64,000 bases of DNA from Pseudomonadales bacterium (GTDB lineage Bacteria > Pseudomonadota > Gammaproteobacteria > Pseudomonadales > IMCC2047). Of the stretch, positions 1 through 64,000 are shown piece after piece; position 1 is the stretch's first letter, and the number at the start of each line of letters is the position of its first letter. The position numbers and the translations under genes were made by a program. The stretch lies in NCBI GenBank assembly GCA_036960805.1, contig JBALXL010000002.1, positions 75,052 through 139,051 on the forward strand, written 5' to 3'. The notes below the pieces were generated by a model. It was not told the origin of the DNA. It was given only the letters and a program-made list of their open reading frames with translations, and did not search any database.

Positions 1-767
1 ATCTTCAGATCAAGTAAACTCAAGGCCTCATCTTTAGTTGCCTGGCTCATTGACGAATAACTTAGGTCAATCGGGTCAACCACTGTCACGGCACCACTAC
101 CAACCACCTCAAAACTCTGGTGATCAGGGCTGATAAAGATCGCGGTATCTTCATCAAGACCGACACCAATCATAAAGGGGTTATAGGAAATAGCCGCCAA
201 TAAACGTCCAAGACGATTACGTTGACTGAAATGCTGGTCAATTAACAGGGCATTGGTCAAACCAAGGCCTGGAGCAAGGCTCACACTATCCGCCGAAGGC
301 AAGAATCCCGTCGAACCACCAGCAATCATGTGTTCTGGCATAATCGCCGCGCCAGCTGATGTGCCTGCAACATGCACGCCTTGAGCATTCAAACGACGGA
401 TTTTTTGCGACACTTTTGTCCCGCCTAGAATAGTCGAGAGACGTAACTGGCTGCCGCCGGTAATAAAGATGCCGTCGGCCTGATCAAGCTGCTCGAGATA
501 ATCTTCACGGTTGGCTTCGGATCGATCATTAATAGTCAGTGATACGGCTTGCTTGACGCCGATACCGGTGAATATCTCAACGTATTTATCGCCAGTATCA
601 GGTAACTGAGAAGCCGTTGGAATAATCACAATACGGGCTTCTTTACCGCCACACAGATCAACAAAGCGATTTAAAACTGGCCCAGAGTCAGTGCGCTCTT
701 CAGCGCCACCAATGGGTATCACATAACCGCGTTTTTGACCGTCTTTTACAGGTGAAGGAGGACACAT
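1..767 (-). CDS. cphE: Cyanophycinase (peptidase family S51); 3' end cut by the window edge
   Basis: Missing from the ORF track because it runs off the left edge. My reverse-strand translation from the ATG (complement of 765-767) reads MCPPSPVKDGQKRGYVIPIGGAEERTDSGPVLNRFVDLCGGKEARIVIIPTASQLPDTGDKYVEIF..IFITGGSQLRLSTILGG..GVHVAGTSAGAAIM..LIDQHFSQRNRLGRLL. This carries the GGAE, TAS, GGxQ, GTSAGA (Ser nucleophile) and DQHF motifs typical of cyanophycinase. It starts 28 nt downstream of the iadA stop. Confidence 0.8.
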   Translation of the reverse strand, partial: MCPPSPVKDGQKRGYVIPIGGAEERTDSGPVLNRFVDLCGGKEARIVIIPTASQLPDTGDKYVEIFTGIGVKQAVSLTINDRSEANREDYLEQLDQADGIFITGGSQLRLSTILGGTKVSQKIRRLNAQGVHVAGTSAGAAIMPEHMIAGGSTGFLPSADSVSLAPGLGLTNALLIDQHFSQRNRLGRLLAAISYNPFMIGVGLDEDTAIFISPDHQSFEVVGSGAVTVVDPIDLSYSSMSQATKDEALSLLDLK

Positions 768-795
768 TACGCATTCACCCATTGTATGATTTTTA

Positions 796-1959
796 TCATT
801 CTTCAAATAATCCTTGGACTAATATTTTGCCTTGTTTGATATGCCAAACACCATTGGCCATCACACTTTCGATGCCATGTTCAGTGTCGAGCACCAGTAA
901 GTCCGCGTCCAGGCCAATTTCAATCCGGCCCTTTTGATGTAGCTTCAGCAAGGTCGCAACATTGCTGGTCATCAGGGGCAGGACTTTTTCCATTGGTAAT
1001 TTCAGATCGAGCATTGCTTTAAAGGTCGTTGCCATCGCTGTGGATTTGGCAAAGCCCATTTTCAATAATTCACCCTCGGTGTTAAAGCAGGGTAAACAAC
1101 CACCGCCATCGGAGCTAATCGTTAACTTATCGCCATCGTAGCCACCGTCAAAATAACGTACCACGGCGTCTTCAGCAGACCAACCAGGATCTCCCTCTTC
1201 AGTTGGGAATGCTGTTAAATCAACACTGCAGCCACGTTTAGTTAATTCGCAGGCCTCTTCAAACAGGGCTTTGTTGCGGTTTACGTGGGTTGGGTTGAAT
1301 ACCCGTGCAGGGATTTCACTATTATCGAGACAGGCGTTGATCATCGACAGGCCACGTTTACCATCGCCCAGGTGGAAATGCACGATGCCCGCTTTACCGG
1401 TCATCAGACCTGCCACATGCGCTTCACTGGCCAGACGTAAAATTTCGTCTTCTGTTGGCTGGCTCGAGCGATGATCACTGATCGCTACTTCACCCACGCC
1501 TATAACAGGTTCGAGATTAACAATATCGCTGCGCACCGATTCAGTCAACGTAACCGCTGGCACATGGTAGCCGCCGGTATAACACCAGGCTGACAAGCCT
1601 TCTTCGCGCAACCCCATCACCTGCGTTAACAGGGTTTGCGGCGTACGCGTTAAATCGTCGGTGCCAAGCAAGCCGACCACACTGGTCACACCGGCGCGGG
1701 TAAACTGACTTAAATGTAACGGAGGCACTCGTGTTGATGGGCCAGCTTCACCGCCACCGCCGGTGATATGCGAGTGCCCATCGATAAATCCCGGAATCAA
1801 TCTCGCACCCGCAAGATCGGTGACATTAACCGCCATTTGGCTATCGAGCTGCGGGATATCATCGTCAATATGCACAATCTTACCGGCGCAAACTAATAGA
1901 TGTTTTATGCCAAGGGAATGCGGCGCATAAACGTCGGCGTTAGTGATTAACTCAAACAT
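796..1959 (-). CDS. iadA: Isoaspartyl (beta-aspartyl) dipeptidase
   Basis: 387 aa, colinear with E. coli IadA as I recall it: PGFIDGHSHITGGGGEAGPSTR, GVTSVVGLLGTD, ISDHRSSQP, PTHVNRN, LTISSDGGG, DADLLVLD. Confidence 0.9.
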   Translation of the reverse strand: MFELITNADVYAPHSLGIKHLLVCAGKIVHIDDDIPQLDSQMAVNVTDLAGARLIPGFIDGHSHITGGGGEAGPSTRVPPLHLSQFTRAGVTSVVGLLGTDDLTRTPQTLLTQVMGLREEGLSAWCYTGGYHVPAVTLTESVRSDIVNLEPVIGVGEVAISDHRSSQPTEDEILRLASEAHVAGLMTGKAGIVHFHLGDGKRGLSMINACLDNSEIPARVFNPTHVNRNKALFEEACELTKRGCSVDLTAFPTEEGDPGWSAEDAVVRYFDGGYDGDKLTISSDGGGCLPCFNTEGELLKMGFAKSTAMATTFKAMLDLKLPMEKVLPLMTSNVATLLKLHQKGRIEIGLDADLLVLDTEHGIESVMANGVWHIKQGKILVQGLFEE

Positions 1960-2180
1960 AATTTTTTAACAGCTCAAAAATAATTCTGTGGGCCACACGT
2001 TCAGCGCCTAACGGGAAAGCCGCTATTCTGTGAGTTATCTTAAAGTAAGCTCACCCAAAATACCGCTACAATTTAACGCTGCCATACATTTAGACGTGAC
2101 GATTTAAAAAATGAAACCATATAAAAGGCCCGAACAGCCAGGCCACATGACTTTTAACATCTAAATAAAGTGCGTACTGT

Positions 2181-2684
2181 CTACGAACATAAACCCGAAC
2201 AACTAAAATCAACAAACCACAACAGCTGGCCAGTACTATCAAAACTCTGCCATAAGTGTTCATAGCCTGACTGCGTACCCGGCAGACAAGCGTCCGGGGC
2301 GATGTCCGAAAGCGGCCTCAGCACGTGAGCATATTTAAGAATATCACTACGCGGCAGCTCAATATCTACATAGCAGCCGACTAAGTCGCCGTAGGTCAGC
2401 ACATCAATATCCAACCCTTTACTATCGCTGCAACGTGATGATCGGTCGCGACCATTTGCATTTTCGATAGCTTTTAGAGTGCCAACTAACTCAGCCAGAG
2501 GTAACTGAGTACGTAATTGAACAACGCAATTATAGAAAGCTGCACCGTCAAAGCCCACCGCGTCACTTTCATACATATTCGAGATAACAAGATCAGGATC
2601 AAGCCGTGCAAGCGCTTCCAGCCCAGCACACATTGATCGCTCACGATCAACATTGGTGCCAAGCCCAAGAAACACTATTGTCAT
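2181..2684 (-). CDS. folK: 2-amino-4-hydroxy-6-hydroxymethyldihydropteridine pyrophosphokinase
   Basis: 167 aa. N-terminus MTIVFLGLGTNVDRE and LDIDVLTYGD are HPPK-like. Its start codon overlaps the folB stop (TAATG), the usual folB-folK pairing. Confidence 0.8.
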   Translation of the reverse strand: MTIVFLGLGTNVDRERSMCAGLEALARLDPDLVISNMYESDAVGFDGAAFYNCVVQLRTQLPLAELVGTLKAIENANGRDRSSRCSDSKGLDIDVLTYGDLVGCYVDIELPRSDILKYAHVLRPLSDIAPDACLPGTQSGYEHLWQSFDSTGQLLWFVDFSCSGLCS

Positions 2685-3037
2685 TATTTCGAGCCACGCT
2701 CGATAATCACACCCACATCGTCGGCCGCTTTAACAGCACCCGGCTTGGAAACTTTGAACCGCATCCAAGGTATATTAAAACGTTCCATCACCAATGCTGC
2801 GCCCTGTTCCGCCATGGTTTCGATCAACTGAAAAGCACTGCCTTCGACAAATTCAATCAGACAATTCGAGATTGCTTCATAATCCCGCGTGTATTGCAGA
2901 TCTTCGGTTTCAGAGGCTTTTTTAATGTCGCAGCCCATGTCGAGATCAAGACTGACGGTTTGTTTTATTTCTCGCTCCCAATCGTAGATACCAATGACGG
3001 TTTCGATTTTTAGTCCGCGAATGTAGGTAATATCCAT
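2684..3037 (-). CDS. folB: Dihydroneopterin aldolase
   Basis: 117 aa. MDITYIRGLKIETVIGIYDWEREIKQTVSLDLDM is the canonical FolB N-terminus. Lies directly upstream of folK. Confidence 0.85.
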   Translation of the reverse strand: MDITYIRGLKIETVIGIYDWEREIKQTVSLDLDMGCDIKKASETEDLQYTRDYEAISNCLIEFVEGSAFQLIETMAEQGAALVMERFNIPWMRFKVSKPGAVKAADDVGVIIERGSK

Positions 3038-3039
3038 AG

Positions 3040-4092
3040 CTAATTTGTCTCAGAAAGTTCTTTTATTGAGGGTAACTCTTCCATCGGCCACCGTGGCGTG
3101 CAAATAATTTCCAGCCCTTCACGTTGTCCCGCCACTAAACGCTGACAACCGGCAAAGGCGATCATCGCACCATTATCAGTACAAAATTCGGGGCGTGCGT
3201 AATGCAAATTACCACCACGCTCCTTTTTAAGCATCGCCTCAAGGCCTTTCCGCAATTGCTGATTGGCACTCACTCCACCGGCAATCACCAGATTTTTATG
3301 GCCAGTTTGCTTTAATGCACGCTTACACTTGATGGTTAGCGTGTCCACCACCGCCTCTTCAAAGGCCCGTGCGATATCCGCCTGGTCTTGCTCCAACAAT
3401 TCACCGCGCTCTTCTATACAGTCGGCAATGGTATTACGGGTAAAAGTTTTCAAACCGCTAAAACTAAAGTCCAGCCCCGGTCGATTAACCATTGGCCGCG
3501 GAAATTTAAAACGCCCCGCCGTGCCTTTACTCGCCAATTTAGCGATAACCGGACCACCGGGATACTTCAGCCCCATCATTTTGGCGGCTTTATCGAAGGC
3601 CTCACCTGCCGCATCATCTAAAGACTCACCCAATAATTGATATTGACCTATGCCTTTTACTTCAACTAATTGCGTATGACCGCCCGAAACAAGTAACGCG
3701 ACAAAGGGGAACTCAGGTGGCTCGGCTTCCAGCATCGGCGCCAATAGATGGCCTTCCATATGATGAATACCCAATGCAGGAATATCCCACACCATTGCCA
3801 TCGACTTCGCAACCGACGCACCGACCAGCAAAGCGCCAATTAAACCAGGGCCTGCGGTGTAAGCGATTGCGTCAATGCCCGCCACATCGGTATTAGATTC
3901 CGCCATAACTTCTTTAATAAGGGGCAGTAGACGGTGGGCATGATCACGCGACGCCAACTCGGGCACCACGCCACCATATTCGGCATGCAGATCAATCTGG
4001 CTATATAAGGCATCGGCCAGCAGACCCTGCTCACTATCATAGATAGCAACGCCGGTTTCATCGCAGGATGTTTCTATACCCAAAATTCTCAT
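3040..4092 (-). CDS. tsaD: tRNA N6-adenosine threonylcarbamoyltransferase
   Basis: 350 aa. [29 protein letters not shown] and VSGGHTQL motifs. Divergent from rpsU, as in E. coli and Pseudomonas. Confidence 0.95.
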
Positions 4093-4402
4093 GATACGAT
4101 CCGAAATTTATTGCGCTGGCCTCCCTCTCATTGCTCAAGAAGGGCCCCCTAAAAAGGCGTTTTATACCATATACAGCACTATCATTGCTTGTAAAAACAG
4201 TCCTGCAGCCTATTACTCATCGACACAACAGGATATTACTACCTTTAGAGGGTTTTAGGCTTTACAATCATCAACCCTGATATTAGAATGCGCGGCCTTG
4301 CGTATATTAAGCTGTGGTTCTGTCAATTTTAAGCGGTTTTTCAACCTCCGCCTAAGAAACAGTCCACTAAATACAAACATAATTCGGTTAAAGGTAACTT
4401 TA

Positions 4403-4618
4403 ATGCCTCAAGTAAGTCTGAAAGAAAACGAACCTTTTGACGTTGCACTACGTCGCTTCAAACGTTCTTGCGAAAAAGCAGGTATCCTGGCTGACGTTCG
4501 TAAACGCGAATTCTACGAAAAGCCAACATGGGTTCGTAAGCGTAAAGCTGCTGCCGCTGTTAAGCGTCACCAGAAGAAAGTTTCTCGCGAAACACGTCGC
4601 ATGGAACGCCTTTACTAG
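4403..4618 (+). CDS. rpsU: 30S ribosomal protein S21
   Basis: Internal ATG of track ORF 4298..4618. [42 protein letters not shown]..., 71 aa, the typical S21 length and sequence. Confidence 0.95.
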
Positions 4619-4683
4619 TAAAGGCTTCCCGATAGCTCAGCTTGAGCTATTTAAAATTTTGCACCCGCTGCCTGTGAGTCGAT

Positions 4684-5130
4684 ATGTCTGAATTAAAAGG
4701 CCAGATCACTGCGGCCATGAAAGATGCTATGCGCGCCAAAGACAAACCACGTCTTGGCACCATCCGTCTAATCTTGGCTGATCTGAAGCGCATCGAAGTT
4801 GATGAGCGTATAGAGCTTGATGATGAACGTATCATCACCATCATGGACAAAATGCTCAAGCAGCGCCGCGACTCTATTAGTCAATTTGAGGCAGCAAACC
4901 GCCAGGAATTAGCTGATATTGAAAAAGCTGAAATCACTGTCATTCAGTCCTTTATGCCCGCCTCTCTCAGCAATGAAGAAATCGAGCAACTGGTCGACGC
5001 CGCCATCACCAACACCGGTGCCAGCAGCATGAAAGATATGGGTTCTGTGATGGGCCTGCTAAGACCACAGCTACAAGGTCGCGCAGATATGGCCGAAGTC
5101 AGCAAACTGATCAAAGCTCGCCTATCCTGA
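4684..5130 (+). CDS. yqeY: GatB/YqeY domain protein
   Basis: 148 aa. LKGQITAAMKDAMRAKDKPRLGTIRLILADLKR and a C-terminal GatB_Yqey-like half. Sits between rpsU and dnaG, as in Pseudomonas. Confidence 0.85.
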   Translation: MSELKGQITAAMKDAMRAKDKPRLGTIRLILADLKRIEVDERIELDDERIITIMDKMLKQRRDSISQFEAANRQELADIEKAEITVIQSFMPASLSNEEIEQLVDAAITNTGASSMKDMGSVMGLLRPQLQGRADMAEVSKLIKARLS

Positions 5131-5243
5131 TAAAACACCACCTGACCTGAATCGCAGGTTAGGTTAAAGCTCTCCCACAGCAACACCAAGCCATCAACAA
5201 AAATCGTTGATGAATCCAGCCTCTCCCGCGATAATAACTTGCC

Positions 5244-7142
5244 ATGGCCGGACTTATCCCACAGCAGTTTATCGACGATCTTCTGGATCGCACCGATATC
5301 GTTGAAATCATCGATGGTCGCGTCACGCTGCGCAAAACCGGCCAAAATTACTCCGGCCTCTGCCCGTTTCATAACGAAAAATCACCCTCATTTACCGTCA
5401 GCCAAACAAAACAGTTTTATCACTGCTTCGGTTGCGGCGCGAACGGCAACGCCATTGGCTTCCTTATGGAATTTGAGCGGTTAGAGTTCCCGGCCGCCGT
5501 AGAAGCCATCGCTAGAAATGCTGGCATAGAAATGCCCGTCGAGCGCCAAGCCAATCCGGAAAGAAAAAAACAGCAGGACAGCCTCTACGACCAACTTGAA
5601 CGCGCCCAGCAATTTTTCACCCAGCAGCTACGCCAACACCCAAGCCGCGAAAAAGCAGTAAACTACCTAAAAGGTCGGCAATTAACCGGCGAAACGGCGA
5701 AAAAATTCGTTATCGGCTACGCCCCACCTGGCTGGGAAAACCTGCACAGCGAGCTAGCAAAAAGCGAAAAAGACGAACAACAACTGATCGAAGCGGGCAT
5801 GCTCGTCAAACGAGAAGACCGCGACGGTTGCTACGACCGCTTCCGCGACCGTATTATTTTCCCTATTCGCGATAGCCGTGGCCGCACCATCGCCTTTGGC
5901 GGCCGCGTTTTAGGCGACGACAAACCCAAATATCTGAACTCGCCAGAATCGCCTGTCTTCCACAAGGGCAACGAACTTTATGGCCTCTACGAAGCAAAAC
6001 AGGCCAGCAACCGCCTCAGCCGCTTTTTAATTGTTGAAGGTTACATGGACGTAGTGGCACTCGCGCAACACGGCATTCATTACGCCGTCGCCACGCTTGG
6101 CACATCGACCAGCGACACACACCTCAACAAATTATTTCGCATGGTTTCGGAAATCATCATCTGTTTTGATGGCGACGCCGCTGGCCGCAAAGCTGCGGCT
6201 CGCGCATTAGACACCGCCCTACCCATCCTTGAAGATGGTCGTCAAATTCGCTTTTTATTCCTACCCGATGGCGAAGACCCCGACAGCCTGGTTCACAAGG
6301 AAGGCAAAGACGCCTTCACCCAACGTCTAAACCAGGCAACAACTCTGACCGATTATTTTTTCTCCTCAGTCAGCGAAGGACTCGACAGCAACAGCCTTGA
6401 CGGCAAAGCACGCATCAGCAAACTGGCACTGGAAAAAATGCAGCCCATGCCCAGAGGCGTGCTTTATGAGCTTATGGTTAAAAAACTGGCAGAAATGACA
6501 GGACTGTCGGTCGAAAGTCTAAAAGAAAACGCCGCTAAAGAACCTCAAAAGCCGGCGACCAACGCCATCTCACACACCGAATCAAGCGACAATTATCACT
6601 ACCCTGAGAGCGCGGGAGAACACGATAATTATTCAGATTATAACAACGACTACCAGCCCGACTACGGCAGCCAGCCATCTTCGCCGCCAACAAAACCAAA
6701 CAAACAGCGTCGCAGCCGTACCACTCAGCCTGCGGAATCCGCCGCCGCGTTACTGCTACACAATCCAGAACTTGCCTCTAAAGTCGACGATATCGAACCT
6801 CTAAGAGCTGTCGACAGCATAGGAATGGAACAACTTGTCGAGCTCCTGGAGCTATTAAAAAAACAGCCCGACCTCAACACTGTCGGCATCCTTGCTCACT
6901 GGCAAGGAGCTCACGGCGAGGAAGCCAGCGAACAACTAAAATCACTAGCCTCACGCGAACAATTAGTCACCAAGGACAACCTCCAAAGCTCTTTCCTTGA
7001 TACTCTTTCGCACCTACAAAAACATCACAATGAACAGCAGCTAGAGCAGCTACTCAAACACGCAAAACATACACCGCTAACTATCGATGAGAAGCAACAG
7101 TTACAGGCTCTTCTGCTGGCCAAGCACTATAAATCAAAATGA
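5244..7142 (+). CDS. dnaG: DNA primase
   Basis: 632 aa. Zinc ribbon CPFHNEKSPSFTVSQTKQFYHCFGCGANGNAIGFLM, Toprim segment LIVEGYMDVVAL..FDGDAAGRKAA, then a C-terminal helicase-binding region after a low-complexity linker. Confidence 0.95.
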   Translation: MAGLIPQQFIDDLLDRTDIVEIIDGRVTLRKTGQNYSGLCPFHNEKSPSFTVSQTKQFYHCFGCGANGNAIGFLMEFERLEFPAAVEAIARNAGIEMPVERQANPERKKQQDSLYDQLERAQQFFTQQLRQHPSREKAVNYLKGRQLTGETAKKFVIGYAPPGWENLHSELAKSEKDEQQLIEAGMLVKREDRDGCYDRFRDRIIFPIRDSRGRTIAFGGRVLGDDKPKYLNSPESPVFHKGNELYGLYEAKQASNRLSRFLIVEGYMDVVALAQHGIHYAVATLGTSTSDTHLNKLFRMVSEIIICFDGDAAGRKAAARALDTALPILEDGRQIRFLFLPDGEDPDSLVHKEGKDAFTQRLNQATTLTDYFFSSVSEGLDSNSLDGKARISKLALEKMQPMPRGVLYELMVKKLAEMTGLSVESLKENAAKEPQKPATNAISHTESSDNYHYPESAGEHDNYSDYNNDYQPDYGSQPSSPPTKPNKQRRSRTTQPAESAAALLLHNPELASKVDDIEPLRAVDSIGMEQLVELLELLKKQPDLNTVGILAHWQGAHGEEASEQLKSLASREQLVTKDNLQSSFLDTLSHLQKHHNEQQLEQLLKHAKHTPLTIDEKQQLQALLLAKHYKSK

Positions 7143-7261
7143 AGTAAAAAATACCGCCCTCTACCCTTGAAAGTAAGCGTTTTGCCACTATATTTAACTA
7201 GAATCCAAAGCGCATAAACCTTATAATTGCGCCCTTTTGTCGAGTTACTAACAGGCCCTCT

Positions 7262-9088
7262 ATGTCAGATCCTTCGGAGAAACAACGTTCCCGATTAAAA
7301 GAACTAATTGCGCGTGGCAAAGAGCAGGGATACTTAACCTACGCTGAAGTAAACGACCACCTCCCTCAGGATATTTCGGATCCTGAGCAGGTCGAAGATA
7401 TTATTCGCATGATCAACGATATGGGCATCTCTGTAGACGAGGTTGCGCCTGATCAAGACTCAATGCAGCTCAACGAAAACACTGATGAAGCCGCTGTTGA
7501 AGAAGCTGCCGCTGCATTAGCCGCTGTTGAGACAGAAGTTGGTCGCACCACTGACCCAGTGCGCATGTACATGCGCGAAATGGGTTCGGTTGAGCTACTA
7601 ACTCGCGAAGGCGAAATCGTCATTGCCAAACGTATTGAAGAAGGCATTCGCGAAGTCATGATCGCCCTCGCCAGCTTCCCTGGTGCTGTTGACGTCATTC
7701 TCGAAGCCTACAAACAAACTGTTGAAGAAGAAGGCCGCATCAGCGACATTCTTAGCGGCTTCCTCGAAGATGAAGTTGAGCAGCCGGTTATTCAAGGTGC
7801 CTCCGCACCTGCAGTAAAAGACGGCGATAAAGAAAAAACTGACGACGATGATGACGATGAGGACGAAGTCGAACGCGGCCCAGATCCCATCATCACTGCC
7901 GCTCGTATGGGCGCGCTGGAAAAACAGTTCAATATCGTTAACAAAGCAATTGCCAAACACGGCCGTTGCACCGAGATCGTACTCAAAGAACAAGTTGAGC
8001 TGGGCGAACTATTCTGTCCATTCAAGCTTACACCACGTTATTTCGATCGATTGGTGCAAAATGTTCGTGAGACCCTGGATTATATTCGCGCACAGGAACG
8101 CACGATTCTACATACCTGTACACGCGTCGTTAGAATGCCTCGTAAAGCCTTCATCAAAGCATTTATGGGCAGTGAAACCGACCCTGCGTGGCTTGATATC
8201 GCTATCGAAGGCGGGCATGAATATTCCGAAGGGCTTGCCGAGCATCGCGATGACATCATCCGTGCACAACGCAAACTGAAAGGCACAGAAGCATCTATCA
8301 GCGCCGCGATTTCCGAAATCAAGGAAATCAACCGCCACATGTCGATTGGTGAAGCCAAAGCTCGCCGCGCCAAGAAAGAAATGGTTGAAGCTAACCTGCG
8401 TCTGGTAATTTCGATTGCTAAAAAATACACCAACCGTGGCCTGCAGTTCCTCGATCTGATTCAGGAAGGCAACATCGGCTTGATGAAAGCCGTTGATAAA
8501 TTCGAATACCGTCGTGGTTATAAGTTCTCGACTTATGCTACATGGTGGATTCGTCAGGCAATTACCCGCTCCATTGCTGACCAAGCACGTACCATTCGTA
8601 TTCCTGTACACATGATTGAGACTATTAACAAACTCAACCGTGTATCACGTCAGATGCTTCAAGAAATGGGTCGTGAACCTACACCTGAAGAACTTGGCGA
8701 ACGCATGGAAATGCCAGAAGACAAGGTTCGTAAAGTACTGAAAATTGCCAAAGAACCTATCTCCATGGAAACACCTATTGGTGACGATGAAGATTCGCAC
8801 CTGGGTGATTTCATCGAAGACGTTAACATCGACTCACCCGTGGACTCGGCAACTGCCGAAGGCCTCAGTGAAGCGACTCGCGGCGTACTTTCTGGCCTGA
8901 CAGCACGTGAAGCCAAAGTACTACGTATGCGTTTTGGTATCGATATGAACACTGACCACACTCTGGAAGAAGTGGGCAAACAGTTCGACGTAACCCGTGA
9001 ACGGATTCGTCAAATCGAAGCTAAAGCACTGCGTAAACTGCGTCACCCTAGCCGTTCAGATCACCTGCGTGGTTTCTTGGACGAATGA
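7262..9088 (+). CDS. rpoD: RNA polymerase sigma-70
   Basis: 608 aa. Acidic non-conserved region, region 2 ([59 protein letters not shown]) and region 4 ([29 protein letters not shown]). Confidence 0.97.
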
Positions 9089-9100
9089 GACTAGCCAGAC

Positions 9101-9132
9101 ACAACGCGGCGCTTTATAATGCGCCGCGTTGT
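9101..9132 (+). terminator. Stem-loop after rpoD
   Basis: acaacgcggcgc-tttataat-gcgccgcgttgt gives a perfect 12-bp stem 13 nt after the rpoD stop. The T-tract is weak, so the terminator call is tentative. Confidence 0.45.
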
Positions 9133-9189
9133 TGATATCTCTTATTTCAAGCAAGCTTTTCAGCAACATCTCAAAAAAGAATACATGTA

Positions 9190-9266
9190 GGGCCTTTAGC
9201 TCAGCTGGTTAGAGCATCCGACTCATAATCGGCAGGTCCCCAGTTCGAGTCTGGGAAGGCCCACCA
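9190..9266 (+). tRNA. ileX: tRNA with CAU anticodon, probably tRNA-Ile2 (lysidine type) rather than elongator Met
   Basis: 77 nt cloverleaf: acceptor GGGCCTT/AAGGCCC, anticodon arm CCGA-CTCATAA-TCGG, T-arm CCCAG-TTCGAGT-CTGGG, encoded CCA. G1-C72 excludes an initiator. The anticodon arm CGACTCATAATCG and C4/C5 match my memory of E. coli ileX, which also lies downstream of rpoD. Confidence 0.85.
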
Positions 9267-9375
9267 TTTCTTCTTTGCGCAAAATCCTCGAGCGCAAGTC
9301 AAAACTCCATCACTCCAATCAGCCCCATTTGAACACTGCTTTCGATAAAGCCCACAGGCTGCTTTGTGCCATAAG
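9223..9375 (+). repeat. Direct repeat copy 1: tRNA 3' half plus ~110 bp downstream
   Basis: tcataatcggcaggtccccagttcgagtctgggaaggcccaccatttcttctttgcgcaaaatcctcgagcgca...cactccaatcagccccatttgaacactgctttcgataaagcccacaggctgctttgtgcca is repeated at 10458..10620. The core is repeated again at 15165..15240. Confidence 0.85.
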
Positions 9376-10279
9376 CAGGCATAAAAATAGACATCGACCT
9401 GTTAAGAGTCCAATTTCTTGAACCCATAAGCATCTCATTGAAATAATAAAGTTCAGTCAGTTTTAAGGTTCTACCGGAGATCTCCAAGCGTCGAATTTCT
9501 CCACGCTGCCTTCGAGCGCCAGCTGCTGTCGGAATTCGCCGCTTAATGAAAAACGACACCATGTCCTGATTTAGTGTCAGCACCTCCACCTTGTTTCCTT
9601 CCTGAGCCAGGACCTTTGCTGGTTTATAATCACTGAAATAAAGGGCATCACTGACTTCAAATCTATAGATCAACTGTTCGTTTGCCACTTCCGTTCCGGT
9701 TAAGTCAGATTCAAGAGTTAGCCAAGACTGATAAGAATCCCAATCGGCACTTATTTCAGCCTCAAAGTTTTTGATCTTGCTTTTGGGCTCCGAAGGACTG
9801 CCTTGGCACACTCGATCAGTGACGGTTCCAAGCCAATGAGCGCGACTCTCGAGCTCGCCAAAAAGGTCGTATAGCAATTCCTTCTCGACCTTGCCAAGCG
9901 GGGTGGGCGTAATCGGTGTAAAAGCTTCAGCAGAGGGCCCTTGTACTAAATCAGAAAGCGGAGTGAAACAAGCTACGTTGTCAGGAGTAATCTCAGGGCT
10001 TTTTTCTTCTTGAAACGCCTTGTCTGGAGCTCCAACTACGCCGCCTTTCTCTGAAGACTTCCCGTATTGCTCCTTTATCTCTTGCGCCTCTTGCTTCGCC
10101 CGCTCAATGTCTTCTTGCGAGGGACCTTCTGGTATTGTTACTGACTTTGCGTCAGCTTCTTCCGGAGGCTCGTCACCATAATGTACTCTCCCTGATTCAT
10201 CAGTCCACTTGTAAATCCCCGCCACAGTAACGGTACAGATCAGAAAAAGAAGCAACACAGTAAAATTCCCTTTCTTCAT
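9299..10279 (-). CDS. DUF4124 domain protein with signal peptide
   Basis: 326 aa. Signal/TM MKKGNFTVLLLFLICTVTVAG followed by IYKWTDESGRVHYGDEPP (DUF4124 signature). The last ~25 codons (GTKQPVGFIESSVQMGLIGV) are encoded by the repeat. Confidence 0.7.
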   Translation of the reverse strand: MKKGNFTVLLLFLICTVTVAGIYKWTDESGRVHYGDEPPEEADAKSVTIPEGPSQEDIERAKQEAQEIKEQYGKSSEKGGVVGAPDKAFQEEKSPEITPDNVACFTPLSDLVQGPSAEAFTPITPTPLGKVEKELLYDLFGELESRAHWLGTVTDRVCQGSPSEPKSKIKNFEAEISADWDSYQSWLTLESDLTGTEVANEQLIYRFEVSDALYFSDYKPAKVLAQEGNKVEVLTLNQDMVSFFIKRRIPTAAGARRQRGEIRRLEISGRTLKLTELYYFNEMLMGSRNWTLNRSMSIFMPAYGTKQPVGFIESSVQMGLIGVMEF

Positions 10280-10457
10280 GTATAAACCCCCTATAAACGG
10301 ACCTTAATTATTACTTCAGTCTTAGTGATGCTAGCTTTTTTCTTCTTTCACAAAGGCGCAGGTAAACATACGCTTATTTTTTCGACCCTCGAGTTACTAT
10401 GAATGTTCATTTTGGTAGATGGCAGGCCTTCTCAGGTACTGCACTATCGACAGGCAT

Positions 10458-10620
10458 TCATAATCGGCAGGCCCCAAGTTCGAGTCTGGGAGGACCCTCC
10501 ATTTCTTCTTTGCGGAAAATCCTCGAGCGCACATCAAAGCACCGCCATTCTAATCTTCCCATTTGAGCACAGCTTTCGATAAAGCCGACAGGCTGCTTTG
10601 AGCCAAAAGCGGCCATTCAG
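10458..10620 (+). repeat. Direct repeat copy 2: pseudo-tRNA 3' half (10458..10501) plus downstream repeat
   Basis: tcataatcggcaggccccaagttcgagtctgggaggaccctcca matches the anticodon-loop-to-CCA part of the tRNA at 9190 with a few mismatches and has no 5' half. It continues tttcttctttgcggaaaatcctcgagcgca...ccatttgagcacagctttcgataaagccgacaggctgctttgagcca. Confidence 0.85.
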
Positions 10621-10905
10621 TACAGGGCGAATATCAGGGCAGCGCACAGAGCCATGCATTGAACATCTCTGTATATCACGCTACCCACCGTTTATTGGCT
10701 ACCACATAATTTTTTGGCCACGGTAGAATAGGCACTGCTAGAAGCCGTATTCCTGACCTGGAACAAGTTTTGATGACCATTTTGGAGTACGATAAAAAGA
10801 TGCAAACATTGAAGGCTTGTGCCGATGAGCTTGCTTTTCGTTAATTGGTTTTATGTGGCCGCCTCTTTCAATGCCTGTAACTTTACACTCATTGGAGGTT
10901 ATGCC

Positions 10906-11355
10906 ATGAAAAGTTATTTAGCATTATCCATGACTTTTATTATCGTCATGCTGTCAGGTTGTGATGTCGGCCCCAAATCATCAATAGGCTTTAGTTTGCC
11001 CGATGGCGATGCGAAGCTTGGCAGGGCAACCTTTCAATCATTGCAATGCAATGCCTGTCATACCATCGAGGGTGTCGAGAAATTAGCGTCCGGTGACGAG
11101 TCGGGGATATCGGTCAAACTGGGTGGTGAAGTCAGCCGCATAAAAACCTACGGTGAACTGGTTACCTCAATAATTAACCCCTCTCATCGGTTTCCGAAGG
11201 GTTACCCAATTGAAGCAATTCAAAGCAACGGCGTTTCAAAAATGCGCACCTACAATGACACTATGACTGTCAGCCAACTAATTAACCTAGTCGCTTTTTT
11301 GCAATCTAAATACGACTTAGAAGAATATCCACATTCCAAGTACCCCACTATGTAG
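10906..11355 (+). CDS. Small c-type cytochrome lipoprotein
   Basis: ATG at 10906 with a GGAGG 8 nt upstream. Lipoprotein signal MKSYLALSMTFIIVMLSGC. Single haem site CNACH. The track ORF start at 10819 is probably too far upstream. Confidence 0.7.
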   Translation: MKSYLALSMTFIIVMLSGCDVGPKSSIGFSLPDGDAKLGRATFQSLQCNACHTIEGVEKLASGDESGISVKLGGEVSRIKTYGELVTSIINPSHRFPKGYPIEAIQSNGVSKMRTYNDTMTVSQLINLVAFLQSKYDLEEYPHSKYPTM

Positions 11356-11620
11356 GATGATCAATAACGATCACTTACTGAATATGACGCCTGCTGACGC
11401 TATTCTATACCTCGTCAGCAATAGTTGTAGCTTGGGAAGACAAGGGAGATCACAGGATGATCGCTTTTAACTGTGTGAACGGATAATTATATAGATTGGG
11501 TTATTAAACCTTAGGGTGTAATGCTTCACCGTAAGTTTCAAGAATGAAAGGCCATCTTTTTAGAAAGCTTCTTTTTTGCGGGGATCTTTAGAGCCAGAGG
11601 GACTCTAAAAGGCTTAGGAG

Positions 11621-11696
11621 TGGTGGGCCGTGCTGGATTCGAACCAGCGACCAATTGGTTAAAAGCCAACTGCTCTACCAACTGAGCTAACGGCCC
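11621..11696 (-). tRNA. tRNA-Lys (UUU)
   Basis: Reverse complement GGGCCGTTAGCTCAGTTGGTAGAGCAGTTGGCTTTTAACCAATTGGTCGCTGGTTCGAATCCAGCACGGCCCACCA. It forms a clean cloverleaf with anticodon loop CTTTTAA and an encoded CCA. Confidence 0.9.
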
Positions 11697-11867
11697 CCTA
11701 AAAGCGGACGCCATCATACTGCTTTATAAATAAGTATAAAAGCCTTTTTCAGAGAATCCGTACTATAATCTGCTCGACGCTCTGTGATGTTTGCCTCAAA
11801 ACTTTGATTATTCCATTTATCCGAATGGCTCTTAAGGGTCGGAAGCTGGCTTGCCTAACCTCAGCTG

Positions 11868-12056
11868 CACGTTCTCAGGAACCAGTATGCCTCCCACCTA
11901 GTGAATAACGGGCGTTCACTCTACGAAGCGCAACAGACCCTGCGGCACTCAGACCCCACCGTGACGCAGTGATACGCTCATCTATCAACCAGAGCCCTTC
12001 AGGAGGCTACAGAAAGTGCGGAGTGTGCCTGGGATACCCTGCCAAAAGCATCCTAG
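11868..12056 (+). pseudogene. 3'-terminal remnant of a tyrosine recombinase (phage-type integrase) gene, copy a
   Basis: Translation HVLRNQYASHLVNNGRSLYEAQQTLRHSDPTVTQ*YAHLSTRALQEA... matches the conserved integrase C-terminus (HxLRHTFASHL..G....Q.LLGHS....T.RYAHL). An in-frame TGA (11970-11972) replaces the Arg before the catalytic Tyr. There is no upstream catalytic core, and a stop lies just upstream. Confidence 0.75.
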
Positions 12057-12084
12057 AGGCCGCTACTCTGGACGATCTTGCTAC

Positions 12085-12135
12085 GGCCACACCTTTGGGG
12101 TGTGGCCAGGCTTTCCTTTATTATTTTTCTTTTTA
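12085..12135 (+). terminator. Stem-loop plus T-rich tract after the integrase remnant
   Basis: ggccacacc-tttgg-ggtgtggcc (9-bp stem) followed by aggctttcctttattatttttcttttt. The homologous sequence after remnant b (~20232-20283) has decayed. Confidence 0.5.
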
Positions 12136-12190
12136 GCAACTGTTTTACTTTCGCTGGAGCGACCAGCTATAACAAAAAGATAGTCATCAA

Positions 12191-12238
12191 AATTTTAGTT
12201 TTTAGGTTCTCGCCCACTTCGCCCCGACAGTGACACAG
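12191..12238 (+). repeat. Short integrase-3' fragment, copy c
   Basis: aattttagtttttaggttctcgcccacttcgccccgacagtgacacag aligns with 20060..20110 (agttttagtttttcaggtttttagcttctcggccattccgaccccacggtgacgcag). This is the LLGHSDPTVTQ-coding segment. Confidence 0.5.
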
Positions 12239-12288
12239 AGTCATTTACAGGTTTTGATAATCCGGACTTAGGAAAAGCAGCCCACAGT

Positions 12289-14580
12289 TTATTTATGGAC
12301 GTGCCAAGCCACATCAGGCTTCCACCCACTCACCCACGCAGGAATATCACCTGCAGGCATCGGCCTTGCAATGCCATATCCTTGTGCTAATTCACAGCCC
12401 AGTTGCAATAGAGCAGTGCCATGCTCAATCGTTTCCACACCTTCAGCAATCACGTCAAGTTTGAATGATTTAGCTAGGGCTATCACGCCTTCAACGATAA
12501 TCAAATCATCATCGTCACTCAACATGTCACGCACAAAACTCTGGTCTATCTTGATTAATTTTGCTGGCAAACGTCTAAGATAAGTAAGTGATGAATAACC
12601 TGTACCAAAATCATCCAGGGAAAATTGTACGCCTAATTCCATACAGGCATTCATGATTTCTGACACATGCTGCACATCATCCAAGGCACTTGTTTCCAGT
12701 ATCTCTAGCTCTAAATAGCGTGGCTCAACATTAGGGTGGGCTGCTAGCAGCGTGGCAAGCCTATCCGAAAAGTCAGACTGCTGTAATTGTATTGCTGCAA
12801 TGTTTACACTGGTGCTTATGGGTAGATTTAGTCCTGTTTCTTGCCATTGGCTTATTTGTGTCAATACGGTATCAATGACCCATTCACCCATCTCGACAAG
12901 CATGGGGTTATGCTCAATGAGCGGCAAAAACTCCATTGGATTTAATAGCCCTCGTTCTGGATGTTGCCAGCGAATTAGTGCCTCAACACCCGTCACCACA
13001 CCTGTCCGCATATTAACCTTAGGCTGATAATGAAGCACAAATTGCTGCGTATCTAATGCCCTGCGAATAGCCTTTAGGCTTTGCCTTTGCAATTTAACAG
13101 CTTCATCTTGAGCGGTATCAAACAAGTGATAACGATTCTTACCCGTTCCTTTAGCGACATACATGGCTTGATCAGCATGGCGCATGAGCTGGTCGGCATC
13201 CACACTATCTTGGGGATAGAGGGTAACGCCAATACTAGCTGATACATTTAATACCACGTCACCGACGATGACAGGTTCAGACGCTGCCAGTAACAACCTC
13301 TCTAATATCGGCTCGCAATCTTCAACTTTATCTAAATCCACTAATACAGCCACAAATTCATCACCACCAAAACGGGCTAAGGTATCGCCTTCACGTAACG
13401 CCTCTTTCATGCGGACTGAGAGTGCAATCAGCAGTTCATCACCCTCATCATGACCATAGACATCATTGACGTGTTTAAAATTATCTAAATCTAAAAATAC
13501 GACAGCGAGTGATTGCTCGTGACGGTGGCACTGCAACATGGATTGAGATAATCGGTCAGCAAGTAATGAACGGTTGGGTAAATTAGTAAGTATGTCGTAA
13601 TTGGCAATACGCTCTAGTTCCTCTTGATATTCTTTCATCGGGGTGATGTCGTTACCTAAGGCGACATAATGGGTAGTGATACCGTGTTCATTACTTACTG
13701 CACTGATAGTTTTCATTTCAGCATACACTTCGCCATTTTTACGACGATTCCATACTTCGCCAGACCAATAGCCTTCTTCCTTTAGTGCTTGCCACATGCC
13801 GACATAAAAATCGGATGCTTGTCTACCCGATTGAAGGAAACGTGAATTCTGACCAATAGCCTCTTCACGACTAAAACCCGTTATACGAGTGAAGGTGTCG
13901 TTAATATCGATAATGGTCGCTGTATCATCGGTGATAGTGATGCCTTCACGGGCATGAGTGAATACACTGGCAGCGAGTTTGAGTTTTTCTTCTGATTTCT
14001 TGAAGTCGGTAATGTCTGTATGTGTGCCCACCATACGTAGTGGCTTGTTATGACCATCGCGGCTTACTGCCATGCCACGCCCAAGTATCCATTTGTAACT
14101 ATCATCCTTACATCGCAGCCTATAGGTGGCTACATATATTGGCAGGCTTCCTTCCAGATAGGCTTGCATGGTTCCACTGACAACCTCCTTGTCTTCAGGG
14201 TGAATACGGTCAACCCATTCCTGATTGATAGGAGTGATTTCATCTTCAGCATAGCCAAGCATCTCTTTCCAGCGTTTGGAATAGATGGCTTTGTCGGTTT
14301 GTATATCCCAGTCCCAAACACCGTCACCTGAACCCTCGATAGCAAATGCCCAGATTTTTTCACTTTTACTTATTCTCTTCAGCTGGCGCTGAACAAGAAA
14401 AAAGAGGAGAACACCAGTAGTAAGGATATAAAACCAACCCTTTATTGTTTGTAGCTGGCTTATTTCCTCTTCACTATTAAAGAAGTATGTAAGAGCGTTA
14501 TCAGAAGCCAGTATCCATATAGCACCTACACATATGTAGATTAATGATATTTTTGCAGAGGATTTCCATGAACTATTCAT
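12289..14580 (-). CDS. Membrane-anchored PAS-PAS-GGDEF-EAL c-di-GMP signalling protein (paralog A)
   Basis: 763 aa. Two N-terminal TM helices and two PAS modules. GGDEF domain (YDILTNLPNR, RFGGDEFVAV) and EAL domain (EALIRWQHP, DDFGTGYSSL, QGYGIARP). The C-terminal ~570 aa are a paralog of 16213..19821. Confidence 0.9.
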   Translation of the reverse strand: MNSSWKSSAKISLIYICVGAIWILASDNALTYFFNSEEEISQLQTIKGWFYILTTGVLLFFLVQRQLKRISKSEKIWAFAIEGSGDGVWDWDIQTDKAIYSKRWKEMLGYAEDEITPINQEWVDRIHPEDKEVVSGTMQAYLEGSLPIYVATYRLRCKDDSYKWILGRGMAVSRDGHNKPLRMVGTHTDITDFKKSEEKLKLAASVFTHAREGITITDDTATIIDINDTFTRITGFSREEAIGQNSRFLQSGRQASDFYVGMWQALKEEGYWSGEVWNRRKNGEVYAEMKTISAVSNEHGITTHYVALGNDITPMKEYQEELERIANYDILTNLPNRSLLADRLSQSMLQCHRHEQSLAVVFLDLDNFKHVNDVYGHDEGDELLIALSVRMKEALREGDTLARFGGDEFVAVLVDLDKVEDCEPILERLLLAASEPVIVGDVVLNVSASIGVTLYPQDSVDADQLMRHADQAMYVAKGTGKNRYHLFDTAQDEAVKLQRQSLKAIRRALDTQQFVLHYQPKVNMRTGVVTGVEALIRWQHPERGLLNPMEFLPLIEHNPMLVEMGEWVIDTVLTQISQWQETGLNLPISTSVNIAAIQLQQSDFSDRLATLLAAHPNVEPRYLELEILETSALDDVQHVSEIMNACMELGVQFSLDDFGTGYSSLTYLRRLPAKLIKIDQSFVRDMLSDDDDLIIVEGVIALAKSFKLDVIAEGVETIEHGTALLQLGCELAQGYGIARPMPAGDIPAWVSGWKPDVAWHVHK

Positions 14581-14838
14581 ATACTAAACTTTAAACCGCT
14601 AATCTCAGTCTGAGAATTAAATTTACTTAAACACATGCTTCACATGCGCCCTATCTTTCTATTTCGCCAAATTATGATTTAAACAAAAAACCACCGCGCC
14701 GACCACAAAAAAACCTCAACATAGCACTGTTCTGGCCAACAATTCCGGACACTTTAATTAGCTAATTGCTCATACTGAATCGGCGACAAATTATCATTGA
14801 ATGAGTGAGGTTAATCCAGGTTGTAATATTTCATATAG

Positions 14839-15003
14839 GCAGCCGTGGAACCAGGCGTAGTATACATAACAGCCGGTTCTGCACGCGCCCCCATTGTACA
14901 AAATACGGTGGAATCAGTACTTCCTAACACGCCTGTCGTAGGTGGGAATTATTTAAGCTCTGTGTCGTATGCCTGGCCAGATGGGCGAACTTATGTTTTA
15001 GGT
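14839..15003 (+). pseudogene. 3' remnant (~55 codons) of a second YegD-like Hsp70 gene
   Basis: Reads AAVEPGVVYITAGSARAPIVQNTVESVLPNTPVVGGNYLSSVSY..., versus GAVKPDVVYITGGSARSPFVQNTVKSVLPNTPIVGGDYLSSVTY... at 22449..22616. A 1-nt deletion shifts the frame near the end, and nothing homologous lies upstream of 14839. Homology continues ~115 bp past the stop (to ~15120, versus ~22730). Confidence 0.8.
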
Positions 15004-15164
15004 GAGAGTAACTATCGAACTTAATTGGGCGCTAATGATTTGCTTTGTCCCACGCAGGTTCGATTTTTGTTCGGCGTTCTGCATACCCCTTCCCATGTAA
15101 CGCATAATCGAATGAGCAGCTGAAACGTGCTTCCGAACCCAAGAAGTTCGGTTGGCTTCTGCCC

Positions 15165-15240
15165 CACTCCAATCAGCCCCATTTGAACACAGCTTTCGAT
15201 AAAGCCCACAGGCTGCTTTGTGCCAAAAACAGCCATTCAG
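15165..15240 (+). repeat. Repeat core, copy 3
   Basis: cactccaatcagccccatttgaacacagctttcgataaagcccacaggctgctttgtgccaaaaacagccattcag. It is near-identical to 9311..9371 and shares the gccattcag ending with copy 2. Confidence 0.85.
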
Positions 15241-15271
15241 GAGTTAGAACAACACCTTTTTCCTGAAGCGA

Positions 15272-15715
15272 CTAGTCTACGCGCACACCGTGATTTGCAA
15301 GCCATCGCTGATCCAGAACCCAGCGTACAGCGCTAACATCCTCTTGGCTTTTCACTAATTTACCCGCATATGACTGCACCCGGGCCAGCTCTTCTTGTGC
15401 CGCCATCATTTCATCGGACACTGCACTGCGTTTCTGCAACGCCGGATACATAACACGAAGCGACTGAACGGCCGACAACTTTGCAGAACGAGGACTGCTC
15501 ACTTGTGCCACGCCATTTTCCAGGGATACTACGCGAAATGGGTAAGGGTAGGCTGTCAGTTCGGCGTCAGCTTCAAGCAGCTCATTTACCTCGCTCACCC
15601 GAAAGTCCAAACTGCTCAGCCACAAGACAAAGCCAACTAGTACCAGTCCCACCAAAATATAGAGATAGTTTCGGGTGAAACCATCCAACCCAGCGCTTTC
15701 CTGCTTTTCATCCAT
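15272..15715 (-). CDS. Hypothetical single-pass membrane protein
   Basis: 147 aa. One TM helix (YLYILVGLVLVGFVLWLSSL), then a soluble domain I could not recognise. Codon usage looks normal by eye. No family identified. Confidence 0.55.
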   Translation of the reverse strand: MDEKQESAGLDGFTRNYLYILVGLVLVGFVLWLSSLDFRVSEVNELLEADAELTAYPYPFRVVSLENGVAQVSSPRSAKLSAVQSLRVMYPALQKRSAVSDEMMAAQEELARVQSYAGKLVKSQEDVSAVRWVLDQRWLANHGVRVD

Positions 15716-16031
15716 GATAAATCCCCTGTAATTGAAGTAGTGGCGTTAAGGCTTGAGATGAACATAGGCTTCGACCAGATTAACCTCCACGCACTCTAGT
15801 AACGTCACATTAGCCTGTCTTAACCCTGTTGCAATTGATAGCTGCACTATTAGCTAGAATACTCATTCGTGCTGCTCCTACTAGATTTCCTTTTCTTTGT
15901 GGCGTCGGAAAGCAGGTGACTGAACTCACCATCTCAACGCCATTGCCCTCTTAAAAGTAGCTCTCCCCTCACAACCACAAGATAACGGTTAGCCGTTGTA
16001 GCACTTGTTTTCTCATACTTTTGACGAGTTA

Positions 16032-16057
16032 TCGATTGAAGTATTCACTTCAATCGA
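16032..16057. promoter_or_regulatory. Perfect 11-bp inverted repeat in the divergent intergenic region
   Basis: tcgattgaagt-attc-acttcaatcga lies ~155 bp upstream of the 16213 start, within a 497-bp AT-rich spacer. It could be an operator or a structural element. Confidence 0.35.
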
Positions 16058-16212
16058 AGTGATATTAGCTGAATTTCTGCTATTACTAATAAGGTCACTT
16101 ATATAATTATGCTCGGCTCCACCTATGGTGAAGAGATGTGTGGCTTTAAGGTTGAAATAAAAAAAGTATTTCCCCTTAACCAAAAAAATTTGGTTCTTTG
16201 TATTAAGCATGG

Positions 16213-19200
16213 ATGCATCTGATGGAAGCCGGCTCTCGAAAAGTACTCTTTTTTTCTATATCAGTAACGTTGCTCATCATGGCTGTCGTTTACTACTCAT
16301 TCCTCACCGGACGCGATATAGCAGAACGCCACTCTCCTTTAGTTGATGCAGCTATGGCGATTAAGCTTGAAGCGACCACAGCACATTTATGGTTTGAAGA
16401 GGTTGTTAGTGGTGACCGAACTGTTGATATCGAGGTGATATGGGCTCATCTTGACCAATCAGAATGGTATGCACATGCAATGCTTGATGGAGGCAAGAAT
16501 GAGAAAGGCACCTTCCTAGCCCTAAACGACCCCAATTTACGACTCCAAGTTGAAGAAACAATAACCGGTCTTCATAACTTCCGCCAAATTGCTCAACAAC
16601 GGTGGAATGCACAATCAACATCAGGTGCTGGCTCTGATCTCGACCAACAATTTGATCTCGCCTTTTTACAATTCAATCTTTCTGCTGATAATGTTGAGAA
16701 CGCCTTACACAAGGCAATAGCAGAAGACTTACAAGCGTTTAAATTTACACAACGATTATTAATCATCCTTATTTTTATATTGGGGATCGTCATAGGTGGC
16801 TTATTACTACGCTACAACACTAGGCAAATCAAAAATATAGACGCACTAAAATTGAGCGAAGAAAATGTTCGCCAATCTCAAAATCTACTTCTGAATATAA
16901 TTAATGGAGCGAAGCTGGGTTATTGGGACTGGCATTATCAAACTGGTGTGCATATTGTTAATGATGAATGGTTGTCAATGCTTGGTCTATCACGACAAGA
17001 TATTACAAATCATACTCGTGACTGGGAGGACCGTATTCATCCGGCTGACGAAGAGTTTGTGAAAAAAAATGTTCAAACTCATATTCAGTCTGGGAAAAAT
17101 TATGTAACTGAATTCAGGATGAAGCATGCTGACGGCAGGTGGATATGGATTCAAGGCTCTGGCTCTGTTGTTGAGTACGATGAAAGCACTCACGAACCTC
17201 TTCGGCTTTGCGGAACACATCAAGATATTACCGAGCGAAAACTCGCTGAACTACGTGAAAAATCCCGCGCTCATGTATTAGAACTCCTTACGAGTGACGA
17301 GCTATTACCTGTAATTCTAGAAGCCATTGTGCGTGGTGTTGAACAAGAAAACCCGGCTATGCTATGTAGCATTTTATTACTAGACGATGCCGGCAAACAT
17401 TTATTGAGTGGCGCAGCACCCAGCCTACCTGATTTTTATAACACGGCGATTAATGGCGTTGAGATTGGTATGGGGGTTGGCTCCTGCGGAACAGCCGCTT
17501 TTACTAATGAACGCGTCATTGTTGATGATATTCAGATCCATCCTTACTGGACGTCCTATAAAGAGCTGGCAAATAAAGCAGCATTGGGCGCCTGTTGGTC
17601 GGAACCAATACGCTCGATAGAAGGTAAAGTACTTGGCACCTTCGCCATTTATCATCACGATAAGTATCAGCCAACAGTCGCTAATCTTAGCTTAATTGAG
17701 CAGACAGCCTACTTAGCAAGTATTGCTATTGAGCAAGCTCAGAGTCATTTAGCATTAAAGAACAATGAGCTGCGGTTTCATCAATTGCTTCAGTCTATCC
17801 CTTCAGTTGCCGTACAAGGCTACGACTACGAGGGTAAGACACGCTACTGGAATAAAGCTTCCGAGAATCTATATGGATACAGTGCTGATGAAGCAATAGG
17901 CCAGAGTTTGTATGATTTGATTATCCCGCCAGCGATGCGACCCGGTGTGCGAGATGCGATGCAGCAGATGCTTGAATCTCAACATCCTATTCCCTCTGGT
18001 GAGCTCACTTTAATGACTAAGGATGGGTCATATATTAATGTATTTTCCAGCCATGCCTATGTCCATGTACCGGGACAGTCACCTGAAATGTTCTGCATCG
18101 ATGTTGATTTAACCGAGCGTAAACAATCCGAAGAAAAACTAAAGCTGGCCGCCACCGTATTCTCTCACGCCCGGGAAGGCATCATGATTACCGATGCGTC
18201 TGGCAACATTGTCGAAGTCAACGACACTTTCACCAACATCACCGGCTATTCCCGCGAAGATGTCATTGGCCAGAACCCACGCATGCTCCAATCAGGCGGG
18301 CAATCGCCTGAGTTTTATGCCGAAATGTGGGAATCTCTACTAGAAAAAGAGCACTGGAAAGGCGAAGTATGGAATCGACGTAAGAGCGGCGAAATCTGCG
18401 CTCAACTCCTCACTATCAGTACGGTGCAAGATGCTGCGGGTCAAGCGCAGAACTACGTTGCATTATTCACTGACATTACACAAATGAAAGAACATCAGGG
18501 GCAGCTAGAGCATATTGCACACTACGATGTATTAACCAATCTGCCTAACCGTGTATTGCTCTCTGACCGCTTAAGCCAAGCCATGGTGCAGTGCCAACGT
18601 CATCATCAGTCATTAGCCGTCGCATTTCTGGATTTAGATGGCTTTAAAGACGTGAATGATACCCATGGCCATAATGTGGGAGATGAGCTACTCATTACGT
18701 TGTCACGCCGCATGAAAGAGGCATTACGTGAAGGTGATACCTTAGCCCGTATTGGTGGAGATGAGTTTATCGCTGTATTGGCAGGTTTAGCTAAAGCTGA
18801 AGATTGCCAGCCTGTATTAGAGCGACTCCTTCAGGCCGCTGCCACCCCGGTTACCGTGGATAACGCTGTAATGCAAGTGTCAGCGAGTATTGGGGTAGCC
18901 ATCTACCCACAAGATAATGTAGATACAGATCAGCTCATGCGACACGCAGACCAAGCCATGTATGTGGCTAAGCAGGCAGGTAAGAACCGTTATCACTTGT
19001 TTGATACGGTACAAGATGAAGCCGTCAAAATTCAGCGCAAAAGTATAGGTGACATTCGTTCAGCTTTAGAGCGCCGAGAATTTGTGCTGCACTATCAACC
19101 CAAGGTGAATATGCACACTGGCAACGTCATTGGAGTAGAAGCCTTAATCCGTTGGCAACACCCGAATCTCGGTCTGCTGTCTCCCGCAGCCTTTTTACCC

Positions 19201-19821
19201 GTAATTGAAGACCATGCCATTAGTCTGGACGTAGGTGAGTGGGTTGTCGATACTGCTCTAATACAAATCAACCAATGGCAAAGCATGGGGATACATCTAC
19301 CCATCAGCGTCAATATTAGCGCCTATCAACTACAACAAGATAACTTCTCAATTCGCTTAGCCGAGTTATTAGCAGCGCACCCTGAAGTAAACCCACGCCA
19401 TTTAGAATTAGAAATACTGGAAACAAGCGCCTTAGGTGACCTGCAACATGTGTCAACAATCATGAATGCCTGTATAGCGCTCGGCGTAAACTTTTCCATA
19501 GATGATTTTGGTACAGGCTATTCATCACTTACATACCTTAGACATTTGCCAGCCAGCCTGATTAAGATAGACCAAAGCTTTGTACGTGACATGTTGATTG
19601 ACCCTGATGATTTGGCCATTATTGAAGGCGTTATAGCCTTAGCTAAATCATTCAAACGTGATGTAATTGCTGAAGGCGTTGAAACGATTGAGCATGGCAC
19701 TGCTCTATTGCAACTGGGCTGTGAATTAGCACAAGGATATGGCATTGCAAGGCCGATGCCTGCAGGTGATATTCCTGCGTGGGTGGATGGGTGGAAGCCT
19801 GAGGTTAGTTGGCAGACCTGA
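16213..19821 (+). CDS. Multidomain sensor: TM-flanked N-terminal domain, PAS, GAF, PAS, PAS, GGDEF, EAL (paralog B)
   Basis: 1202 aa. TM helices near aa 12-32 and 180-200. The PAS segment has LNIINGAKLGYWDWHY. The GAF-like segment is ~aa 350-510. Two more PAS modules follow, then GGDEF (RIGGDEFIAV) and EAL (EALIRWQHP, DDFGTGYSSL). Confidence 0.9.
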   Translation: MHLMEAGSRKVLFFSISVTLLIMAVVYYSFLTGRDIAERHSPLVDAAMAIKLEATTAHLWFEEVVSGDRTVDIEVIWAHLDQSEWYAHAMLDGGKNEKGTFLALNDPNLRLQVEETITGLHNFRQIAQQRWNAQSTSGAGSDLDQQFDLAFLQFNLSADNVENALHKAIAEDLQAFKFTQRLLIILIFILGIVIGGLLLRYNTRQIKNIDALKLSEENVRQSQNLLLNIINGAKLGYWDWHYQTGVHIVNDEWLSMLGLSRQDITNHTRDWEDRIHPADEEFVKKNVQTHIQSGKNYVTEFRMKHADGRWIWIQGSGSVVEYDESTHEPLRLCGTHQDITERKLAELREKSRAHVLELLTSDELLPVILEAIVRGVEQENPAMLCSILLLDDAGKHLLSGAAPSLPDFYNTAINGVEIGMGVGSCGTAAFTNERVIVDDIQIHPYWTSYKELANKAALGACWSEPIRSIEGKVLGTFAIYHHDKYQPTVANLSLIEQTAYLASIAIEQAQSHLALKNNELRFHQLLQSIPSVAVQGYDYEGKTRYWNKASENLYGYSADEAIGQSLYDLIIPPAMRPGVRDAMQQMLESQHPIPSGELTLMTKDGSYINVFSSHAYVHVPGQSPEMFCIDVDLTERKQSEEKLKLAATVFSHAREGIMITDASGNIVEVNDTFTNITGYSREDVIGQNPRMLQSGGQSPEFYAEMWESLLEKEHWKGEVWNRRKSGEICAQLLTISTVQDAAGQAQNYVALFTDITQMKEHQGQLEHIAHYDVLTNLPNRVLLSDRLSQAMVQCQRHHQSLAVAFLDLDGFKDVNDTHGHNVGDELLITLSRRMKEALREGDTLARIGGDEFIAVLAGLAKAEDCQPVLERLLQAAATPVTVDNAVMQVSASIGVAIYPQDNVDTDQLMRHADQAMYVAKQAGKNRYHLFDTVQDEAVKIQRKSIGDIRSALERREFVLHYQPKVNMHTGNVIGVEALIRWQHPNLGLLSPAAFLPVIEDHAISLDVGEWVVDTALIQINQWQSMGIHLPISVNISAYQLQQDNFSIRLAELLAAHPEVNPRHLELEILETSALGDLQHVSTIMNACIALGVNFSIDDFGTGYSSLTYLRHLPASLIKIDQSFVRDMLIDPDDLAIIEGVIALAKSFKRDVIAEGVETIEHGTALLQLGCELAQGYGIARPMPAGDIPAWVDGWKPEVSWQT

Positions 19822-20082
19822 ATAAATTGAAGAGCGATTTGAGAACCCCCGACGTTGCCGTCGTGCCAGTTCTAGCCACCATATATGAATGTGCCAAAAG
19901 TGTTGTAGCGCTATCTTCCTGATGTTAAATAACCTAGCTGTCCGCATGAGTCGAAAGCAGACAGTCTGACATGTAAATCTCACCCGATCTTCCAGTTACT
20001 TCGTGAAACACAAACCACTCAAAGCAATCTTAGTTGCTGCAACTAACACCCCCAGCCAAGTTTTAGTTTTTCAGGTTTTTAG

Positions 20083-20215
20083 CTTCTCGGCCATTCCGAC
20101 CCCACGGTGACGCAGCAGATGCTCACCTCTCTACCAGAGCCCTTCAGGAAGCCGAAAAAAGTGCGGCGGCGTGTCTTGCCGTCACCCTGTCAAAAGAGCC
20201 CTAAAGGCAGCCCCT
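20083..20215 (+). pseudogene. 3'-terminal integrase remnant, copy b
   Basis: LLGHSDPTVTQ, then frameshifted YAHLS..RALQEA-equivalent sequence. It is nucleotide-homologous to 11940..12056. The post-gene spacer homology continues to ~20283 (versus ~12130), about 45 bp before the RNase H start. Confidence 0.7.
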
Positions 20216-20324
20216 CTAGGCGACATTGCTACGCCCACATCCTTCGGCGCGCGGCCTGGTTTCCCATTATTTTTTTGCTTTTAAATCACAATAGCTTTAT
20301 ACAAGCCCCCAACAGGAGATAACA

Positions 20325-21071
20325 ATGCCACCAAAGAAGTTTTACGCAGTTTGGGCCGGCCATAAACCCGGCATTTACACCACTTGGGCTGAAGCAGAGA
20401 AACAAGTGAAGGGTTATCCCAAAGCGGGATTTAAATCATTTTCAACAAGACCGCTTGCCGAAGAAGCATTCGCTAACGGTACAGTTGCACCCTCAAAACC
20501 TGCTCTTCAACGCAAACCAGCAGAATCCCCTAACGCCACCAACGGAACATCTACTTCCGATGTAGATATTTTCTGTGATGGGGCATGTAACCCAAACCCT
20601 GGACAGTCAGGTACTGGCATCGCTATCTACAAAAAACAGCAACTGGATCAGCTTTGGTATGGTCTACACAACCGATCTGGAACCAACAATACTGCCGAGC
20701 TACTGGGGCTTTACCATTCACTCATATTTGCCAAAGCAGCCGCAGAAGATGGCCAAAGCGTCACGGTTCACTGTGACTCTAAATACTCCATTGACTGCGT
20801 TACAACATGGGCATCGGGATGGAAGGCTAAGGGCTGGAAAAAGAAAAGTGGCGAGATTAAGAACCTAGACATCATCAAACCTGCACACACTCTTTATTTA
20901 GAGATCGCTGCCAAAGTTCAAGTGCAGCATGTAAAAGGCCATGCGGGCATTGAAGGTAATGAGTTAGCTGATCGTATGTCTGTGATTGCTATCGAGCGAC
21001 AAGAGGCTGAGCTGAGTCAATATACTGAATCACTGTCTATTCCCGATATTTTAGCGCTGGCCAGAGGCTAA
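20325..21071 (+). CDS. RNase H1 with an N-terminal hybrid-binding (Cauli_VI-type) domain
   Basis: 248 aa. The N-terminus KKFYAVWAGHKPGIYTTWAEAEKQVKGYPKAGFKSFSTRPLAEEAF is the HBD signature. A Pro/Ser/Thr linker follows. The RNase H core has the DEDD residues (CDGACNPNPG, NNTAELLGL, HCDSKY, GNELADRMS). GGAG lies 8 nt upstream of the ATG. Confidence 0.85.
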   Translation: MPPKKFYAVWAGHKPGIYTTWAEAEKQVKGYPKAGFKSFSTRPLAEEAFANGTVAPSKPALQRKPAESPNATNGTSTSDVDIFCDGACNPNPGQSGTGIAIYKKQQLDQLWYGLHNRSGTNNTAELLGLYHSLIFAKAAAEDGQSVTVHCDSKYSIDCVTTWASGWKAKGWKKKSGEIKNLDIIKPAHTLYLEIAAKVQVQHVKGHAGIEGNELADRMSVIAIERQEAELSQYTESLSIPDILALARG

Positions 21072-21263
21072 CTTTTAGACTAATAGTGCCAAAGATGTTC
21101 TGAGCAAGGACGACGATTTCCACCTCGTTAACGGGCTAAAAAAGGTGTAAATGTGACTCACTGATTGCGCTCGGCTATTTCGTTGTGTGAGTAATTTAAA
21201 TAAATACATCCAAATAATTTAGATTTGAATTTTTGAATAAAGATAAAAAAGTAAGGGTAAGTA

Positions 21264-22616
21264 ATGGCTATTGGCTTTGATTTTGGAACATCTAATTGTT
21301 CGGTTGCACATGTTGTTAACGGTAATGTTCAAGCTATTCCTTTGTCGGATAACGAATCATCTATCCTATCCGCATTGTGCGCGCCGACTCGCCAAACGGT
21401 ACCCGAGTATCTTTTTAGTTGCCTTAATATTTCACCTATGAACAGCGTCGGTGAAGGTGCGCTCAGGCGGGCAATCGCTGAGAACCGAGCAGAGGATTTG
21501 CAGGTAAAAATAGATGACGTGCTCTTTGGTAAACAGGCTTTAGATTTATATCTGGAAGACCCCGAAAATGTCTATTACGTAAAATCGCCGAAGTCATTCT
21601 TGGGCACACTGCAACTGCATGAGCCTCAACTGGCAATGTTTGAAGATATCGTCTGTGCGATGATGGCTAATATCAAAACAAAGGCGGAAGCATCCTTAGA
21701 TAGACAAATCACTGAAACAGTTATCGGCCGGCCTATTAATTTTAATACCCTAGGCGGGGAAAAATCGAATATTCAGGCTGAGGGAATATTGCGTAGAGCT
21801 GCGTCTCGGGCAGGGTTTAAGCATATTGAATTTCAATTTGAGCCTGTTGCGGCAGGTTTAGATTTTGAATCCACTTTAACGTCAGAAAAAAATGTTCTCG
21901 TTGTCGATATCGGGGGTGGAACCTCCGATTGCTCGTTGATTCGCATGGGACCAAAGTGGCTGGCAAAGAAGGACCGTTCGGAAACCCTCTTAGCTCATGC
22001 TGGCAAGTCAGTGGGCGGCAACAATTTAGATATCTCAATAGCATTTCAGCGATTCATGCCTGAGTTTGGTAAAAACACAGAACAAAAATCAGGTTTACCT
22101 ATGCCATCAATGGCATTTTTGAACGCGGTTTCCACTAATGATGTTATTGCACAGAGAAAATTTTATTCATATGAAAACCTGGAAGCGCTAAGAAAATTAC
22201 GTATCGAAGCCAAGCAACCAGATAAATTAGAGAGGCTTATTCAGGTGCATCAAAAAGCATTAGGGCACCTGGTTGTTGGTGAGTCTGAAAAAGCAAAAAT
22301 CGCATTATCAGATAAATCACATCATACAGCGAATATCGAATTACCATCAGAAACGATTGATATACCTATGTTCGCTGAGCAAATGGAACACGCTATTGCC
22401 GGGCCAATGCGCCAAATAAAAAGTTTGATTGAAGAAATATTGACGCAAGGAGCCGTAAAACCAGACGTGGTATATATAACAGGCGGTTCTGCACGCTCTC
22501 CCTTTGTACAAAATACGGTGAAATCAGTACTTCCTAATACGCCTATCGTCGGTGGGGATTATTTAAGCTCCGTGACTTATGGCCTCGCCAGATGGGCAAA
22601 CTTATGTTTTAGGTAA
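21264..22616 (+). CDS. yegD: Hsp70-family actin-like ATPase, YegD type
   Basis: 450 aa, the same length as E. coli YegD. Hsp70 NBD motifs are IGFDFGTSNC (phosphate 1), VVDIGGGTSDCSLI (phosphate 2) and ITGGSARSPFVQ (adenosine). There is no canonical DnaK substrate-binding domain. Confidence 0.8.
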   Translation: MAIGFDFGTSNCSVAHVVNGNVQAIPLSDNESSILSALCAPTRQTVPEYLFSCLNISPMNSVGEGALRRAIAENRAEDLQVKIDDVLFGKQALDLYLEDPENVYYVKSPKSFLGTLQLHEPQLAMFEDIVCAMMANIKTKAEASLDRQITETVIGRPINFNTLGGEKSNIQAEGILRRAASRAGFKHIEFQFEPVAAGLDFESTLTSEKNVLVVDIGGGTSDCSLIRMGPKWLAKKDRSETLLAHAGKSVGGNNLDISIAFQRFMPEFGKNTEQKSGLPMPSMAFLNAVSTNDVIAQRKFYSYENLEALRKLRIEAKQPDKLERLIQVHQKALGHLVVGESEKAKIALSDKSHHTANIELPSETIDIPMFAEQMEHAIAGPMRQIKSLIEEILTQGAVKPDVVYITGGSARSPFVQNTVKSVLPNTPIVGGDYLSSVTYGLARWANLCFR

Positions 22617-22939
22617 GCGCAACTGCCGAACTTAATTGGGCTCCAATGATTTACTTTCCCCCTCCAAGTTCAGTTTTTGTTCGGCGTTCCGCATACACCT
22701 CCCCGTGGAGCTCATAACCGAGTGAGCAACAAAAACCCCTTTTCGCCACCAGAAAGCTTGCCCATGGCTCGGGCGGCTTTCAGCTCACTCCATCCACCTG
22801 AAAAACGCTTTACAATTCTTCCGCTTACGAGATCCAAAACAAAAACATTCATAGCTGTAAGTACGCTGTTAACAGATATTTGGTCCTCTAAAGATCCAAG
22901 TATCCCAAGCAGGCGTTTGATGTCTACAAGGAGAGGTAT

Positions 22940-23464
22940 ATGAAAAAACTACTATTAGCCGTAGCCATCACTTTAAGCCTGGCAGGTTGCGGGCACGTCA
23001 GCGTTGAAGACTATGCAGCCAACCAGCCACAATTTGACCCTCAGAAATTCTTCAACGGATCACTCTCCGCTGAGGGAATAGTGCTTTCTCGCAGCGGAGA
23101 GTTGCAGCGTTACTTTACCGCTGACATTGAGGCCACATGGCACAAAAGCAACGGCAGCCTAAAGGAAACCTTTTATTGGAATGACGGTGAACGACAACAG
23201 CGGCACTGGAAATTTAACCGCCGTGAGGATGGCACTTGGCTCGGTACCGCAGAAGACGTTGAGGGCATGGCCGAAATGCGCTTTAGCGGCAATGCGATTC
23301 ACATGCGCTACCCCCTGCAACTATCAATGGGAGGGCGCACCATAACGCTCACCATGGATGACTGGCTGTTTCAGGTATCCGACAATGTCATCATTAACAA
23401 AACCCGTATTAGCAAATTCGGATTTAGACTGGGTGACGTGATATTGACCATTCGCAAGCCTTAA
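22940..23464 (+). CDS. DUF3833 family lipoprotein
   Basis: 174 aa. Lipobox LSLAGC, then PQFDPQKFFNGSLSAEGIVLSRSGELQRYFTADIEATW, resembling DUF3833 as I recall it. Confidence 0.65.
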   Translation: MKKLLLAVAITLSLAGCGHVSVEDYAANQPQFDPQKFFNGSLSAEGIVLSRSGELQRYFTADIEATWHKSNGSLKETFYWNDGERQQRHWKFNRREDGTWLGTAEDVEGMAEMRFSGNAIHMRYPLQLSMGGRTITLTMDDWLFQVSDNVIINKTRISKFGFRLGDVILTIRKP

Positions 23465-23684
23465 TACGGGTTACGCGACTAAAGTAGTCCAGCAATAGAA
23501 CAACGCAACTAATTAGAGTATCCGACGCAGCCCTTTTATAACGTCGAGCAGCATAAAAACAAACCCCCAAGGATAACCCCACTACCTCCCTCTATTTCAA
23601 TAATAAAATGCAATGATCTTTTACGCTGACTGTCCTAAGATGAACTCATTGTTATTTGTTGCTTCTTCCCGAAAGGAATCCTAC

Positions 23685-26459
23685 ATGCCACGCAGCACAG
23701 ACTTCAAAAAAATTACTTGTTTTAAATCTCTGCTTATCAGCGCCAGTCTGACGTTTTCAGCAGCGATTTTTGCCGATACTCTGGATCAGGCGCAACAATC
23801 CTTCGACAAGGCCTCTTACCCTACAGCTATTATTGAATTAAAGAATATCCTGCAAGCGGAGCCTGAAAATGCCGCTGCTCGATTATTACTAGGGCGTAGT
23901 TATTTAAAACAACGAAATATTCTAGCGGCCATCAAAGAACTGGAGTCGGCAAAACAGCTCGGGGCACCAGAGTCAGAGTGGCTGGTACCGCTCAACCGAG
24001 GTTATTTACTGAGCGGTAAAACGGATGACGTTATTGCCTCGCTAGATAAGCTGCCGCAACTCGCTAACGCTGAGCAAGCGGAGCTATTGGCGATTATCGG
24101 CCATGCCCAACTGAGCAAAAACCAAATCATTGATGCCAAGGATTCCTTTCAACAGGCTCTCTCAACAGATAAAAATGCCTATGCAAAAATTGGGCTTGCG
24201 CGAGTGGCAATGTTGGAACAACAAAACGATGTCGCCCTGCCTTTACTAGAAGAAGCGCTGTCCATTGATCCAAATAACCTGAACGCCCTGTTATCTAAAA
24301 GCCAACTCTTATCGTCACAACAACAGTTTCAAGAGGCCATTGAACCGCTGGATCGCGCGCTGGAGGTTGATAACCGCCTACAAAATGCCCGCATGATGCG
24401 TAGTGAACTTTATATCCGCACCAATCAACTTAAAAAAGCTCGCAGCGAAGCCGAATTACTGCTTAAACAAAACCCCAATAATGGCTTGGCGTATTTCACT
24501 CTTGCGCGCCTGCAGTTAAATGATCAGCAATACGCTGCAGCGCAAACCTCAGGTGAAAAAGCCCTACGTTCAATGCCTGATCATTTGATGAGTCATTTTA
24601 TTTTGGGTGCCACTCATTACGCTCAGCAAAACTTCGAGCAAGCGCAATTTTATCTGGAAAAATTCGTCGCAGCGCAACCTGACCATCTAATTGCCACTCG
24701 TCTGCTAGGGGCTATTTACCTTCAACTCAAAGACTCAGACCGTGCCGTTGAACTATTAGCTGCCTATGACAGCAAAGGCATCAGTAACGATGCGCAGCTG
24801 ATCAATCTACTAGGCCGCGCATATTTACAGTCTGGCGACTACACGCAGGGAACAGAAACACTCAATCGAGCATTAGAGATAAACCCTGACATTCAAAACA
24901 CTCGTACTCAACTTGCGATAGGTCAGATTGCCAGTGGTGACGTTAACAAGGCGATTGTCGAACTGGAAAACGCCATAGCGCTACCCGACGCCACCGAACA
25001 AACCAGTGTCATGCTGATACTTTCCTACCTCAACCAACAGCAACTCGACAAAGCTTTTGCGGCCATTAAAAACGCCCGCCAACAATACCCTGATAATGCA
25101 GCCTTCCTTAACCTCAAGGGCATGACTCACGAAAATCAACAAGATACCGTCGCGGCTAGAGCAGCCTACGAAGAGGCGTTAAACATAGATAAAAAATTCA
25201 TTCCTGCGCTATTGGCCTTAGCCAAACTAGATATGAAATCACACCAAATTTCGGCTGCTCGCGCACGTTTGAATAGCGCACTTGAAATCGATAAAAACCA
25301 CCCACAAAGCTTATTGTTGATGGCCCAATCATCCCAAATAAAGGGTGACACCAATGAGATGATTAAATGGCTGAAAAAGGCCCGTGATAGAAACAGCGCA
25401 ATGATTTTACCCGTTAACCTGCTCACCAATTATTATCTAACCGTTGGTGATTTAAAAAAGGCTAGTAGTGAAGCTTCACGCTATTTCACTAGCCAGGACA
25501 AAAGCGTTCACAGCCTGTTATTAATGGCACGCGTTGCTTTAGCGAAAGGAGAAAATGATAAAGCCAGCTCCTATCTACAGGACGTGGTATCAAGCAACCC
25601 CAAAAACATCAACAGCCGACTGCAGCTGGCTCAGCTATACAGCAACAGTAAAGATTATGCACAGGCGTTAAAACATCTTGATGAAGTACTTGCCCTACAG
25701 CCACAACATCTCGGAGCGCAAACGGCTCTTGCTGGCATTCTCATCGCAGAACAACGCTACGATGAGGCCCAGCAAGCCATCGATAAGTTTTCCAGCAACG
25801 TACCTGATCACTTCATGACAGATCGCCTGCAAGGTGACTGGTTTGCAGCCCAGCAACAAACCGGCAAGGCCATCGAAGCCTATGCAAAAGCCTTTAGCAT
25901 GAAACAAACGCCTTACCTGGCTAACACGCTGAGTCGGATTTATGCTCAAGAGGGAAATCAACAGCAAGCCGCCGATACATTAGAAGCATATTTACTGAGC
26001 GCACCAACAGATCATAAAAGTCGCCTTGTCTTAGCCTCACACTACCAACAAATTGGCAGCAACGCCCAGGCGATCAAGCATTATGAAAAAATTGCAGCAA
26101 TAGAGGAAAATGTGATCACCTTCAACAATCTGGCCTGGCTTTATTGGCTGGAAAGATCGAGTAAAGCACTCAGCACCGCTGAAAAAGCTTACCAATTAGC
26201 GTCCGATAGCGCCGCTGTTATCGATACCTATGGCTGGATCATGCTACACCAAGGTGACAAATCAAAAGCTCTGAAGCTCATTCAAAAGGCAACGTCCCTA
26301 AGTCCAGCCAATCCGGACATACGGTATCATCTGGCTAAAGCGCTGGCCGATATGGGTGATAAGGACAAGGCAAAAAAAGAGATCAGCCGTCTGTTGAGAG
26401 ATTATCAGGGTTTTGAAGAAGAGCCCGCAGCCAAAAAGCTGGCGGCCGCATTGGAATAA
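23685..26459 (+). CDS. Large secreted TPR-repeat protein (PrsT-like)
   Basis: ATG at 23685 (GAAAGGA upstream) gives ~924 aa with a signal peptide and TPR-like repeats throughout. Size and repeat style resemble PEP-CTERM-system PrsT, but no exosortase gene is in the window. The track start at 23613 is probably too early. Confidence 0.7.
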   Translation: MPRSTDFKKITCFKSLLISASLTFSAAIFADTLDQAQQSFDKASYPTAIIELKNILQAEPENAAARLLLGRSYLKQRNILAAIKELESAKQLGAPESEWLVPLNRGYLLSGKTDDVIASLDKLPQLANAEQAELLAIIGHAQLSKNQIIDAKDSFQQALSTDKNAYAKIGLARVAMLEQQNDVALPLLEEALSIDPNNLNALLSKSQLLSSQQQFQEAIEPLDRALEVDNRLQNARMMRSELYIRTNQLKKARSEAELLLKQNPNNGLAYFTLARLQLNDQQYAAAQTSGEKALRSMPDHLMSHFILGATHYAQQNFEQAQFYLEKFVAAQPDHLIATRLLGAIYLQLKDSDRAVELLAAYDSKGISNDAQLINLLGRAYLQSGDYTQGTETLNRALEINPDIQNTRTQLAIGQIASGDVNKAIVELENAIALPDATEQTSVMLILSYLNQQQLDKAFAAIKNARQQYPDNAAFLNLKGMTHENQQDTVAARAAYEEALNIDKKFIPALLALAKLDMKSHQISAARARLNSALEIDKNHPQSLLLMAQSSQIKGDTNEMIKWLKKARDRNSAMILPVNLLTNYYLTVGDLKKASSEASRYFTSQDKSVHSLLLMARVALAKGENDKASSYLQDVVSSNPKNINSRLQLAQLYSNSKDYAQALKHLDEVLALQPQHLGAQTALAGILIAEQRYDEAQQAIDKFSSNVPDHFMTDRLQGDWFAAQQQTGKAIEAYAKAFSMKQTPYLANTLSRIYAQEGNQQQAADTLEAYLLSAPTDHKSRLVLASHYQQIGSNAQAIKHYEKIAAIEENVITFNNLAWLYWLERSSKALSTAEKAYQLASDSAAVIDTYGWIMLHQGDKSKALKLIQKATSLSPANPDIRYHLAKALADMGDKDKAKKEISRLLRDYQGFEEEPAAKKLAAALE

Positions 26460-26486
26460 TGCGCCGCTAACGTACTTACGAGACAA

Positions 26487-26528
26487 ATAAAAAGGCCCGC
26501 TAGCTTAATGTTAGCGGGCCTTTTTATT
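26487..26528. terminator. Bidirectional rho-independent terminator
   Basis: aaataaaaaggcccgcta-gcttaatgt-tagcgggcctttttatttg: a 9-bp GC-rich stem flanked by an A-run and a T-run, lying between convergent genes. Confidence 0.8.
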
Positions 26529-26555
26529 TGTCTGCTGCGGTAAATTTACCGTCTT

Positions 26556-26765
26556 TTAACGCATCGCAATATTCATCACTTGCTGAAGGCAATACAGACC
26601 TAAAAACAATGCAGGCCATTCACCTACCAAAACAAAAACCACCATTTGCTTTCTTTCTGGATCAAGCACAGAGAACTTCTGGCCGCCACGAATATAGTCC
26701 TGCACTTTGTGCAGACAGAAAAATCCGGCCAGTGCAGAGGCCCCAAGTATTGCCAATAAAAACAT
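26556..26765 (-). CDS. Possible small two-TM membrane protein
   Basis: 69 aa with two hydrophobic segments. It ends next to the bidirectional terminator. An overlapping plus-strand ORF of similar size makes this call weak. Confidence 0.35.
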   Translation of the reverse strand: MFLLAILGASALAGFFCLHKVQDYIRGGQKFSVLDPERKQMVVFVLVGEWPALFLGLYCLQQVMNIAMR

Positions 26766-26868
26766 ATTTTTAACTCCAGCATGCGTTGTGGCCGTCCATA
26801 TTAGTCGCCCGTTTGCTGAAGGGCAATAGTTGATTCATGCTCTTGTTACAAAGCACTTGATCGCACAA

Positions 26869-28242
26869 CTAGTTGATAGATATATAACCCATCAAGCCGG
26901 TCTTCATATGCTCTACTACGTGACAATGAAACATCCAGCGTCCAGGGTTATCAGCGACAAAAGCAACTTTCACTTTCTCATTACGCGCCAATAAAACGGT
27001 ATCCGTATGGTAAGGCGTAATTTTACGTTTATTGGATGACAAGACTGTAAAGGTAATGCCATGCATATGAATAGGATGATGATGCGGCGTAGCGTTGTGC
27101 AGTTCCACCACATAACTGTGATTCAGCTTCAGTCTGGCCAGCGGCGCGGGAATAGCCTCCTTGCTCATACCTTCCCAGGCGCGACGATTAATAGTCCAGA
27201 AGCTATGGTTAACGCTACCATCAGCATTCACAGGCGATAATGCGCCAGCCCATTCGAATACTAATTTCAGATGCTCAGCATTTTTCAAATCCGGCTCTGG
27301 AATAGGGTTAACCGGTAATGACGGCACTTCAGTGCGTAAAGGCTGATTACTGGCCACGGTACGGAACCGGAAAATCTCGAAATATCCACGGCCTTTTTTA
27401 TCATAGACAATGACCTCTTGCCCCACTTGAGAAGGCGCAATAAAACCCACATCCAGACGCATGCCCGCCCCCGTGTCACGAGAATCAAGCGTATAAGGTT
27501 CGGCTATCGCGTTACCGTCATGCGCTAATACCTGTGCAGGATAATCCTTAAACGATAGGTGATAGACACGGGTATTATCAAGGTTTAGAAAACGCGATCG
27601 TACCGTGCCGCCGGCAGGAATATCCAATATCGGTTTGATCAAACCGTTGATAGTTTTAACAGTGCCTAATGTGCCCGCTCTCGCAGCTTGCCTCGGGTCT
27701 GAGAGGGACAACCAACCACCCTCTTTATCCAATCGCCAATCACGTAGCTGCACCACCGCCTCATGGTCAAAAGCAACAGGTTCGGCTTCCTCAACAATAA
27801 AGGCACCGGTTAAACCTTTACCCAATTGAGTAAGACTATTAACGTGCGGGTGATACCAAAAGGTACCTGCATCCGGACAAATAAAATCATAAAGAAAACT
27901 AGCACCTGCCGGAATGGGCGGTTGCGTTAGAAACGGCACGCCATCCATGGAGTTTTCGATCCGTATACCATGCCAATGAATCGTAGTCGGTTCGTTAAGA
28001 CGATTAATAAAACGAATACGGATGCGCTTGCCCTGTTGAGCGCGAATGACCGGCGCGGGGAAATCCCCATTAAAGGTCAGAGCTGCGGTTTGTTTACCGG
28101 GAAGCAACTCAATCGACGTCGGTTCGGCTATCAACTCAAAATCAGCATCGCCATCCGATTCGCTCAATGTAAACTTAGGCACACTGCAGGCCGTTAAGCC
28201 TAAGCAACTGGCCTGTAAAAATGCTCGTCGAGTTAGTGACAC
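26869..28242 (-). CDS. Tat-exported multicopper oxidase
   Basis: 457 aa. Twin-arginine signal MSLTRRAFLQAS. Copper sites HWHGIRI, WYHPH, HPIHMHG and HCHVVEHMKTGLMG. Confidence 0.9.
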   Translation of the reverse strand: MSLTRRAFLQASCLGLTACSVPKFTLSESDGDADFELIAEPTSIELLPGKQTAALTFNGDFPAPVIRAQQGKRIRIRFINRLNEPTTIHWHGIRIENSMDGVPFLTQPPIPAGASFLYDFICPDAGTFWYHPHVNSLTQLGKGLTGAFIVEEAEPVAFDHEAVVQLRDWRLDKEGGWLSLSDPRQAARAGTLGTVKTINGLIKPILDIPAGGTVRSRFLNLDNTRVYHLSFKDYPAQVLAHDGNAIAEPYTLDSRDTGAGMRLDVGFIAPSQVGQEVIVYDKKGRGYFEIFRFRTVASNQPLRTEVPSLPVNPIPEPDLKNAEHLKLVFEWAGALSPVNADGSVNHSFWTINRRAWEGMSKEAIPAPLARLKLNHSYVVELHNATPHHHPIHMHGITFTVLSSNKRKITPYHTDTVLLARNEKVKVAFVADNPGRWMFHCHVVEHMKTGLMGYISIN

Positions 28243-28270
28243 CTGAATTGCTCCCGAAAAAACCTATTGA

Positions 28271-29365
28271 TTATACGTGTAACGTTAAGTGGTTATCCCA
28301 GCGTGTCGCATTAGCCTGTGCGATTAATTCCAGAGAATCCGCAACGCTAAATAACTGCCCCAGGCCATTGCTCACTACAAAACCATCAGCTGCAGATACA
28401 TAGGCAGCCCCAGCGACATCTTTCACTCTAAATTGATTTAATAACCGCTGCTGTGAGACATCCCAAAGATTGACCACACTACCTCGTGGCGAAGTCGTCA
28501 ACGCTCGTGACCCCGAATGGTTCATCGCCACGCTGGCAATATAATGATGCTGGGCCAACCATGTGCCAGTATCAGCTTGCATAGCTTGAAGTGGCTGTCC
28601 GGCTCGATGAGAAAACACCATCGGCCCGCTATAGTCTTCACCACCATCGGTATTGAACTGTGCGCCCACCACCACACTGCCGTTTGTTGCGACATCCAAA
28701 TGACGTAAACTCAAGTGTCGCCGCGGTGATTCAAGTCGATCTTTAATGTTGCCGTCACGGCTATCCAAATATACTAACGCCGACTGCATAGACTCTAAAT
28801 TGAGCTTTTTACGACCCTGATCAGGATGGGTTTGCAACCCGCCAAGAGCGATGGCTAACGTAAACCCATCCGGCATCATCGCCAACTGGTGTGGCCCAAT
28901 ACCTCCCAGATCAAACGCGTCTACGCGCTGATAATTGGCCGTTGCATCGTAAACGCCGATAACACCTCGGCCCTGTTCAGCATAAATATTTTCCGGCACA
29001 AACAACCAGCGCCCATCAACAGAAAATACCGCATGGCCATAAAAGTGCCGATCAGAAGCGGCGCTTATTTGCTGCTTAAGTCTACCTGCTGATACATCAA
29101 CTATATAAATAGCATTACCCGGTCGACGCGCCACAAAAATTGCGTCGTCAGTGCCTGGCCGTATTATCGGTGCATGAGCACGCTGTTCAACAGGGATTCG
29201 AAACTTCTGCCCTTCGCCCAGTTGCCAAGCACTCAAGGTATGTTGATTCTTATCATCCGAGGCAGATAGCAATAACGGCTGCTGCTGACGACCGCAGCCT
29301 ACCAGTGGCAACGTGCTTAACGTACCGCCAGCCAGTGCCAGCTGCAAAAACTTTCGGCGTTGCAC
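28271..29365 (-). CDS. DUF1513 family periplasmic protein (Tat signal)
   Basis: The GTG at 29365 gives (M)QRRKFLQLALAGG, 2 nt after the upstream stop. The body looks like a beta-propeller. It is the usual fourth gene of imelysin/DUF1111 clusters. The track start at 29407 (TTG) would overlap the upstream gene. Confidence 0.75.
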   Translation of the reverse strand: MQRRKFLQLALAGGTLSTLPLVGCGRQQQPLLLSASDDKNQHTLSAWQLGEGQKFRIPVEQRAHAPIIRPGTDDAIFVARRPGNAIYIVDVSAGRLKQQISAASDRHFYGHAVFSVDGRWLFVPENIYAEQGRGVIGVYDATANYQRVDAFDLGGIGPHQLAMMPDGFTLAIALGGLQTHPDQGRKKLNLESMQSALVYLDSRDGNIKDRLESPRRHLSLRHLDVATNGSVVVGAQFNTDGGEDYSGPMVFSHRAGQPLQAMQADTGTWLAQHHYIASVAMNHSGSRALTTSPRGSVVNLWDVSQQRLLNQFRVKDVAGAAYVSAADGFVVSNGLGQLFSVADSLELIAQANATRWDNHLTLHV

Positions 29366-29366
29366 G

Positions 29367-30539
29367 TTAATCGCCGTCGTTACTATTAAAGCCAAGTTGA
29401 ATACCAAGGCTTTCAGGTAATTGATTCAAGTCAGACTGCAGTTTCTCCAGATCCTTATATAAAGCAAACAGTGCTAGATATTGCTTTGATTCTTTAGCAC
29501 GCGATTTTTTAAGCTGCGTAAATAGCGGCCCTTTCAATACGGCAAACTGCTTATTCACATCGATAAAGGTTGTGTCGATGCTCTGTAACAACGTCGCATC
29601 CACCTTCCGCTCTTCAGTAAGGTAATCAATCAAACCATAGCCATTATTGCCTCGATAGAGCTGCTCCAGTGACGCCACACTTGCTTGCATTAGTGGCAAT
29701 GAATGCTCACTACGCCACGACTCCAGGCGATAAGGTTTGGTTCGTCCATCAGGCTTATTACTGGCAAGAGGAATACCCAATTTATTACGCTTAACCATCT
29801 CCGTGCCGACAACCAGTGTATTAAGTAACTCACCTAATGCCGCATTATTATCAGGATATTGCGCATTATCTTCACCAGGCTGCGAGAGCTGATCGGCAAA
29901 ACCATGCTGATTAACGTCGCCGCGCCATTGTGACACCAACTGATAAGTAACCTGTTGGACGCGTGTTGTAATCGCCTGCAGCATCTGACAGCGGCGCTGC
30001 GCCTGTGGATCATTGGTATAGCGTTTTAAAGTACCACCACGCTCATCAAACAATAAATATTCCAGTGCAGCCAAACCCTGTACCGAAATACTGGCGGAAG
30101 CAATTCGCTCAGCAGATAGCACCTCATCACTGGCTATTAAAGCTTCAATTTTCTTGCGTGTTAAATCCTTACGATCTGGCCAGAATTGTAACTTCCATTG
30201 CAGATTACCGTCTTCAATCGGCCCAAAACCGATGGGTTGTACTCGCGCCCAGGCGGTCATGGTATCGCGCCATTGTTGCTGTAATTGCGGTTGTAAGGTG
30301 GCCTTTTCCTGGCTTGCCTGACAAAACGCGGCAGCCTCTACAACTAGCGTGCTAGCCTGGGCATCCAATTCAACATACCAGGGCGTGATGATGTCGTGGG
30401 CGGCATGAGCTAATAGCTTTTGTTCCGCTGACTCATCGCTGCAAGCCACTAAAAACAGGCTGACAATCATTAACGATAACCATCGGCAACCGATACTTCT
30501 TCGGTTCAAACGCTGACGGATTAATTTAGCATTATTCAT
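29367..30539 (-). CDS. Imelysin-like (peptidase M75 fold) lipoprotein, second copy
   Basis: ~390 aa. Start MNNAKLIRQRLN..SLFLVAC (lipobox). The alternative GTG at 30557 would overlap the upstream stop. It holds the usual position between DUF1111 and DUF1513. Confidence 0.7.
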   Translation of the reverse strand: MNNAKLIRQRLNRRSIGCRWLSLMIVSLFLVACSDESAEQKLLAHAAHDIITPWYVELDAQASTLVVEAAAFCQASQEKATLQPQLQQQWRDTMTAWARVQPIGFGPIEDGNLQWKLQFWPDRKDLTRKKIEALIASDEVLSAERIASASISVQGLAALEYLLFDERGGTLKRYTNDPQAQRRCQMLQAITTRVQQVTYQLVSQWRGDVNQHGFADQLSQPGEDNAQYPDNNAALGELLNTLVVGTEMVKRNKLGIPLASNKPDGRTKPYRLESWRSEHSLPLMQASVASLEQLYRGNNGYGLIDYLTEERKVDATLLQSIDTTFIDVNKQFAVLKGPLFTQLKKSRAKESKQYLALFALYKDLEKLQSDLNQLPESLGIQLGFNSNDGD

Positions 30540-30553
30540 TGTTAGTTTTCCGT

Positions 30554-31975
30554 TCACAGATTCTCAATATAACTCAGTAAATCGTGCCGCTGATTTCGTG
30601 TCATTTGTTCAACTTTTTCTCGGCTATGCTGCGCTTCACCACCATGCCAAAGAATAGCTTCCAGTACGCTACGAGCGCGGCCATCATGAAGAAAACCAAC
30701 TTGTGGCGCAACTTTTTTGGCCAGACCAATGCCCCACAAGGGTGCCGTTCGCCACTCTCGTCCACTGGCAGAAAATACCGGACGATCATCAGCCAACTCA
30801 TCGCCCATATCGTGCAATAACAAATCCGTATAGGGGTAGATTGTTCGGTTGGATAACCACGGGTAATGTGACTCCGCAGTTTTCAAAACAGGCCGGTGAC
30901 AGCTTTGACAACCCGCTGCTGCAAATAACATTTCACCCTGGATATACGCGTCGTTTTTAACGGCTTGCGAATTAGGCACCGCCAAATTCGCCACATACAA
31001 AGTCACACGTTCAAGTAATTTATCAGGGATTTCAGGCGTGCCACCATTTTCAGTATTCTGGCAACGAACCTCTGTAAGAGTACAATTCTGACGTGTCACC
31101 AGTTCAGAGCTAATGCCCATATCAGCATGAAATGCTGCGGCGCTTTGCTGCAGAACACTGGGTTGCTCTGCTTTCCAGCCAAAACGCCCCATCTTCTTCT
31201 GCTGCGTTACAATATCCCAAACTCGGTTTTCTCGCCCAGAAATACCATCGCCGTCAGCATCATCGGCATCTTCCCATTGCAACAGCAATTGTTCCGGCAC
31301 TGCTTCAAGCAACCCCATGCCCGTTAACACCGCCGCACTGCGTACTGATGTATCAAGCTCCGATACCATTTCGCCATAACCTAACCGGAGCAACCTCAAT
31401 TGAGGTTTTCTTAACTTAACTGTTTCGCCATCGGCTAAGGTACGTACCACTTCGCTATAGCGAATAAAGGCCTGCCCTTCAGGGCGTACGCCAGGAACAG
31501 CCTGATTCTGCAATTGCCCGCCATAACTCGGTTCTGGAATAAATCCCGCTTTACCCACAGCTCGCCCTATCGACAGGCTAAGGCTAAGCCTGACCACTTG
31601 ATGCTGTAACGGTTTATTTTCTAACGGTGCCAACCCACGGCCAGTTGCCACATGACAGCTGCCACAACTGTTGGCGTTATAAAGTGGCCCAAGCCCATCA
31701 CGAGCCGTGGTGGTGGCAGGTGCCTGCACCCAGGCGTTACGGAAAAAGCTACGCCCCACGGCAAAGTCCAGCTGTTCCAACAGCGGCATAGCCTGATCGG
31801 GTTGCGCAAACACATGACGCATGGATACTTGAAGAGCGGCGTCAGGATCCTCGGTCATGTAATCGGAAGTATCTGTATTTTCGGCTAACGGTTCGACAGG
31901 TGAACAGGCCATCAATGTCGATAACAACAGAGAAAATGCAATCGTTGGTAGTATGTGAAGCGGAAATAACCGCAT
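30554..31975 (-). CDS. DUF1111 di-haem cytochrome c peroxidase-like protein (so-called thiol oxidoreductase)
   Basis: The ATG at 31975 gives the lipoprotein signal MRLFPLHILPTIAFSLLLSTLMAC. Two haem sites, CGSCH and CQSCH. The track ORF extends to 32047. Confidence 0.8.
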   Translation of the reverse strand: MRLFPLHILPTIAFSLLLSTLMACSPVEPLAENTDTSDYMTEDPDAALQVSMRHVFAQPDQAMPLLEQLDFAVGRSFFRNAWVQAPATTTARDGLGPLYNANSCGSCHVATGRGLAPLENKPLQHQVVRLSLSLSIGRAVGKAGFIPEPSYGGQLQNQAVPGVRPEGQAFIRYSEVVRTLADGETVKLRKPQLRLLRLGYGEMVSELDTSVRSAAVLTGMGLLEAVPEQLLLQWEDADDADGDGISGRENRVWDIVTQQKKMGRFGWKAEQPSVLQQSAAAFHADMGISSELVTRQNCTLTEVRCQNTENGGTPEIPDKLLERVTLYVANLAVPNSQAVKNDAYIQGEMLFAAAGCQSCHRPVLKTAESHYPWLSNRTIYPYTDLLLHDMGDELADDRPVFSASGREWRTAPLWGIGLAKKVAPQVGFLHDGRARSVLEAILWHGGEAQHSREKVEQMTRNQRHDLLSYIENL

Positions 31976-32127
31976 TGAGGATACCTGCTGAAAAAAACAA
32001 AGGAGGTTACCTGCTGGCAACCTCCTCAATTTAGCCTGAATCGTCATTCGCCGATTCGGGCAATATCACTAACCATCAGGCCTAAACGCTAGCGACCTGC
32101 GCTGCGCTAATCACGCTGAAAAATCAA

Positions 32128-33372
32128 TTAAAAGTCATGGCCCGCGGTATCGGGTTGCAGGTTATTTACATTAATGACTCGCGCAACACCTTCAATAGCC
32201 CGAGTTTCAGCGACCAACGCGTGAATAGCGTCACGGATGATTTTCTGACCAGCTTCGTTGCCTTCAGCAATCATCTGGTCATATTTCATTCCCAGCTGCT
32301 CGGCACTTTCCACCATCACCTCAAAACTGGCTGTTGTTACATCAAAGGCAGCGCGAGCCGCCTCATCAATTTGTGTATCTTTGGCTCGTACCAGATCAGA
32401 CAAGGATGCACCTTCTACCACCGCGCCATTAATCCGTTGATAACTGCCGAAATACACATTGCGGATACCATGAGCATTATAGAAGTGTGAATTATGAGTG
32501 TTATCACTGAAGCAGTCGTGCTCGTCTTCCGGCGAGTTAGCTTCCAGTGAAACCTTGAGACGCTCACCGGCTAGTTCGCCCAACGCTAGGCTGCCCATGC
32601 CAAACAGCATAATATCCAGGCCTTCCTGCGGCTCGCTGCTCAATAATTCTACGCGGTAATTATTTGTCTGCCCCGCAGCCCACTGATTCTCCATATAGGT
32701 CAAATCATCAACCAACAGCTGCACTGCCGCACGTAAATAGTCAGCGCGACGCTCACAATGTCCGCCTGTGCAGTTTTCATCAGCCATATAATCCGTATAA
32801 GGACGCTCACCAGCACCAGCATTGGTGCCGTTTAGATCCTGGCCCCACAATAAAAATTCAATGGCGTGATAGCCCGTCGCCACATTGGCTTCCGAACCGG
32901 CCAGTTCATTGAGGCTAGCCAACAGTTCCGGCGTCAATACGGAGGTATCAATGATTTCACCGCCAACATTTAATTCAGTGCTGGCAATAATATTCATCTC
33001 CGCACCTTCATTACCCAGCTCAAAACTATAATCACTGGCCACATAATCAATCAGACCTTCGTCCAACGGCCAGGCATTCAACTGACCTTCCCAGTCATCC
33101 ACCACTACATTACCAAAACGGAATACTTCACTTTGCTGATAAGGAATACGCGCCTGTTTCCAGGTCTGCTGAGCCGTTTTAAGCGCTTTTTCGCTCGGCG
33201 CAGCCAGCAAGGCGTCGGTTGTTTTTTGCAGCGCTAACGCAGTAATCAATGCATCTTCATAGGTGGCATGAGCTAAGTTCGCGTAATTCTCAACGACTTC
33301 GCGCTCATTAACCGCCGCTACAGCCATAGTTGTACTTAACATTACGGCCAAAGCCATCAAAATACGTTGCAT
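32128..33372 (-). CDS. Imelysin / iron-regulated protein A-like periplasmic protein
   Basis: The ATG at 33372 (AAGGAT upstream) gives MQRILMALAVMLSTTMAVAA. HAIEFLLWGQD is the imelysin HxxE-type motif region. It is the first gene of the cluster. Confidence 0.75.
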   Translation of the reverse strand: MQRILMALAVMLSTTMAVAAVNEREVVENYANLAHATYEDALITALALQKTTDALLAAPSEKALKTAQQTWKQARIPYQQSEVFRFGNVVVDDWEGQLNAWPLDEGLIDYVASDYSFELGNEGAEMNIIASTELNVGGEIIDTSVLTPELLASLNELAGSEANVATGYHAIEFLLWGQDLNGTNAGAGERPYTDYMADENCTGGHCERRADYLRAAVQLLVDDLTYMENQWAAGQTNNYRVELLSSEPQEGLDIMLFGMGSLALGELAGERLKVSLEANSPEDEHDCFSDNTHNSHFYNAHGIRNVYFGSYQRINGAVVEGASLSDLVRAKDTQIDEAARAAFDVTTASFEVMVESAEQLGMKYDQMIAEGNEAGQKIIRDAIHALVAETRAIEGVARVINVNNLQPDTAGHDF

Positions 33373-33471
33373 CAATCCATCCTTTTTAGGAGTCACTTTG
33401 TCATCGCCGTTAATCTTAAAAGCAGCTCTGCACAAAGGAAAACAGTTCAGTCATTTAACAGCCGGAAAGGG

Positions 33472-33500
33472 TATTATAATTGAGAACTATTCGCAAATAG
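33472..33500. promoter_or_regulatory. Candidate Fur box upstream of the imelysin cluster
   Basis: tattataattgagaactattcgcaaatag. The core ATAAT(T)GAGAACTATT resembles ATAATGAGAATCATT with one extra base. It lies 100-130 nt upstream of the 33372 start. Confidence 0.35.
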
Positions 33501-33518
33501 TTTACGCGCAGCGACCGA

Positions 33519-35075
33519 CTAAGCAGAGCCAACCTTAAAATCAATGCCCTGCGCCAATGGCAATTCCGCGCCCCAGTTAATAGTATTAGTCTGACGCCGC
33601 ATGTAATTTTGCCAGGCATCGGAACCCGCCTCACGTCCACCTCCAGTGTCTTTTTCACCACCAAAAGCACCACCAATTTCCGCACCAGAAGTGCCGATAT
33701 TGATATTAGCAATGCCACAATCACTGCCCACCGCCGACAAATACTGCTCAGCGTGCTGTAGATTATTAGTAAACAGCGCCGATGAAAGCCCCTGCGTCAC
33801 ATCATTTTGCAGCTTGATTGCGTCGCTAAGCTGACTGAATTTCATCACGTATAACAATGGCCCAAAAGTTTCACGTTGCACCATTGGCCAATGATTTTCC
33901 GCCGTCATAATCGTCGGCGTGACAAAAAAACCACTTCCTTCAACAGGTTGCCCTCCACACAATATTTTACCGCCCTGTGTCTGCGCCTCAATAATCGCTG
34001 AGAGATAGGTCTGCCGCGCCGCCTCATCAACTAAAGGCCCCATTAACACGCCCTGCTGCAAAGGGTTAGCAATAGACACCTGCGCGTAGGCTGCAAGCAA
34101 TCGCTCAATCACCTCGTTATACACTGACTCATGTAAAAACAAACGTCGCGTAGTGGTACACCGCTGTCCTGCCGTGCCCACGCTGCCAAAAACAATCGCA
34201 GGTATTACTAGATCCAGATTAGCCGTTGCGTCAATAATCAGGGCATTATTACCGCTCAGTTCCAGCAGGCTTTTACCCATTCGGTCCGCCACTACGCCAG
34301 CAACTTTTCTGCCAACATCGGTAGAGCCCGTAAAGGACACCAACGCGACATTACGATCAGCAACCAAGCGCTGTACATATTCCGTACCCGGTTCTATAAA
34401 CAGACTTAATAGCGGAGGTAAATTTTCTTCGCGCATCACCTCAGCGCACAATTTTTGTACCGCAATCGCGCATAACGGCGTTTTCGCTGACGGCCGCCAT
34501 ACCACCGAATTACCCGTGATCAATGCGTTGAAAGCATTCCATGCCCAGACCGCCACAGGGAAGTTAAAGGCGGTAATCACAGCCACCACACCCAACGGCT
34601 GCCACTGTTCATACATGCGATGTTGCGGGCGCTCCGAATGCAGGGTTTTACCGTACATCATGCGCGATTGACCAACAGCAAAGTCGGCCATGTCGATCAT
34701 TTCCTGCACTTCGCCAAGCCCTTCGGGAAAAATCTTCCCCATTTCCATCGCTACCAAGCGTCCCAGCTCAGCTTTGCGCTCACGCAGTCGAATGCCAATT
34801 TTACGCACCAGTTCGCCGCGCACCGGGGCTGGTACTTGTCGCCATTGCTCTGCCGCCGCTTGAGCATTCGCTAACACCGCGTGATAACTTTTATCATCAC
34901 AACAAGCCACCTGCGCCAGATTTTCTCCCGTAGCAGGATTAATCGATACTAACGACTGTCCTTCTTTACTCGTCAGCCAGTCACGGCCATCAAAAGCACC
35001 CGAATTTAATGATTCGATGTGCAGTGCTCTCAACGTCTCACGGCACTTAGTTTCCAACGCCTGCTCAATATCCAT
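33519..35075 (-). CDS. amaB: ALDH7-type aldehyde dehydrogenase (piperideine-6-carboxylate / aminoadipate semialdehyde dehydrogenase-like)
   Basis: ~518 aa from MDIEQ. GEVQEMIDMADFAVGQSRMMYGKTLHSERPQHRMYEQWQPLGVVAVITAFNFPVAVWAWNA closely matches the antiquitin/AmaB signature as I recall it. The catalytic region contains GQRCTT. Confidence 0.75.
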   Translation of the reverse strand: MDIEQALETKCRETLRALHIESLNSGAFDGRDWLTSKEGQSLVSINPATGENLAQVACCDDKSYHAVLANAQAAAEQWRQVPAPVRGELVRKIGIRLRERKAELGRLVAMEMGKIFPEGLGEVQEMIDMADFAVGQSRMMYGKTLHSERPQHRMYEQWQPLGVVAVITAFNFPVAVWAWNAFNALITGNSVVWRPSAKTPLCAIAVQKLCAEVMREENLPPLLSLFIEPGTEYVQRLVADRNVALVSFTGSTDVGRKVAGVVADRMGKSLLELSGNNALIIDATANLDLVIPAIVFGSVGTAGQRCTTTRRLFLHESVYNEVIERLLAAYAQVSIANPLQQGVLMGPLVDEAARQTYLSAIIEAQTQGGKILCGGQPVEGSGFFVTPTIMTAENHWPMVQRETFGPLLYVMKFSQLSDAIKLQNDVTQGLSSALFTNNLQHAEQYLSAVGSDCGIANINIGTSGAEIGGAFGGEKDTGGGREAGSDAWQNYMRRQTNTINWGAELPLAQGIDFKVGSA

Positions 35076-35238
35076 ATAGCCCCCTATTCCAATCACTGCG
35101 GATTATCTGTTCCATATGAAATTAGAACCAGCTCCGGCTCATTTGGTTCACCCTCGCAAACGTAAGAGTCATATCAACAGGAAACCTCTGAGCACAAGTA
35201 AGGTCTAAATTTTTAACCTATAAAAATATTTGCACTCT

Positions 35239-36447
35239 ATGACTCAGCAGCAAGCCCATACAAGGGCAAGCCCTGCATCGTCAGAACTTGCCCACTTTGC
35301 AGCCTCTGTGGCAGCTCACCTCAAAGCCACGGAGACAGGCTGGCTTTATCATCCTGATAACCCCGCCGCGTTACTGTCGCTGCGCGAAGATAAGCAACCT
35401 GTTCACCTCGAATTAACCCCTTTTACGGCCCAACCTCAACCCGTTGATGCCGCGCCTTTTTTCAGAGACATCACCACCATGGCTGACTTGCTGCAGGCCT
35501 ATCGCGCTGCCAAAGCCACTTGCACTCCTGAACCTGATAGCCAGGTTCACCCCTACGCAAGTCAATATCTCGAAGAGCGCCTGCATTCGGCACACCACAG
35601 CTATAGCGCGGCAGATGCGCGCCGAGTCGCACAGTGGGTGAGCACGCTGGATTGTTATGCGGCGGTAAAAAGCGTGGAAAGCCTGCTTGACTGTCACAGC
35701 AATCTCACTCTCTTTGAGCTTGCTGAGCAAAAGGATTGGCAGGTGCATTTTGACCATCTCGCCATTCGCTGCGGATCAGCACAACATCACCACGCAGAAA
35801 CCATGATCGAAGCGTTACAGCACCATCACGGTTACGTGCAGTCACATATTAGGTCGCAGAAATATTACCAGTTCGACGATGGCTGGAATGCTTATCCACT
35901 CTACAAAATCCTTAATAATGGCCAGGTCATTCGACTGTTCGTTGATCAATCCAACGCCAATGCACCGCTACAAATTATTCAGCACTGGAATCGTAGCTAC
36001 GGTTTTAATGCACACCATTTAGCGCTACGTGTTACTCGGGTTGTCGATCATCAATGCCAGGCAGTACCATTAACAGAGGTTATCGCAGCGTTGGCCGACG
36101 CCAATGTAGATACCCTGACGCCAACCGGCTTTTACACTCACGGACTGCTCGAACAAGTGTTCCAGAAACCTCGCCGTAATACCGACGTGCCCACAGAACT
36201 AAACCATGAACTGGAGCTTATTGATGACAGCCTCACACGCACTATCGAGAACGGCAAACTCATCGAGCTAGTATCAAGGAGGGAGCTTCCCTCACACTTG
36301 GCAGAGCAACTTTTTAGCCTCTACCACATCAAGATGCCCAGAAAAAACAAAGCACTTTCGGCACCTATTTATCCTTATTTTCTACCCGCGCAGGCGGCTC
36401 ACGTCATTTTAACATCCTTGGAAACCCAATCTGAAAGCAGCGAATAG
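35239..36447 (+). CDS. Hypothetical protein, possibly a DUF1338/VOC-type metalloenzyme
   Basis: ~402 aa from the ATG at 35239. His-rich: VHFDHLAIRCGSAQHHHAE, QHHHGYV, NAHHLALRV. The H-x3-R spacing recalls HglS-type DUF1338 enzymes, but the overall motif spacing does not match well. It ends 12 nt before the arginase gene. Confidence 0.6.
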   Translation: MTQQQAHTRASPASSELAHFAASVAAHLKATETGWLYHPDNPAALLSLREDKQPVHLELTPFTAQPQPVDAAPFFRDITTMADLLQAYRAAKATCTPEPDSQVHPYASQYLEERLHSAHHSYSAADARRVAQWVSTLDCYAAVKSVESLLDCHSNLTLFELAEQKDWQVHFDHLAIRCGSAQHHHAETMIEALQHHHGYVQSHIRSQKYYQFDDGWNAYPLYKILNNGQVIRLFVDQSNANAPLQIIQHWNRSYGFNAHHLALRVTRVVDHQCQAVPLTEVIAALADANVDTLTPTGFYTHGLLEQVFQKPRRNTDVPTELNHELELIDDSLTRTIENGKLIELVSRRELPSHLAEQLFSLYHIKMPRKNKALSAPIYPYFLPAQAAHVILTSLETQSESSE

Positions 36448-36459
36448 GAGCCCCATAAT

Positions 36460-37380
36460 ATGCATAACAACAGGCTCAGATCTTTCAACAGCGTATCAGC
36501 AAATAAATCAACGGCAGGCATCAGCCTGATTGGCGCAGCATCATCATTAGGTTGCCCAATTGCCGGCAGTGAGCGAGCGCCGTTCACACTGCAAAACAAA
36601 GGCTTAGTCGAAGCGCTTGAAATCCAAGGTATTGCCGCCCAATGGCACAGTATTATTCGCGACGAACCAGCCTCTTCAGTAATCGACTCACTGGTCAACC
36701 TCAGTCAGCAGCTGGCCGACAATGTCGCGAAACAACTTTTCAATCATCAATTTTTTGCAGTCCTTGGTGGGGATCATGCCTGTGCAATCGGCACTTGGAG
36801 TGGTGTTTATCAAGCCCGCAAAGGCAAACCTTTTGGGCTCATTTGGGTTGATGCCCATATGGACAGCCACACCCCGCAAAGCTCACATAGCGGCGCTTTA
36901 CACGGTATGCCGCTAGCCTGCTTACTCGGACACGGCGACAAACGCCTCAAACAGCTTGCGAATCCAGGTCCAGCCATTCAACCACAAAACCTGTGCCTGA
37001 TTGGCGTACGTAGTTTTGAGGCAGAAGAACAGCTGCTGCTAAGAGATCTCGGCGTACGCGTTTTCACCATGCAGGAAATTGAACAACGCGGTATGGAGCA
37101 GATAATGCGCGAAGCATTACATATCGTCACCGCCGAAACTGACGCCTTTGGTCTATCCATTGACCTTGACGCCATTGACCCACAACTGGCGCCCGCCGTT
37201 AGTATTACAGAACCCGGCGGATTACAGCTAAAAGACATCAATGCCCTGTTACGTCCGCTGGCAACAAGCGCTGAATTTATCGGCATGGAGATCGCCGAAT
37301 ATAACCCAAACTTTGAAAAGGACGGCATAACAGCACGCCTGATAAACAGTATTTTAGCCGCTAGCGTTAGTCATCATTAA
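36460..37380 (+). CDS. rocF: Arginase
   Basis: 306 aa. AGGAG Shine-Dalgarno. Ureohydrolase Mn motifs GGDHACAIG, VDAHMDSHTP, SGALHGMPLA (arginase-type) and SIDLDAIDP. Confidence 0.8.
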   Translation: MHNNRLRSFNSVSANKSTAGISLIGAASSLGCPIAGSERAPFTLQNKGLVEALEIQGIAAQWHSIIRDEPASSVIDSLVNLSQQLADNVAKQLFNHQFFAVLGGDHACAIGTWSGVYQARKGKPFGLIWVDAHMDSHTPQSSHSGALHGMPLACLLGHGDKRLKQLANPGPAIQPQNLCLIGVRSFEAEEQLLLRDLGVRVFTMQEIEQRGMEQIMREALHIVTAETDAFGLSIDLDAIDPQLAPAVSITEPGGLQLKDINALLRPLATSAEFIGMEIAEYNPNFEKDGITARLINSILAASVSHH

Positions 37381-37403
37381 ACGTCACATCACTCAATCGG
37401 GAG

Positions 37404-38630
37404 ATGAGTATGAATACACACATAGTAAAAGAAGCCCATGTCGCCGCACACAATTACGAACCTTTACCTGTGGTTCTTGTTAAGGGAGAAGGTATTTATG
37501 TGTGGGATGATCAGGGACGTCGCTATACCGATTTAATGAGCGCCTATTCCGCCGTTAGCCTGGGTCACTCTCACCCGCGAATGGTCAACGCCATCTGCAG
37601 CCAAGCCAAGCAATTGGCGGTATGTTCACGGGCTTTTTTCACTGATAAGTTAGGTCCCTTCCTGGAGCGTGCCTGCCAACTGACCGGACAGGATCGCGCC
37701 TTGCCGATGAACACCGGTGCCGAAGCCGTGGAAACAGCCCTTAAAGCCGCCCGTAAGTGGGGTTATAAAGTCAAAAACATCCCCGAAGGAAAAGCAGAAA
37801 TCATCACCTGTAACGGCAACTTTCATGGCCGTACCATCGCCATTGTCGGTTTTTCCAGCGAACAGCAATACCGCGATGGTTTTGGCCCATTCCCGGAAGG
37901 ATTTGTAGCGATTAATTATGGCGAGGCGAAGGCGCTTGAAGCTGCAATCACCCCCAACACAGCCGCTTTTCTGGTGGAACCCATTCAAGGCGAAGCAGGC
38001 ATCGTGCTTCCACCAAAGGGCTATCTCGCTGAATGCGCACGCATCTGCAAAGCTAACAACGTGCTGCTGATCTGCGACGAAGTACAAACCGGGTTGGGCC
38101 GCACCGGCAAACTGCTGGCATGCGAACATGATGGCGTACATCCCGATGCGCTAATACTGGGTAAAGCATTAGGTGGTGGCATGTTAGCCGTATCGTTGTT
38201 TCTAGCACGCCAGGAGGTAATGAACGTCTTTCATCCAGGCGATCATGGCAGCACCTTTGGCGGCAATCCTCTAGCAGCGGCTGTGGGACTGGAAGCACTT
38301 AATGTTTTAATAGAAGAGAACTTGGTCGAACACTCTGCCGCGATGGGTGATTATTTTATCGATCAGCTGAAAAAACTGCACAGCCCGTTAATCAAGGATA
38401 TTCGTGGTAGAGGGTTGTTTATTGCGCTGGAAATCGAACCATCACTGGCCAACGCCCGTCAGGTATGTGAGCACATGGCACACCACGGTTTACTCAGTAA
38501 GGAAACTCATGACACCGTAGTTCGCCTAGCTCCCCCGCTGACCATCACCCAGCAACAGATTGATGAGACGATCACCAGTATTCAAAAAGCACTGAATGAT
38601 TTAGCTGAGCAGTTAGCGAAAAGTGCTTAG
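37404..38630 (+). CDS. rocD: Ornithine--oxo-acid aminotransferase
   Basis: 408 aa, class-III aminotransferase with RocD-like sequence (AHNYEPLPVVLVKGEGIYVWD, SAYSAVSLGH, MNTGAEAVETALKAARKWGY, DEVQTGLGRTGK). The true start may be the second ATG at 37410. Confidence 0.85.
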   Translation: MSMNTHIVKEAHVAAHNYEPLPVVLVKGEGIYVWDDQGRRYTDLMSAYSAVSLGHSHPRMVNAICSQAKQLAVCSRAFFTDKLGPFLERACQLTGQDRALPMNTGAEAVETALKAARKWGYKVKNIPEGKAEIITCNGNFHGRTIAIVGFSSEQQYRDGFGPFPEGFVAINYGEAKALEAAITPNTAAFLVEPIQGEAGIVLPPKGYLAECARICKANNVLLICDEVQTGLGRTGKLLACEHDGVHPDALILGKALGGGMLAVSLFLARQEVMNVFHPGDHGSTFGGNPLAAAVGLEALNVLIEENLVEHSAAMGDYFIDQLKKLHSPLIKDIRGRGLFIALEIEPSLANARQVCEHMAHHGLLSKETHDTVVRLAPPLTITQQQIDETITSIQKALNDLAEQLAKSA

Positions 38631-38740
38631 GGCAGTTACTGTAAACAAGCATTGTGTCATTTCAAACGAAGAGAGAAATCTTCAGCCGCGGCCGTAAAGG
38701 TTCCTACCACACGATCGGAATGACACAGTTTTTAAAGCGA

Positions 38741-40309
38741 TTAACCGCCCAGCTTATCCGTCGCCACGTGATAGCTCGGATCTTCCATCATATTCACTTC
38801 GCACAGGCTACCCGCTTCTTTCAGCAACTGACGACACTCAGGGCTGAGGTGGCGGATATGTAGATTTTTACCCGCCGCTTTGTATTTAGACGCTAGGCTG
38901 TCGAGTGCTTCAATACCGGAGTGATCACTGACCCGTGAACGTTTGAATTCAATCACTACATGTTCCGGGTCATCCTTCAGGTCAAACAACTCTCGGAAGT
39001 GTGAAACCGAACCAAAGAACAACGGCCCACGCAGGTCATAAACTTTGTAACCGTTATCATCGATATAGGTTTCTACTTCGATGTTTTTAGCGTGTTTCCA
39101 GGCAAATACCAGCGCCGACACAATCACACCCACAATCACTGCAATCGCCAAATCGTAGGCGACGGTCACACCCGATACGAGAATGATAATAAACGCATCG
39201 GTGGTGGGGATTTTTCGAATAATGCGGAATGAAGACCATTCAAAGGTGCCTAGCACCACCATAAACATAATACCCACCAGCGCCGCCAGTGGAATCATTT
39301 CGATGTAGTGTGCGCCAAACAGGATAAAGCCCAGCAACACCAATGCCGCGGTGATACCAGACAGGCGTCCACGGCCACCGGAATTAATATTGATCATGCT
39401 CTGACCGATCATCGCGCAACCACCCATGCCGCCGAAGAAGCCATTAACTGTATTGCCGATACCCTGGCCCACACATTCACGATTACCTTGACCACGGGTG
39501 TCGGTAATCTCATCAATTAGCGTCAAGGTCAGCAGTGATTCAATCAAACCAATAGCAGCGATAATTATCGAATAAGGCAAGATAATCCACAGCGTTTCCA
39601 GTGTGAACGGCACCATAGGAATGGAGAAACTTGGCAGTTCACCCTTCAAAGTTGCAGTGGCAGCATCAGCTGCCGAGCCCATATCACGTACAAAATCGAT
39701 CACCGTGCGTGTTTCAAGCTCCAGACCCACCGCAATCAGCGTCACGGTAAGAATAGCCACCAGACCTGCTGGCACAGCTGTCGTGAACTTAGGAAGGAAA
39801 TGCATGATCATCATAGTCAGTACAATCAGGCCTACCATCAGGTAAAGCATATTGCCCTCCATCATCACCATCGCGCCGCTGCCATCCTTGACCATAAACT
39901 GCGTTAACTGCGCGAGGAAAATCACGATCGCCAGACCATTCACAAAGCCCAGCATCACAGGATGCGGCACCATGCGGATAAACTTACCCAGTTTGAGTAT
40001 GCCCGCCGTGATTTGTAATAAACCGGCCAACAACACAGCAGCAAACAAGTATTGCACGCCGTTTTCGGCCACCAACGATACCATCACCACGGCTGTAGCA
40101 CCGGTAGCACCGGAGATCATGCCCGGACGACCACCAAAAACTGACGTCAGCAAGCCCATCATAAAGGCGGCGTACAAACCCACCATCGGCTGGACACCTG
40201 CCACAAAGGCAAAGGCTACTGCCTCAGGCACCAACGCTAGTGCGACGGTCATACCGGATAGCACGTCGTTTTTAATGTTGGAGTGTTTGTTGGCTATCAG
40301 ATTAAACAT
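38741..40309 (-). CDS. SulP family anion permease with a C-terminal STAS domain
   Basis: 522 aa, polytopic. [16 protein letters not shown]-type N-terminal motif. The C-terminal STAS-like segment reads [17 protein letters not shown]. Confidence 0.85.
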
Positions 40310-40443
40310 AAAGTTTGGGCCGCCTGTGTATTTTGCTTTTTGCGTAAGTTAAATATGTGCATAAAATGGGGCGCGATGATAGCACAGGCACACCTATGCC
40401 CAAAGGCTTCCCTTTGATTTTTCAACTACTTAGCTTCTAATAA

Positions 40444-40523
40444 TGATGGATTCTGGATCGAGTCCGGCATGACGAGGTCCGAACGACGAACGCTGTCATT
40501 CCAACCTATATGGGAATCCATCA
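40444..40523. repeat. 80-bp palindromic element (REP/MITE-like)
   Basis: Perfect 10-bp terminal inverted repeats tgatggattc...gaatccatca, with imperfect internal complementarity (ggcatgacg / ctgtcattcc). Intergenic, and seen only once in this window. Confidence 0.35.
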
Positions 40524-40624
40524 CTTCCTACTCAATAAAACTGGGAACCCCACAAGAGCGCTGGTATCTTATGCCCAACAATCCGGCTTACAGCCCTGTT
40601 TATTAACTATCGGCAGAAACAACC

Positions 40625-41665
40625 TTGATCAAACGCTACGAATTCTGGCCCGCACGTTTATTTGAAATCCCCTATTATCTCTGGCTCTGCATGCATTGCC
40701 TGTTGAGAGGCATGGGTATTCGCACCCTCGCCAAAGCCAACTACGCGCTTAACCACGGCGAAATTGGTTTGGGGTCAAAATATGAAACGCACCAGGCCTT
40801 TGATGAAAAGTACTTCTTACCGACTGATTTTTTGTCCGACAGCTTAAGTCCTGCCGACAAAGCAACAGCGATCAAAACGTTTGCCGATCAACACGGCTAT
40901 CCAGTGCTATTAAAATCCAACGTCGGCTGTGTCGGCAAAGGCATCATTAAACTCTCCGCACATGATGATATCGAAGCCGCATTACCCACACTAGCGGGTG
41001 ATTATCTCCTGCAGAAGTTCACCACCTTTAACACCGAGTACGGCGTTTTTTATACTCGCCACAAGGGCAAGGTTCGTATCACCGGCATTAACCGCAAACA
41101 TTTCCCCACTGTCAGAGGCAACGGCAAAAGCTCACTGGCCGATCTGGCGCGCAACCACTATCGCTACAGTGATCATTGGCATGCTTTTTTGCAGTATCAC
41201 GATACCTCCCGCATTCCTGCAGCCGGTGAAAAAATACAATTGTCATTCATCGGTTCCCACACTCTGGGCTGTAAGTTCACCGACGACACTCACCTGATAA
41301 CACCCGAACTTGAAGCCGCCGTAGCAGACGTATTCGCCTCGCAACCCGGTTATAATTTTGGTCGCATAGACATCAAAACACTCAGCCCTGAAACCTTTCA
41401 ACAGGGTGATTTTGTGGTCATCGAAGTTAATGGCGTTGCCTCCTTGCCAACTCACATGTTCGACCCTAAATACAGTCTTGCTGAAGCTTATCGAATCTTT
41501 ATCCAGCATGCGGGTTTACTGGCTAAAATCGCCCATGAGCAGCGCCATCGTCCGATGGAATTTCTACCCGTTAAAGAGCTCATTCAACAAATTCGAGAAG
41601 GCAACAGTACGCTTAATACCGCTCATAACAATATTACCAACAGGCAACCTGCCCATGGCGATTGA
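40625..41665 (+). CDS. ATP-grasp fold protein of unknown specificity
   Basis: 346 aa, TTG start. VLLKSNVGCVGKGIIKL (Lys / Gly-rich loop), EYGVFYTRHKG, and GRIDIKT..FVVIEVNG (Mg-binding E-x-N) are ATP-grasp-like. Confidence 0.55.
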   Translation: MIKRYEFWPARLFEIPYYLWLCMHCLLRGMGIRTLAKANYALNHGEIGLGSKYETHQAFDEKYFLPTDFLSDSLSPADKATAIKTFADQHGYPVLLKSNVGCVGKGIIKLSAHDDIEAALPTLAGDYLLQKFTTFNTEYGVFYTRHKGKVRITGINRKHFPTVRGNGKSSLADLARNHYRYSDHWHAFLQYHDTSRIPAAGEKIQLSFIGSHTLGCKFTDDTHLITPELEAAVADVFASQPGYNFGRIDIKTLSPETFQQGDFVVIEVNGVASLPTHMFDPKYSLAEAYRIFIQHAGLLAKIAHEQRHRPMEFLPVKELIQQIREGNSTLNTAHNNITNRQPAHGD

Positions 41666-42137
41666 AATTGAACGTAAATTTTTAGTTTCCGGCACCGCTT
41701 TCCTTGATGGGCTGACGGGTACCGAATTTCAACAAGGTTATCTAAGCCATGGCACGGCTACTGTGCGCGTACGCATTGCCGGTGAACAGGCGTTTTTGAC
41801 CATCAAAGGTAAAACACAGGGCATCTCTCGCAGCGAATACGAATATGCTATCCCCAAAGCTGATGCTCGCAATATGCTGGCAACACTGTGCGACGAAGCC
41901 GCCATTGAAAAAACACGTTATTTGATCGAACACGCTGAAAAATGCTGGGAAGTTGATGTTTTTCACGGCGCCAATCAAGGTTTAATCGTTGCCGAAATCG
42001 AACTCAAAGACGAACACGAAAAACTCACATTACCCGACTGGGTTGCTGAAGAAGTCTCCAGCGAAGTTCGCTACTTCAATAGCCAGCTTGCCAAACACCC
42101 CTATAGTCAATGGTCTGAAAACGGTGATAACAAATGA
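41655..42137 (+). CDS. CYTH domain protein (triphosphate tunnel metalloenzyme)
   Basis: The ATG at 41655 gives MAIEIERKFLV (ExExK motif), ..VRVRI..FLTIKG..R.EYEY.., and WEVDVFHGANQGLIVAEIEL. It overlaps the upstream stop by 11 nt. The track ORF start at 41406 is an upstream extension. Confidence 0.85.
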   Translation: MAIEIERKFLVSGTAFLDGLTGTEFQQGYLSHGTATVRVRIAGEQAFLTIKGKTQGISRSEYEYAIPKADARNMLATLCDEAAIEKTRYLIEHAEKCWEVDVFHGANQGLIVAEIELKDEHEKLTLPDWVAEEVSSEVRYFNSQLAKHPYSQWSENGDNK

Positions 42138-42619
42138 AACGACTCACGGTTATTCGTCACGGTGAGGCTGGCGCACCACCGCAAGGAAAAACAGATTTTG
42201 AGCGTCCGCTAAACCAGTCCGGCCTGCAGGAAGCACGAAGTATTGCGCTACAACTCAAACAAGATGACTTCAACTTTGATCAACTATTTTGCAGTACTGC
42301 TCAGCGCACACTGACTACGGCACAAATAATTCACCAAGCTTTCGAGCCCAATAACCGGCCGCTACTTACCGATCAGGCCCTGTACAATTTTGATATTGAA
42401 CCCTTCTACCGCTTTATTGAAATGATTGACGATGATATTCAGCACGCCGTCATCGTTGCCCATAATCCCGGCTTAAGCTATCTAGTCAACGATTTACTAC
42501 GCGCGCCCGTGCGAAGCATGAGCACTTGCACAGTGATACAAATGCAACTCAACATTGAGCAGTGGGTTGATATTCAAAGTCGTTGCGCTCAATTACTGAC
42601 TATTCACACACCAATTTAA
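42134..42619 (+). CDS. sixA: SixA-like histidine phosphatase
   Basis: 161 aa. RHGEA catalytic motif at the N-terminus and VAHNPG near the C-terminus. The 4-nt ATGA overlaps the CYTH gene. Confidence 0.7.
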   Translation: MKRLTVIRHGEAGAPPQGKTDFERPLNQSGLQEARSIALQLKQDDFNFDQLFCSTAQRTLTTAQIIHQAFEPNNRPLLTDQALYNFDIEPFYRFIEMIDDDIQHAVIVAHNPGLSYLVNDLLRAPVRSMSTCTVIQMQLNIEQWVDIQSRCAQLLTIHTPI

Positions 42620-42757
42620 AAACAGCCAAAAGAGCTCTCAAGTCAAACCGCCAAATTCCAGATTAAACGCCCTCTTCAGTTCCTCACTCGCGATCAAATA
42701 CACCACTACTCGAAAGCCCCATCTCGTTATCCATATCAATGCACAAGATCAAACGGT

Positions 42758-42784
42758 AATATAAATGAGAACGGTTTGCATTAG
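42758..42784. promoter_or_regulatory. Candidate Fur box upstream of the porin gene
   Basis: aatataaatgagaacggtttgcattag has imperfect dyad AATGAGAA-cgg-TTTGCATT and shares TGAGAAC..TT.GCA with the 33472 site. It lies ~70-95 nt upstream of 42854. Confidence 0.3.
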
Positions 42785-42853
42785 TCTTATCTTTACTATA
42801 AAGTCGCCCTCAAATTTAAACCATCTCTTTAATCTTTTCTTGGGGAAAATATT

Positions 42854-44056
42854 ATGAAGAAAACCTTACTCGCCCTGACCCTATCAGGTCTTTACGCCAG
42901 TGCTGCAAGCGCAGCCACACCCACTATTGAAGAAATGTGGGAAATCATTCAGCAACAACAAGCCGAAATTTCACGTTTAAAAGGTGATCAAAAAGTAACT
43001 GACGCCAAGGTCGAAGCGACCGCTGAAGCTATCGACAGCAGCAACCTTGCAAGCGTTGCTGAATGGGTGAACGACACTTCTTTCGGTGGTTATGGTGAAA
43101 TGCACTACAACAACCTGGACGACCAAAACGGCACTAGCGATAAAGATGAAATTGATCTGCACCGCTTTGTATTGTTCTTCGGTCATGAGTTTACCGATGA
43201 CGTGCGTTTCTTCTCTGAATTCGAAGTTGAACACTCTATTGCTGGTGAAGGCAAAAGCGGTGAAGTTGAAATCGAACAGGCCTATATTGAGTGGGACTAC
43301 GCCGCGAACCACACTGCCAAAGCCGGTGTATTCTTGGTACCTGTTGGCATAATCAACGAAACTCACGAGCCTGACACGTTCTACGGTACAGAGCGTAACC
43401 CAGTTGAGAAAAACATCATTCCTGCTACATGGTGGGAAGGTGGTGTTTCCAGTAGAGGTGAAATCGCTGAAGGCTGGAGCTACGATGTAGCATTACACTC
43501 TGGTCTCGAAATTAATGCCGGTAAATTTAAGGTTCGCGACGGTCGCCAGAAAGTATCCAAGGCAGCAGCCAGCAACGGCGCCGTGACAGCGCGCGTTAAA
43601 TACACAGGTATTAAAGGACTGGAACTGGCCGCAACTGTTCAGCACCAAACAGACGTAACTCAAAACCTAGCGGCCTCTAACGTCGATGCAAACCTGTTTG
43701 AAGCACACGCTGCTTACCAAAACGGTCCGTTCCAGCTGCGCGCTTTGTACGCAATGTGGGATTTGGATGACGGTATCAACGCCCACGGCGCAACAACTGG
43801 CGCAGACGAACAAGAAGGTTTCTACATTGAGCCATCTTACAAAATCACTGAAAAACTGGGCATCTTTGCACGTTACAACGAGTGGGATAACCAGGCAGGC
43901 GACAGCAGCGACAGTGAGTATCAACAAGTTGACCTTGGTGTTAACTACTGGTTAACACCAACGGTTGTTCTCAAAGCCGACTACCAAGATCAAGATGCAC
44001 CTACCGGCAAAACAGAGCTGGACGGTCTGAACCTCGGCGTAGGCTGGAGCTTCTAA
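42854..44056 (+). CDS. Outer-membrane porin (phosphate-selective porin O/P-like)
   Basis: 400 aa. Signal peptide ending ASA-AT, an N-terminal coiled segment, alternating beta-strand pattern and a C-terminal GVGWSF. Confidence 0.7.
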   Translation: MKKTLLALTLSGLYASAASAATPTIEEMWEIIQQQQAEISRLKGDQKVTDAKVEATAEAIDSSNLASVAEWVNDTSFGGYGEMHYNNLDDQNGTSDKDEIDLHRFVLFFGHEFTDDVRFFSEFEVEHSIAGEGKSGEVEIEQAYIEWDYAANHTAKAGVFLVPVGIINETHEPDTFYGTERNPVEKNIIPATWWEGGVSSRGEIAEGWSYDVALHSGLEINAGKFKVRDGRQKVSKAAASNGAVTARVKYTGIKGLELAATVQHQTDVTQNLAASNVDANLFEAHAAYQNGPFQLRALYAMWDLDDGINAHGATTGADEQEGFYIEPSYKITEKLGIFARYNEWDNQAGDSSDSEYQQVDLGVNYWLTPTVVLKADYQDQDAPTGKTELDGLNLGVGWSF

Positions 44057-44177
44057 GCATTGATTGCTTAATTAGCACTAGTTGCTAAAATAGTCCTCGT
44101 TCAGGGCGTCAGGTATTTGTTAACGCAAAAATCTGACGCCCTGTTTGGTTTTACGAGTAAACTTCTGAGTCCTTATT

Positions 44178-44783
44178 TTGCATTTAATTTCTAGTTACAA
44201 GCCCTTATCAAAACTGCTAACTCTGGCAGCCTTGCTGATCCTTGCCCCCACCATCTGGGCCAAGGGCGTTTATATGACTGCCGAGCAGTTTATACAATCC
44301 AGTTTCCCCGTTAATAAGCCGACACCTCAAGTCATTTGGCTCAATGCCGAGCTCAAAGCAGAAATATCCAAATTCCTTTATCGTCCTTATCGCGGTTTGC
44401 GCGTCCGTTATTGGCAGCAAGACAATCGCAGCGCTTGGATCTTTGACGAGGTTGGCAAAGAAAGACCCATCACTATTGGCCTGGTACTCAATCAGCAAAA
44501 GATAGAATCAGTCAACATTCTGGCTTTTCGCGAAAGCCGTGGCTGGGAAGTTAAATATGCTTTTTTCACCGACCAGTTTAAGAATGTTGAACTCAACAAA
44601 AAACAGAAACTCAGTCAGTACATTGACGGTATAACCGGCGCAACATTATCCGTAAACGCCGTAAAACGGGCTGCCAAGTTAGCGCTATTCCTTAATCAGC
44701 AGGTACTGAAAAAAGAGACACTCAATCAGCCGGCGCTGGGTCAACCATCACAGGAAAAAAGCTCTAGTGTCACTGCGCAATAG
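44178..44783 (+). CDS. Secreted FMN-binding domain protein
   Basis: 201 aa, TTG start, signal peptide. IDGITGATLSVNAV is the FMN_bind covalent flavinylation motif (D..(S/T)GA(T/S)). Confidence 0.65.
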   Translation: MHLISSYKPLSKLLTLAALLILAPTIWAKGVYMTAEQFIQSSFPVNKPTPQVIWLNAELKAEISKFLYRPYRGLRVRYWQQDNRSAWIFDEVGKERPITIGLVLNQQKIESVNILAFRESRGWEVKYAFFTDQFKNVELNKKQKLSQYIDGITGATLSVNAVKRAAKLALFLNQQVLKKETLNQPALGQPSQEKSSSVTAQ

Positions 44784-45540
44784 CCTTATTCTATCCGTAC
44801 GCTGGCACCGCCGTATTGGCCTGCTTTGTCTTCTTTTTGTGGTCGTGTTATCGGTCACCGGTATATTACTGAACCATACCAGCAGTTTGAAGCTGGACAG
44901 TATTAAGCTGCGCTCGCCTATTCTAGCAAGCCTCTACGGACTGCCCCGCCCTGAACCACTCTCCTTGCCCGTTGCAGGCCAATGGCTAACTCACGACGGT
45001 TTAAACCAGTTGTATTTAGAAGACACAGCTATTGCTCAATGCCAGGCGCCGCTGCTCGGAGCTGTTTCCCACAATGGGCTATTACAGGTTTTATGTGATC
45101 AGGAACTATTATTACTAAGCCCTGAGGGGGAATTACTGGAAAGTATCACACCCGTGCTAGGCCTTCCCGCAGGTGTAAAAGCATTAACGAAGCATAATAA
45201 TCAGCTTCTTATCGATACGGATAACGGCGCAATCATTGCTGATATTGATAGCCTGCAATGGACACCCACTGAGCAAACGCCTGAACAATGGCCGAGCCCA
45301 CAAAGCCCTCCATCACACTTACGCGACACAATTAACACTAACGCTCCCGCCATCGACCTTGAACAGGTATTGCTGGATTTGCACAGTGGTCGCTTATTCG
45401 GAGGATTAGGCGTGTTGGTTATGGATCTAGCAGCAGTATTATTAATCGTGCTTTCCATCACCGGCTTTATCGCCTGGAATAGCAGTCGAAAAATAAGGAA
45501 AGTCGCCGACAACTCTCGTCGATCAAAACGCTACCGGTAA
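44767..45540 (+). CDS. PepSY-associated transmembrane protein
   Basis: 257 aa, GTG start overlapping the upstream gene by 17 nt. WHRRIGLLCLLFVVVLSVTGILLNH at the N-terminus and DLHSGRLFG..TM at the C-terminus are PepSY_TM-like. Confidence 0.6.
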   Translation: MSLRNSLILSVRWHRRIGLLCLLFVVVLSVTGILLNHTSSLKLDSIKLRSPILASLYGLPRPEPLSLPVAGQWLTHDGLNQLYLEDTAIAQCQAPLLGAVSHNGLLQVLCDQELLLLSPEGELLESITPVLGLPAGVKALTKHNNQLLIDTDNGAIIADIDSLQWTPTEQTPEQWPSPQSPPSHLRDTINTNAPAIDLEQVLLDLHSGRLFGGLGVLVMDLAAVLLIVLSITGFIAWNSSRKIRKVADNSRRSKRYR

Positions 45541-45605
45541 AGTAGTCATCACTAAAAACAGAGCACGCTAATAAACAAGATGCTCAAAAAAGAAAAACTT
45601 GGGGA

Positions 45606-45636
45606 TAAAAAAAAGCGATCATCATATCGATCGCTT
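45606..45636 (-). terminator. Rho-independent terminator of the 81-aa gene
   Basis: On the minus strand: aagcgatc-gatatgat-gatcgctt followed by a T8 run. Confidence 0.7.
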
Positions 45637-45673
45637 AAGGTACGGCTAGGGGGGAATTGTTACAGCTAAGACG

Positions 45674-45919
45674 CTAGGCAGAAACATCCAACAAAGTGCC
45701 TAACACTTCGCTCGCTGAATTAACTACTTTAACCGACGCCTGCGTTGCCTGACTTTGATCTTGCAGATCAACAAAAGATTGCGTCAAGTCAGCAGCTGTA
45801 TTATTGCTTTCAGGCGTACTAGCCCCTGCTTTAGCAATATTAGAGCTTGCTTCTTGAAGGCCTTCAAAACCACGGCTAATGCCAGATAAGCCTGCTTGTA
45901 ATGCGGGTGATACGTTCAC
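45674..45919 (-). CDS. Small Ser/Ala/Gln-rich hypothetical protein
   Basis: 81 aa with no TM helix or signal peptide and its own terminator. The C-terminus ASVKVVNSASEVLGTLLDV faintly recalls YjfB-type putative motility proteins. Confidence 0.5.
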   Translation of the reverse strand: MNVSPALQAGLSGISRGFEGLQEASSNIAKAGASTPESNNTAADLTQSFVDLQDQSQATQASVKVVNSASEVLGTLLDVSA

Positions 45920-46023
45920 AGTCTTTTACCTTAAATCAGTCGCTAAAAATAGCTAGGTAAAATTAAGTATAGACACGAAAACAAAAATAGCAAACCTTAG
46001 GTTTACGCTACCAACTTTAGCTG

Positions 46024-46728
46024 CTAATCCCTGCTAAGCAGTGTTCGAATATCCAGATGGCTTGCTGCAAGCTGAGCTTTATCTTCAGCCTCGACCAAGA
46101 AAGGAATAACACCCAATAAAGGTGCCTTAATCCGGCTTTTAAGGGTTTGCAGGTTTTCGTCAAAACAGCTCATGTTGGCATCCAGTCCATTCGCCACCCA
46201 GCCAGCTAACGGCACACCATCATTAGCAATAGCCTCAACCGTCAATAACGCATGGTTAATACAGCCCAACTTCATGCCGATGACCAGAATCACTGGCAGC
46301 CCCAGTGCCTGCGGCAATCCAGATAAATATTCCGTCTCATTCAACGGTAACCGCCAACCACCGGCGCCTTCGATCAATGCGAGCTGCGCGGGCTGCTCAA
46401 GTACCGTCTGACAGTGCGTAATCAATGTATCCAGCGTCAGTTGATGTCCAGCCTGTTGCGCGGCAATATGAGGGGCGATAGCAGGCTCAAGAGCAACCGG
46501 GTTCACTTCGTCATAACTGAGTGACTCTGTCATTTGCGCCATCAACTTAACCGCATCGTCGTTTCGCAAACCATCAGGAGTGCACTCACAGCCTGCCGCA
46601 ACGGGCTTGATAGCCAACGTCGCTAAACCCTGTTGTCGCGCGGCGGCCAGTAAACCCTCTGTTACCAGAGTCTTACCTGCATCAGTATCTGTGCCCGTCA
46701 CAAAATAGGCGCTCTGTGCGGCTCTCAT
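46024..46728 (-). CDS. bioD: Dethiobiotin synthetase
   Basis: 234 aa. YFVTGTDTDAGKT P-loop. Last gene of the bio operon. Confidence 0.9.
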   Translation of the reverse strand: MRAAQSAYFVTGTDTDAGKTLVTEGLLAAARQQGLATLAIKPVAAGCECTPDGLRNDDAVKLMAQMTESLSYDEVNPVALEPAIAPHIAAQQAGHQLTLDTLITHCQTVLEQPAQLALIEGAGGWRLPLNETEYLSGLPQALGLPVILVIGMKLGCINHALLTVEAIANDGVPLAGWVANGLDANMSCFDENLQTLKSRIKAPLLGVIPFLVEAEDKAQLAASHLDIRTLLSRD

Positions 46729-47567
46729 AGCGGCTTTGTCAGCCGTAAGTAATAAACATCATAACTGGCAGGCAGAGAGCCATCGACGTCACGAAAGACT
46801 TCATAGCCAGCTTTTAATTTTTCAATACGCTGCCGCCCAGTCAACCCTTTGGGCCGACCACGGTTTACATTGTGCGCGCCCAGGGCTTTAAGTTCAGCAG
46901 TGAGTTGTCGTAATTCGGGATAACGCATAACGATATCCTGCTGCCAGAACTCACACTCGAATCCCGCGTTTAGTGCAGCATCTTTCACTGCATCCGAATC
47001 GAGAAAACGATTTACATGTACATAGCCATCAACCTGCTGCCAGGCGCTACGCAATTCATGCAACGTGTCAGGGCCGAGAGTTGCCAGTACACAGGTGCCG
47101 CCAGGTTTTAACACACGTATCACATCGTTACACATCTGCTGAAAATCCGCGCACCACTGCACCGCCAAACTGGAAAACACCAGATCAACGCAATTATCTT
47201 GTAACGGTAGATTTTCCGCATCGGCGCAACACCATTGCAGTGGGGATTGAGGAAACTGACCTCGCGCATAAGCGAGCATGCCTTCGGCAATATCCAATCC
47301 AAACACGGTGCTTGTTGAAAAACGTTGTACCAACTGAGCGCTGACAACGCCTGTACCACAGCCCAAATCAACGATATTAGCAAAGGCTTGATCCGGGATT
47401 TTGGTGAGCAGGTTTTCAGCCACACTGCGCTGCAATGCCGCCACCTGATCATAGGTCGAGGCAGCCAGACTAAAAGAGCGCGCCACATCCTCTTTATTTA
47501 CCTGAAGTTTCGCTGCGGGTAAATTTTCATCATCAAGCAACGGCTTCACCTCAAGGCACTCATTCAT
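46725..47567 (-). CDS. bioC: Malonyl-ACP O-methyltransferase
   Basis: 280 aa. SAM motif IVDLGCGTG. Sits between bioH and bioD with 4-nt overlaps. Confidence 0.85.
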   Translation of the reverse strand: MNECLEVKPLLDDENLPAAKLQVNKEDVARSFSLAASTYDQVAALQRSVAENLLTKIPDQAFANIVDLGCGTGVVSAQLVQRFSTSTVFGLDIAEGMLAYARGQFPQSPLQWCCADAENLPLQDNCVDLVFSSLAVQWCADFQQMCNDVIRVLKPGGTCVLATLGPDTLHELRSAWQQVDGYVHVNRFLDSDAVKDAALNAGFECEFWQQDIVMRYPELRQLTAELKALGAHNVNRGRPKGLTGRQRIEKLKAGYEVFRDVDGSLPASYDVYYLRLTKPL

Positions 47568-48358
47568 CGTCTTGCCTCCACTGCCAAAAGGGCATCAATC
47601 ACAGTCTTCGGGTGCGATAGCAGCGGCGCATGCCCTGCGCCCGTAATCACTCGAACATCTGCAAAGGCATTCAAATTGTCGATAGCATTCGCAACAGGCG
47701 CAGGCACCAACGCATCATGCTCGCCTAACAAATGACATTGCGGCAATTTAAGCTCCGCGATATCGAGGCGAGTATCCAGACTATTCAATAAATTCAGACT
47801 CATTTGCAGTGTTGATTGCGAAGGCCGTTCAGCCTCAGAAATAACTGCTTTTAACAATCGAAGATCAATGCGAGCCGACTCAGAGCCCTGACAAACCAGC
47901 GCCAGAAATCGCATCAGTGTAACTTTTGCATTGTCATTCAACGCCGCGGAAAACTGTTCATATTCAGCACTAGGCATCGCCATCGGCCAATCGGCCTTTT
48001 CAACAAAAACAGGGTTGCTGGCAATGGTTACTAGCCCTTTTACTTGCTCTGGAGCAACACGGGCAAAGCGCGTCGCCAACATGCCGCCTAATGACCAACC
48101 GCACCAAATTGCCGGAGGCAGAGCCATAAAAAAATTCAGTAGTGCATCCAGTTGCCAATCAGCATCGCTCGATTCACTCGTCGACGCATCATCACCGCCG
48201 TAGCCAGGCAAGTCGACAAGGTGCACATAAAAGTGTGCTTGCAGCTCAGACATCAACGCCCTCCAAACACCGGCATGATGTCCCCAGCCATGCACTAATA
48301 CCAATGCCGGCAGAGCTGGATCACCAACAGTGGTTATTCTCACTCCACGGGTCATCAT
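47564..48358 (-). CDS. bioH: Pimeloyl-ACP methyl ester carboxylesterase
   Basis: 264 aa alpha/beta hydrolase. LVLVHGWG, nucleophile elbow GWSLGG, C-terminal GAGHAP. Confidence 0.8.
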
Positions 48359-49530
48359 GAAACACTAGCCTTAAAATAAACATCGGCCAGCGCAGCTAAC
48401 AATCGCTCGACCTGCTGCTCACTATGTGACGCGCTCAGGGTGACTCGCAAACGAGCCGTACCGACAGGAACAGTCGGCGGACGAATAGCGGTCACCAAAA
48501 TACCCTGTGCTTTAAGCGCCTGACTCATTTGTATTGCCAACTCTGATTCGCCCACCATAATGGGCTGAATCGGTGTCTGCGATGGCATTAGCTGCAAGCC
48601 CAGCTGTTCTGCGCCCGTTCTGAATTGATTAATACGTGTCGTTAGTTTATCTCGACGCCAATCGTCAGTTTGTACTAGCTTGAGACTGGTCAGAGACGCT
48701 GCAGCTATCGCTGGAGGCATGGCGGTGGTGTAAATATAGCTACGTGCTTGCTGAATCAAGGTTTCAATTAGTTCTTCAGAACCAGCCACAAAGGCGCCCG
48801 ACGTACCAAAACCTTTACCCAGAGTACCCATCAGAACCGGCACCTGTTGTTGATCAAGCTGGAACAAATCCAACGAACCACGTCCGCCTTTACCCAGACA
48901 GCCCACACCATGAGCATCATCCACCATCATCCAGGCATTGTTTTGTTGTGTTATTTCGGCCAATTCAGCTAATGGTGCAATATCCCCGTCCATGCTAAAC
49001 ACGCCATCACTGACTACCAGTTTGCGATTGGCATCTGTGTTGGCTAGGCGCTGACTTAAATCGCTACTATCGGCATGTCGAAAACGTTGAAAACGGGCTC
49101 CACTTAATAGCCCTGCATCGAGTAGAGAGGCGTGATTAAGACGATCTTGAAATACCGCATCGCCGCGCTTTAATAACGCGCTGATAACGCCGAGATTAGC
49201 CATATAGCCGGAGGAGAACAATAACGCTCGCGAACGGCCGGTAAATTCGGCCAGCGCGTCTTCAAGCGCATGATGCGCGGTACTGTGGCCATTAACGAGG
49301 TGTGACGCGCCACCACCAACACCGTAGACATTGGCTGCCGCCTGAAAGCTGGCGACTACTTCAGGATGGTTAGCCAACCCGAGATAGTCGTTGCTGCAAA
49401 AATTCAGGTAGGCCTCTCCATCCACGGTTACTTCAGCGCCTTGCGGGCCCTGAGTTATTAACCGTGAACGGTAGAGATGTTGCTGTTTACGCGCCGCAAG
49501 TTGCTCAGCCAGGTCATTAAAACCGCCCAT
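48355..49530 (-). CDS. bioF: 8-amino-7-oxononanoate synthase
   Basis: 391 aa PLP enzyme. [25 protein letters not shown] (PLP lysine). Confidence 0.9.
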
Positions 49531-49545
49531 ACCGACTCTTCGCAG

Positions 49546-50652
49546 CTAAACTTTGGCTGTTTGAGCAGCTTCAACGAAATCAGTCGTTGCAGTGGCCTGA
49601 CTAGCATCGTAGAAAAAGGAATCTGTACGCTGTTGCTTAACCGCATCTAGTAATGCTGCTTGCTGCGCGTCATCACTATGTTCTTGATTACGCTGCTCAG
49701 GACGAATACCCAGTCTCTGAAATAATAATCGATCTGAGTCAGCTTCAGGGTTAGCTGTCGTCAGCAGTTTCTCACCATAGAAAATAGAGTTCGCGCCCGC
49801 AAGGAAGCACATTGACTGCATCTGCTCATTCATTGCTTCGCGGCCGGCCGACAGACGCACGTGTGATTCAGGCATCATGATACGTGCCACGGCAATGCTG
49901 CGAATAAAGTCGAAAGGATCAAGATCATCAACATGAGCCATTGGCGTACCTTCAACTTTCACCAACATGTTGATTGGTACACTTTCTGGATGATGCGGCA
50001 AATTCGCTAACTCGACCATCAAACCAGCACGATCACGCAGGCTTTCGCCCATGCCAACAATACCGCCACAGCAGACTTTCATGCCAGAATCACGCACGTT
50101 CTGTAACGTATCAAGACGGTTTTCGAAGGTACGGGTACTAATAATACCTTTGTAATATTCAGGTGAAGTGTCGAGATTATGATTGTAATAATCCAATCCA
50201 GCATCGGCCAGTTGTTGCGCTTGATCGCCATCCAGCATACCCAGCGTCATGCAGGTTTCCATGCCCAGCCCTCTAACTTGCTTGATCATGTCAACGACGT
50301 AAGGCATCTGTTTTACTGAAGGTGAGCGCCACGCTGCGCCCATGCAAAAACGACTAGCGCCTTTTTCACGCGCCACTTTGGCTTCTTCAATAACACGTTC
50401 AATTTCCATCAGCTTTTCTTTTTCAAGACCGGTGTTGTAATGGCCGCTCTGCGGGCAATACTTACAATCTTCAGGGCACGCGCCCGTTTTGATCGACAAC
50501 AACGTGCTGATCTGTACTTCATTAGCATCAAAGTTTTGACGATGTACCGTTTGCGCCTGAAACATCAAGTCATTGAAAGGCAGCTGAAACAGCGCGGTGA
50601 CCTCTTCTGGAGTCCAGTCGTGGCGTATGCCGGTAGATTGTTGATTGCTCAT
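49546..50652 (-). CDS. bioB: Biotin synthase
   Basis: 368 aa. Radical [14 protein letters not shown], plus the C-terminal cluster region. Confidence 0.95.
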
Positions 50653-50787
50653 TTGATGTTCCTTTTGCTACGGCTAATAGTATTGGAAATATCCGCTCTA
50701 CTCAGAGGTGAACAGTATTTCCACTTGCCCTATTCTTAATTAGAGGCGCACAATAATATCCACACCCTCAGCTGTCAACCTGCAAGG

Positions 50788-51516
50788 ATGCCCATGGTTA
50801 ACTACTGGTCAAATATCATACAGGCTTTATTGCCTGAAAAATGCCCTTTATGTCGCCTTAACAACGCGCTTGATCCACAAACGAGTCTCTGTAAAAGCTG
50901 CACTGAGTCCTTACCCTGGCTAAGAAATGCGTGCCCAAACTGTGCTTTACCTTTAAACACTCTCGCATCAGCGAGAAATATTTGTGGGCAATGCCAAAAT
51001 AACCCGCCGCCCTTCCAAGAATGCCATACGCTATTCCACTATCAGCCACCCATAAACCGATTAATTAGCCGCCTGAAATTTAACCAGCAATTATTATATG
51101 CCCGTGTTTTTGGCCAACTAATGGCACAACACATGCACCACCGCTACGCCAAGTCAGCACTACCGGATATGATCATTCCTGTACCGCTTCATAAACGCCG
51201 CCTTCGCGAACGTGGTTTTAATCAAGCGCAGGAGATTGCCCGCATCTGCGCCAAGCGGTTGTCACTACCTCTCAATAGCCAACAATGTCAGCGCGACAAA
51301 CACACCAGCCACCAGCTCGGGTTATCGGCCATTGAACGACATCGCAACATGAGGAAAGCCTTCAGCAGCAAAGTGTTCAAACCCAATATGCGTATTGCGC
51401 TAGTTGATGACGTCATGACCACCGGCACCACATTCCACGAGTTATCATCATGTTTAAGAAATGCTGGCTGCGAAGAAGTCCACCTCTGGTGTATTGCTCG
51501 AGCTCATCATGAATAG
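50788..51516 (+). CDS. comF: ComF family phosphoribosyltransferase-like protein
   Basis: 242 aa. N-terminal CxxC..CxxC zinc ribbon pairs. PRT motif IALVDDVMTTGTT. Divergent from bioB, as in Pseudomonas. Confidence 0.85.
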   Translation: MPMVNYWSNIIQALLPEKCPLCRLNNALDPQTSLCKSCTESLPWLRNACPNCALPLNTLASARNICGQCQNNPPPFQECHTLFHYQPPINRLISRLKFNQQLLYARVFGQLMAQHMHHRYAKSALPDMIIPVPLHKRRLRERGFNQAQEIARICAKRLSLPLNSQQCQRDKHTSHQLGLSAIERHRNMRKAFSSKVFKPNMRIALVDDVMTTGTTFHELSSCLRNAGCEEVHLWCIARAHHE

Positions 51517-51591
51517 CAAGGCAAGGCTGTAATTAAGCCTGTATCCGTGTTCTGAAACACTTCATAATACTCAAAAAACACTAAGGGTATA

Positions 51592-51981
51592 ATGACTATG
51601 AACCGCGAAAAGATTGCCTTCGCATTTTTTATTATGCTGGCTCTAACACTTAACTTCGGTTTCTTTTTGGGTGAAATCGATCGCCCTGACCACCACAGTG
51701 TTTACGAACTCTACGCAGCCATAGTCGTGAGTTTAATCGCCACTGTCATGAAGCTGGGTGACCGTACTCATGTTGGGGCGGTACTGCTGGCCACTAGCTT
51801 AGTTGCTGACCTTCAGCTGATCATCGCCGCGATCATCTGGGGAGTAATGACGCATGCCTCCGATAGCGGCATGACAACATACGCCATGGCGAGCATTGTC
51901 TCTCTTTCTGCTGGCGCACTACTGGCAAATATTACCTCGGTAGTATTGTTGATTGTTGAAACCATGACGGTACGGCATTAA
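51592..51981 (+). CDS. Small four-TM membrane protein
   Basis: 129 aa, four hydrophobic segments. Ends 12 nt before the channel gene. Confidence 0.6.
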   Translation: MTMNREKIAFAFFIMLALTLNFGFFLGEIDRPDHHSVYELYAAIVVSLIATVMKLGDRTHVGAVLLATSLVADLQLIIAAIIWGVMTHASDSGMTTYAMASIVSLSAGALLANITSVVLLIVETMTVRH

Positions 51982-51993
51982 CAGGCCCTAACT

Positions 51994-53709
51994 ATGCAGC
52001 ATGTTCTTTATCTGCTTTTAAAGCGCCTGCGGGCGCCCATCATTACCATTATCAGTGTCTACGCCATCTCGATCCTTGGCTTTGTTGTTATCCCGGGGCA
52101 AGATCATCAAGGCAACATCTGGCATATGGATTTTTTCCATGCCTTTTATTTTGTGAGCTTTATGGGCTCAACTATTGGCTTTGGAGAGATCCCCTACCCC
52201 TTTACCGTAGCGCAGCGAGTGTGGGCCACACTGTCCATTTACGGCACCGTAATCTCATGGCTGTACAGCATGGGTACAATTTTTTCTTTATTTCAAGATC
52301 AAAACTACCAACGCCTGACCCGGCGCACGCGTTTCATCAAACAGGTCAAACGCATCACGGAACCCTACTACCTGATTTGTGGCTTTGGCTCCACCGGCAG
52401 CCGTGTTGCCCAGCAATTAGACAACCACAATATCCCATCGGTTATTATCGAATCAAAACTGAACGTCATTAATGAGCTTGAAACTGACACACTCGGGCTC
52501 AAGTTACCCAGTTTATGCGCCAACGCCAGCGACCCAGGGGTACTTAAAATTGCCGGCATTGAAAACGATCTCTGTGTAGGCGTGTTGGCACTCACCATTG
52601 ACGACCAAGCCAATCTGGCAATTGCCATTAACAGTAAACTGGTTAAACCCGATCGATTGGTAATTAGCGGCACTCAATCCAAGGCCACTAGCGGTAATTT
52701 AGCCTCCTTTGGCACCGACATGATTCTCGATCCCTTTGAGATTTTTGCCGATCACCTGATGCTGATGCTAAAGCAGCCTTACAAACACCTGATCTACGAC
52801 ATATTGGTTAACCCCAATCACAATGTATGGGCATCGCCTTATCAGGATACTCGTGGCAGCTGGGTGATTTGTGGCTACGGCCGTTTTGGCCGTGCACTTG
52901 AAGAGCAGTTCAAAGCCCACAATATTGCCCACACCTTTATTTCAACTGATCCAAAGGGCTATAACGCCCCTTTCGGCACGATAGAGGGGACGGGTACCGA
53001 AGCTCCAACACTCCAAGAAGCCGGTATCGAAAGCGCCCTTGGCGTTATCGCTGGCACCGACAATGACGCCGATAACCTATCCATCATCATCACCGCACGT
53101 AATCTTAATCCTGATTTGATCACCGTCGCCCGACAAAACGTTCGCACCAACAAACCAGTATTCAAGGCAGCTGCGGTTAATTTAATCATGGAGCCAGGCC
53201 GTATTGTTGCCAATGAAATCTATATGCGTGTCCGCACGCCACTGCTCACCGAATGCTTCGCTTTAATTCGTCAGCAGGATGAAGCATCTAGCCGCACATT
53301 ATTACGGGTAATAGCCAACACCATGGACGTCGAGGAACTCGACGCCTGGACGCTAACAATTGACGAAGAACACAGCCCGGCCATAACCGAAGCAATCAAT
53401 GAAGGCAAAACAGTAGCTCTAAGATCACTGGACAAAGACCCGCGCGATAGAGACCAACCGCTCCCTACCGTTGCGTTGATGTTGAAAAGAGATGATGAAT
53501 ACCGACTTGCACCGCCGCCTGAAACGGCATTACACAAAGGCGATCAAATTTTATTTTGCGGTCAGCACATCGCGCAAACCTATATGGGTTGGATTATGCG
53601 CGACCATAATACCCTGCGCTATATCCAAACCGGCAAGGTTGGCCCCGATGGCTTGCTATGGCGTTGGCTGAAAGAGCGCCACCAAAGGAAAGTGGCGCGT
53701 AAAAATTAA
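51994..53709 (+). CDS. Potassium channel-like protein with tandem RCK/TrkA-N domains
   Basis: 571 aa. Pore region FMGSTIGFGEIP (TxGxG-type filter), then two Rossmann-like GxGxxG segments (ICGFGSTGSR, ICGYGRFGRA). Confidence 0.7.
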   Translation: MQHVLYLLLKRLRAPIITIISVYAISILGFVVIPGQDHQGNIWHMDFFHAFYFVSFMGSTIGFGEIPYPFTVAQRVWATLSIYGTVISWLYSMGTIFSLFQDQNYQRLTRRTRFIKQVKRITEPYYLICGFGSTGSRVAQQLDNHNIPSVIIESKLNVINELETDTLGLKLPSLCANASDPGVLKIAGIENDLCVGVLALTIDDQANLAIAINSKLVKPDRLVISGTQSKATSGNLASFGTDMILDPFEIFADHLMLMLKQPYKHLIYDILVNPNHNVWASPYQDTRGSWVICGYGRFGRALEEQFKAHNIAHTFISTDPKGYNAPFGTIEGTGTEAPTLQEAGIESALGVIAGTDNDADNLSIIITARNLNPDLITVARQNVRTNKPVFKAAAVNLIMEPGRIVANEIYMRVRTPLLTECFALIRQQDEASSRTLLRVIANTMDVEELDAWTLTIDEEHSPAITEAINEGKTVALRSLDKDPRDRDQPLPTVALMLKRDDEYRLAPPPETALHKGDQILFCGQHIAQTYMGWIMRDHNTLRYIQTGKVGPDGLLWRWLKERHQRKVARKN

Positions 53710-53741
53710 GCGCGGGTCTAAAAAACCTAACCTGCGGCGAC

Positions 53742-54593
53742 CTAATAAACCGCAGAAGAAATAACACCCAGCATATTCCACGCTTCTTCCTGCGCATAGG
53801 CAATCGATACATCCAAGTCTGTTGTTTGCAGACCGGTCAGATCCCAGGATTGCTCATCAATCAATTCCAGGTACTGAGGACCCTCATCAGGACAAATCTC
53901 TTGCTCCATAGCACTGGCTGCACGACTGGCGATATTCAACAGCCCAGTACAGACCTCATCATCGCCAGCGAGACCTGGCGTATGTTGAAATCGAACTGTT
54001 TCAACCAAACTGGCAGGCAATTCCCAAACGGATAACAGTTCTGCTCCGCATTCGGCAAAGGTAAAACCGAGCACGTCATACTGTTTTTGCCATGCGTTCT
54101 CATCTGGCTCAAGCAGCAACGCCTGCAAAGACTGCTCGGGCATTTCTGTTAGCGCAATTAGCTTGCCAACGTTATGCAGTAAACCAATCACAAATAAACG
54201 TTCAATATCAGGCTGCTTGCAGGCACCGGCTAAAGAGCGCGCGATCAATGCCGTGTCCACGTTATGGCGCCAGAAGCTATCCATATCAATAACGTCCGCT
54301 GGCACGCCAGAAAACGAGCCTGCCACGGAAGTAGCCAGCACAAGATTCATCAACTGATCTGTGCCGATTAAATTAATTGCTCGGGAAATAGTGCCAATTT
54401 CGGCTGGAAAGCTGTAAAAAGAACTATTGGCAATTTTAAGTAATCTTGCCGTCAACGCCGCATCAGTACTGATCAATTCAGCAATATCATCAATACTTGT
54501 TTCTGGCTTTCTAATCAGCTGTTGAAGCTTCATGTACACGTCAGGGAGGGTAAAAAGAGCGCTGGATTTTTGAGCCAATTCAACGGCGTTCAT
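53742..54593 (-). CDS. HDOD domain signalling protein
   Basis: 283 aa. LFTLPDVYMKLQQLI, ISTDAALTARLLKIANSSFY and GLLHNVGKL are typical of HDOD. Confidence 0.75.
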   Translation of the reverse strand: MNAVELAQKSSALFTLPDVYMKLQQLIRKPETSIDDIAELISTDAALTARLLKIANSSFYSFPAEIGTISRAINLIGTDQLMNLVLATSVAGSFSGVPADVIDMDSFWRHNVDTALIARSLAGACKQPDIERLFVIGLLHNVGKLIALTEMPEQSLQALLLEPDENAWQKQYDVLGFTFAECGAELLSVWELPASLVETVRFQHTPGLAGDDEVCTGLLNIASRAASAMEQEICPDEGPQYLELIDEQSWDLTGLQTTDLDVSIAYAQEEAWNMLGVISSAVY

Positions 54594-54714
54594 AACATCG
54601 TCCTTATCTATAACACATCAAATAAATTACAAAAAAGATCATCCAAGAGGAATGCTTTTTAGTATAGACAAGACCGAAAAATTTGCTTGAATTCAGGCAA
54701 TCAAGATTGATTAC

Positions 54715-55791
54715 TTAATCGCTGTAAAGGCGCGGCACACGTTTTGAAATACCCGTTAGCAACTCATAAGCAATGGTACCAGCAAGCTCGGCGATTTCCT
54801 CAACAGCCAGCCCATCACCCCACAGCGTCACTTCATCGCCCACCTGGACATCATCTAATCCAGTGAGATCAACGGTAATCATATCCATGGTGACACGCCC
54901 GACCAAAGAGGCACGCTGGCCCTTCACCAACACCGGCGCACCATTAGGCAAACAGCGAGGATAACCATCAGCATAGCCAATAGAAGCCACTCCAATGCGA
55001 CAATCTTGTTCTGCGACCCAGCTACCGCCATAACCCACGGCTTCACCAGCCTTGAGCTTACGAGTGGAAATAATGACCGACTTAAGTGTCATCACAGGCT
55101 GTAGATCACGATGATTCTCGCGCCAATCAGCAAAGGGACACACTCCGTAGAGCATAATACCCGGTCGCACCCAATCACGTAGCGTGGAAGGCCATCCCAT
55201 AATAGCCGCCGAATTGGCCAAACTACGCTTCGCCTCAAGAGCGCCTGTTATTTGATCAAACAGTGCCTCCTGCTCGGCCGTGACGGAGTTTTGCGGATCA
55301 TCGGCACAGGAAAAATGCGTCATCAGCCGAACTTCAGCAACATTTTTATGCGCACTTAATCGCTGAAACCAACTCACGTATTCATCAGACGAAAACCCAA
55401 GTCGATGCATACCACTATCAAACTTCAACCAAATGCGTAACGGACGGCTACATTGCGCAGCTTCCAGCATATTTGCTTGTTCGGCATGCAGGATAACCAA
55501 ATCAAGCTGATGTTCGCAGGCTAGCTCAATTTCCTGTTGATCAAAGACGCCTTGCAACAACGTTATCGGTTTCGTGATACCTGCACGTCTTAATGCCAAT
55601 GCCTCATCAATAAAAGCAACGGCAATGGCATCGGCTTCCGATAATGCGGCGGATACCTGCAAAGAGCCATGCCCATAGGCATCAGCTTTAAGCATGACCA
55701 TGATTTTTTGTTGCGGGGCAAACTGGCGGGCAAGTTTAAAGTTATGCCGTAGCGCATCCAGATTAATATGCGCGAAGGTTGGCCTGGTCAC
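54715..55791 (-). CDS. alr: Alanine racemase
   Basis: 358 aa. VMLKADAYGHG (PLP lysine). Overlaps the dnaB stop by 4 nt, the conserved dnaB-alr pair. Confidence 0.9.
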   Translation of the reverse strand: MTRPTFAHINLDALRHNFKLARQFAPQQKIMVMLKADAYGHGSLQVSAALSEADAIAVAFIDEALALRRAGITKPITLLQGVFDQQEIELACEHQLDLVILHAEQANMLEAAQCSRPLRIWLKFDSGMHRLGFSSDEYVSWFQRLSAHKNVAEVRLMTHFSCADDPQNSVTAEQEALFDQITGALEAKRSLANSAAIMGWPSTLRDWVRPGIMLYGVCPFADWRENHRDLQPVMTLKSVIISTRKLKAGEAVGYGGSWVAEQDCRIGVASIGYADGYPRCLPNGAPVLVKGQRASLVGRVTMDMITVDLTGLDDVQVGDEVTLWGDGLAVEEIAELAGTIAYELLTGISKRVPRLYSD

Positions 55792-57164
55792 TCAAAGTCC
55801 TCGTAACTACCATGAGCAAGATCTTCAAATTTGGTGTATTTACCAATAAAGGCCAAACGGCGCTTACCAATCGGACCATTACGCTGCTTGCCGATAATGA
55901 TTTCAGCGACACCTTTATCAGGGCTTTCATCGTTATAGACTTCGTCACGATAAATAAAGGCGATCACATCGGCATCCTGCTCAATCGCACCTGATTCACG
56001 CAAATCCGACATCACCGGGCGCTTATCGGTACGCTGCTCAAGACTACGGTTAAGCTGTGATAGGGCAACAACCGGCACTTTCAACTCTTTTGCCAGCGCT
56101 TTTAAGGAGCGTGATATTTCCGAAATCTCAGCGGTACGGTTTTCCGCCGAACCCTTCACCTGCATCAACTGTAGATAATCGATCATGATCAAACCCAGCT
56201 GCCCATGCTCACGCGCAATACGCCGCGCACGTGAGCGTACTTCGGTCGGTGATAACGAGGCGCCGTCATCAATAAATAACGGCCGATCCTTCAGCAGACT
56301 CACTGCGGAGGTCAGGCGTGGCCAATCATCATCGTCCAGCTGACCAGTACGCATTTTTGTTGCGTCGATACGCCCCAGCGAAGACAGCATCCGCATCACC
56401 AGTCCATCAGCCGGCATTTCCATACTGAATACAACAACCGGTTTATCGCCGGATATCACTGCGTGTTCAACGAGGTTCATGGCAAAGGTGGTTTTACCCA
56501 TCGACGGGCGACCAGCAACAATAATTAAATCTGAAGGCTGCAAGCCCGCGGTCATGGCATCAATATCGGCAAAACCAGTACTCAGACCGGTAATTGCGTT
56601 ATCGGACTGATACAACTCATCAATTTTTTCAATGGCCTGGGTGATCAACGGGTTAACCGATTGAGGCCCGCCAGTACTAGGACGCGTTTCAGCAATATTG
56701 AATACTTTACGCTCCGCTTCATCAAGAATATCGCTACTGCTCATGCCGCCCGTATCAAAGGCATCATCGGCGATTTCGTGAGCTACAGCGACCAATTGCC
56801 GCAATACCGAGCGCTCACGGATAATATCGGCATAGGCACGTATATTGGAGGCGCTAGGGGTATTTTTCGCTAGCTCGCCTAAATAGGCCAAGCCGCCGAC
56901 CGCTTCAAGATCACCGATTTTATCCAGCGATTCAGACAGGGTAATCACATCCAGAGGCTGGTTTTTCTCAATAATCCCCCCCATAGCGCGGAAAATTAAT
57001 TGATGTTCATGACGATAAAAATCGCCATCCACCACTTCTTCAGAGACCTTATCCCACGCCTCATTATCCAGCATGAGTCCGCCTAGCACGGCTTGTTCAG
57101 CTTCTAACGACTGGGGCGGCACCTTTACGGAGGATGTTTGCCTATCAATATCTGTGTACTGCAT
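55788..57164 (-). CDS. dnaB: Replicative DNA helicase
   Basis: 458 aa. PPQSLEAEQAVLGG, Walker A GRPSMGKT, IMIDYLQLM. Confidence 0.97.
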   Translation of the reverse strand: MQYTDIDRQTSSVKVPPQSLEAEQAVLGGLMLDNEAWDKVSEEVVDGDFYRHEHQLIFRAMGGIIEKNQPLDVITLSESLDKIGDLEAVGGLAYLGELAKNTPSASNIRAYADIIRERSVLRQLVAVAHEIADDAFDTGGMSSSDILDEAERKVFNIAETRPSTGGPQSVNPLITQAIEKIDELYQSDNAITGLSTGFADIDAMTAGLQPSDLIIVAGRPSMGKTTFAMNLVEHAVISGDKPVVVFSMEMPADGLVMRMLSSLGRIDATKMRTGQLDDDDWPRLTSAVSLLKDRPLFIDDGASLSPTEVRSRARRIAREHGQLGLIMIDYLQLMQVKGSAENRTAEISEISRSLKALAKELKVPVVALSQLNRSLEQRTDKRPVMSDLRESGAIEQDADVIAFIYRDEVYNDESPDKGVAEIIIGKQRNGPIGKRRLAFIGKYTKFEDLAHGSYEDFE

Positions 57165-57420
57165 CTGTATTCCGATTTGTAGAGACGAAAAAAAACACCA
57201 TGCCCCAACTTTCTATGAAGGCACATGGTGTCTATTTTTACGTCCTATATCAACCCCGTGAATGCAGTTTGCACTCTCGAAGCGGGGACGAAAAGCCAAT
57301 AATTTAGCCCGTCAGCAGTACTGCCTTACACTAAATAGACCTGATACTAAGTTAAAAACTTAACCCCAGAGGCCATCAGTGCAGTCAACGTACTGCCGCC
57401 GTTAAATCAAAGCTTCTTAC

Positions 57421-57876
57421 TTATTCGCTTTCAGCAGCAACAATAACTTTTACAGAAACTGTTACATCGCTGTGCAGCTGTACATCAACATCGAATTCAC
57501 CAGTGTGACGCAATGCGCCTTCTGGAAGACGAACTTCGCTTTTGTCGATGTCAGAGCCAGCAGCAGCATTCACTGCATCTGTAATTTCACGTGTACCAAC
57601 AGAACCGAACAGTTTGCCGTCTTCGCCAGCATTAGCAGCGATAGTCACTTCAACACCTTCGATTTTAGCAGCACGTGCATCAGCAGCGCCTTTCTCTACA
57701 GCAGCAGCTTTTTCAAGCTCAGCACGACGGATTTCAAAATCAGCCAGATTTGCAGCAGTTGCAGGAACAGCTTTACCAAAAGGGAACAAAAAATTGCGGC
57801 CGTAACCAGGCTTCACATTGACTTTGTCACCCAATTTGCCCAGTTTACCAACTCGTTCTAACAGAATAACTTCCAT
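57421..57876 (-). CDS. rplI: 50S ribosomal protein L9
   Basis: 151 aa. [30 protein letters not shown]. Confidence 0.95.
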
Positions 57877-57946
57877 CTTTATGTCCTCTATAAAATCTTT
57901 TTGTTATTCGTATCAAATGGCCATTAGGCCCGACACGAATCAAAAA

Positions 57947-58765
57947 TCATTCTGGCGTCTTTTGTAAGCGGCGGCGAAAATTCATCAGGCTGTCTACCAG
58001 CGCGAGATATGGCCCCACCAAAAACACCAATATATACATGAGCACCAACCAGTGGTAACTCAGCTTTTTAATACTTACAACCCCATGAACCAAGGCAATA
58101 GCAGCAATAAACAACGGCATCATTAATATCGGTGCCCATCCAATAAACACTGGATGCAGATTACCACCAAACTGGGCAATCAGAACCGCTGGAATAGCAA
58201 CCAACGGTGGCAACATAATTTGCCTGAACTCTTCTCCAAAGCCGCCAGGATTAAACAGTAACGACTGCCACCAGCGCCCGAGAATCAAGCTAAGTATTAT
58301 TACCATCAAATGCGCTGCTGCCCAAAAACCTGTTAGCAAACTGCTAAACATGGCGTAGGACTGCTCGGTTTTCATATCCACACTGGGCGCTAATTTACTT
58401 AGCACTTCCGGATTCAATAACTCCGGTACCAGTAGTGGCATAACCCAGCTGACGATCAATCCCAGCACCACCCCCACAAATAGGGTTGATACCCATGACA
58501 CAGTGGCTCTTAATACCGCCGCCAATATCATGGCTCCCACAATAACAATGAGGGAGGTTGGATCGCCGCGCATCACCAGCCATAAAACAGCTGGCATACC
58601 CGCCCAAAGCAAAACATTAAGCCCTTCGGCCGTACCTTTGCGTAGGGTTGTTAAAACAATTGTTGCGGCACTGAGCCAAAAAAGCAGAGGCACTGCCGCC
58701 GAAACGACGGCCACAATGATCGCCTCACGACGACCACGCATTGCATATTCAGCTACGGCTCGCAC
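57947..58765 (-). CDS. Polytopic membrane protein embedded between rpsR and rplI
   Basis: 272 aa with ~7 hydrophobic segments. Same strand as the flanking ribosomal genes, and 13 nt after rpsR. Confidence 0.6.
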   Translation of the reverse strand: MRAVAEYAMRGRREAIIVAVVSAAVPLLFWLSAATIVLTTLRKGTAEGLNVLLWAGMPAVLWLVMRGDPTSLIVIVGAMILAAVLRATVSWVSTLFVGVVLGLIVSWVMPLLVPELLNPEVLSKLAPSVDMKTEQSYAMFSSLLTGFWAAAHLMVIILSLILGRWWQSLLFNPGGFGEEFRQIMLPPLVAIPAVLIAQFGGNLHPVFIGWAPILMMPLFIAAIALVHGVVSIKKLSYHWLVLMYILVFLVGPYLALVDSLMNFRRRLQKTPE

Positions 58766-58778
58766 AACTATCTACTTC

Positions 58779-59006
58779 TTATTCGTGGCTGTCCGTGTAA
58801 GGCAGCAGAGCCAGATAGCGTGCGCGTTTGATCGCAGTAGCCAGCTGACGCTGATAACGGGCTTTAGTACCAGTAATACGACTAGGTACAATTTTGCCAG
58901 TTTCAGTAACAAAACCTTTCAAGACTTCCAGATCTTTATAATCGATCTGTTTAACGCCTTCCGCAGTGAAGCGGCAATATTTACGACGACGGAAAAAACG
59001 TGCCAT
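58779..59006 (-). CDS. rpsR: 30S ribosomal protein S18
   Basis: 75 aa. [26 protein letters not shown]. Confidence 0.95.
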
Positions 59007-59071
59007 GGTAAAACTCCTAAAAACTATTCAAAAAACAATCAGTGTTAGTGCCCCGTGAGACGGGAACCGCT

Positions 59072-59530
59072 TTATTCAGCGCTATCGCTAGCTGCTTCTG
59101 CTTTTTCAGCAACAGGTGCTGCTGCTTCTGCAGGTTTTGCAGCTGCTGGAGCTTCTGCAGGTTTTGCAGCTGCTGCTGGAGCAGATGTGTTTTCGCTACG
59201 AGTATCGCGAGAAGCACTTGCCATAACTGGAGATGCGGCAGTAACAGCTTCTTTCGTAGTGATAACCAAATTACGAATAACGGCATCGTTAAACTTGAAT
59301 GAATAGTTCAGCTCATCAAGAGCTTCCTGATTACATTCAACGTTCATCAACACGTAATGTGCTTTGTGAATCTTGTTGATAGGGTAAGCCAGTTGACGAC
59401 GACCCCAATCTTCCATGCGGTGAACTTGACCGCCGCTCTCTGTTACGATTGCGCTGTAACGCTCAACCATGGATGAAACTTGTTCGCTCTGATCTGGATG
59501 AACGAGAAATACTACTTCATAGTGCCGCAT
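59072..59530 (-). CDS. rpsF: 30S ribosomal protein S6 with an extended Ala/Pro/Glu-rich tail
   Basis: 152 aa. [18 protein letters not shown] core (~100 aa) plus a ~45-aa tail containing the tandem AAAKPAEA repeat. Confidence 0.95.
59124..59180. repeat. 27-nt tandem duplication inside the rpsF tail
   Basis: gcttctgcaggttttgcagctgctgga occurs twice in tandem; the second copy has an extra gct. It encodes PAAAKPAEA x2 on the minus strand. Confidence 0.8.
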
Positions 59531-59788
59531 AGATTCTCCTTACGGTTTTGGCAGCTTCGTTGCATTACCTTTAAACAAAAGGGCAAGAAGCAAGGAGTTA
59601 TAGGGAAAAATTCCCCAAACAAATTTTTAAGCTCGCGGATCTTAGAGCAATGGCTAGCCGGACGCAAGTTTACTGAGGAATTAGCACGAAAAAAGCGTTA
59701 TTTTCAACACTTGCGAGATCAGCTCAGCTGTAGGCAAAACTCAGCGAGCCCCGCTTTACCGGGTATCGACCTTACCTACAGCTGTAAA

Positions 59789-60535
59789 TTATTTCCCGGT
59801 GTTAGCGAGACCGCGCTGACGCACCACCTCAAACAGGCACACTCCGGTCGCTACCGAGACATTCAAACTGCTCACTTCGCCTGCCATCGGGATATACACC
59901 AGCTCATCGCAGTGTTCCTGAGTTAAACGGCGCATACCTTTATCTTCCGAACCCATCACAATGACGCGAGGCCCAGTTAAGTCAGCCTCATAAATCGGAC
60001 GACTTGTTTCATCAACGGCTGTACCGGTAATCCACAAGCCTTTATCCTGCAGGGCTTTCAGTGTGCGCGCCAGATTAGTCACTTTAATAAAGGGCAGTGT
60101 TTCAGCAGCGCCAGAAGCGACTTTACTCACCACGGAATTCAAATCTGCTGAATTGTCTTTAGGCACCACAACCGCTGTCACGCCAGCCGCATCGGCACTG
60201 CGCAAACAGGCACCCAGATTATGCGTATCTGTTACTCCATCAAGCACCAACACCAACGGTTGCGAGGCATTCTCCAGCAACTCGTCAAGATCACTCTCGC
60301 TCAAGCTTTTTTGATTTTTACAAATAGCCAGCACGCCCTGATGATTACCGTCAGCGTGACGCTCAAGCTCATCAATATCAACCTGATCGACTTTAACTCG
60401 GCTTTTCTTCGCCTGCTGCAGCAACTCGCGTACTCGCGCATTCACTTTATTTTTATGAACCAATACACGCTCGACACGGCTAGGGTTACGCTGCAATAAC
60501 GCCTGCACTGCGTGAATTCCAAAAACGATTTCCAT
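59789..60535 (-). CDS. rlmB: 23S rRNA (guanosine-2'-O)-methyltransferase
   Basis: 248 aa SpoU/TrmH family. LVLDGVTDTHNLGACLRSA, IVMGSEDKGMR, SLNVSVA. Lies downstream of rnr, as in E. coli. Confidence 0.9.
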   Translation of the reverse strand: MEIVFGIHAVQALLQRNPSRVERVLVHKNKVNARVRELLQQAKKSRVKVDQVDIDELERHADGNHQGVLAICKNQKSLSESDLDELLENASQPLVLVLDGVTDTHNLGACLRSADAAGVTAVVVPKDNSADLNSVVSKVASGAAETLPFIKVTNLARTLKALQDKGLWITGTAVDETSRPIYEADLTGPRVIVMGSEDKGMRRLTQEHCDELVYIPMAGEVSSLNVSVATGVCLFEVVRQRGLANTGK

Positions 60536-60652
60536 ACTTAACTCACTTACCTTTTACTATCTGCTTTATCTATTTAATAAAAGCTTGTCACTCCGAGCGA
60601 CCGCAAGGAATCTTTCTTCAAGATCTCTCGCCGCCCTCGAAACAACAAAAAC

Positions 60653-63145
60653 TTAACTCTTTGGCGCGCGCGTAGCTTTCTTAGGCTTAGCGGCAGGACT
60701 CTTTGCCCCACCTGCAGCGCTTGGTTTTGCACCTTTTGCGGCAGGCTTTCTCTTCTTGCTCACCGCTGCCTTGCCACGCTTTGCGCCTTCTTTAGCTGCC
60801 TTAGCCCGCCCTGACTTTCTTGCGGGCTTAGCATCACTTTTGCTAGCACCAGGACGCCCTTGCTTACGACGCGGTGCTTTGTTTCGATCTTGCTGATCCG
60901 AACCATCATCTGAGGCCAGCTCAAAATCAATCTTGCGCTCATCCAAATTAACACGAGCCACTCTGATTTCAACACTATCACCCAGCTGGTAGGTCACACC
61001 AAAACGCTCGCCCTGCAAGCAATGATGCACGCCATCAAATTGATAATAATCATTCTTAAGCGCGCTAATATGCAGCAAGCCTTCAACATAAACATCATTA
61101 AGCTCGATAAACAGACCAAATGCGGTAACACCTGTAATGACACCGACATGGGTATCACCTACCCGTTCCTGCATGTACTCGCATTTAAGCCAATCCATCA
61201 CATCGCGAACGGCTTCATCGGCACGGCGCTCATTAGTTGAACAGTGCGCGCCCAGCTCTTCCATCTGATCCATTGTGTACGGATAGATATCCTTGCGTGC
61301 CATTGGCTTAGTAGCGTCGGTGCGTATCACCTTAGCCGTTTGCTTACGACTACGAACGACCGAACGAATAGCGCGATGTACCAGTAAATCAGGGTAACGA
61401 CGAATTGGTGATGTGAAATGCGCATAGGCATCAAAAGACAAACCAAAATGCCCTTCGTTATCCGGGCTATACACCGCCTGCAACATAGATCGCAGCAACA
61501 CCGTCTGAATCAATCGCGCATCGGGACGCTCTTTTATGCCGGCCAATAAATCGCGATAGTTAGCCGCTCGCGGCGCATATTCGCCCTCTAAACGCAGCCC
61601 AAGGCTATCAAGAAATTCACGCAGATTATTGAGCTTTTCAACACTTGGTTTGCCGTGCACACGGTACAAGCCGGGTAACTTATGGCTATCCAGAAAATCT
61701 GCCGCCGCCACATTGGCGCACAACATACATTCTTCAATCAACTTGTGTGCATCATTACGCGTCACTGGCACAATGCGCTCAATCTTGCGATCTTCGCCAA
61801 ACATCATACGTACTTCGGTGGTTTCAAAATCAATCGCACCACGCGCCACACGTGCAACTTGCAGCACTTCAAATAAATCCTGAAGCGTTTGCAGATGCGG
61901 CACGACAGCCTGATATTCAACTAGCAAGCTCTCCCTATCCGGCGCGTCCGTATCCATTAACATGGAATTAACCTTGTTATAGGTCAGCCGTGCGTGAGAA
62001 TGAATCACTGCTTCGCAAAAACGATAGCCCAGCATTTCGCCATCACCAGCGATCGTCATTTCACAGGCCATGGTCAGACGGTCGACATGAGGGTTCAGCG
62101 AGCACAAGCCGTTCGACAACAGCTCCGGCAGCATCGGAATAACTTGCTCAGGAAAATACACCGAAGTGCCACGCTCGTAAGCCTCTTTATCCAGCGCTGA
62201 GCCAACGGCTACATAATGAGAAACATCAGCAATCGCCACCCACAGCGTCCAGCCGCCTTCTTTGCGGAATTCGGCATAGACTGCATCGTCAAAATCACGG
62301 GCATCTTCACCATCAATCGTCACAAAGGGCAATTTGCGCAGATCAACGCGTTTGACCGCATCTTTTTCAGTCACTTCAGTGACAAAACCTTTTAGCTGCT
62401 GCGTTACCGAATCAGGCCACTCAAAGGGAATATCATGAGCACGCAACGCGACATCTATCTCCATGCCAGGCGCCATATGCTCGCCCAACACATCAATCAC
62501 TTTACCTACGGCAGGCTTGCGCTTCTCAGGATACTGCTTGAGTTCAACCATCACCATTTGGCCCGGCTCAGCCGACATGCGGCCACCCTCAGAAATCAAT
62601 ATATTTTGACAAATACGGCGGTTTTCCGGCGCCACAGAAGCAACACCGTTTTCCACTATTAAACGCCCCACCAACTGCTGGTGAGCACGTTCAAGAATCT
62701 CAACAATCACCGCTTCATCTTTACCGCGATGTTGGAACTCCGATGCTCGAACCAACACCCTATCGCCATCAAATACGCGATTCATTTCGCGGAAATTAAT
62801 AAACAGGTCGTCGCCGCCTTCATCATTAATAAAAAAGCCGTAACCGTCCTTATGTCCTTGTACACGCCCCTTCAATAAACTCAGGCGATCAATGACACAA
62901 AAATCACCGCGGCGATTCTGCAACAGCTGACCATCGCGCAGCATCGCATTCATACGGCGGCGCAATGCCTCAAGCCCGACATCGTCGGTAAGCTTCAGTT
63001 CGGCTGATATTGTTTTGAGACTAGCTGGACCGTCGCGGTTCTCAAGATGAGCAATAATAAACTCGCGACTGGGAATAGGGTTTTCGTAGTTAGCCGCTTC
63101 ACGAGATGCGAAGGGATCAGAAGTTTTACTGCGTTTACGTGGCAT
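60653..63145 (-). CDS. rnr: Ribonuclease R
   Basis: 830 aa. Cold-shock/OB N-terminus, RNB core (TIDGEDARDFDDAV), S1 domain and a Lys/Ala-rich basic tail. Confidence 0.95.
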   Translation of the reverse strand: MPRKRSKTSDPFASREAANYENPIPSREFIIAHLENRDGPASLKTISAELKLTDDVGLEALRRRMNAMLRDGQLLQNRRGDFCVIDRLSLLKGRVQGHKDGYGFFINDEGGDDLFINFREMNRVFDGDRVLVRASEFQHRGKDEAVIVEILERAHQQLVGRLIVENGVASVAPENRRICQNILISEGGRMSAEPGQMVMVELKQYPEKRKPAVGKVIDVLGEHMAPGMEIDVALRAHDIPFEWPDSVTQQLKGFVTEVTEKDAVKRVDLRKLPFVTIDGEDARDFDDAVYAEFRKEGGWTLWVAIADVSHYVAVGSALDKEAYERGTSVYFPEQVIPMLPELLSNGLCSLNPHVDRLTMACEMTIAGDGEMLGYRFCEAVIHSHARLTYNKVNSMLMDTDAPDRESLLVEYQAVVPHLQTLQDLFEVLQVARVARGAIDFETTEVRMMFGEDRKIERIVPVTRNDAHKLIEECMLCANVAAADFLDSHKLPGLYRVHGKPSVEKLNNLREFLDSLGLRLEGEYAPRAANYRDLLAGIKERPDARLIQTVLLRSMLQAVYSPDNEGHFGLSFDAYAHFTSPIRRYPDLLVHRAIRSVVRSRKQTAKVIRTDATKPMARKDIYPYTMDQMEELGAHCSTNERRADEAVRDVMDWLKCEYMQERVGDTHVGVITGVTAFGLFIELNDVYVEGLLHISALKNDYYQFDGVHHCLQGERFGVTYQLGDSVEIRVARVNLDERKIDFELASDDGSDQQDRNKAPRRKQGRPGASKSDAKPARKSGRAKAAKEGAKRGKAAVSKKRKPAAKGAKPSAAGGAKSPAAKPKKATRAPKS

Positions 63146-63212
63146 AGGTTGTCCGGTATGTAATCATCTGCGCATTGTAGCCATAAAGGTTAGACAACAA
63201 TAGCAATATTCG

Positions 63213-63241
63213 TTGACAAGGCTTTTTAATCGCAGTAAAGT
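63213..63241 (+). promoter_or_regulatory. Candidate sigma-70 promoter for tRNA-Leu
   Basis: TTGACA (63213-63218), a 17-nt spacer, TAAAGT (63236-63241), then the GC-rich discriminator gtcgcgatcc. It lies ~48 nt upstream of the tRNA. Confidence 0.4.
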
Positions 63242-63288
63242 CGCGATCCAAATTTGCTGAAGCAACATTTCAATGGTTGTGACGCAGA

Positions 63289-63375
63289 GCCCAGGTGGTG
63301 GAATTGGTAGACACGCTAGCTTCAGGTGCTAGTGCTCTTCGGGGCGTGGAGGTTCAAGTCCTCTTCTGGGCACCA
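63289..63375 (+). tRNA. tRNA-Leu (CAG)
   Basis: 87 nt. Acceptor GCCCAGG/TCTGGGC (first pair G-T wobble), anticodon arm CTAGC-TTCAGGT-GCTAG, long variable arm, T-arm GGAGG-TTCAAGT-CCTCT, encoded CCA. Confidence 0.9.
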
Positions 63376-63414
63376 ATCTAAGCATTTGATTTTATTATCA
63401 AATACTATCAAAAA

Positions 63415-63450
63415 GGCCGATATCCTTTCGCGAGGAAATCGGCCTTTTTT
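63415..63450 (+). terminator. Rho-independent terminator after tRNA-Leu
   Basis: ggccgatatcct-ttcgcg-aggaaatcggcc followed by tttttt. Confidence 0.7.
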
Positions 63451-63900
63451 GTGCCTGCGCCCCGCATACCTCATGGTCGACCACATAGCCAATTATTAGC
63501 TGCCTCAAAAAACCAAACATCAGAGTAATTTCTCAAAGTACCCGCGAAAGTAGTCACAGGTAGAATTATGCTTGCTCAACCAGGTTAATCAAACGTAGAA
63601 AATAGATCCCGAGCAAGCCTGCCGCCGAGTATCCGGGCTAATTCGCATGAGGAATCCTCAACGCTACTCAGGATAACCAAGTCAAGAAATGCCAAAATGG
63701 CTTCAGGGTACTTGACGGTCAGAGGTTTCTCGCCTTCTGTATCTCTATGGAAACGACAAGGCTAACGGCATAAAGAATAGAAGGCGGCAAAACCATCTTA
63801 ACAATGCTTCCGACTGCCTTCGCTCAGAGGAAGAACTGTCTCAGACTAAAAACACATCCATATTCTTTTATTAATCCCTGAAAACCACCTCAATATGCAA

Positions 63901-64000
63901 TTAATCCGGAGCTCGCAAACTTGTGTTTAGTATGTCTCGATGAAGCTTCCATTGCCCACTTTCTTGTTTCCAAATGACCAGATATTTACCCTGATCCAAC
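63901..64000 (-). CDS. 3' end of a SnoaL/DUF4440-like gene that starts beyond the window
   Basis: Reverse frame reads LDQGKYLVIWKQESGQWKLHRDILNTSLRAPD*, the typical C-terminal strand pair of NTF2-like DUF4440 proteins. Only 32 codons are visible. Confidence 0.4.
   Translation of the reverse strand, partial: LDQGKYLVIWKQESGQWKLHRDILNTSLRAPD

What the first reader, a model, noticed from the sequence alone, without database searches (positions are those of the whole stretch)
20325..22616. RNase H1 (hybrid-binding domain) plus YegD-like Hsp70 ATPase pair, apparently the cargo of an integrase-linked module that existed twice
Two same-strand genes lie 192 nt apart. One is an RNase H1 with an N-terminal Cauli_VI/HBD RNA:DNA hybrid-binding domain and intact DEDD residues. 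The other is a 450-aa Hsp70 nucleotide-binding-domain protein of the YegD type, with all three ATPase motifs intact. An integrase 3' remnant and its spacer (20083-20283) end about 45 bp before the RNase H start.

A second integrase remnant with the same spacer sits at 11868-12135. A second 3' end of the Hsp70-like gene, with the same ~115 bp of downstream sequence, sits at 14839-15120. The simplest reading is that an int / RNase H-HBD / Hsp70-like module was present in two tandem copies, and that one copy was later gutted.

An ATPase paired with a nuclease on an integrase-associated cassette is the usual layout of anti-phage or anti-plasmid systems. I know of no described system with this pair. 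From memory (verify this), E. coli K-12 yegD lies beside yegI-yegJ-yegK-yegL, whose kinase/PP2C/vWA content resembles the TerY-P triad, and close to the PAS-GGDEF-EAL gene dgcE (yegE). That loosely echoes the GGDEF-EAL neighbours seen here.
Basis: partly seen in the sequence, partly recalled or inferred. Interest (0 to 1): 0.7.

Follow-up and report, generated by a model that had tools for sequence, protein, structure and literature searches.

The report
Unlinked RNase H and YegD neighbours
An RNase H1-type gene and a YegD-type Hsp70-like ATPase gene do lie side by side next to integrase scars, but they are neighbours only in this narrow lineage, inside a decayed pile of tRNA-Met-inserted islands, so this is an ordinary juxtaposition and not a new two-gene system.

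Summary
The functional reading is not supported.

- **Adjacency is lineage-restricted.** RNase H-YegD adjacency occurs only in this window and two contigs at 90% or higher identity.
- **Broad surveys find nothing.** None of 80 RNase H-HBD loci from other species has YegD within 10 kb. None of 79 other YegD loci has the RNase H.
- **Close relatives differ.** They keep the same integrase(remnant)-RNase H locus but carry other genes downstream: DUF480, small ORFs, or a cation-efflux gene.
- **YegD looks imported.** It is a discrete cassette (21187-22657) closest to Amphritea (84% aa), where it sits in a native chromosomal context. RNase H diverges in step with host RpoD.
- **The setting is an island graveyard.** The stretch from rpoD/tRNA-Met to prsT holds partial tRNA-Met copies, a conserved ~200-nt island right end and integrase scars. 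One relative still has the intact ~12-kb island.

"A module that existed twice" is partly right. There are two related island ends, 75-84% identical, with no second RNase H trace.

Interest is low.

The parts
9190..9266 (+). tRNA-Met (CAU) just downstream of rpoD. It is the attachment site of the island family.
   Evidence: ARAGORN and Rfam tRNA at 68.6 bits. Its 3' half recurs as partial copies in the window and in relatives L001, L009 and L091.
10458..10616 (+). Partial tRNA-Met 3' copy (about 10458-10510) plus a copy of the 116-nt sequence that follows the tRNA. It reads as an att-type scar.
   Evidence: 9223-9382 against 10458-10616, 85%, E 1e-44; alignment A1.
11862..12135 (+). Integrase remnant A (residues 329-393 of a P4-type tyrosine recombinase, with one in-frame stop), followed by its terminator hairpin and T-run.
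   Evidence: tblastn with the L001 integrase, 72%, E 7e-22. Hairpin of -21.8 kcal/mol at about 12085-12110.
12198..12238 (+). Third, very short integrase fragment covering the 'LLGHSDPTVTQ' region.
   Evidence: 33 of 41 nt identical to 20075-20115; alignment score 42 against a shuffle maximum of 24.
12289..14580 (-). PAS-GGDEF-EAL gene 1. It occupies the place where copy A would have held RNase H and the 5' part of YegD.
   Evidence: ORF list. Inverted paralogue of 16213-19821: 12285-13997 against 19829-18125, 74%.
14841..15151 (+). YegD 3' remnant (residues 397-439, up to about 15024) plus a truncated copy of the island right end.
   Evidence: 83.6% to 22451-22736, E 4e-81; tblastn 79%; A1 alignment with the right ends of L001, L007 and L009.
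15165..15240 (+). Third copy of the sequence that follows tRNA-Met. It is fused to the truncated right end through the shared 'CACTCCAATCA', and attR is deleted.
   Evidence: 94% to 9311-9382; alignment A1.
16213..19821 (+). PAS-GAF-PAS-GGDEF-EAL gene 2, upstream neighbour of integrase remnant B. A GGDEF gene also precedes RNase H in L005 and on the P0001 contig.
   Evidence: ORF list.
20075..20283 (+). Integrase remnant B (residues about 354-391, frameshifted) plus a degenerate terminator/spacer.
   Evidence: tblastn. 87% to the L001 integrase 3' end continuing into RNase H: L001 9761-10748 against window 20086-21072.
20325..21071 (+). Type-1 RNase H with an N-terminal hybrid-binding (Cauli_VI) domain and an intact DEDD active site.
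   Evidence: Pfam; alignment A2; human RNase H1 6vrd is the best PDB match, E 1e-19.
21187..22657 (+). YegD cassette: gene 21264-22616 with its own 77-nt AT-rich upstream region and 41 nt downstream.
   Evidence: 81.6% nt identity to the Amphritea MAG locus L004 over exactly 21187-22657. Homology of non-YegD relatives to the window stops at 21071-21075. NCBIfam PRK11678 at 606 bits.
22645..22843 (+). Conserved island right end. In relatives it abuts the partial tRNA-Met attR copy; here attR itself is lost.
   Evidence: Matches L001 12044-12214, L007 7551-7723, L009 147-344 and L091 4817-4949, each followed by a tRNA-Met 3' half (truncated in L007).
22940..26459 (+). Chromosomal flank: a DUF3833 gene and the PEP-CTERM system TPR protein PrsT. 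PrsT is conserved to the right of the variable zone in L001, L005 and L091.
   Evidence: Pfam DUF3833; TIGR02917 at 677 bits; synteny.

Best explanation
These are two independent, stand-alone genes brought together by island turnover, not a system.

**Setting.** The stretch between rpoD/tRNA-Met and prsT is an integration hotspot in this IMCC2047-like gammaproteobacterial lineage. P4-type-integrase islands insert at the 3' half of tRNA-Met and then decay. They leave partial tRNA copies, a conserved ~200-nt right end and integrase 3' scars.

**RNase H.** The RNase H-HBD gene sits immediately after the integrase terminator in every member of the lineage, and it diverges in step with the host. 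It most likely does what type-1 RNases H with a hybrid-binding domain do. The HBD tethers it to RNA:DNA duplexes and the DEDD site cleaves the RNA strand (R-loops, primers). This function is inferred from family membership.

**YegD.** YegD is an NBD-only Hsp70-family ATPase of unknown cellular role. It arrived as a discrete cassette with its own upstream region, probably from a Nitrincolaceae-like donor. It landed in the variable slot between RNase H and the island right end. It appears there twice, in two diverged island copies, one of which is now reduced to its last ~50 codons.

**What is shown and what is inferred.** The gene identities, the scars, the att-like repeats, the lineage-restricted adjacency and the cassette boundaries are shown. 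The order of events, the donor and the biochemical roles are inferred.
For: **Adjacency is lineage-restricted**
- It is present in the window, on the P0001 contig and in L091, all at 90% or higher identity.
- None of 80 GTDB-species RNase H-HBD loci has YegD within 10 kb. Seventy-four of them have at least 2 kb downstream.
- RNase H has no conserved neighbour at all; the commonest neighbour cluster occurs in 9 of 80 loci.
- Only 1 of 80 metagenomic YegD loci has RNase H, and that one is the same lineage.

**The same RNase H locus has other downstream genes in close relatives**
- 121-aa and 136-aa ORFs in L001.
- DUF480 in L005 and L006.
- A cation-efflux gene on the minus strand in L007-L009.

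**YegD relatives sit elsewhere**
- Those at 84%, 79% and 73% identity lie in other contexts without RNase H.
- Enterobacterial ones lie in the udk-dgcE-alkA-yegD context.

**Island architecture**
- L001 has an intact integrase plus Prim-Pol, a resolvase and a BglII restriction-modification pair between two tRNA-Met 3' copies.
- The right end followed by a tRNA-Met half is seen in L001, L009 and L091.

**Phylogenetic contrast**
- Within the lineage RNase H is 85-92% identical where RpoD is 88%.
- YegD is 84% identical to an Amphritea MAG, while RpoD is only about 70-71% to the related genus Neptuniibacter.

**No defence signal**
- PADLOC gives nothing for RNase H or for the alternative cargo genes.
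Against: - No terminator or sigma-70-like promoter was detected in the 192-nt gap, so the pair may be co-transcribed here.
- The pair has been retained at about 90% identity in three sampled genomes or contigs.
- Both genes lie in island-derived DNA, which is where accessory systems often travel.
- Genomes such as Vibrio carry both families unlinked, so a functional relation without adjacency cannot be excluded.
- The 80-locus samples are capped subsets of 552 and 515 confirmed candidates.
Confidence: 0.82

Rival explanations
1. RNase H-HBD and YegD form a two-gene ATPase-nuclease module, for example an anti-phage or anti-plasmid system, carried as island cargo.
For: - The two genes are on the same strand, 192 nt apart, with no detected terminator between them.
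- They lie in integrase-linked, att-bounded DNA.
- The pair is retained in three sampled members of the lineage.
- YegD gives a weak hit to the PADLOC candidate PDC-M61B, E 3e-6 over 64 residues.
Against: - Adjacency is absent from 80 of 80 RNase H loci.
- It is absent from 79 of 80 YegD loci.
- Relatives at 85-92% identity keep RNase H with different downstream genes.
- The nearest YegD relatives lack RNase H.
- YegD has separate cassette boundaries and a different phylogenetic origin.
- RNase H gives no PADLOC hit.
Confidence: 0.04
2. RNase H-HBD is a functional component of the tRNA-Met island family, in an integrase-RNase H module. It might process RNA primers or R-loops for the island's Prim-Pol replication, or act in conflict with other elements. 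YegD would be unrelated variable cargo.
For: - In every sampled member of the lineage RNase H directly follows the integrase or its scar.
- It lies between the tRNA-Met att copies in L001 and L091.
- The intact L001 island encodes Prim-Pol/PriCT_2.
Against: - Outside this lineage RNase H-HBD shows no integrase linkage: 0 of 80 loci, and none in L172 or L174.
- It has no conserved neighbour.
- Its divergence tracks RpoD.
- It survives where the rest of the island is gone (L005, L008). This fits a host gene or a domesticated gene better than an island function.
Confidence: 0.1
3. The two partial modules arose by an in-situ tandem duplication of a chromosomal segment, followed by decay. They did not arise by two separate island integrations.
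For: - Both copies are in direct orientation.
- The 116-nt sequence that follows tRNA-Met is also repeated, three times, which simple att duplication does not predict.
Against: - Copy A is about equally distant from copy B (75%), L001 (77%) and L007 (75%). Copy B is 85-87% identical to L001 and L007.
- So copy A split off before these genomes diverged, yet no second copy is seen in the DNA fetched for them.
- No RNase H trace remains in copy A.
Confidence: 0.2

Closest known systems
Type-1 RNase H with N-terminal hybrid-binding domain (eukaryotic RNase H1; bacterial 'RBD-RNase HI' described in Shewanella sp. SIB1, the latter recalled from memory)
   Same: - It has a Cauli_VI/HBD domain, a linker and an RNase H domain with the DEDD residues.
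- The best solved-structure match is human RNase H1, 6vrd.
- Homologues named 'ribonuclease H / viroplasmin family protein' are common in Vibrio, Shewanella, Pseudoalteromonas and Halieaceae.
   Different: Nothing architectural differs. Here it lies next to an integrase scar, which is a lineage-specific accident of location. No NCBIfam equivalog threshold is reached. The Shewanella paper could not be retrieved.
E. coli YegD (NBD-only Hsp70 family protein, function unknown)
   Same: It matches equivalog PRK11678 over its full length, 606 bits against a cutoff of 331. It is 450 aa and has the conserved ATPase motifs. It consists of the DnaK-like NBD only, as described in PMC13580251.
   Different: E. 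coli yegD lies between alkA and the yegI/yegJ/pphC/yegL cluster, near dgcE. Here it is an imported cassette at an island end, with no kinase, PP2C or vWA genes nearby.
tRNA-linked genomic islands with P4-type (Arm-DNA-bind_3 / SAM_3 / Phage_integrase) integrases, and their decayed tandem arrays
   Same: - Partial tRNA 3' copies are present.
- An intact integrase island exists in relative L001.
- A conserved att-adjacent arm is present.
- Cargo varies between genomes.
   Different: No integrase is functional in the window. Excision or integration activity is not shown. The tRNA's downstream flank is also repeated, which is not explained.
Hsp70-like NBD components of defence superoperons (CoCoNuT CnuD/CnuCD, often with TerY-P triads; PMC11090510)
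   Same: An Hsp70-fold ATPase lies near a nuclease. E. coli yegD does sit beside a kinase/PP2C/vWA triad.
   Different: - No McrB/McrC, HEPN, helicase or TerY-P genes are present here.
- YegD has intact ATPase motifs and no substrate-binding domain.
- YegD is not mentioned in that paper.
- The only PADLOC similarity is a 64-residue fold-level hit.

Membership tests
RNase H1-type (HBD + RNase H) | N-terminal hybrid-binding (Cauli_VI) domain | tested here: met
   PF01693, residues 5-47, 71 bits against a cutoff of 21. It also matches the HBD structures 3bsu and 1qhk.
RNase H1-type (HBD + RNase H) | RNase H fold with the four catalytic carboxylates (DEDD) | tested here: met
   PF00075 at 102 bits. 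D85, E125, D151 and D216 are invariant in A2.
RNase H1-type (HBD + RNase H) | Cleavage of the RNA strand of RNA:DNA hybrids | not testable with these tools
   This needs a biochemical assay.
YegD (PRK11678) family | Full-length match above the curated equivalog cutoff | tested here: met
   NF008673, 606 bits against a cutoff of 331, residues 1-450 of 450.
YegD (PRK11678) family | Hsp70 NBD only, with no linker or substrate-binding domain, and intact phosphate-1, phosphate-2 and adenosine motifs | tested here: met
   The Pfam HSP70 match covers profile positions 2-240 of 599 only. The protein is 450 aa. Motif residues are invariant in A3.
Conserved two-gene (ATPase + nuclease) defence system | Gene pair conserved as neighbours across unrelated lineages | tested here: not met
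   0 of 80 RNase H loci and 1 of 80 YegD loci, that one from the same lineage. Close relatives have other neighbours.
Conserved two-gene (ATPase + nuclease) defence system | Match to a known or candidate defence family | tested here: not met
   PADLOC gives nothing for RNase H. For YegD it gives one weak partial hit, PDC-M61B, E 3e-6 over 64 residues.
Conserved two-gene (ATPase + nuclease) defence system | Protection phenotype that depends on both genes | not testable with these tools
   This needs cloning and challenge experiments.
tRNA-Met-integrating island (P4-type integrase) | Tyrosine recombinase gene | tested here: inconclusive
   The window holds only C-terminal scars. An intact 393-aa integrase sits at the same position in L001.
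tRNA-Met-integrating island (P4-type integrase) | Direct repeats of the tRNA 3' end bounding the element | tested here: met
   Window 10458-10510. L001 256-302 and 12240-12295 (the latter 100% to 9220-9275). L009 and L091 have copies next to the conserved right end.
tRNA-Met-integrating island (P4-type integrase) | Demonstrated excision or integration | not tested
   This would need read-level evidence of empty sites or circular forms.

The most novel reading that the evidence does not exclude
In this marine gammaproteobacterial lineage the HBD-RNase H may be a conserved working part of a tRNA-Met island family, encoded right after the integrase and supporting Prim-Pol-driven island replication or inter-element conflict. 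The slot between it and the island's right arm would be a cargo hotspot, and the poorly understood YegD ATPase is mobile into that slot. That would give YegD an accessory, conflict- or stress-related role.
Probability: 0.1. Interest if true: 0.45.

Novelty: already known. Interest (0 to 1): 0.13.

Why it matters
If the pair had been a conserved system, it would have given a first functional handle on YegD, an Hsp70-like protein with no known role. It would also have added a new RNase H-based defence.

The evidence shows a chance neighbourhood created by island turnover. What remains of value is modest:
- a clean example of a tRNA-Met integration hotspot with layered island scars;
- evidence that yegD can move horizontally as a single-gene cassette.

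Tried and rejected
- **Rfam scan of 8800-24000**. It found only the two tRNAs, so the repeated flank and the right end are not known RNA families.
- **Promoter/terminator scan of 19800-23000**. It found nothing between the two genes, which is uninformative either way.
- **PADLOC on both proteins and on the alternative cargo genes of relatives**. No defence assignment came out.
- **Literature search for 'RBD-RNase HI'**. It returned nothing, so the Shewanella precedent rests on memory.
- **A single inversion between the two GGDEF-EAL paralogues.** I tried to derive the layout of copy A from that of copy B this way and found no arrangement that works, so I left it open.
- **RNase H as a plain chromosomal flank with attR between the integrase and RNase H.** The spacer holds only the integrase terminator and no tRNA-like sequence.
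- **Structure prediction.** I did not run it, because no multimer option exists and the monomer folds are not in question.
Full report
**What is there**

The two ORFs are exactly as described.
- 20325-21071 encodes a 248-aa protein with a Cauli_VI hybrid-binding domain and an RNase H domain.
- Its four catalytic carboxylates are invariant among 23 homologues. Its best solved relative is human RNase H1.
- 21264-22616 encodes a 450-aa protein that matches the NCBIfam YegD equivalog PRK11678 end to end, 606 bits against a cutoff of 331. All three Hsp70-NBD nucleotide-binding motifs are conserved.

The integrase scars are real.
- The intact integrase of a relative aligns by tblastn to 11862-12053 (residues 329-393, one stop) and to 20083-20195 (residues 354-391, frameshifted).
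- A third 41-nt fragment lies at 12198-12238.
- The second YegD 3' end with shared downstream sequence (14841-15126 against 22451-22736, 83.6%) is also real.
- No second RNase H fragment exists.

**Host and setting**

The window is from a MAG labelled Pseudomonadales. Its RpoD is 90% identical to that of gamma proteobacterium IMCC2047 and about 70-71% identical to Pseudomonas and Neptuniibacter.

rpoD (7262-9088) is followed by tRNA-Met (9190-9266). The PEP-CTERM TPR gene prsT (23613-26459) closes the region on the right.

Between them the DNA is a patchwork.
- A partial tRNA-Met 3' copy with its flank lies at 10458-10616.
- A third copy of that flank lies at 15165-15240.
- Two PAS-GGDEF-EAL paralogues lie in inverted orientation.
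- There are two integrase scars.
- There are two copies of a ~200-nt sequence, at 15055-15151 and 22645-22843.

**What relatives show**

In GCA_942492345.1 (L001; RNase H 92%, RpoD 88%):
- An intact 393-aa P4-type integrase ends about 120 nt before RNase H, exactly where the window has remnant B.
- It is the last gene of a block holding a methyltransferase with BglII, a resolvase and Prim-Pol/PriCT_2.
- The block, together with RNase H and two small ORFs, is bounded by two tRNA-Met 3' copies (256-302 and 12240-12295). The second copy is 100% identical to window 9220-9275.
- The ~200-nt sequence found after YegD in the window lies directly before the second copy.

The same order, 'right end then tRNA-Met half', is seen in L009 and L091. 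It is truncated in L007.

So this sequence is the att-adjacent right arm of a tRNA-Met island family, and the whole rpoD-prsT interval is a stack of such islands in various states of decay.
- In the window the attR after 22843 has been lost.
- At 15151 the right arm is fused to the tRNA flank through an 11-nt microhomology.

**Is the RNase H-YegD pair a unit?**

No. Within the lineage the integrase(scar)-RNase H junction is constant, but the next gene is not.

| Locus | RNase H identity | Gene(s) downstream of RNase H |
|---|---|---|
| window, P0001 contig, L091 | about 90% or more (P0001 contig: YegD 90%) | YegD |
| L001 | 92% | 121-aa and 136-aa ORFs |
| L005, L006 | 90% | DUF480 |
| L007-L009 | 85% | cation-efflux gene on the other strand |

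- Homology between the window and the non-YegD relatives stops at the RNase H stop codon (21071-21075).
- Homology to the nearest outside YegD locus (Amphritea MAG, 81.6% nt) spans exactly 21187-22657. That is the gene with 77 nt of AT-rich upstream sequence.
- YegD therefore entered as its own cassette.

Broader surveys agree.
- An alignment-based scan of one genome per GTDB species returned 80 RNase H-HBD loci at 45-67% identity, from Gammaproteobacteria to Nitrospirota and Binatia.
- None of them has a YegD homologue, or an integrase of this type, within 10 kb. Seventy-four of the 80 have at least 2 kb downstream.
- Clustering of all flanking ORFs shows no conserved neighbour; the commonest occurs in 9 of 80 loci.
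- A metagenome scan returned 80 YegD loci. Only L091, from the same lineage, has RNase H.
- About 30 enterobacterial-type YegD loci show the E. coli context of udk, dgcE, alkA and mdtAB. That context is confirmed in K-12.
- YegD relatives at 84%, 79% and 73% identity lack RNase H. The two Nitrincolaceae loci share a YcaO gene upstream, which indicates a native position there.
- RNase H relatives at 73% and 70% identity sit next to IS fragments or a SRAP gene, with no integrase and no YegD.

**Origins**
- RNase H identity within the lineage (85-92%) parallels RpoD (88%). This is consistent with vertical descent.
- YegD is 84% identical to an Amphritea MAG protein. RpoD is only about 70-71% identical to the related genus Neptuniibacter. 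This points to horizontal acquisition of YegD.

**The 'module twice' idea**

- Copy A is 75-77% identical to copy B, L001 and L007. Copy B is 85-87% identical to L001 and L007.
- Copy A is therefore an older or foreign relative, not a recent tandem duplicate.
- It retains only the integrase tail and terminator and the last ~50 YegD codons. A GGDEF-EAL gene lies on the opposite strand between them, and there is no RNase H trace.
- I could not derive its layout from copy B by one simple rearrangement.

**Function**
- RNase H most likely acts as a stand-alone HBD-tethered RNase H on R-loops and primers. This is inferred from its family.
- YegD is an NBD-only Hsp70 relative with no established role (PMC13580251; PMC13232886).
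- PADLOC gives no hit for RNase H and only a 64-residue fold-level hit for YegD. It gives none for the alternative cargo genes.
- Hsp70-like proteins do occur in CoCoNuT defence superoperons with TerY-P triads (PMC11090510), and E. coli yegD does neighbour such a triad. None of those partners is present here.
- Co-transcription of the pair in this genome is possible, since no terminator was found. That is the only point in favour of a link.

**Verdict**

The integrase linkage and the duplicated ends are explained as island scars at a tRNA-Met hotspot. The proposed ATPase-nuclease system is not supported. Both genes belong to known families, so novelty is low and interest is low.

Noticed in passing
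window 9223-9382, 10458-10616, 15165-15240: The 116-nt sequence that follows tRNA-Met is repeated three times at 78-94% identity, not just the tRNA 3' half. Simple att duplication does not predict this. The sequence has no Rfam match.
   Followed up: partly
window 12285-13997 vs 19829-18125: Two PAS-GGDEF-EAL genes are inverted paralogues (74% nt over 1.7 kb). Each abuts an integrase scar. A GGDEF gene also precedes RNase H in L005 and on the P0001 contig.
   Followed up: partly
L001 256-12295 (GCA_942492345.1, CALOEK010000002.1): An apparently intact ~12-kb island lies between two tRNA-Met 3' copies. It holds an N6_N4 methyltransferase with BglII, a resolvase, Prim-Pol/PriCT_2, an 82-aa ORF, a P4-type integrase, RNase H and two small ORFs.
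   Followed up: partly
L174 8001-9551 and L175 702-2252: In a 70%-identical RNase H-HBD relative, the gene 64 nt downstream encodes a SRAP/YedK-family protein (an abasic-site DNA-protein crosslink protein). This suggests a DNA-damage context for RNase H-HBD in that genome.
   Followed up: no
window 15140-15175: The truncated island right end joins the tRNA-Met flank at a shared 'CACTCCAATCA'. This looks like a microhomology-mediated deletion that removed attR.
   Followed up: partly
L171 (E. coli K-12 2143266-2153128): yegD lies beside yegI (Ser/Thr kinase), yegJ, pphC (PP2C) and yegL (vWA), with dgcE and alkA on the other side. Published work links Hsp70-like NBD proteins and TerY-P triads in defence superoperons (PMC11090510), and yegJ overexpression induces yegD (PMC13232886). 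This is a lead for YegD function in Enterobacterales, not for this window.
   Followed up: partly
L004 3021-5789: In the Amphritea MAG, IS transposase genes, an rve gene and an AlpA-like gene lie between the conserved YcaO gene and YegD. The donor-like locus is therefore itself in a mobile neighbourhood.
   Followed up: no
window 26481-26533 and 9101-9132: Perfect or near-perfect palindromes lie just after prsT and just after rpoD. They are probably terminators.
   Followed up: no
L091 2403-5008: In the closest relative, three genes (160, 98 and 437 aa) are inserted between YegD and the right end. Part of the right-end sequence is duplicated on both sides (window 22711-22779 equivalents). This suggests recombination at the arm sequence.
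   Followed up: partly
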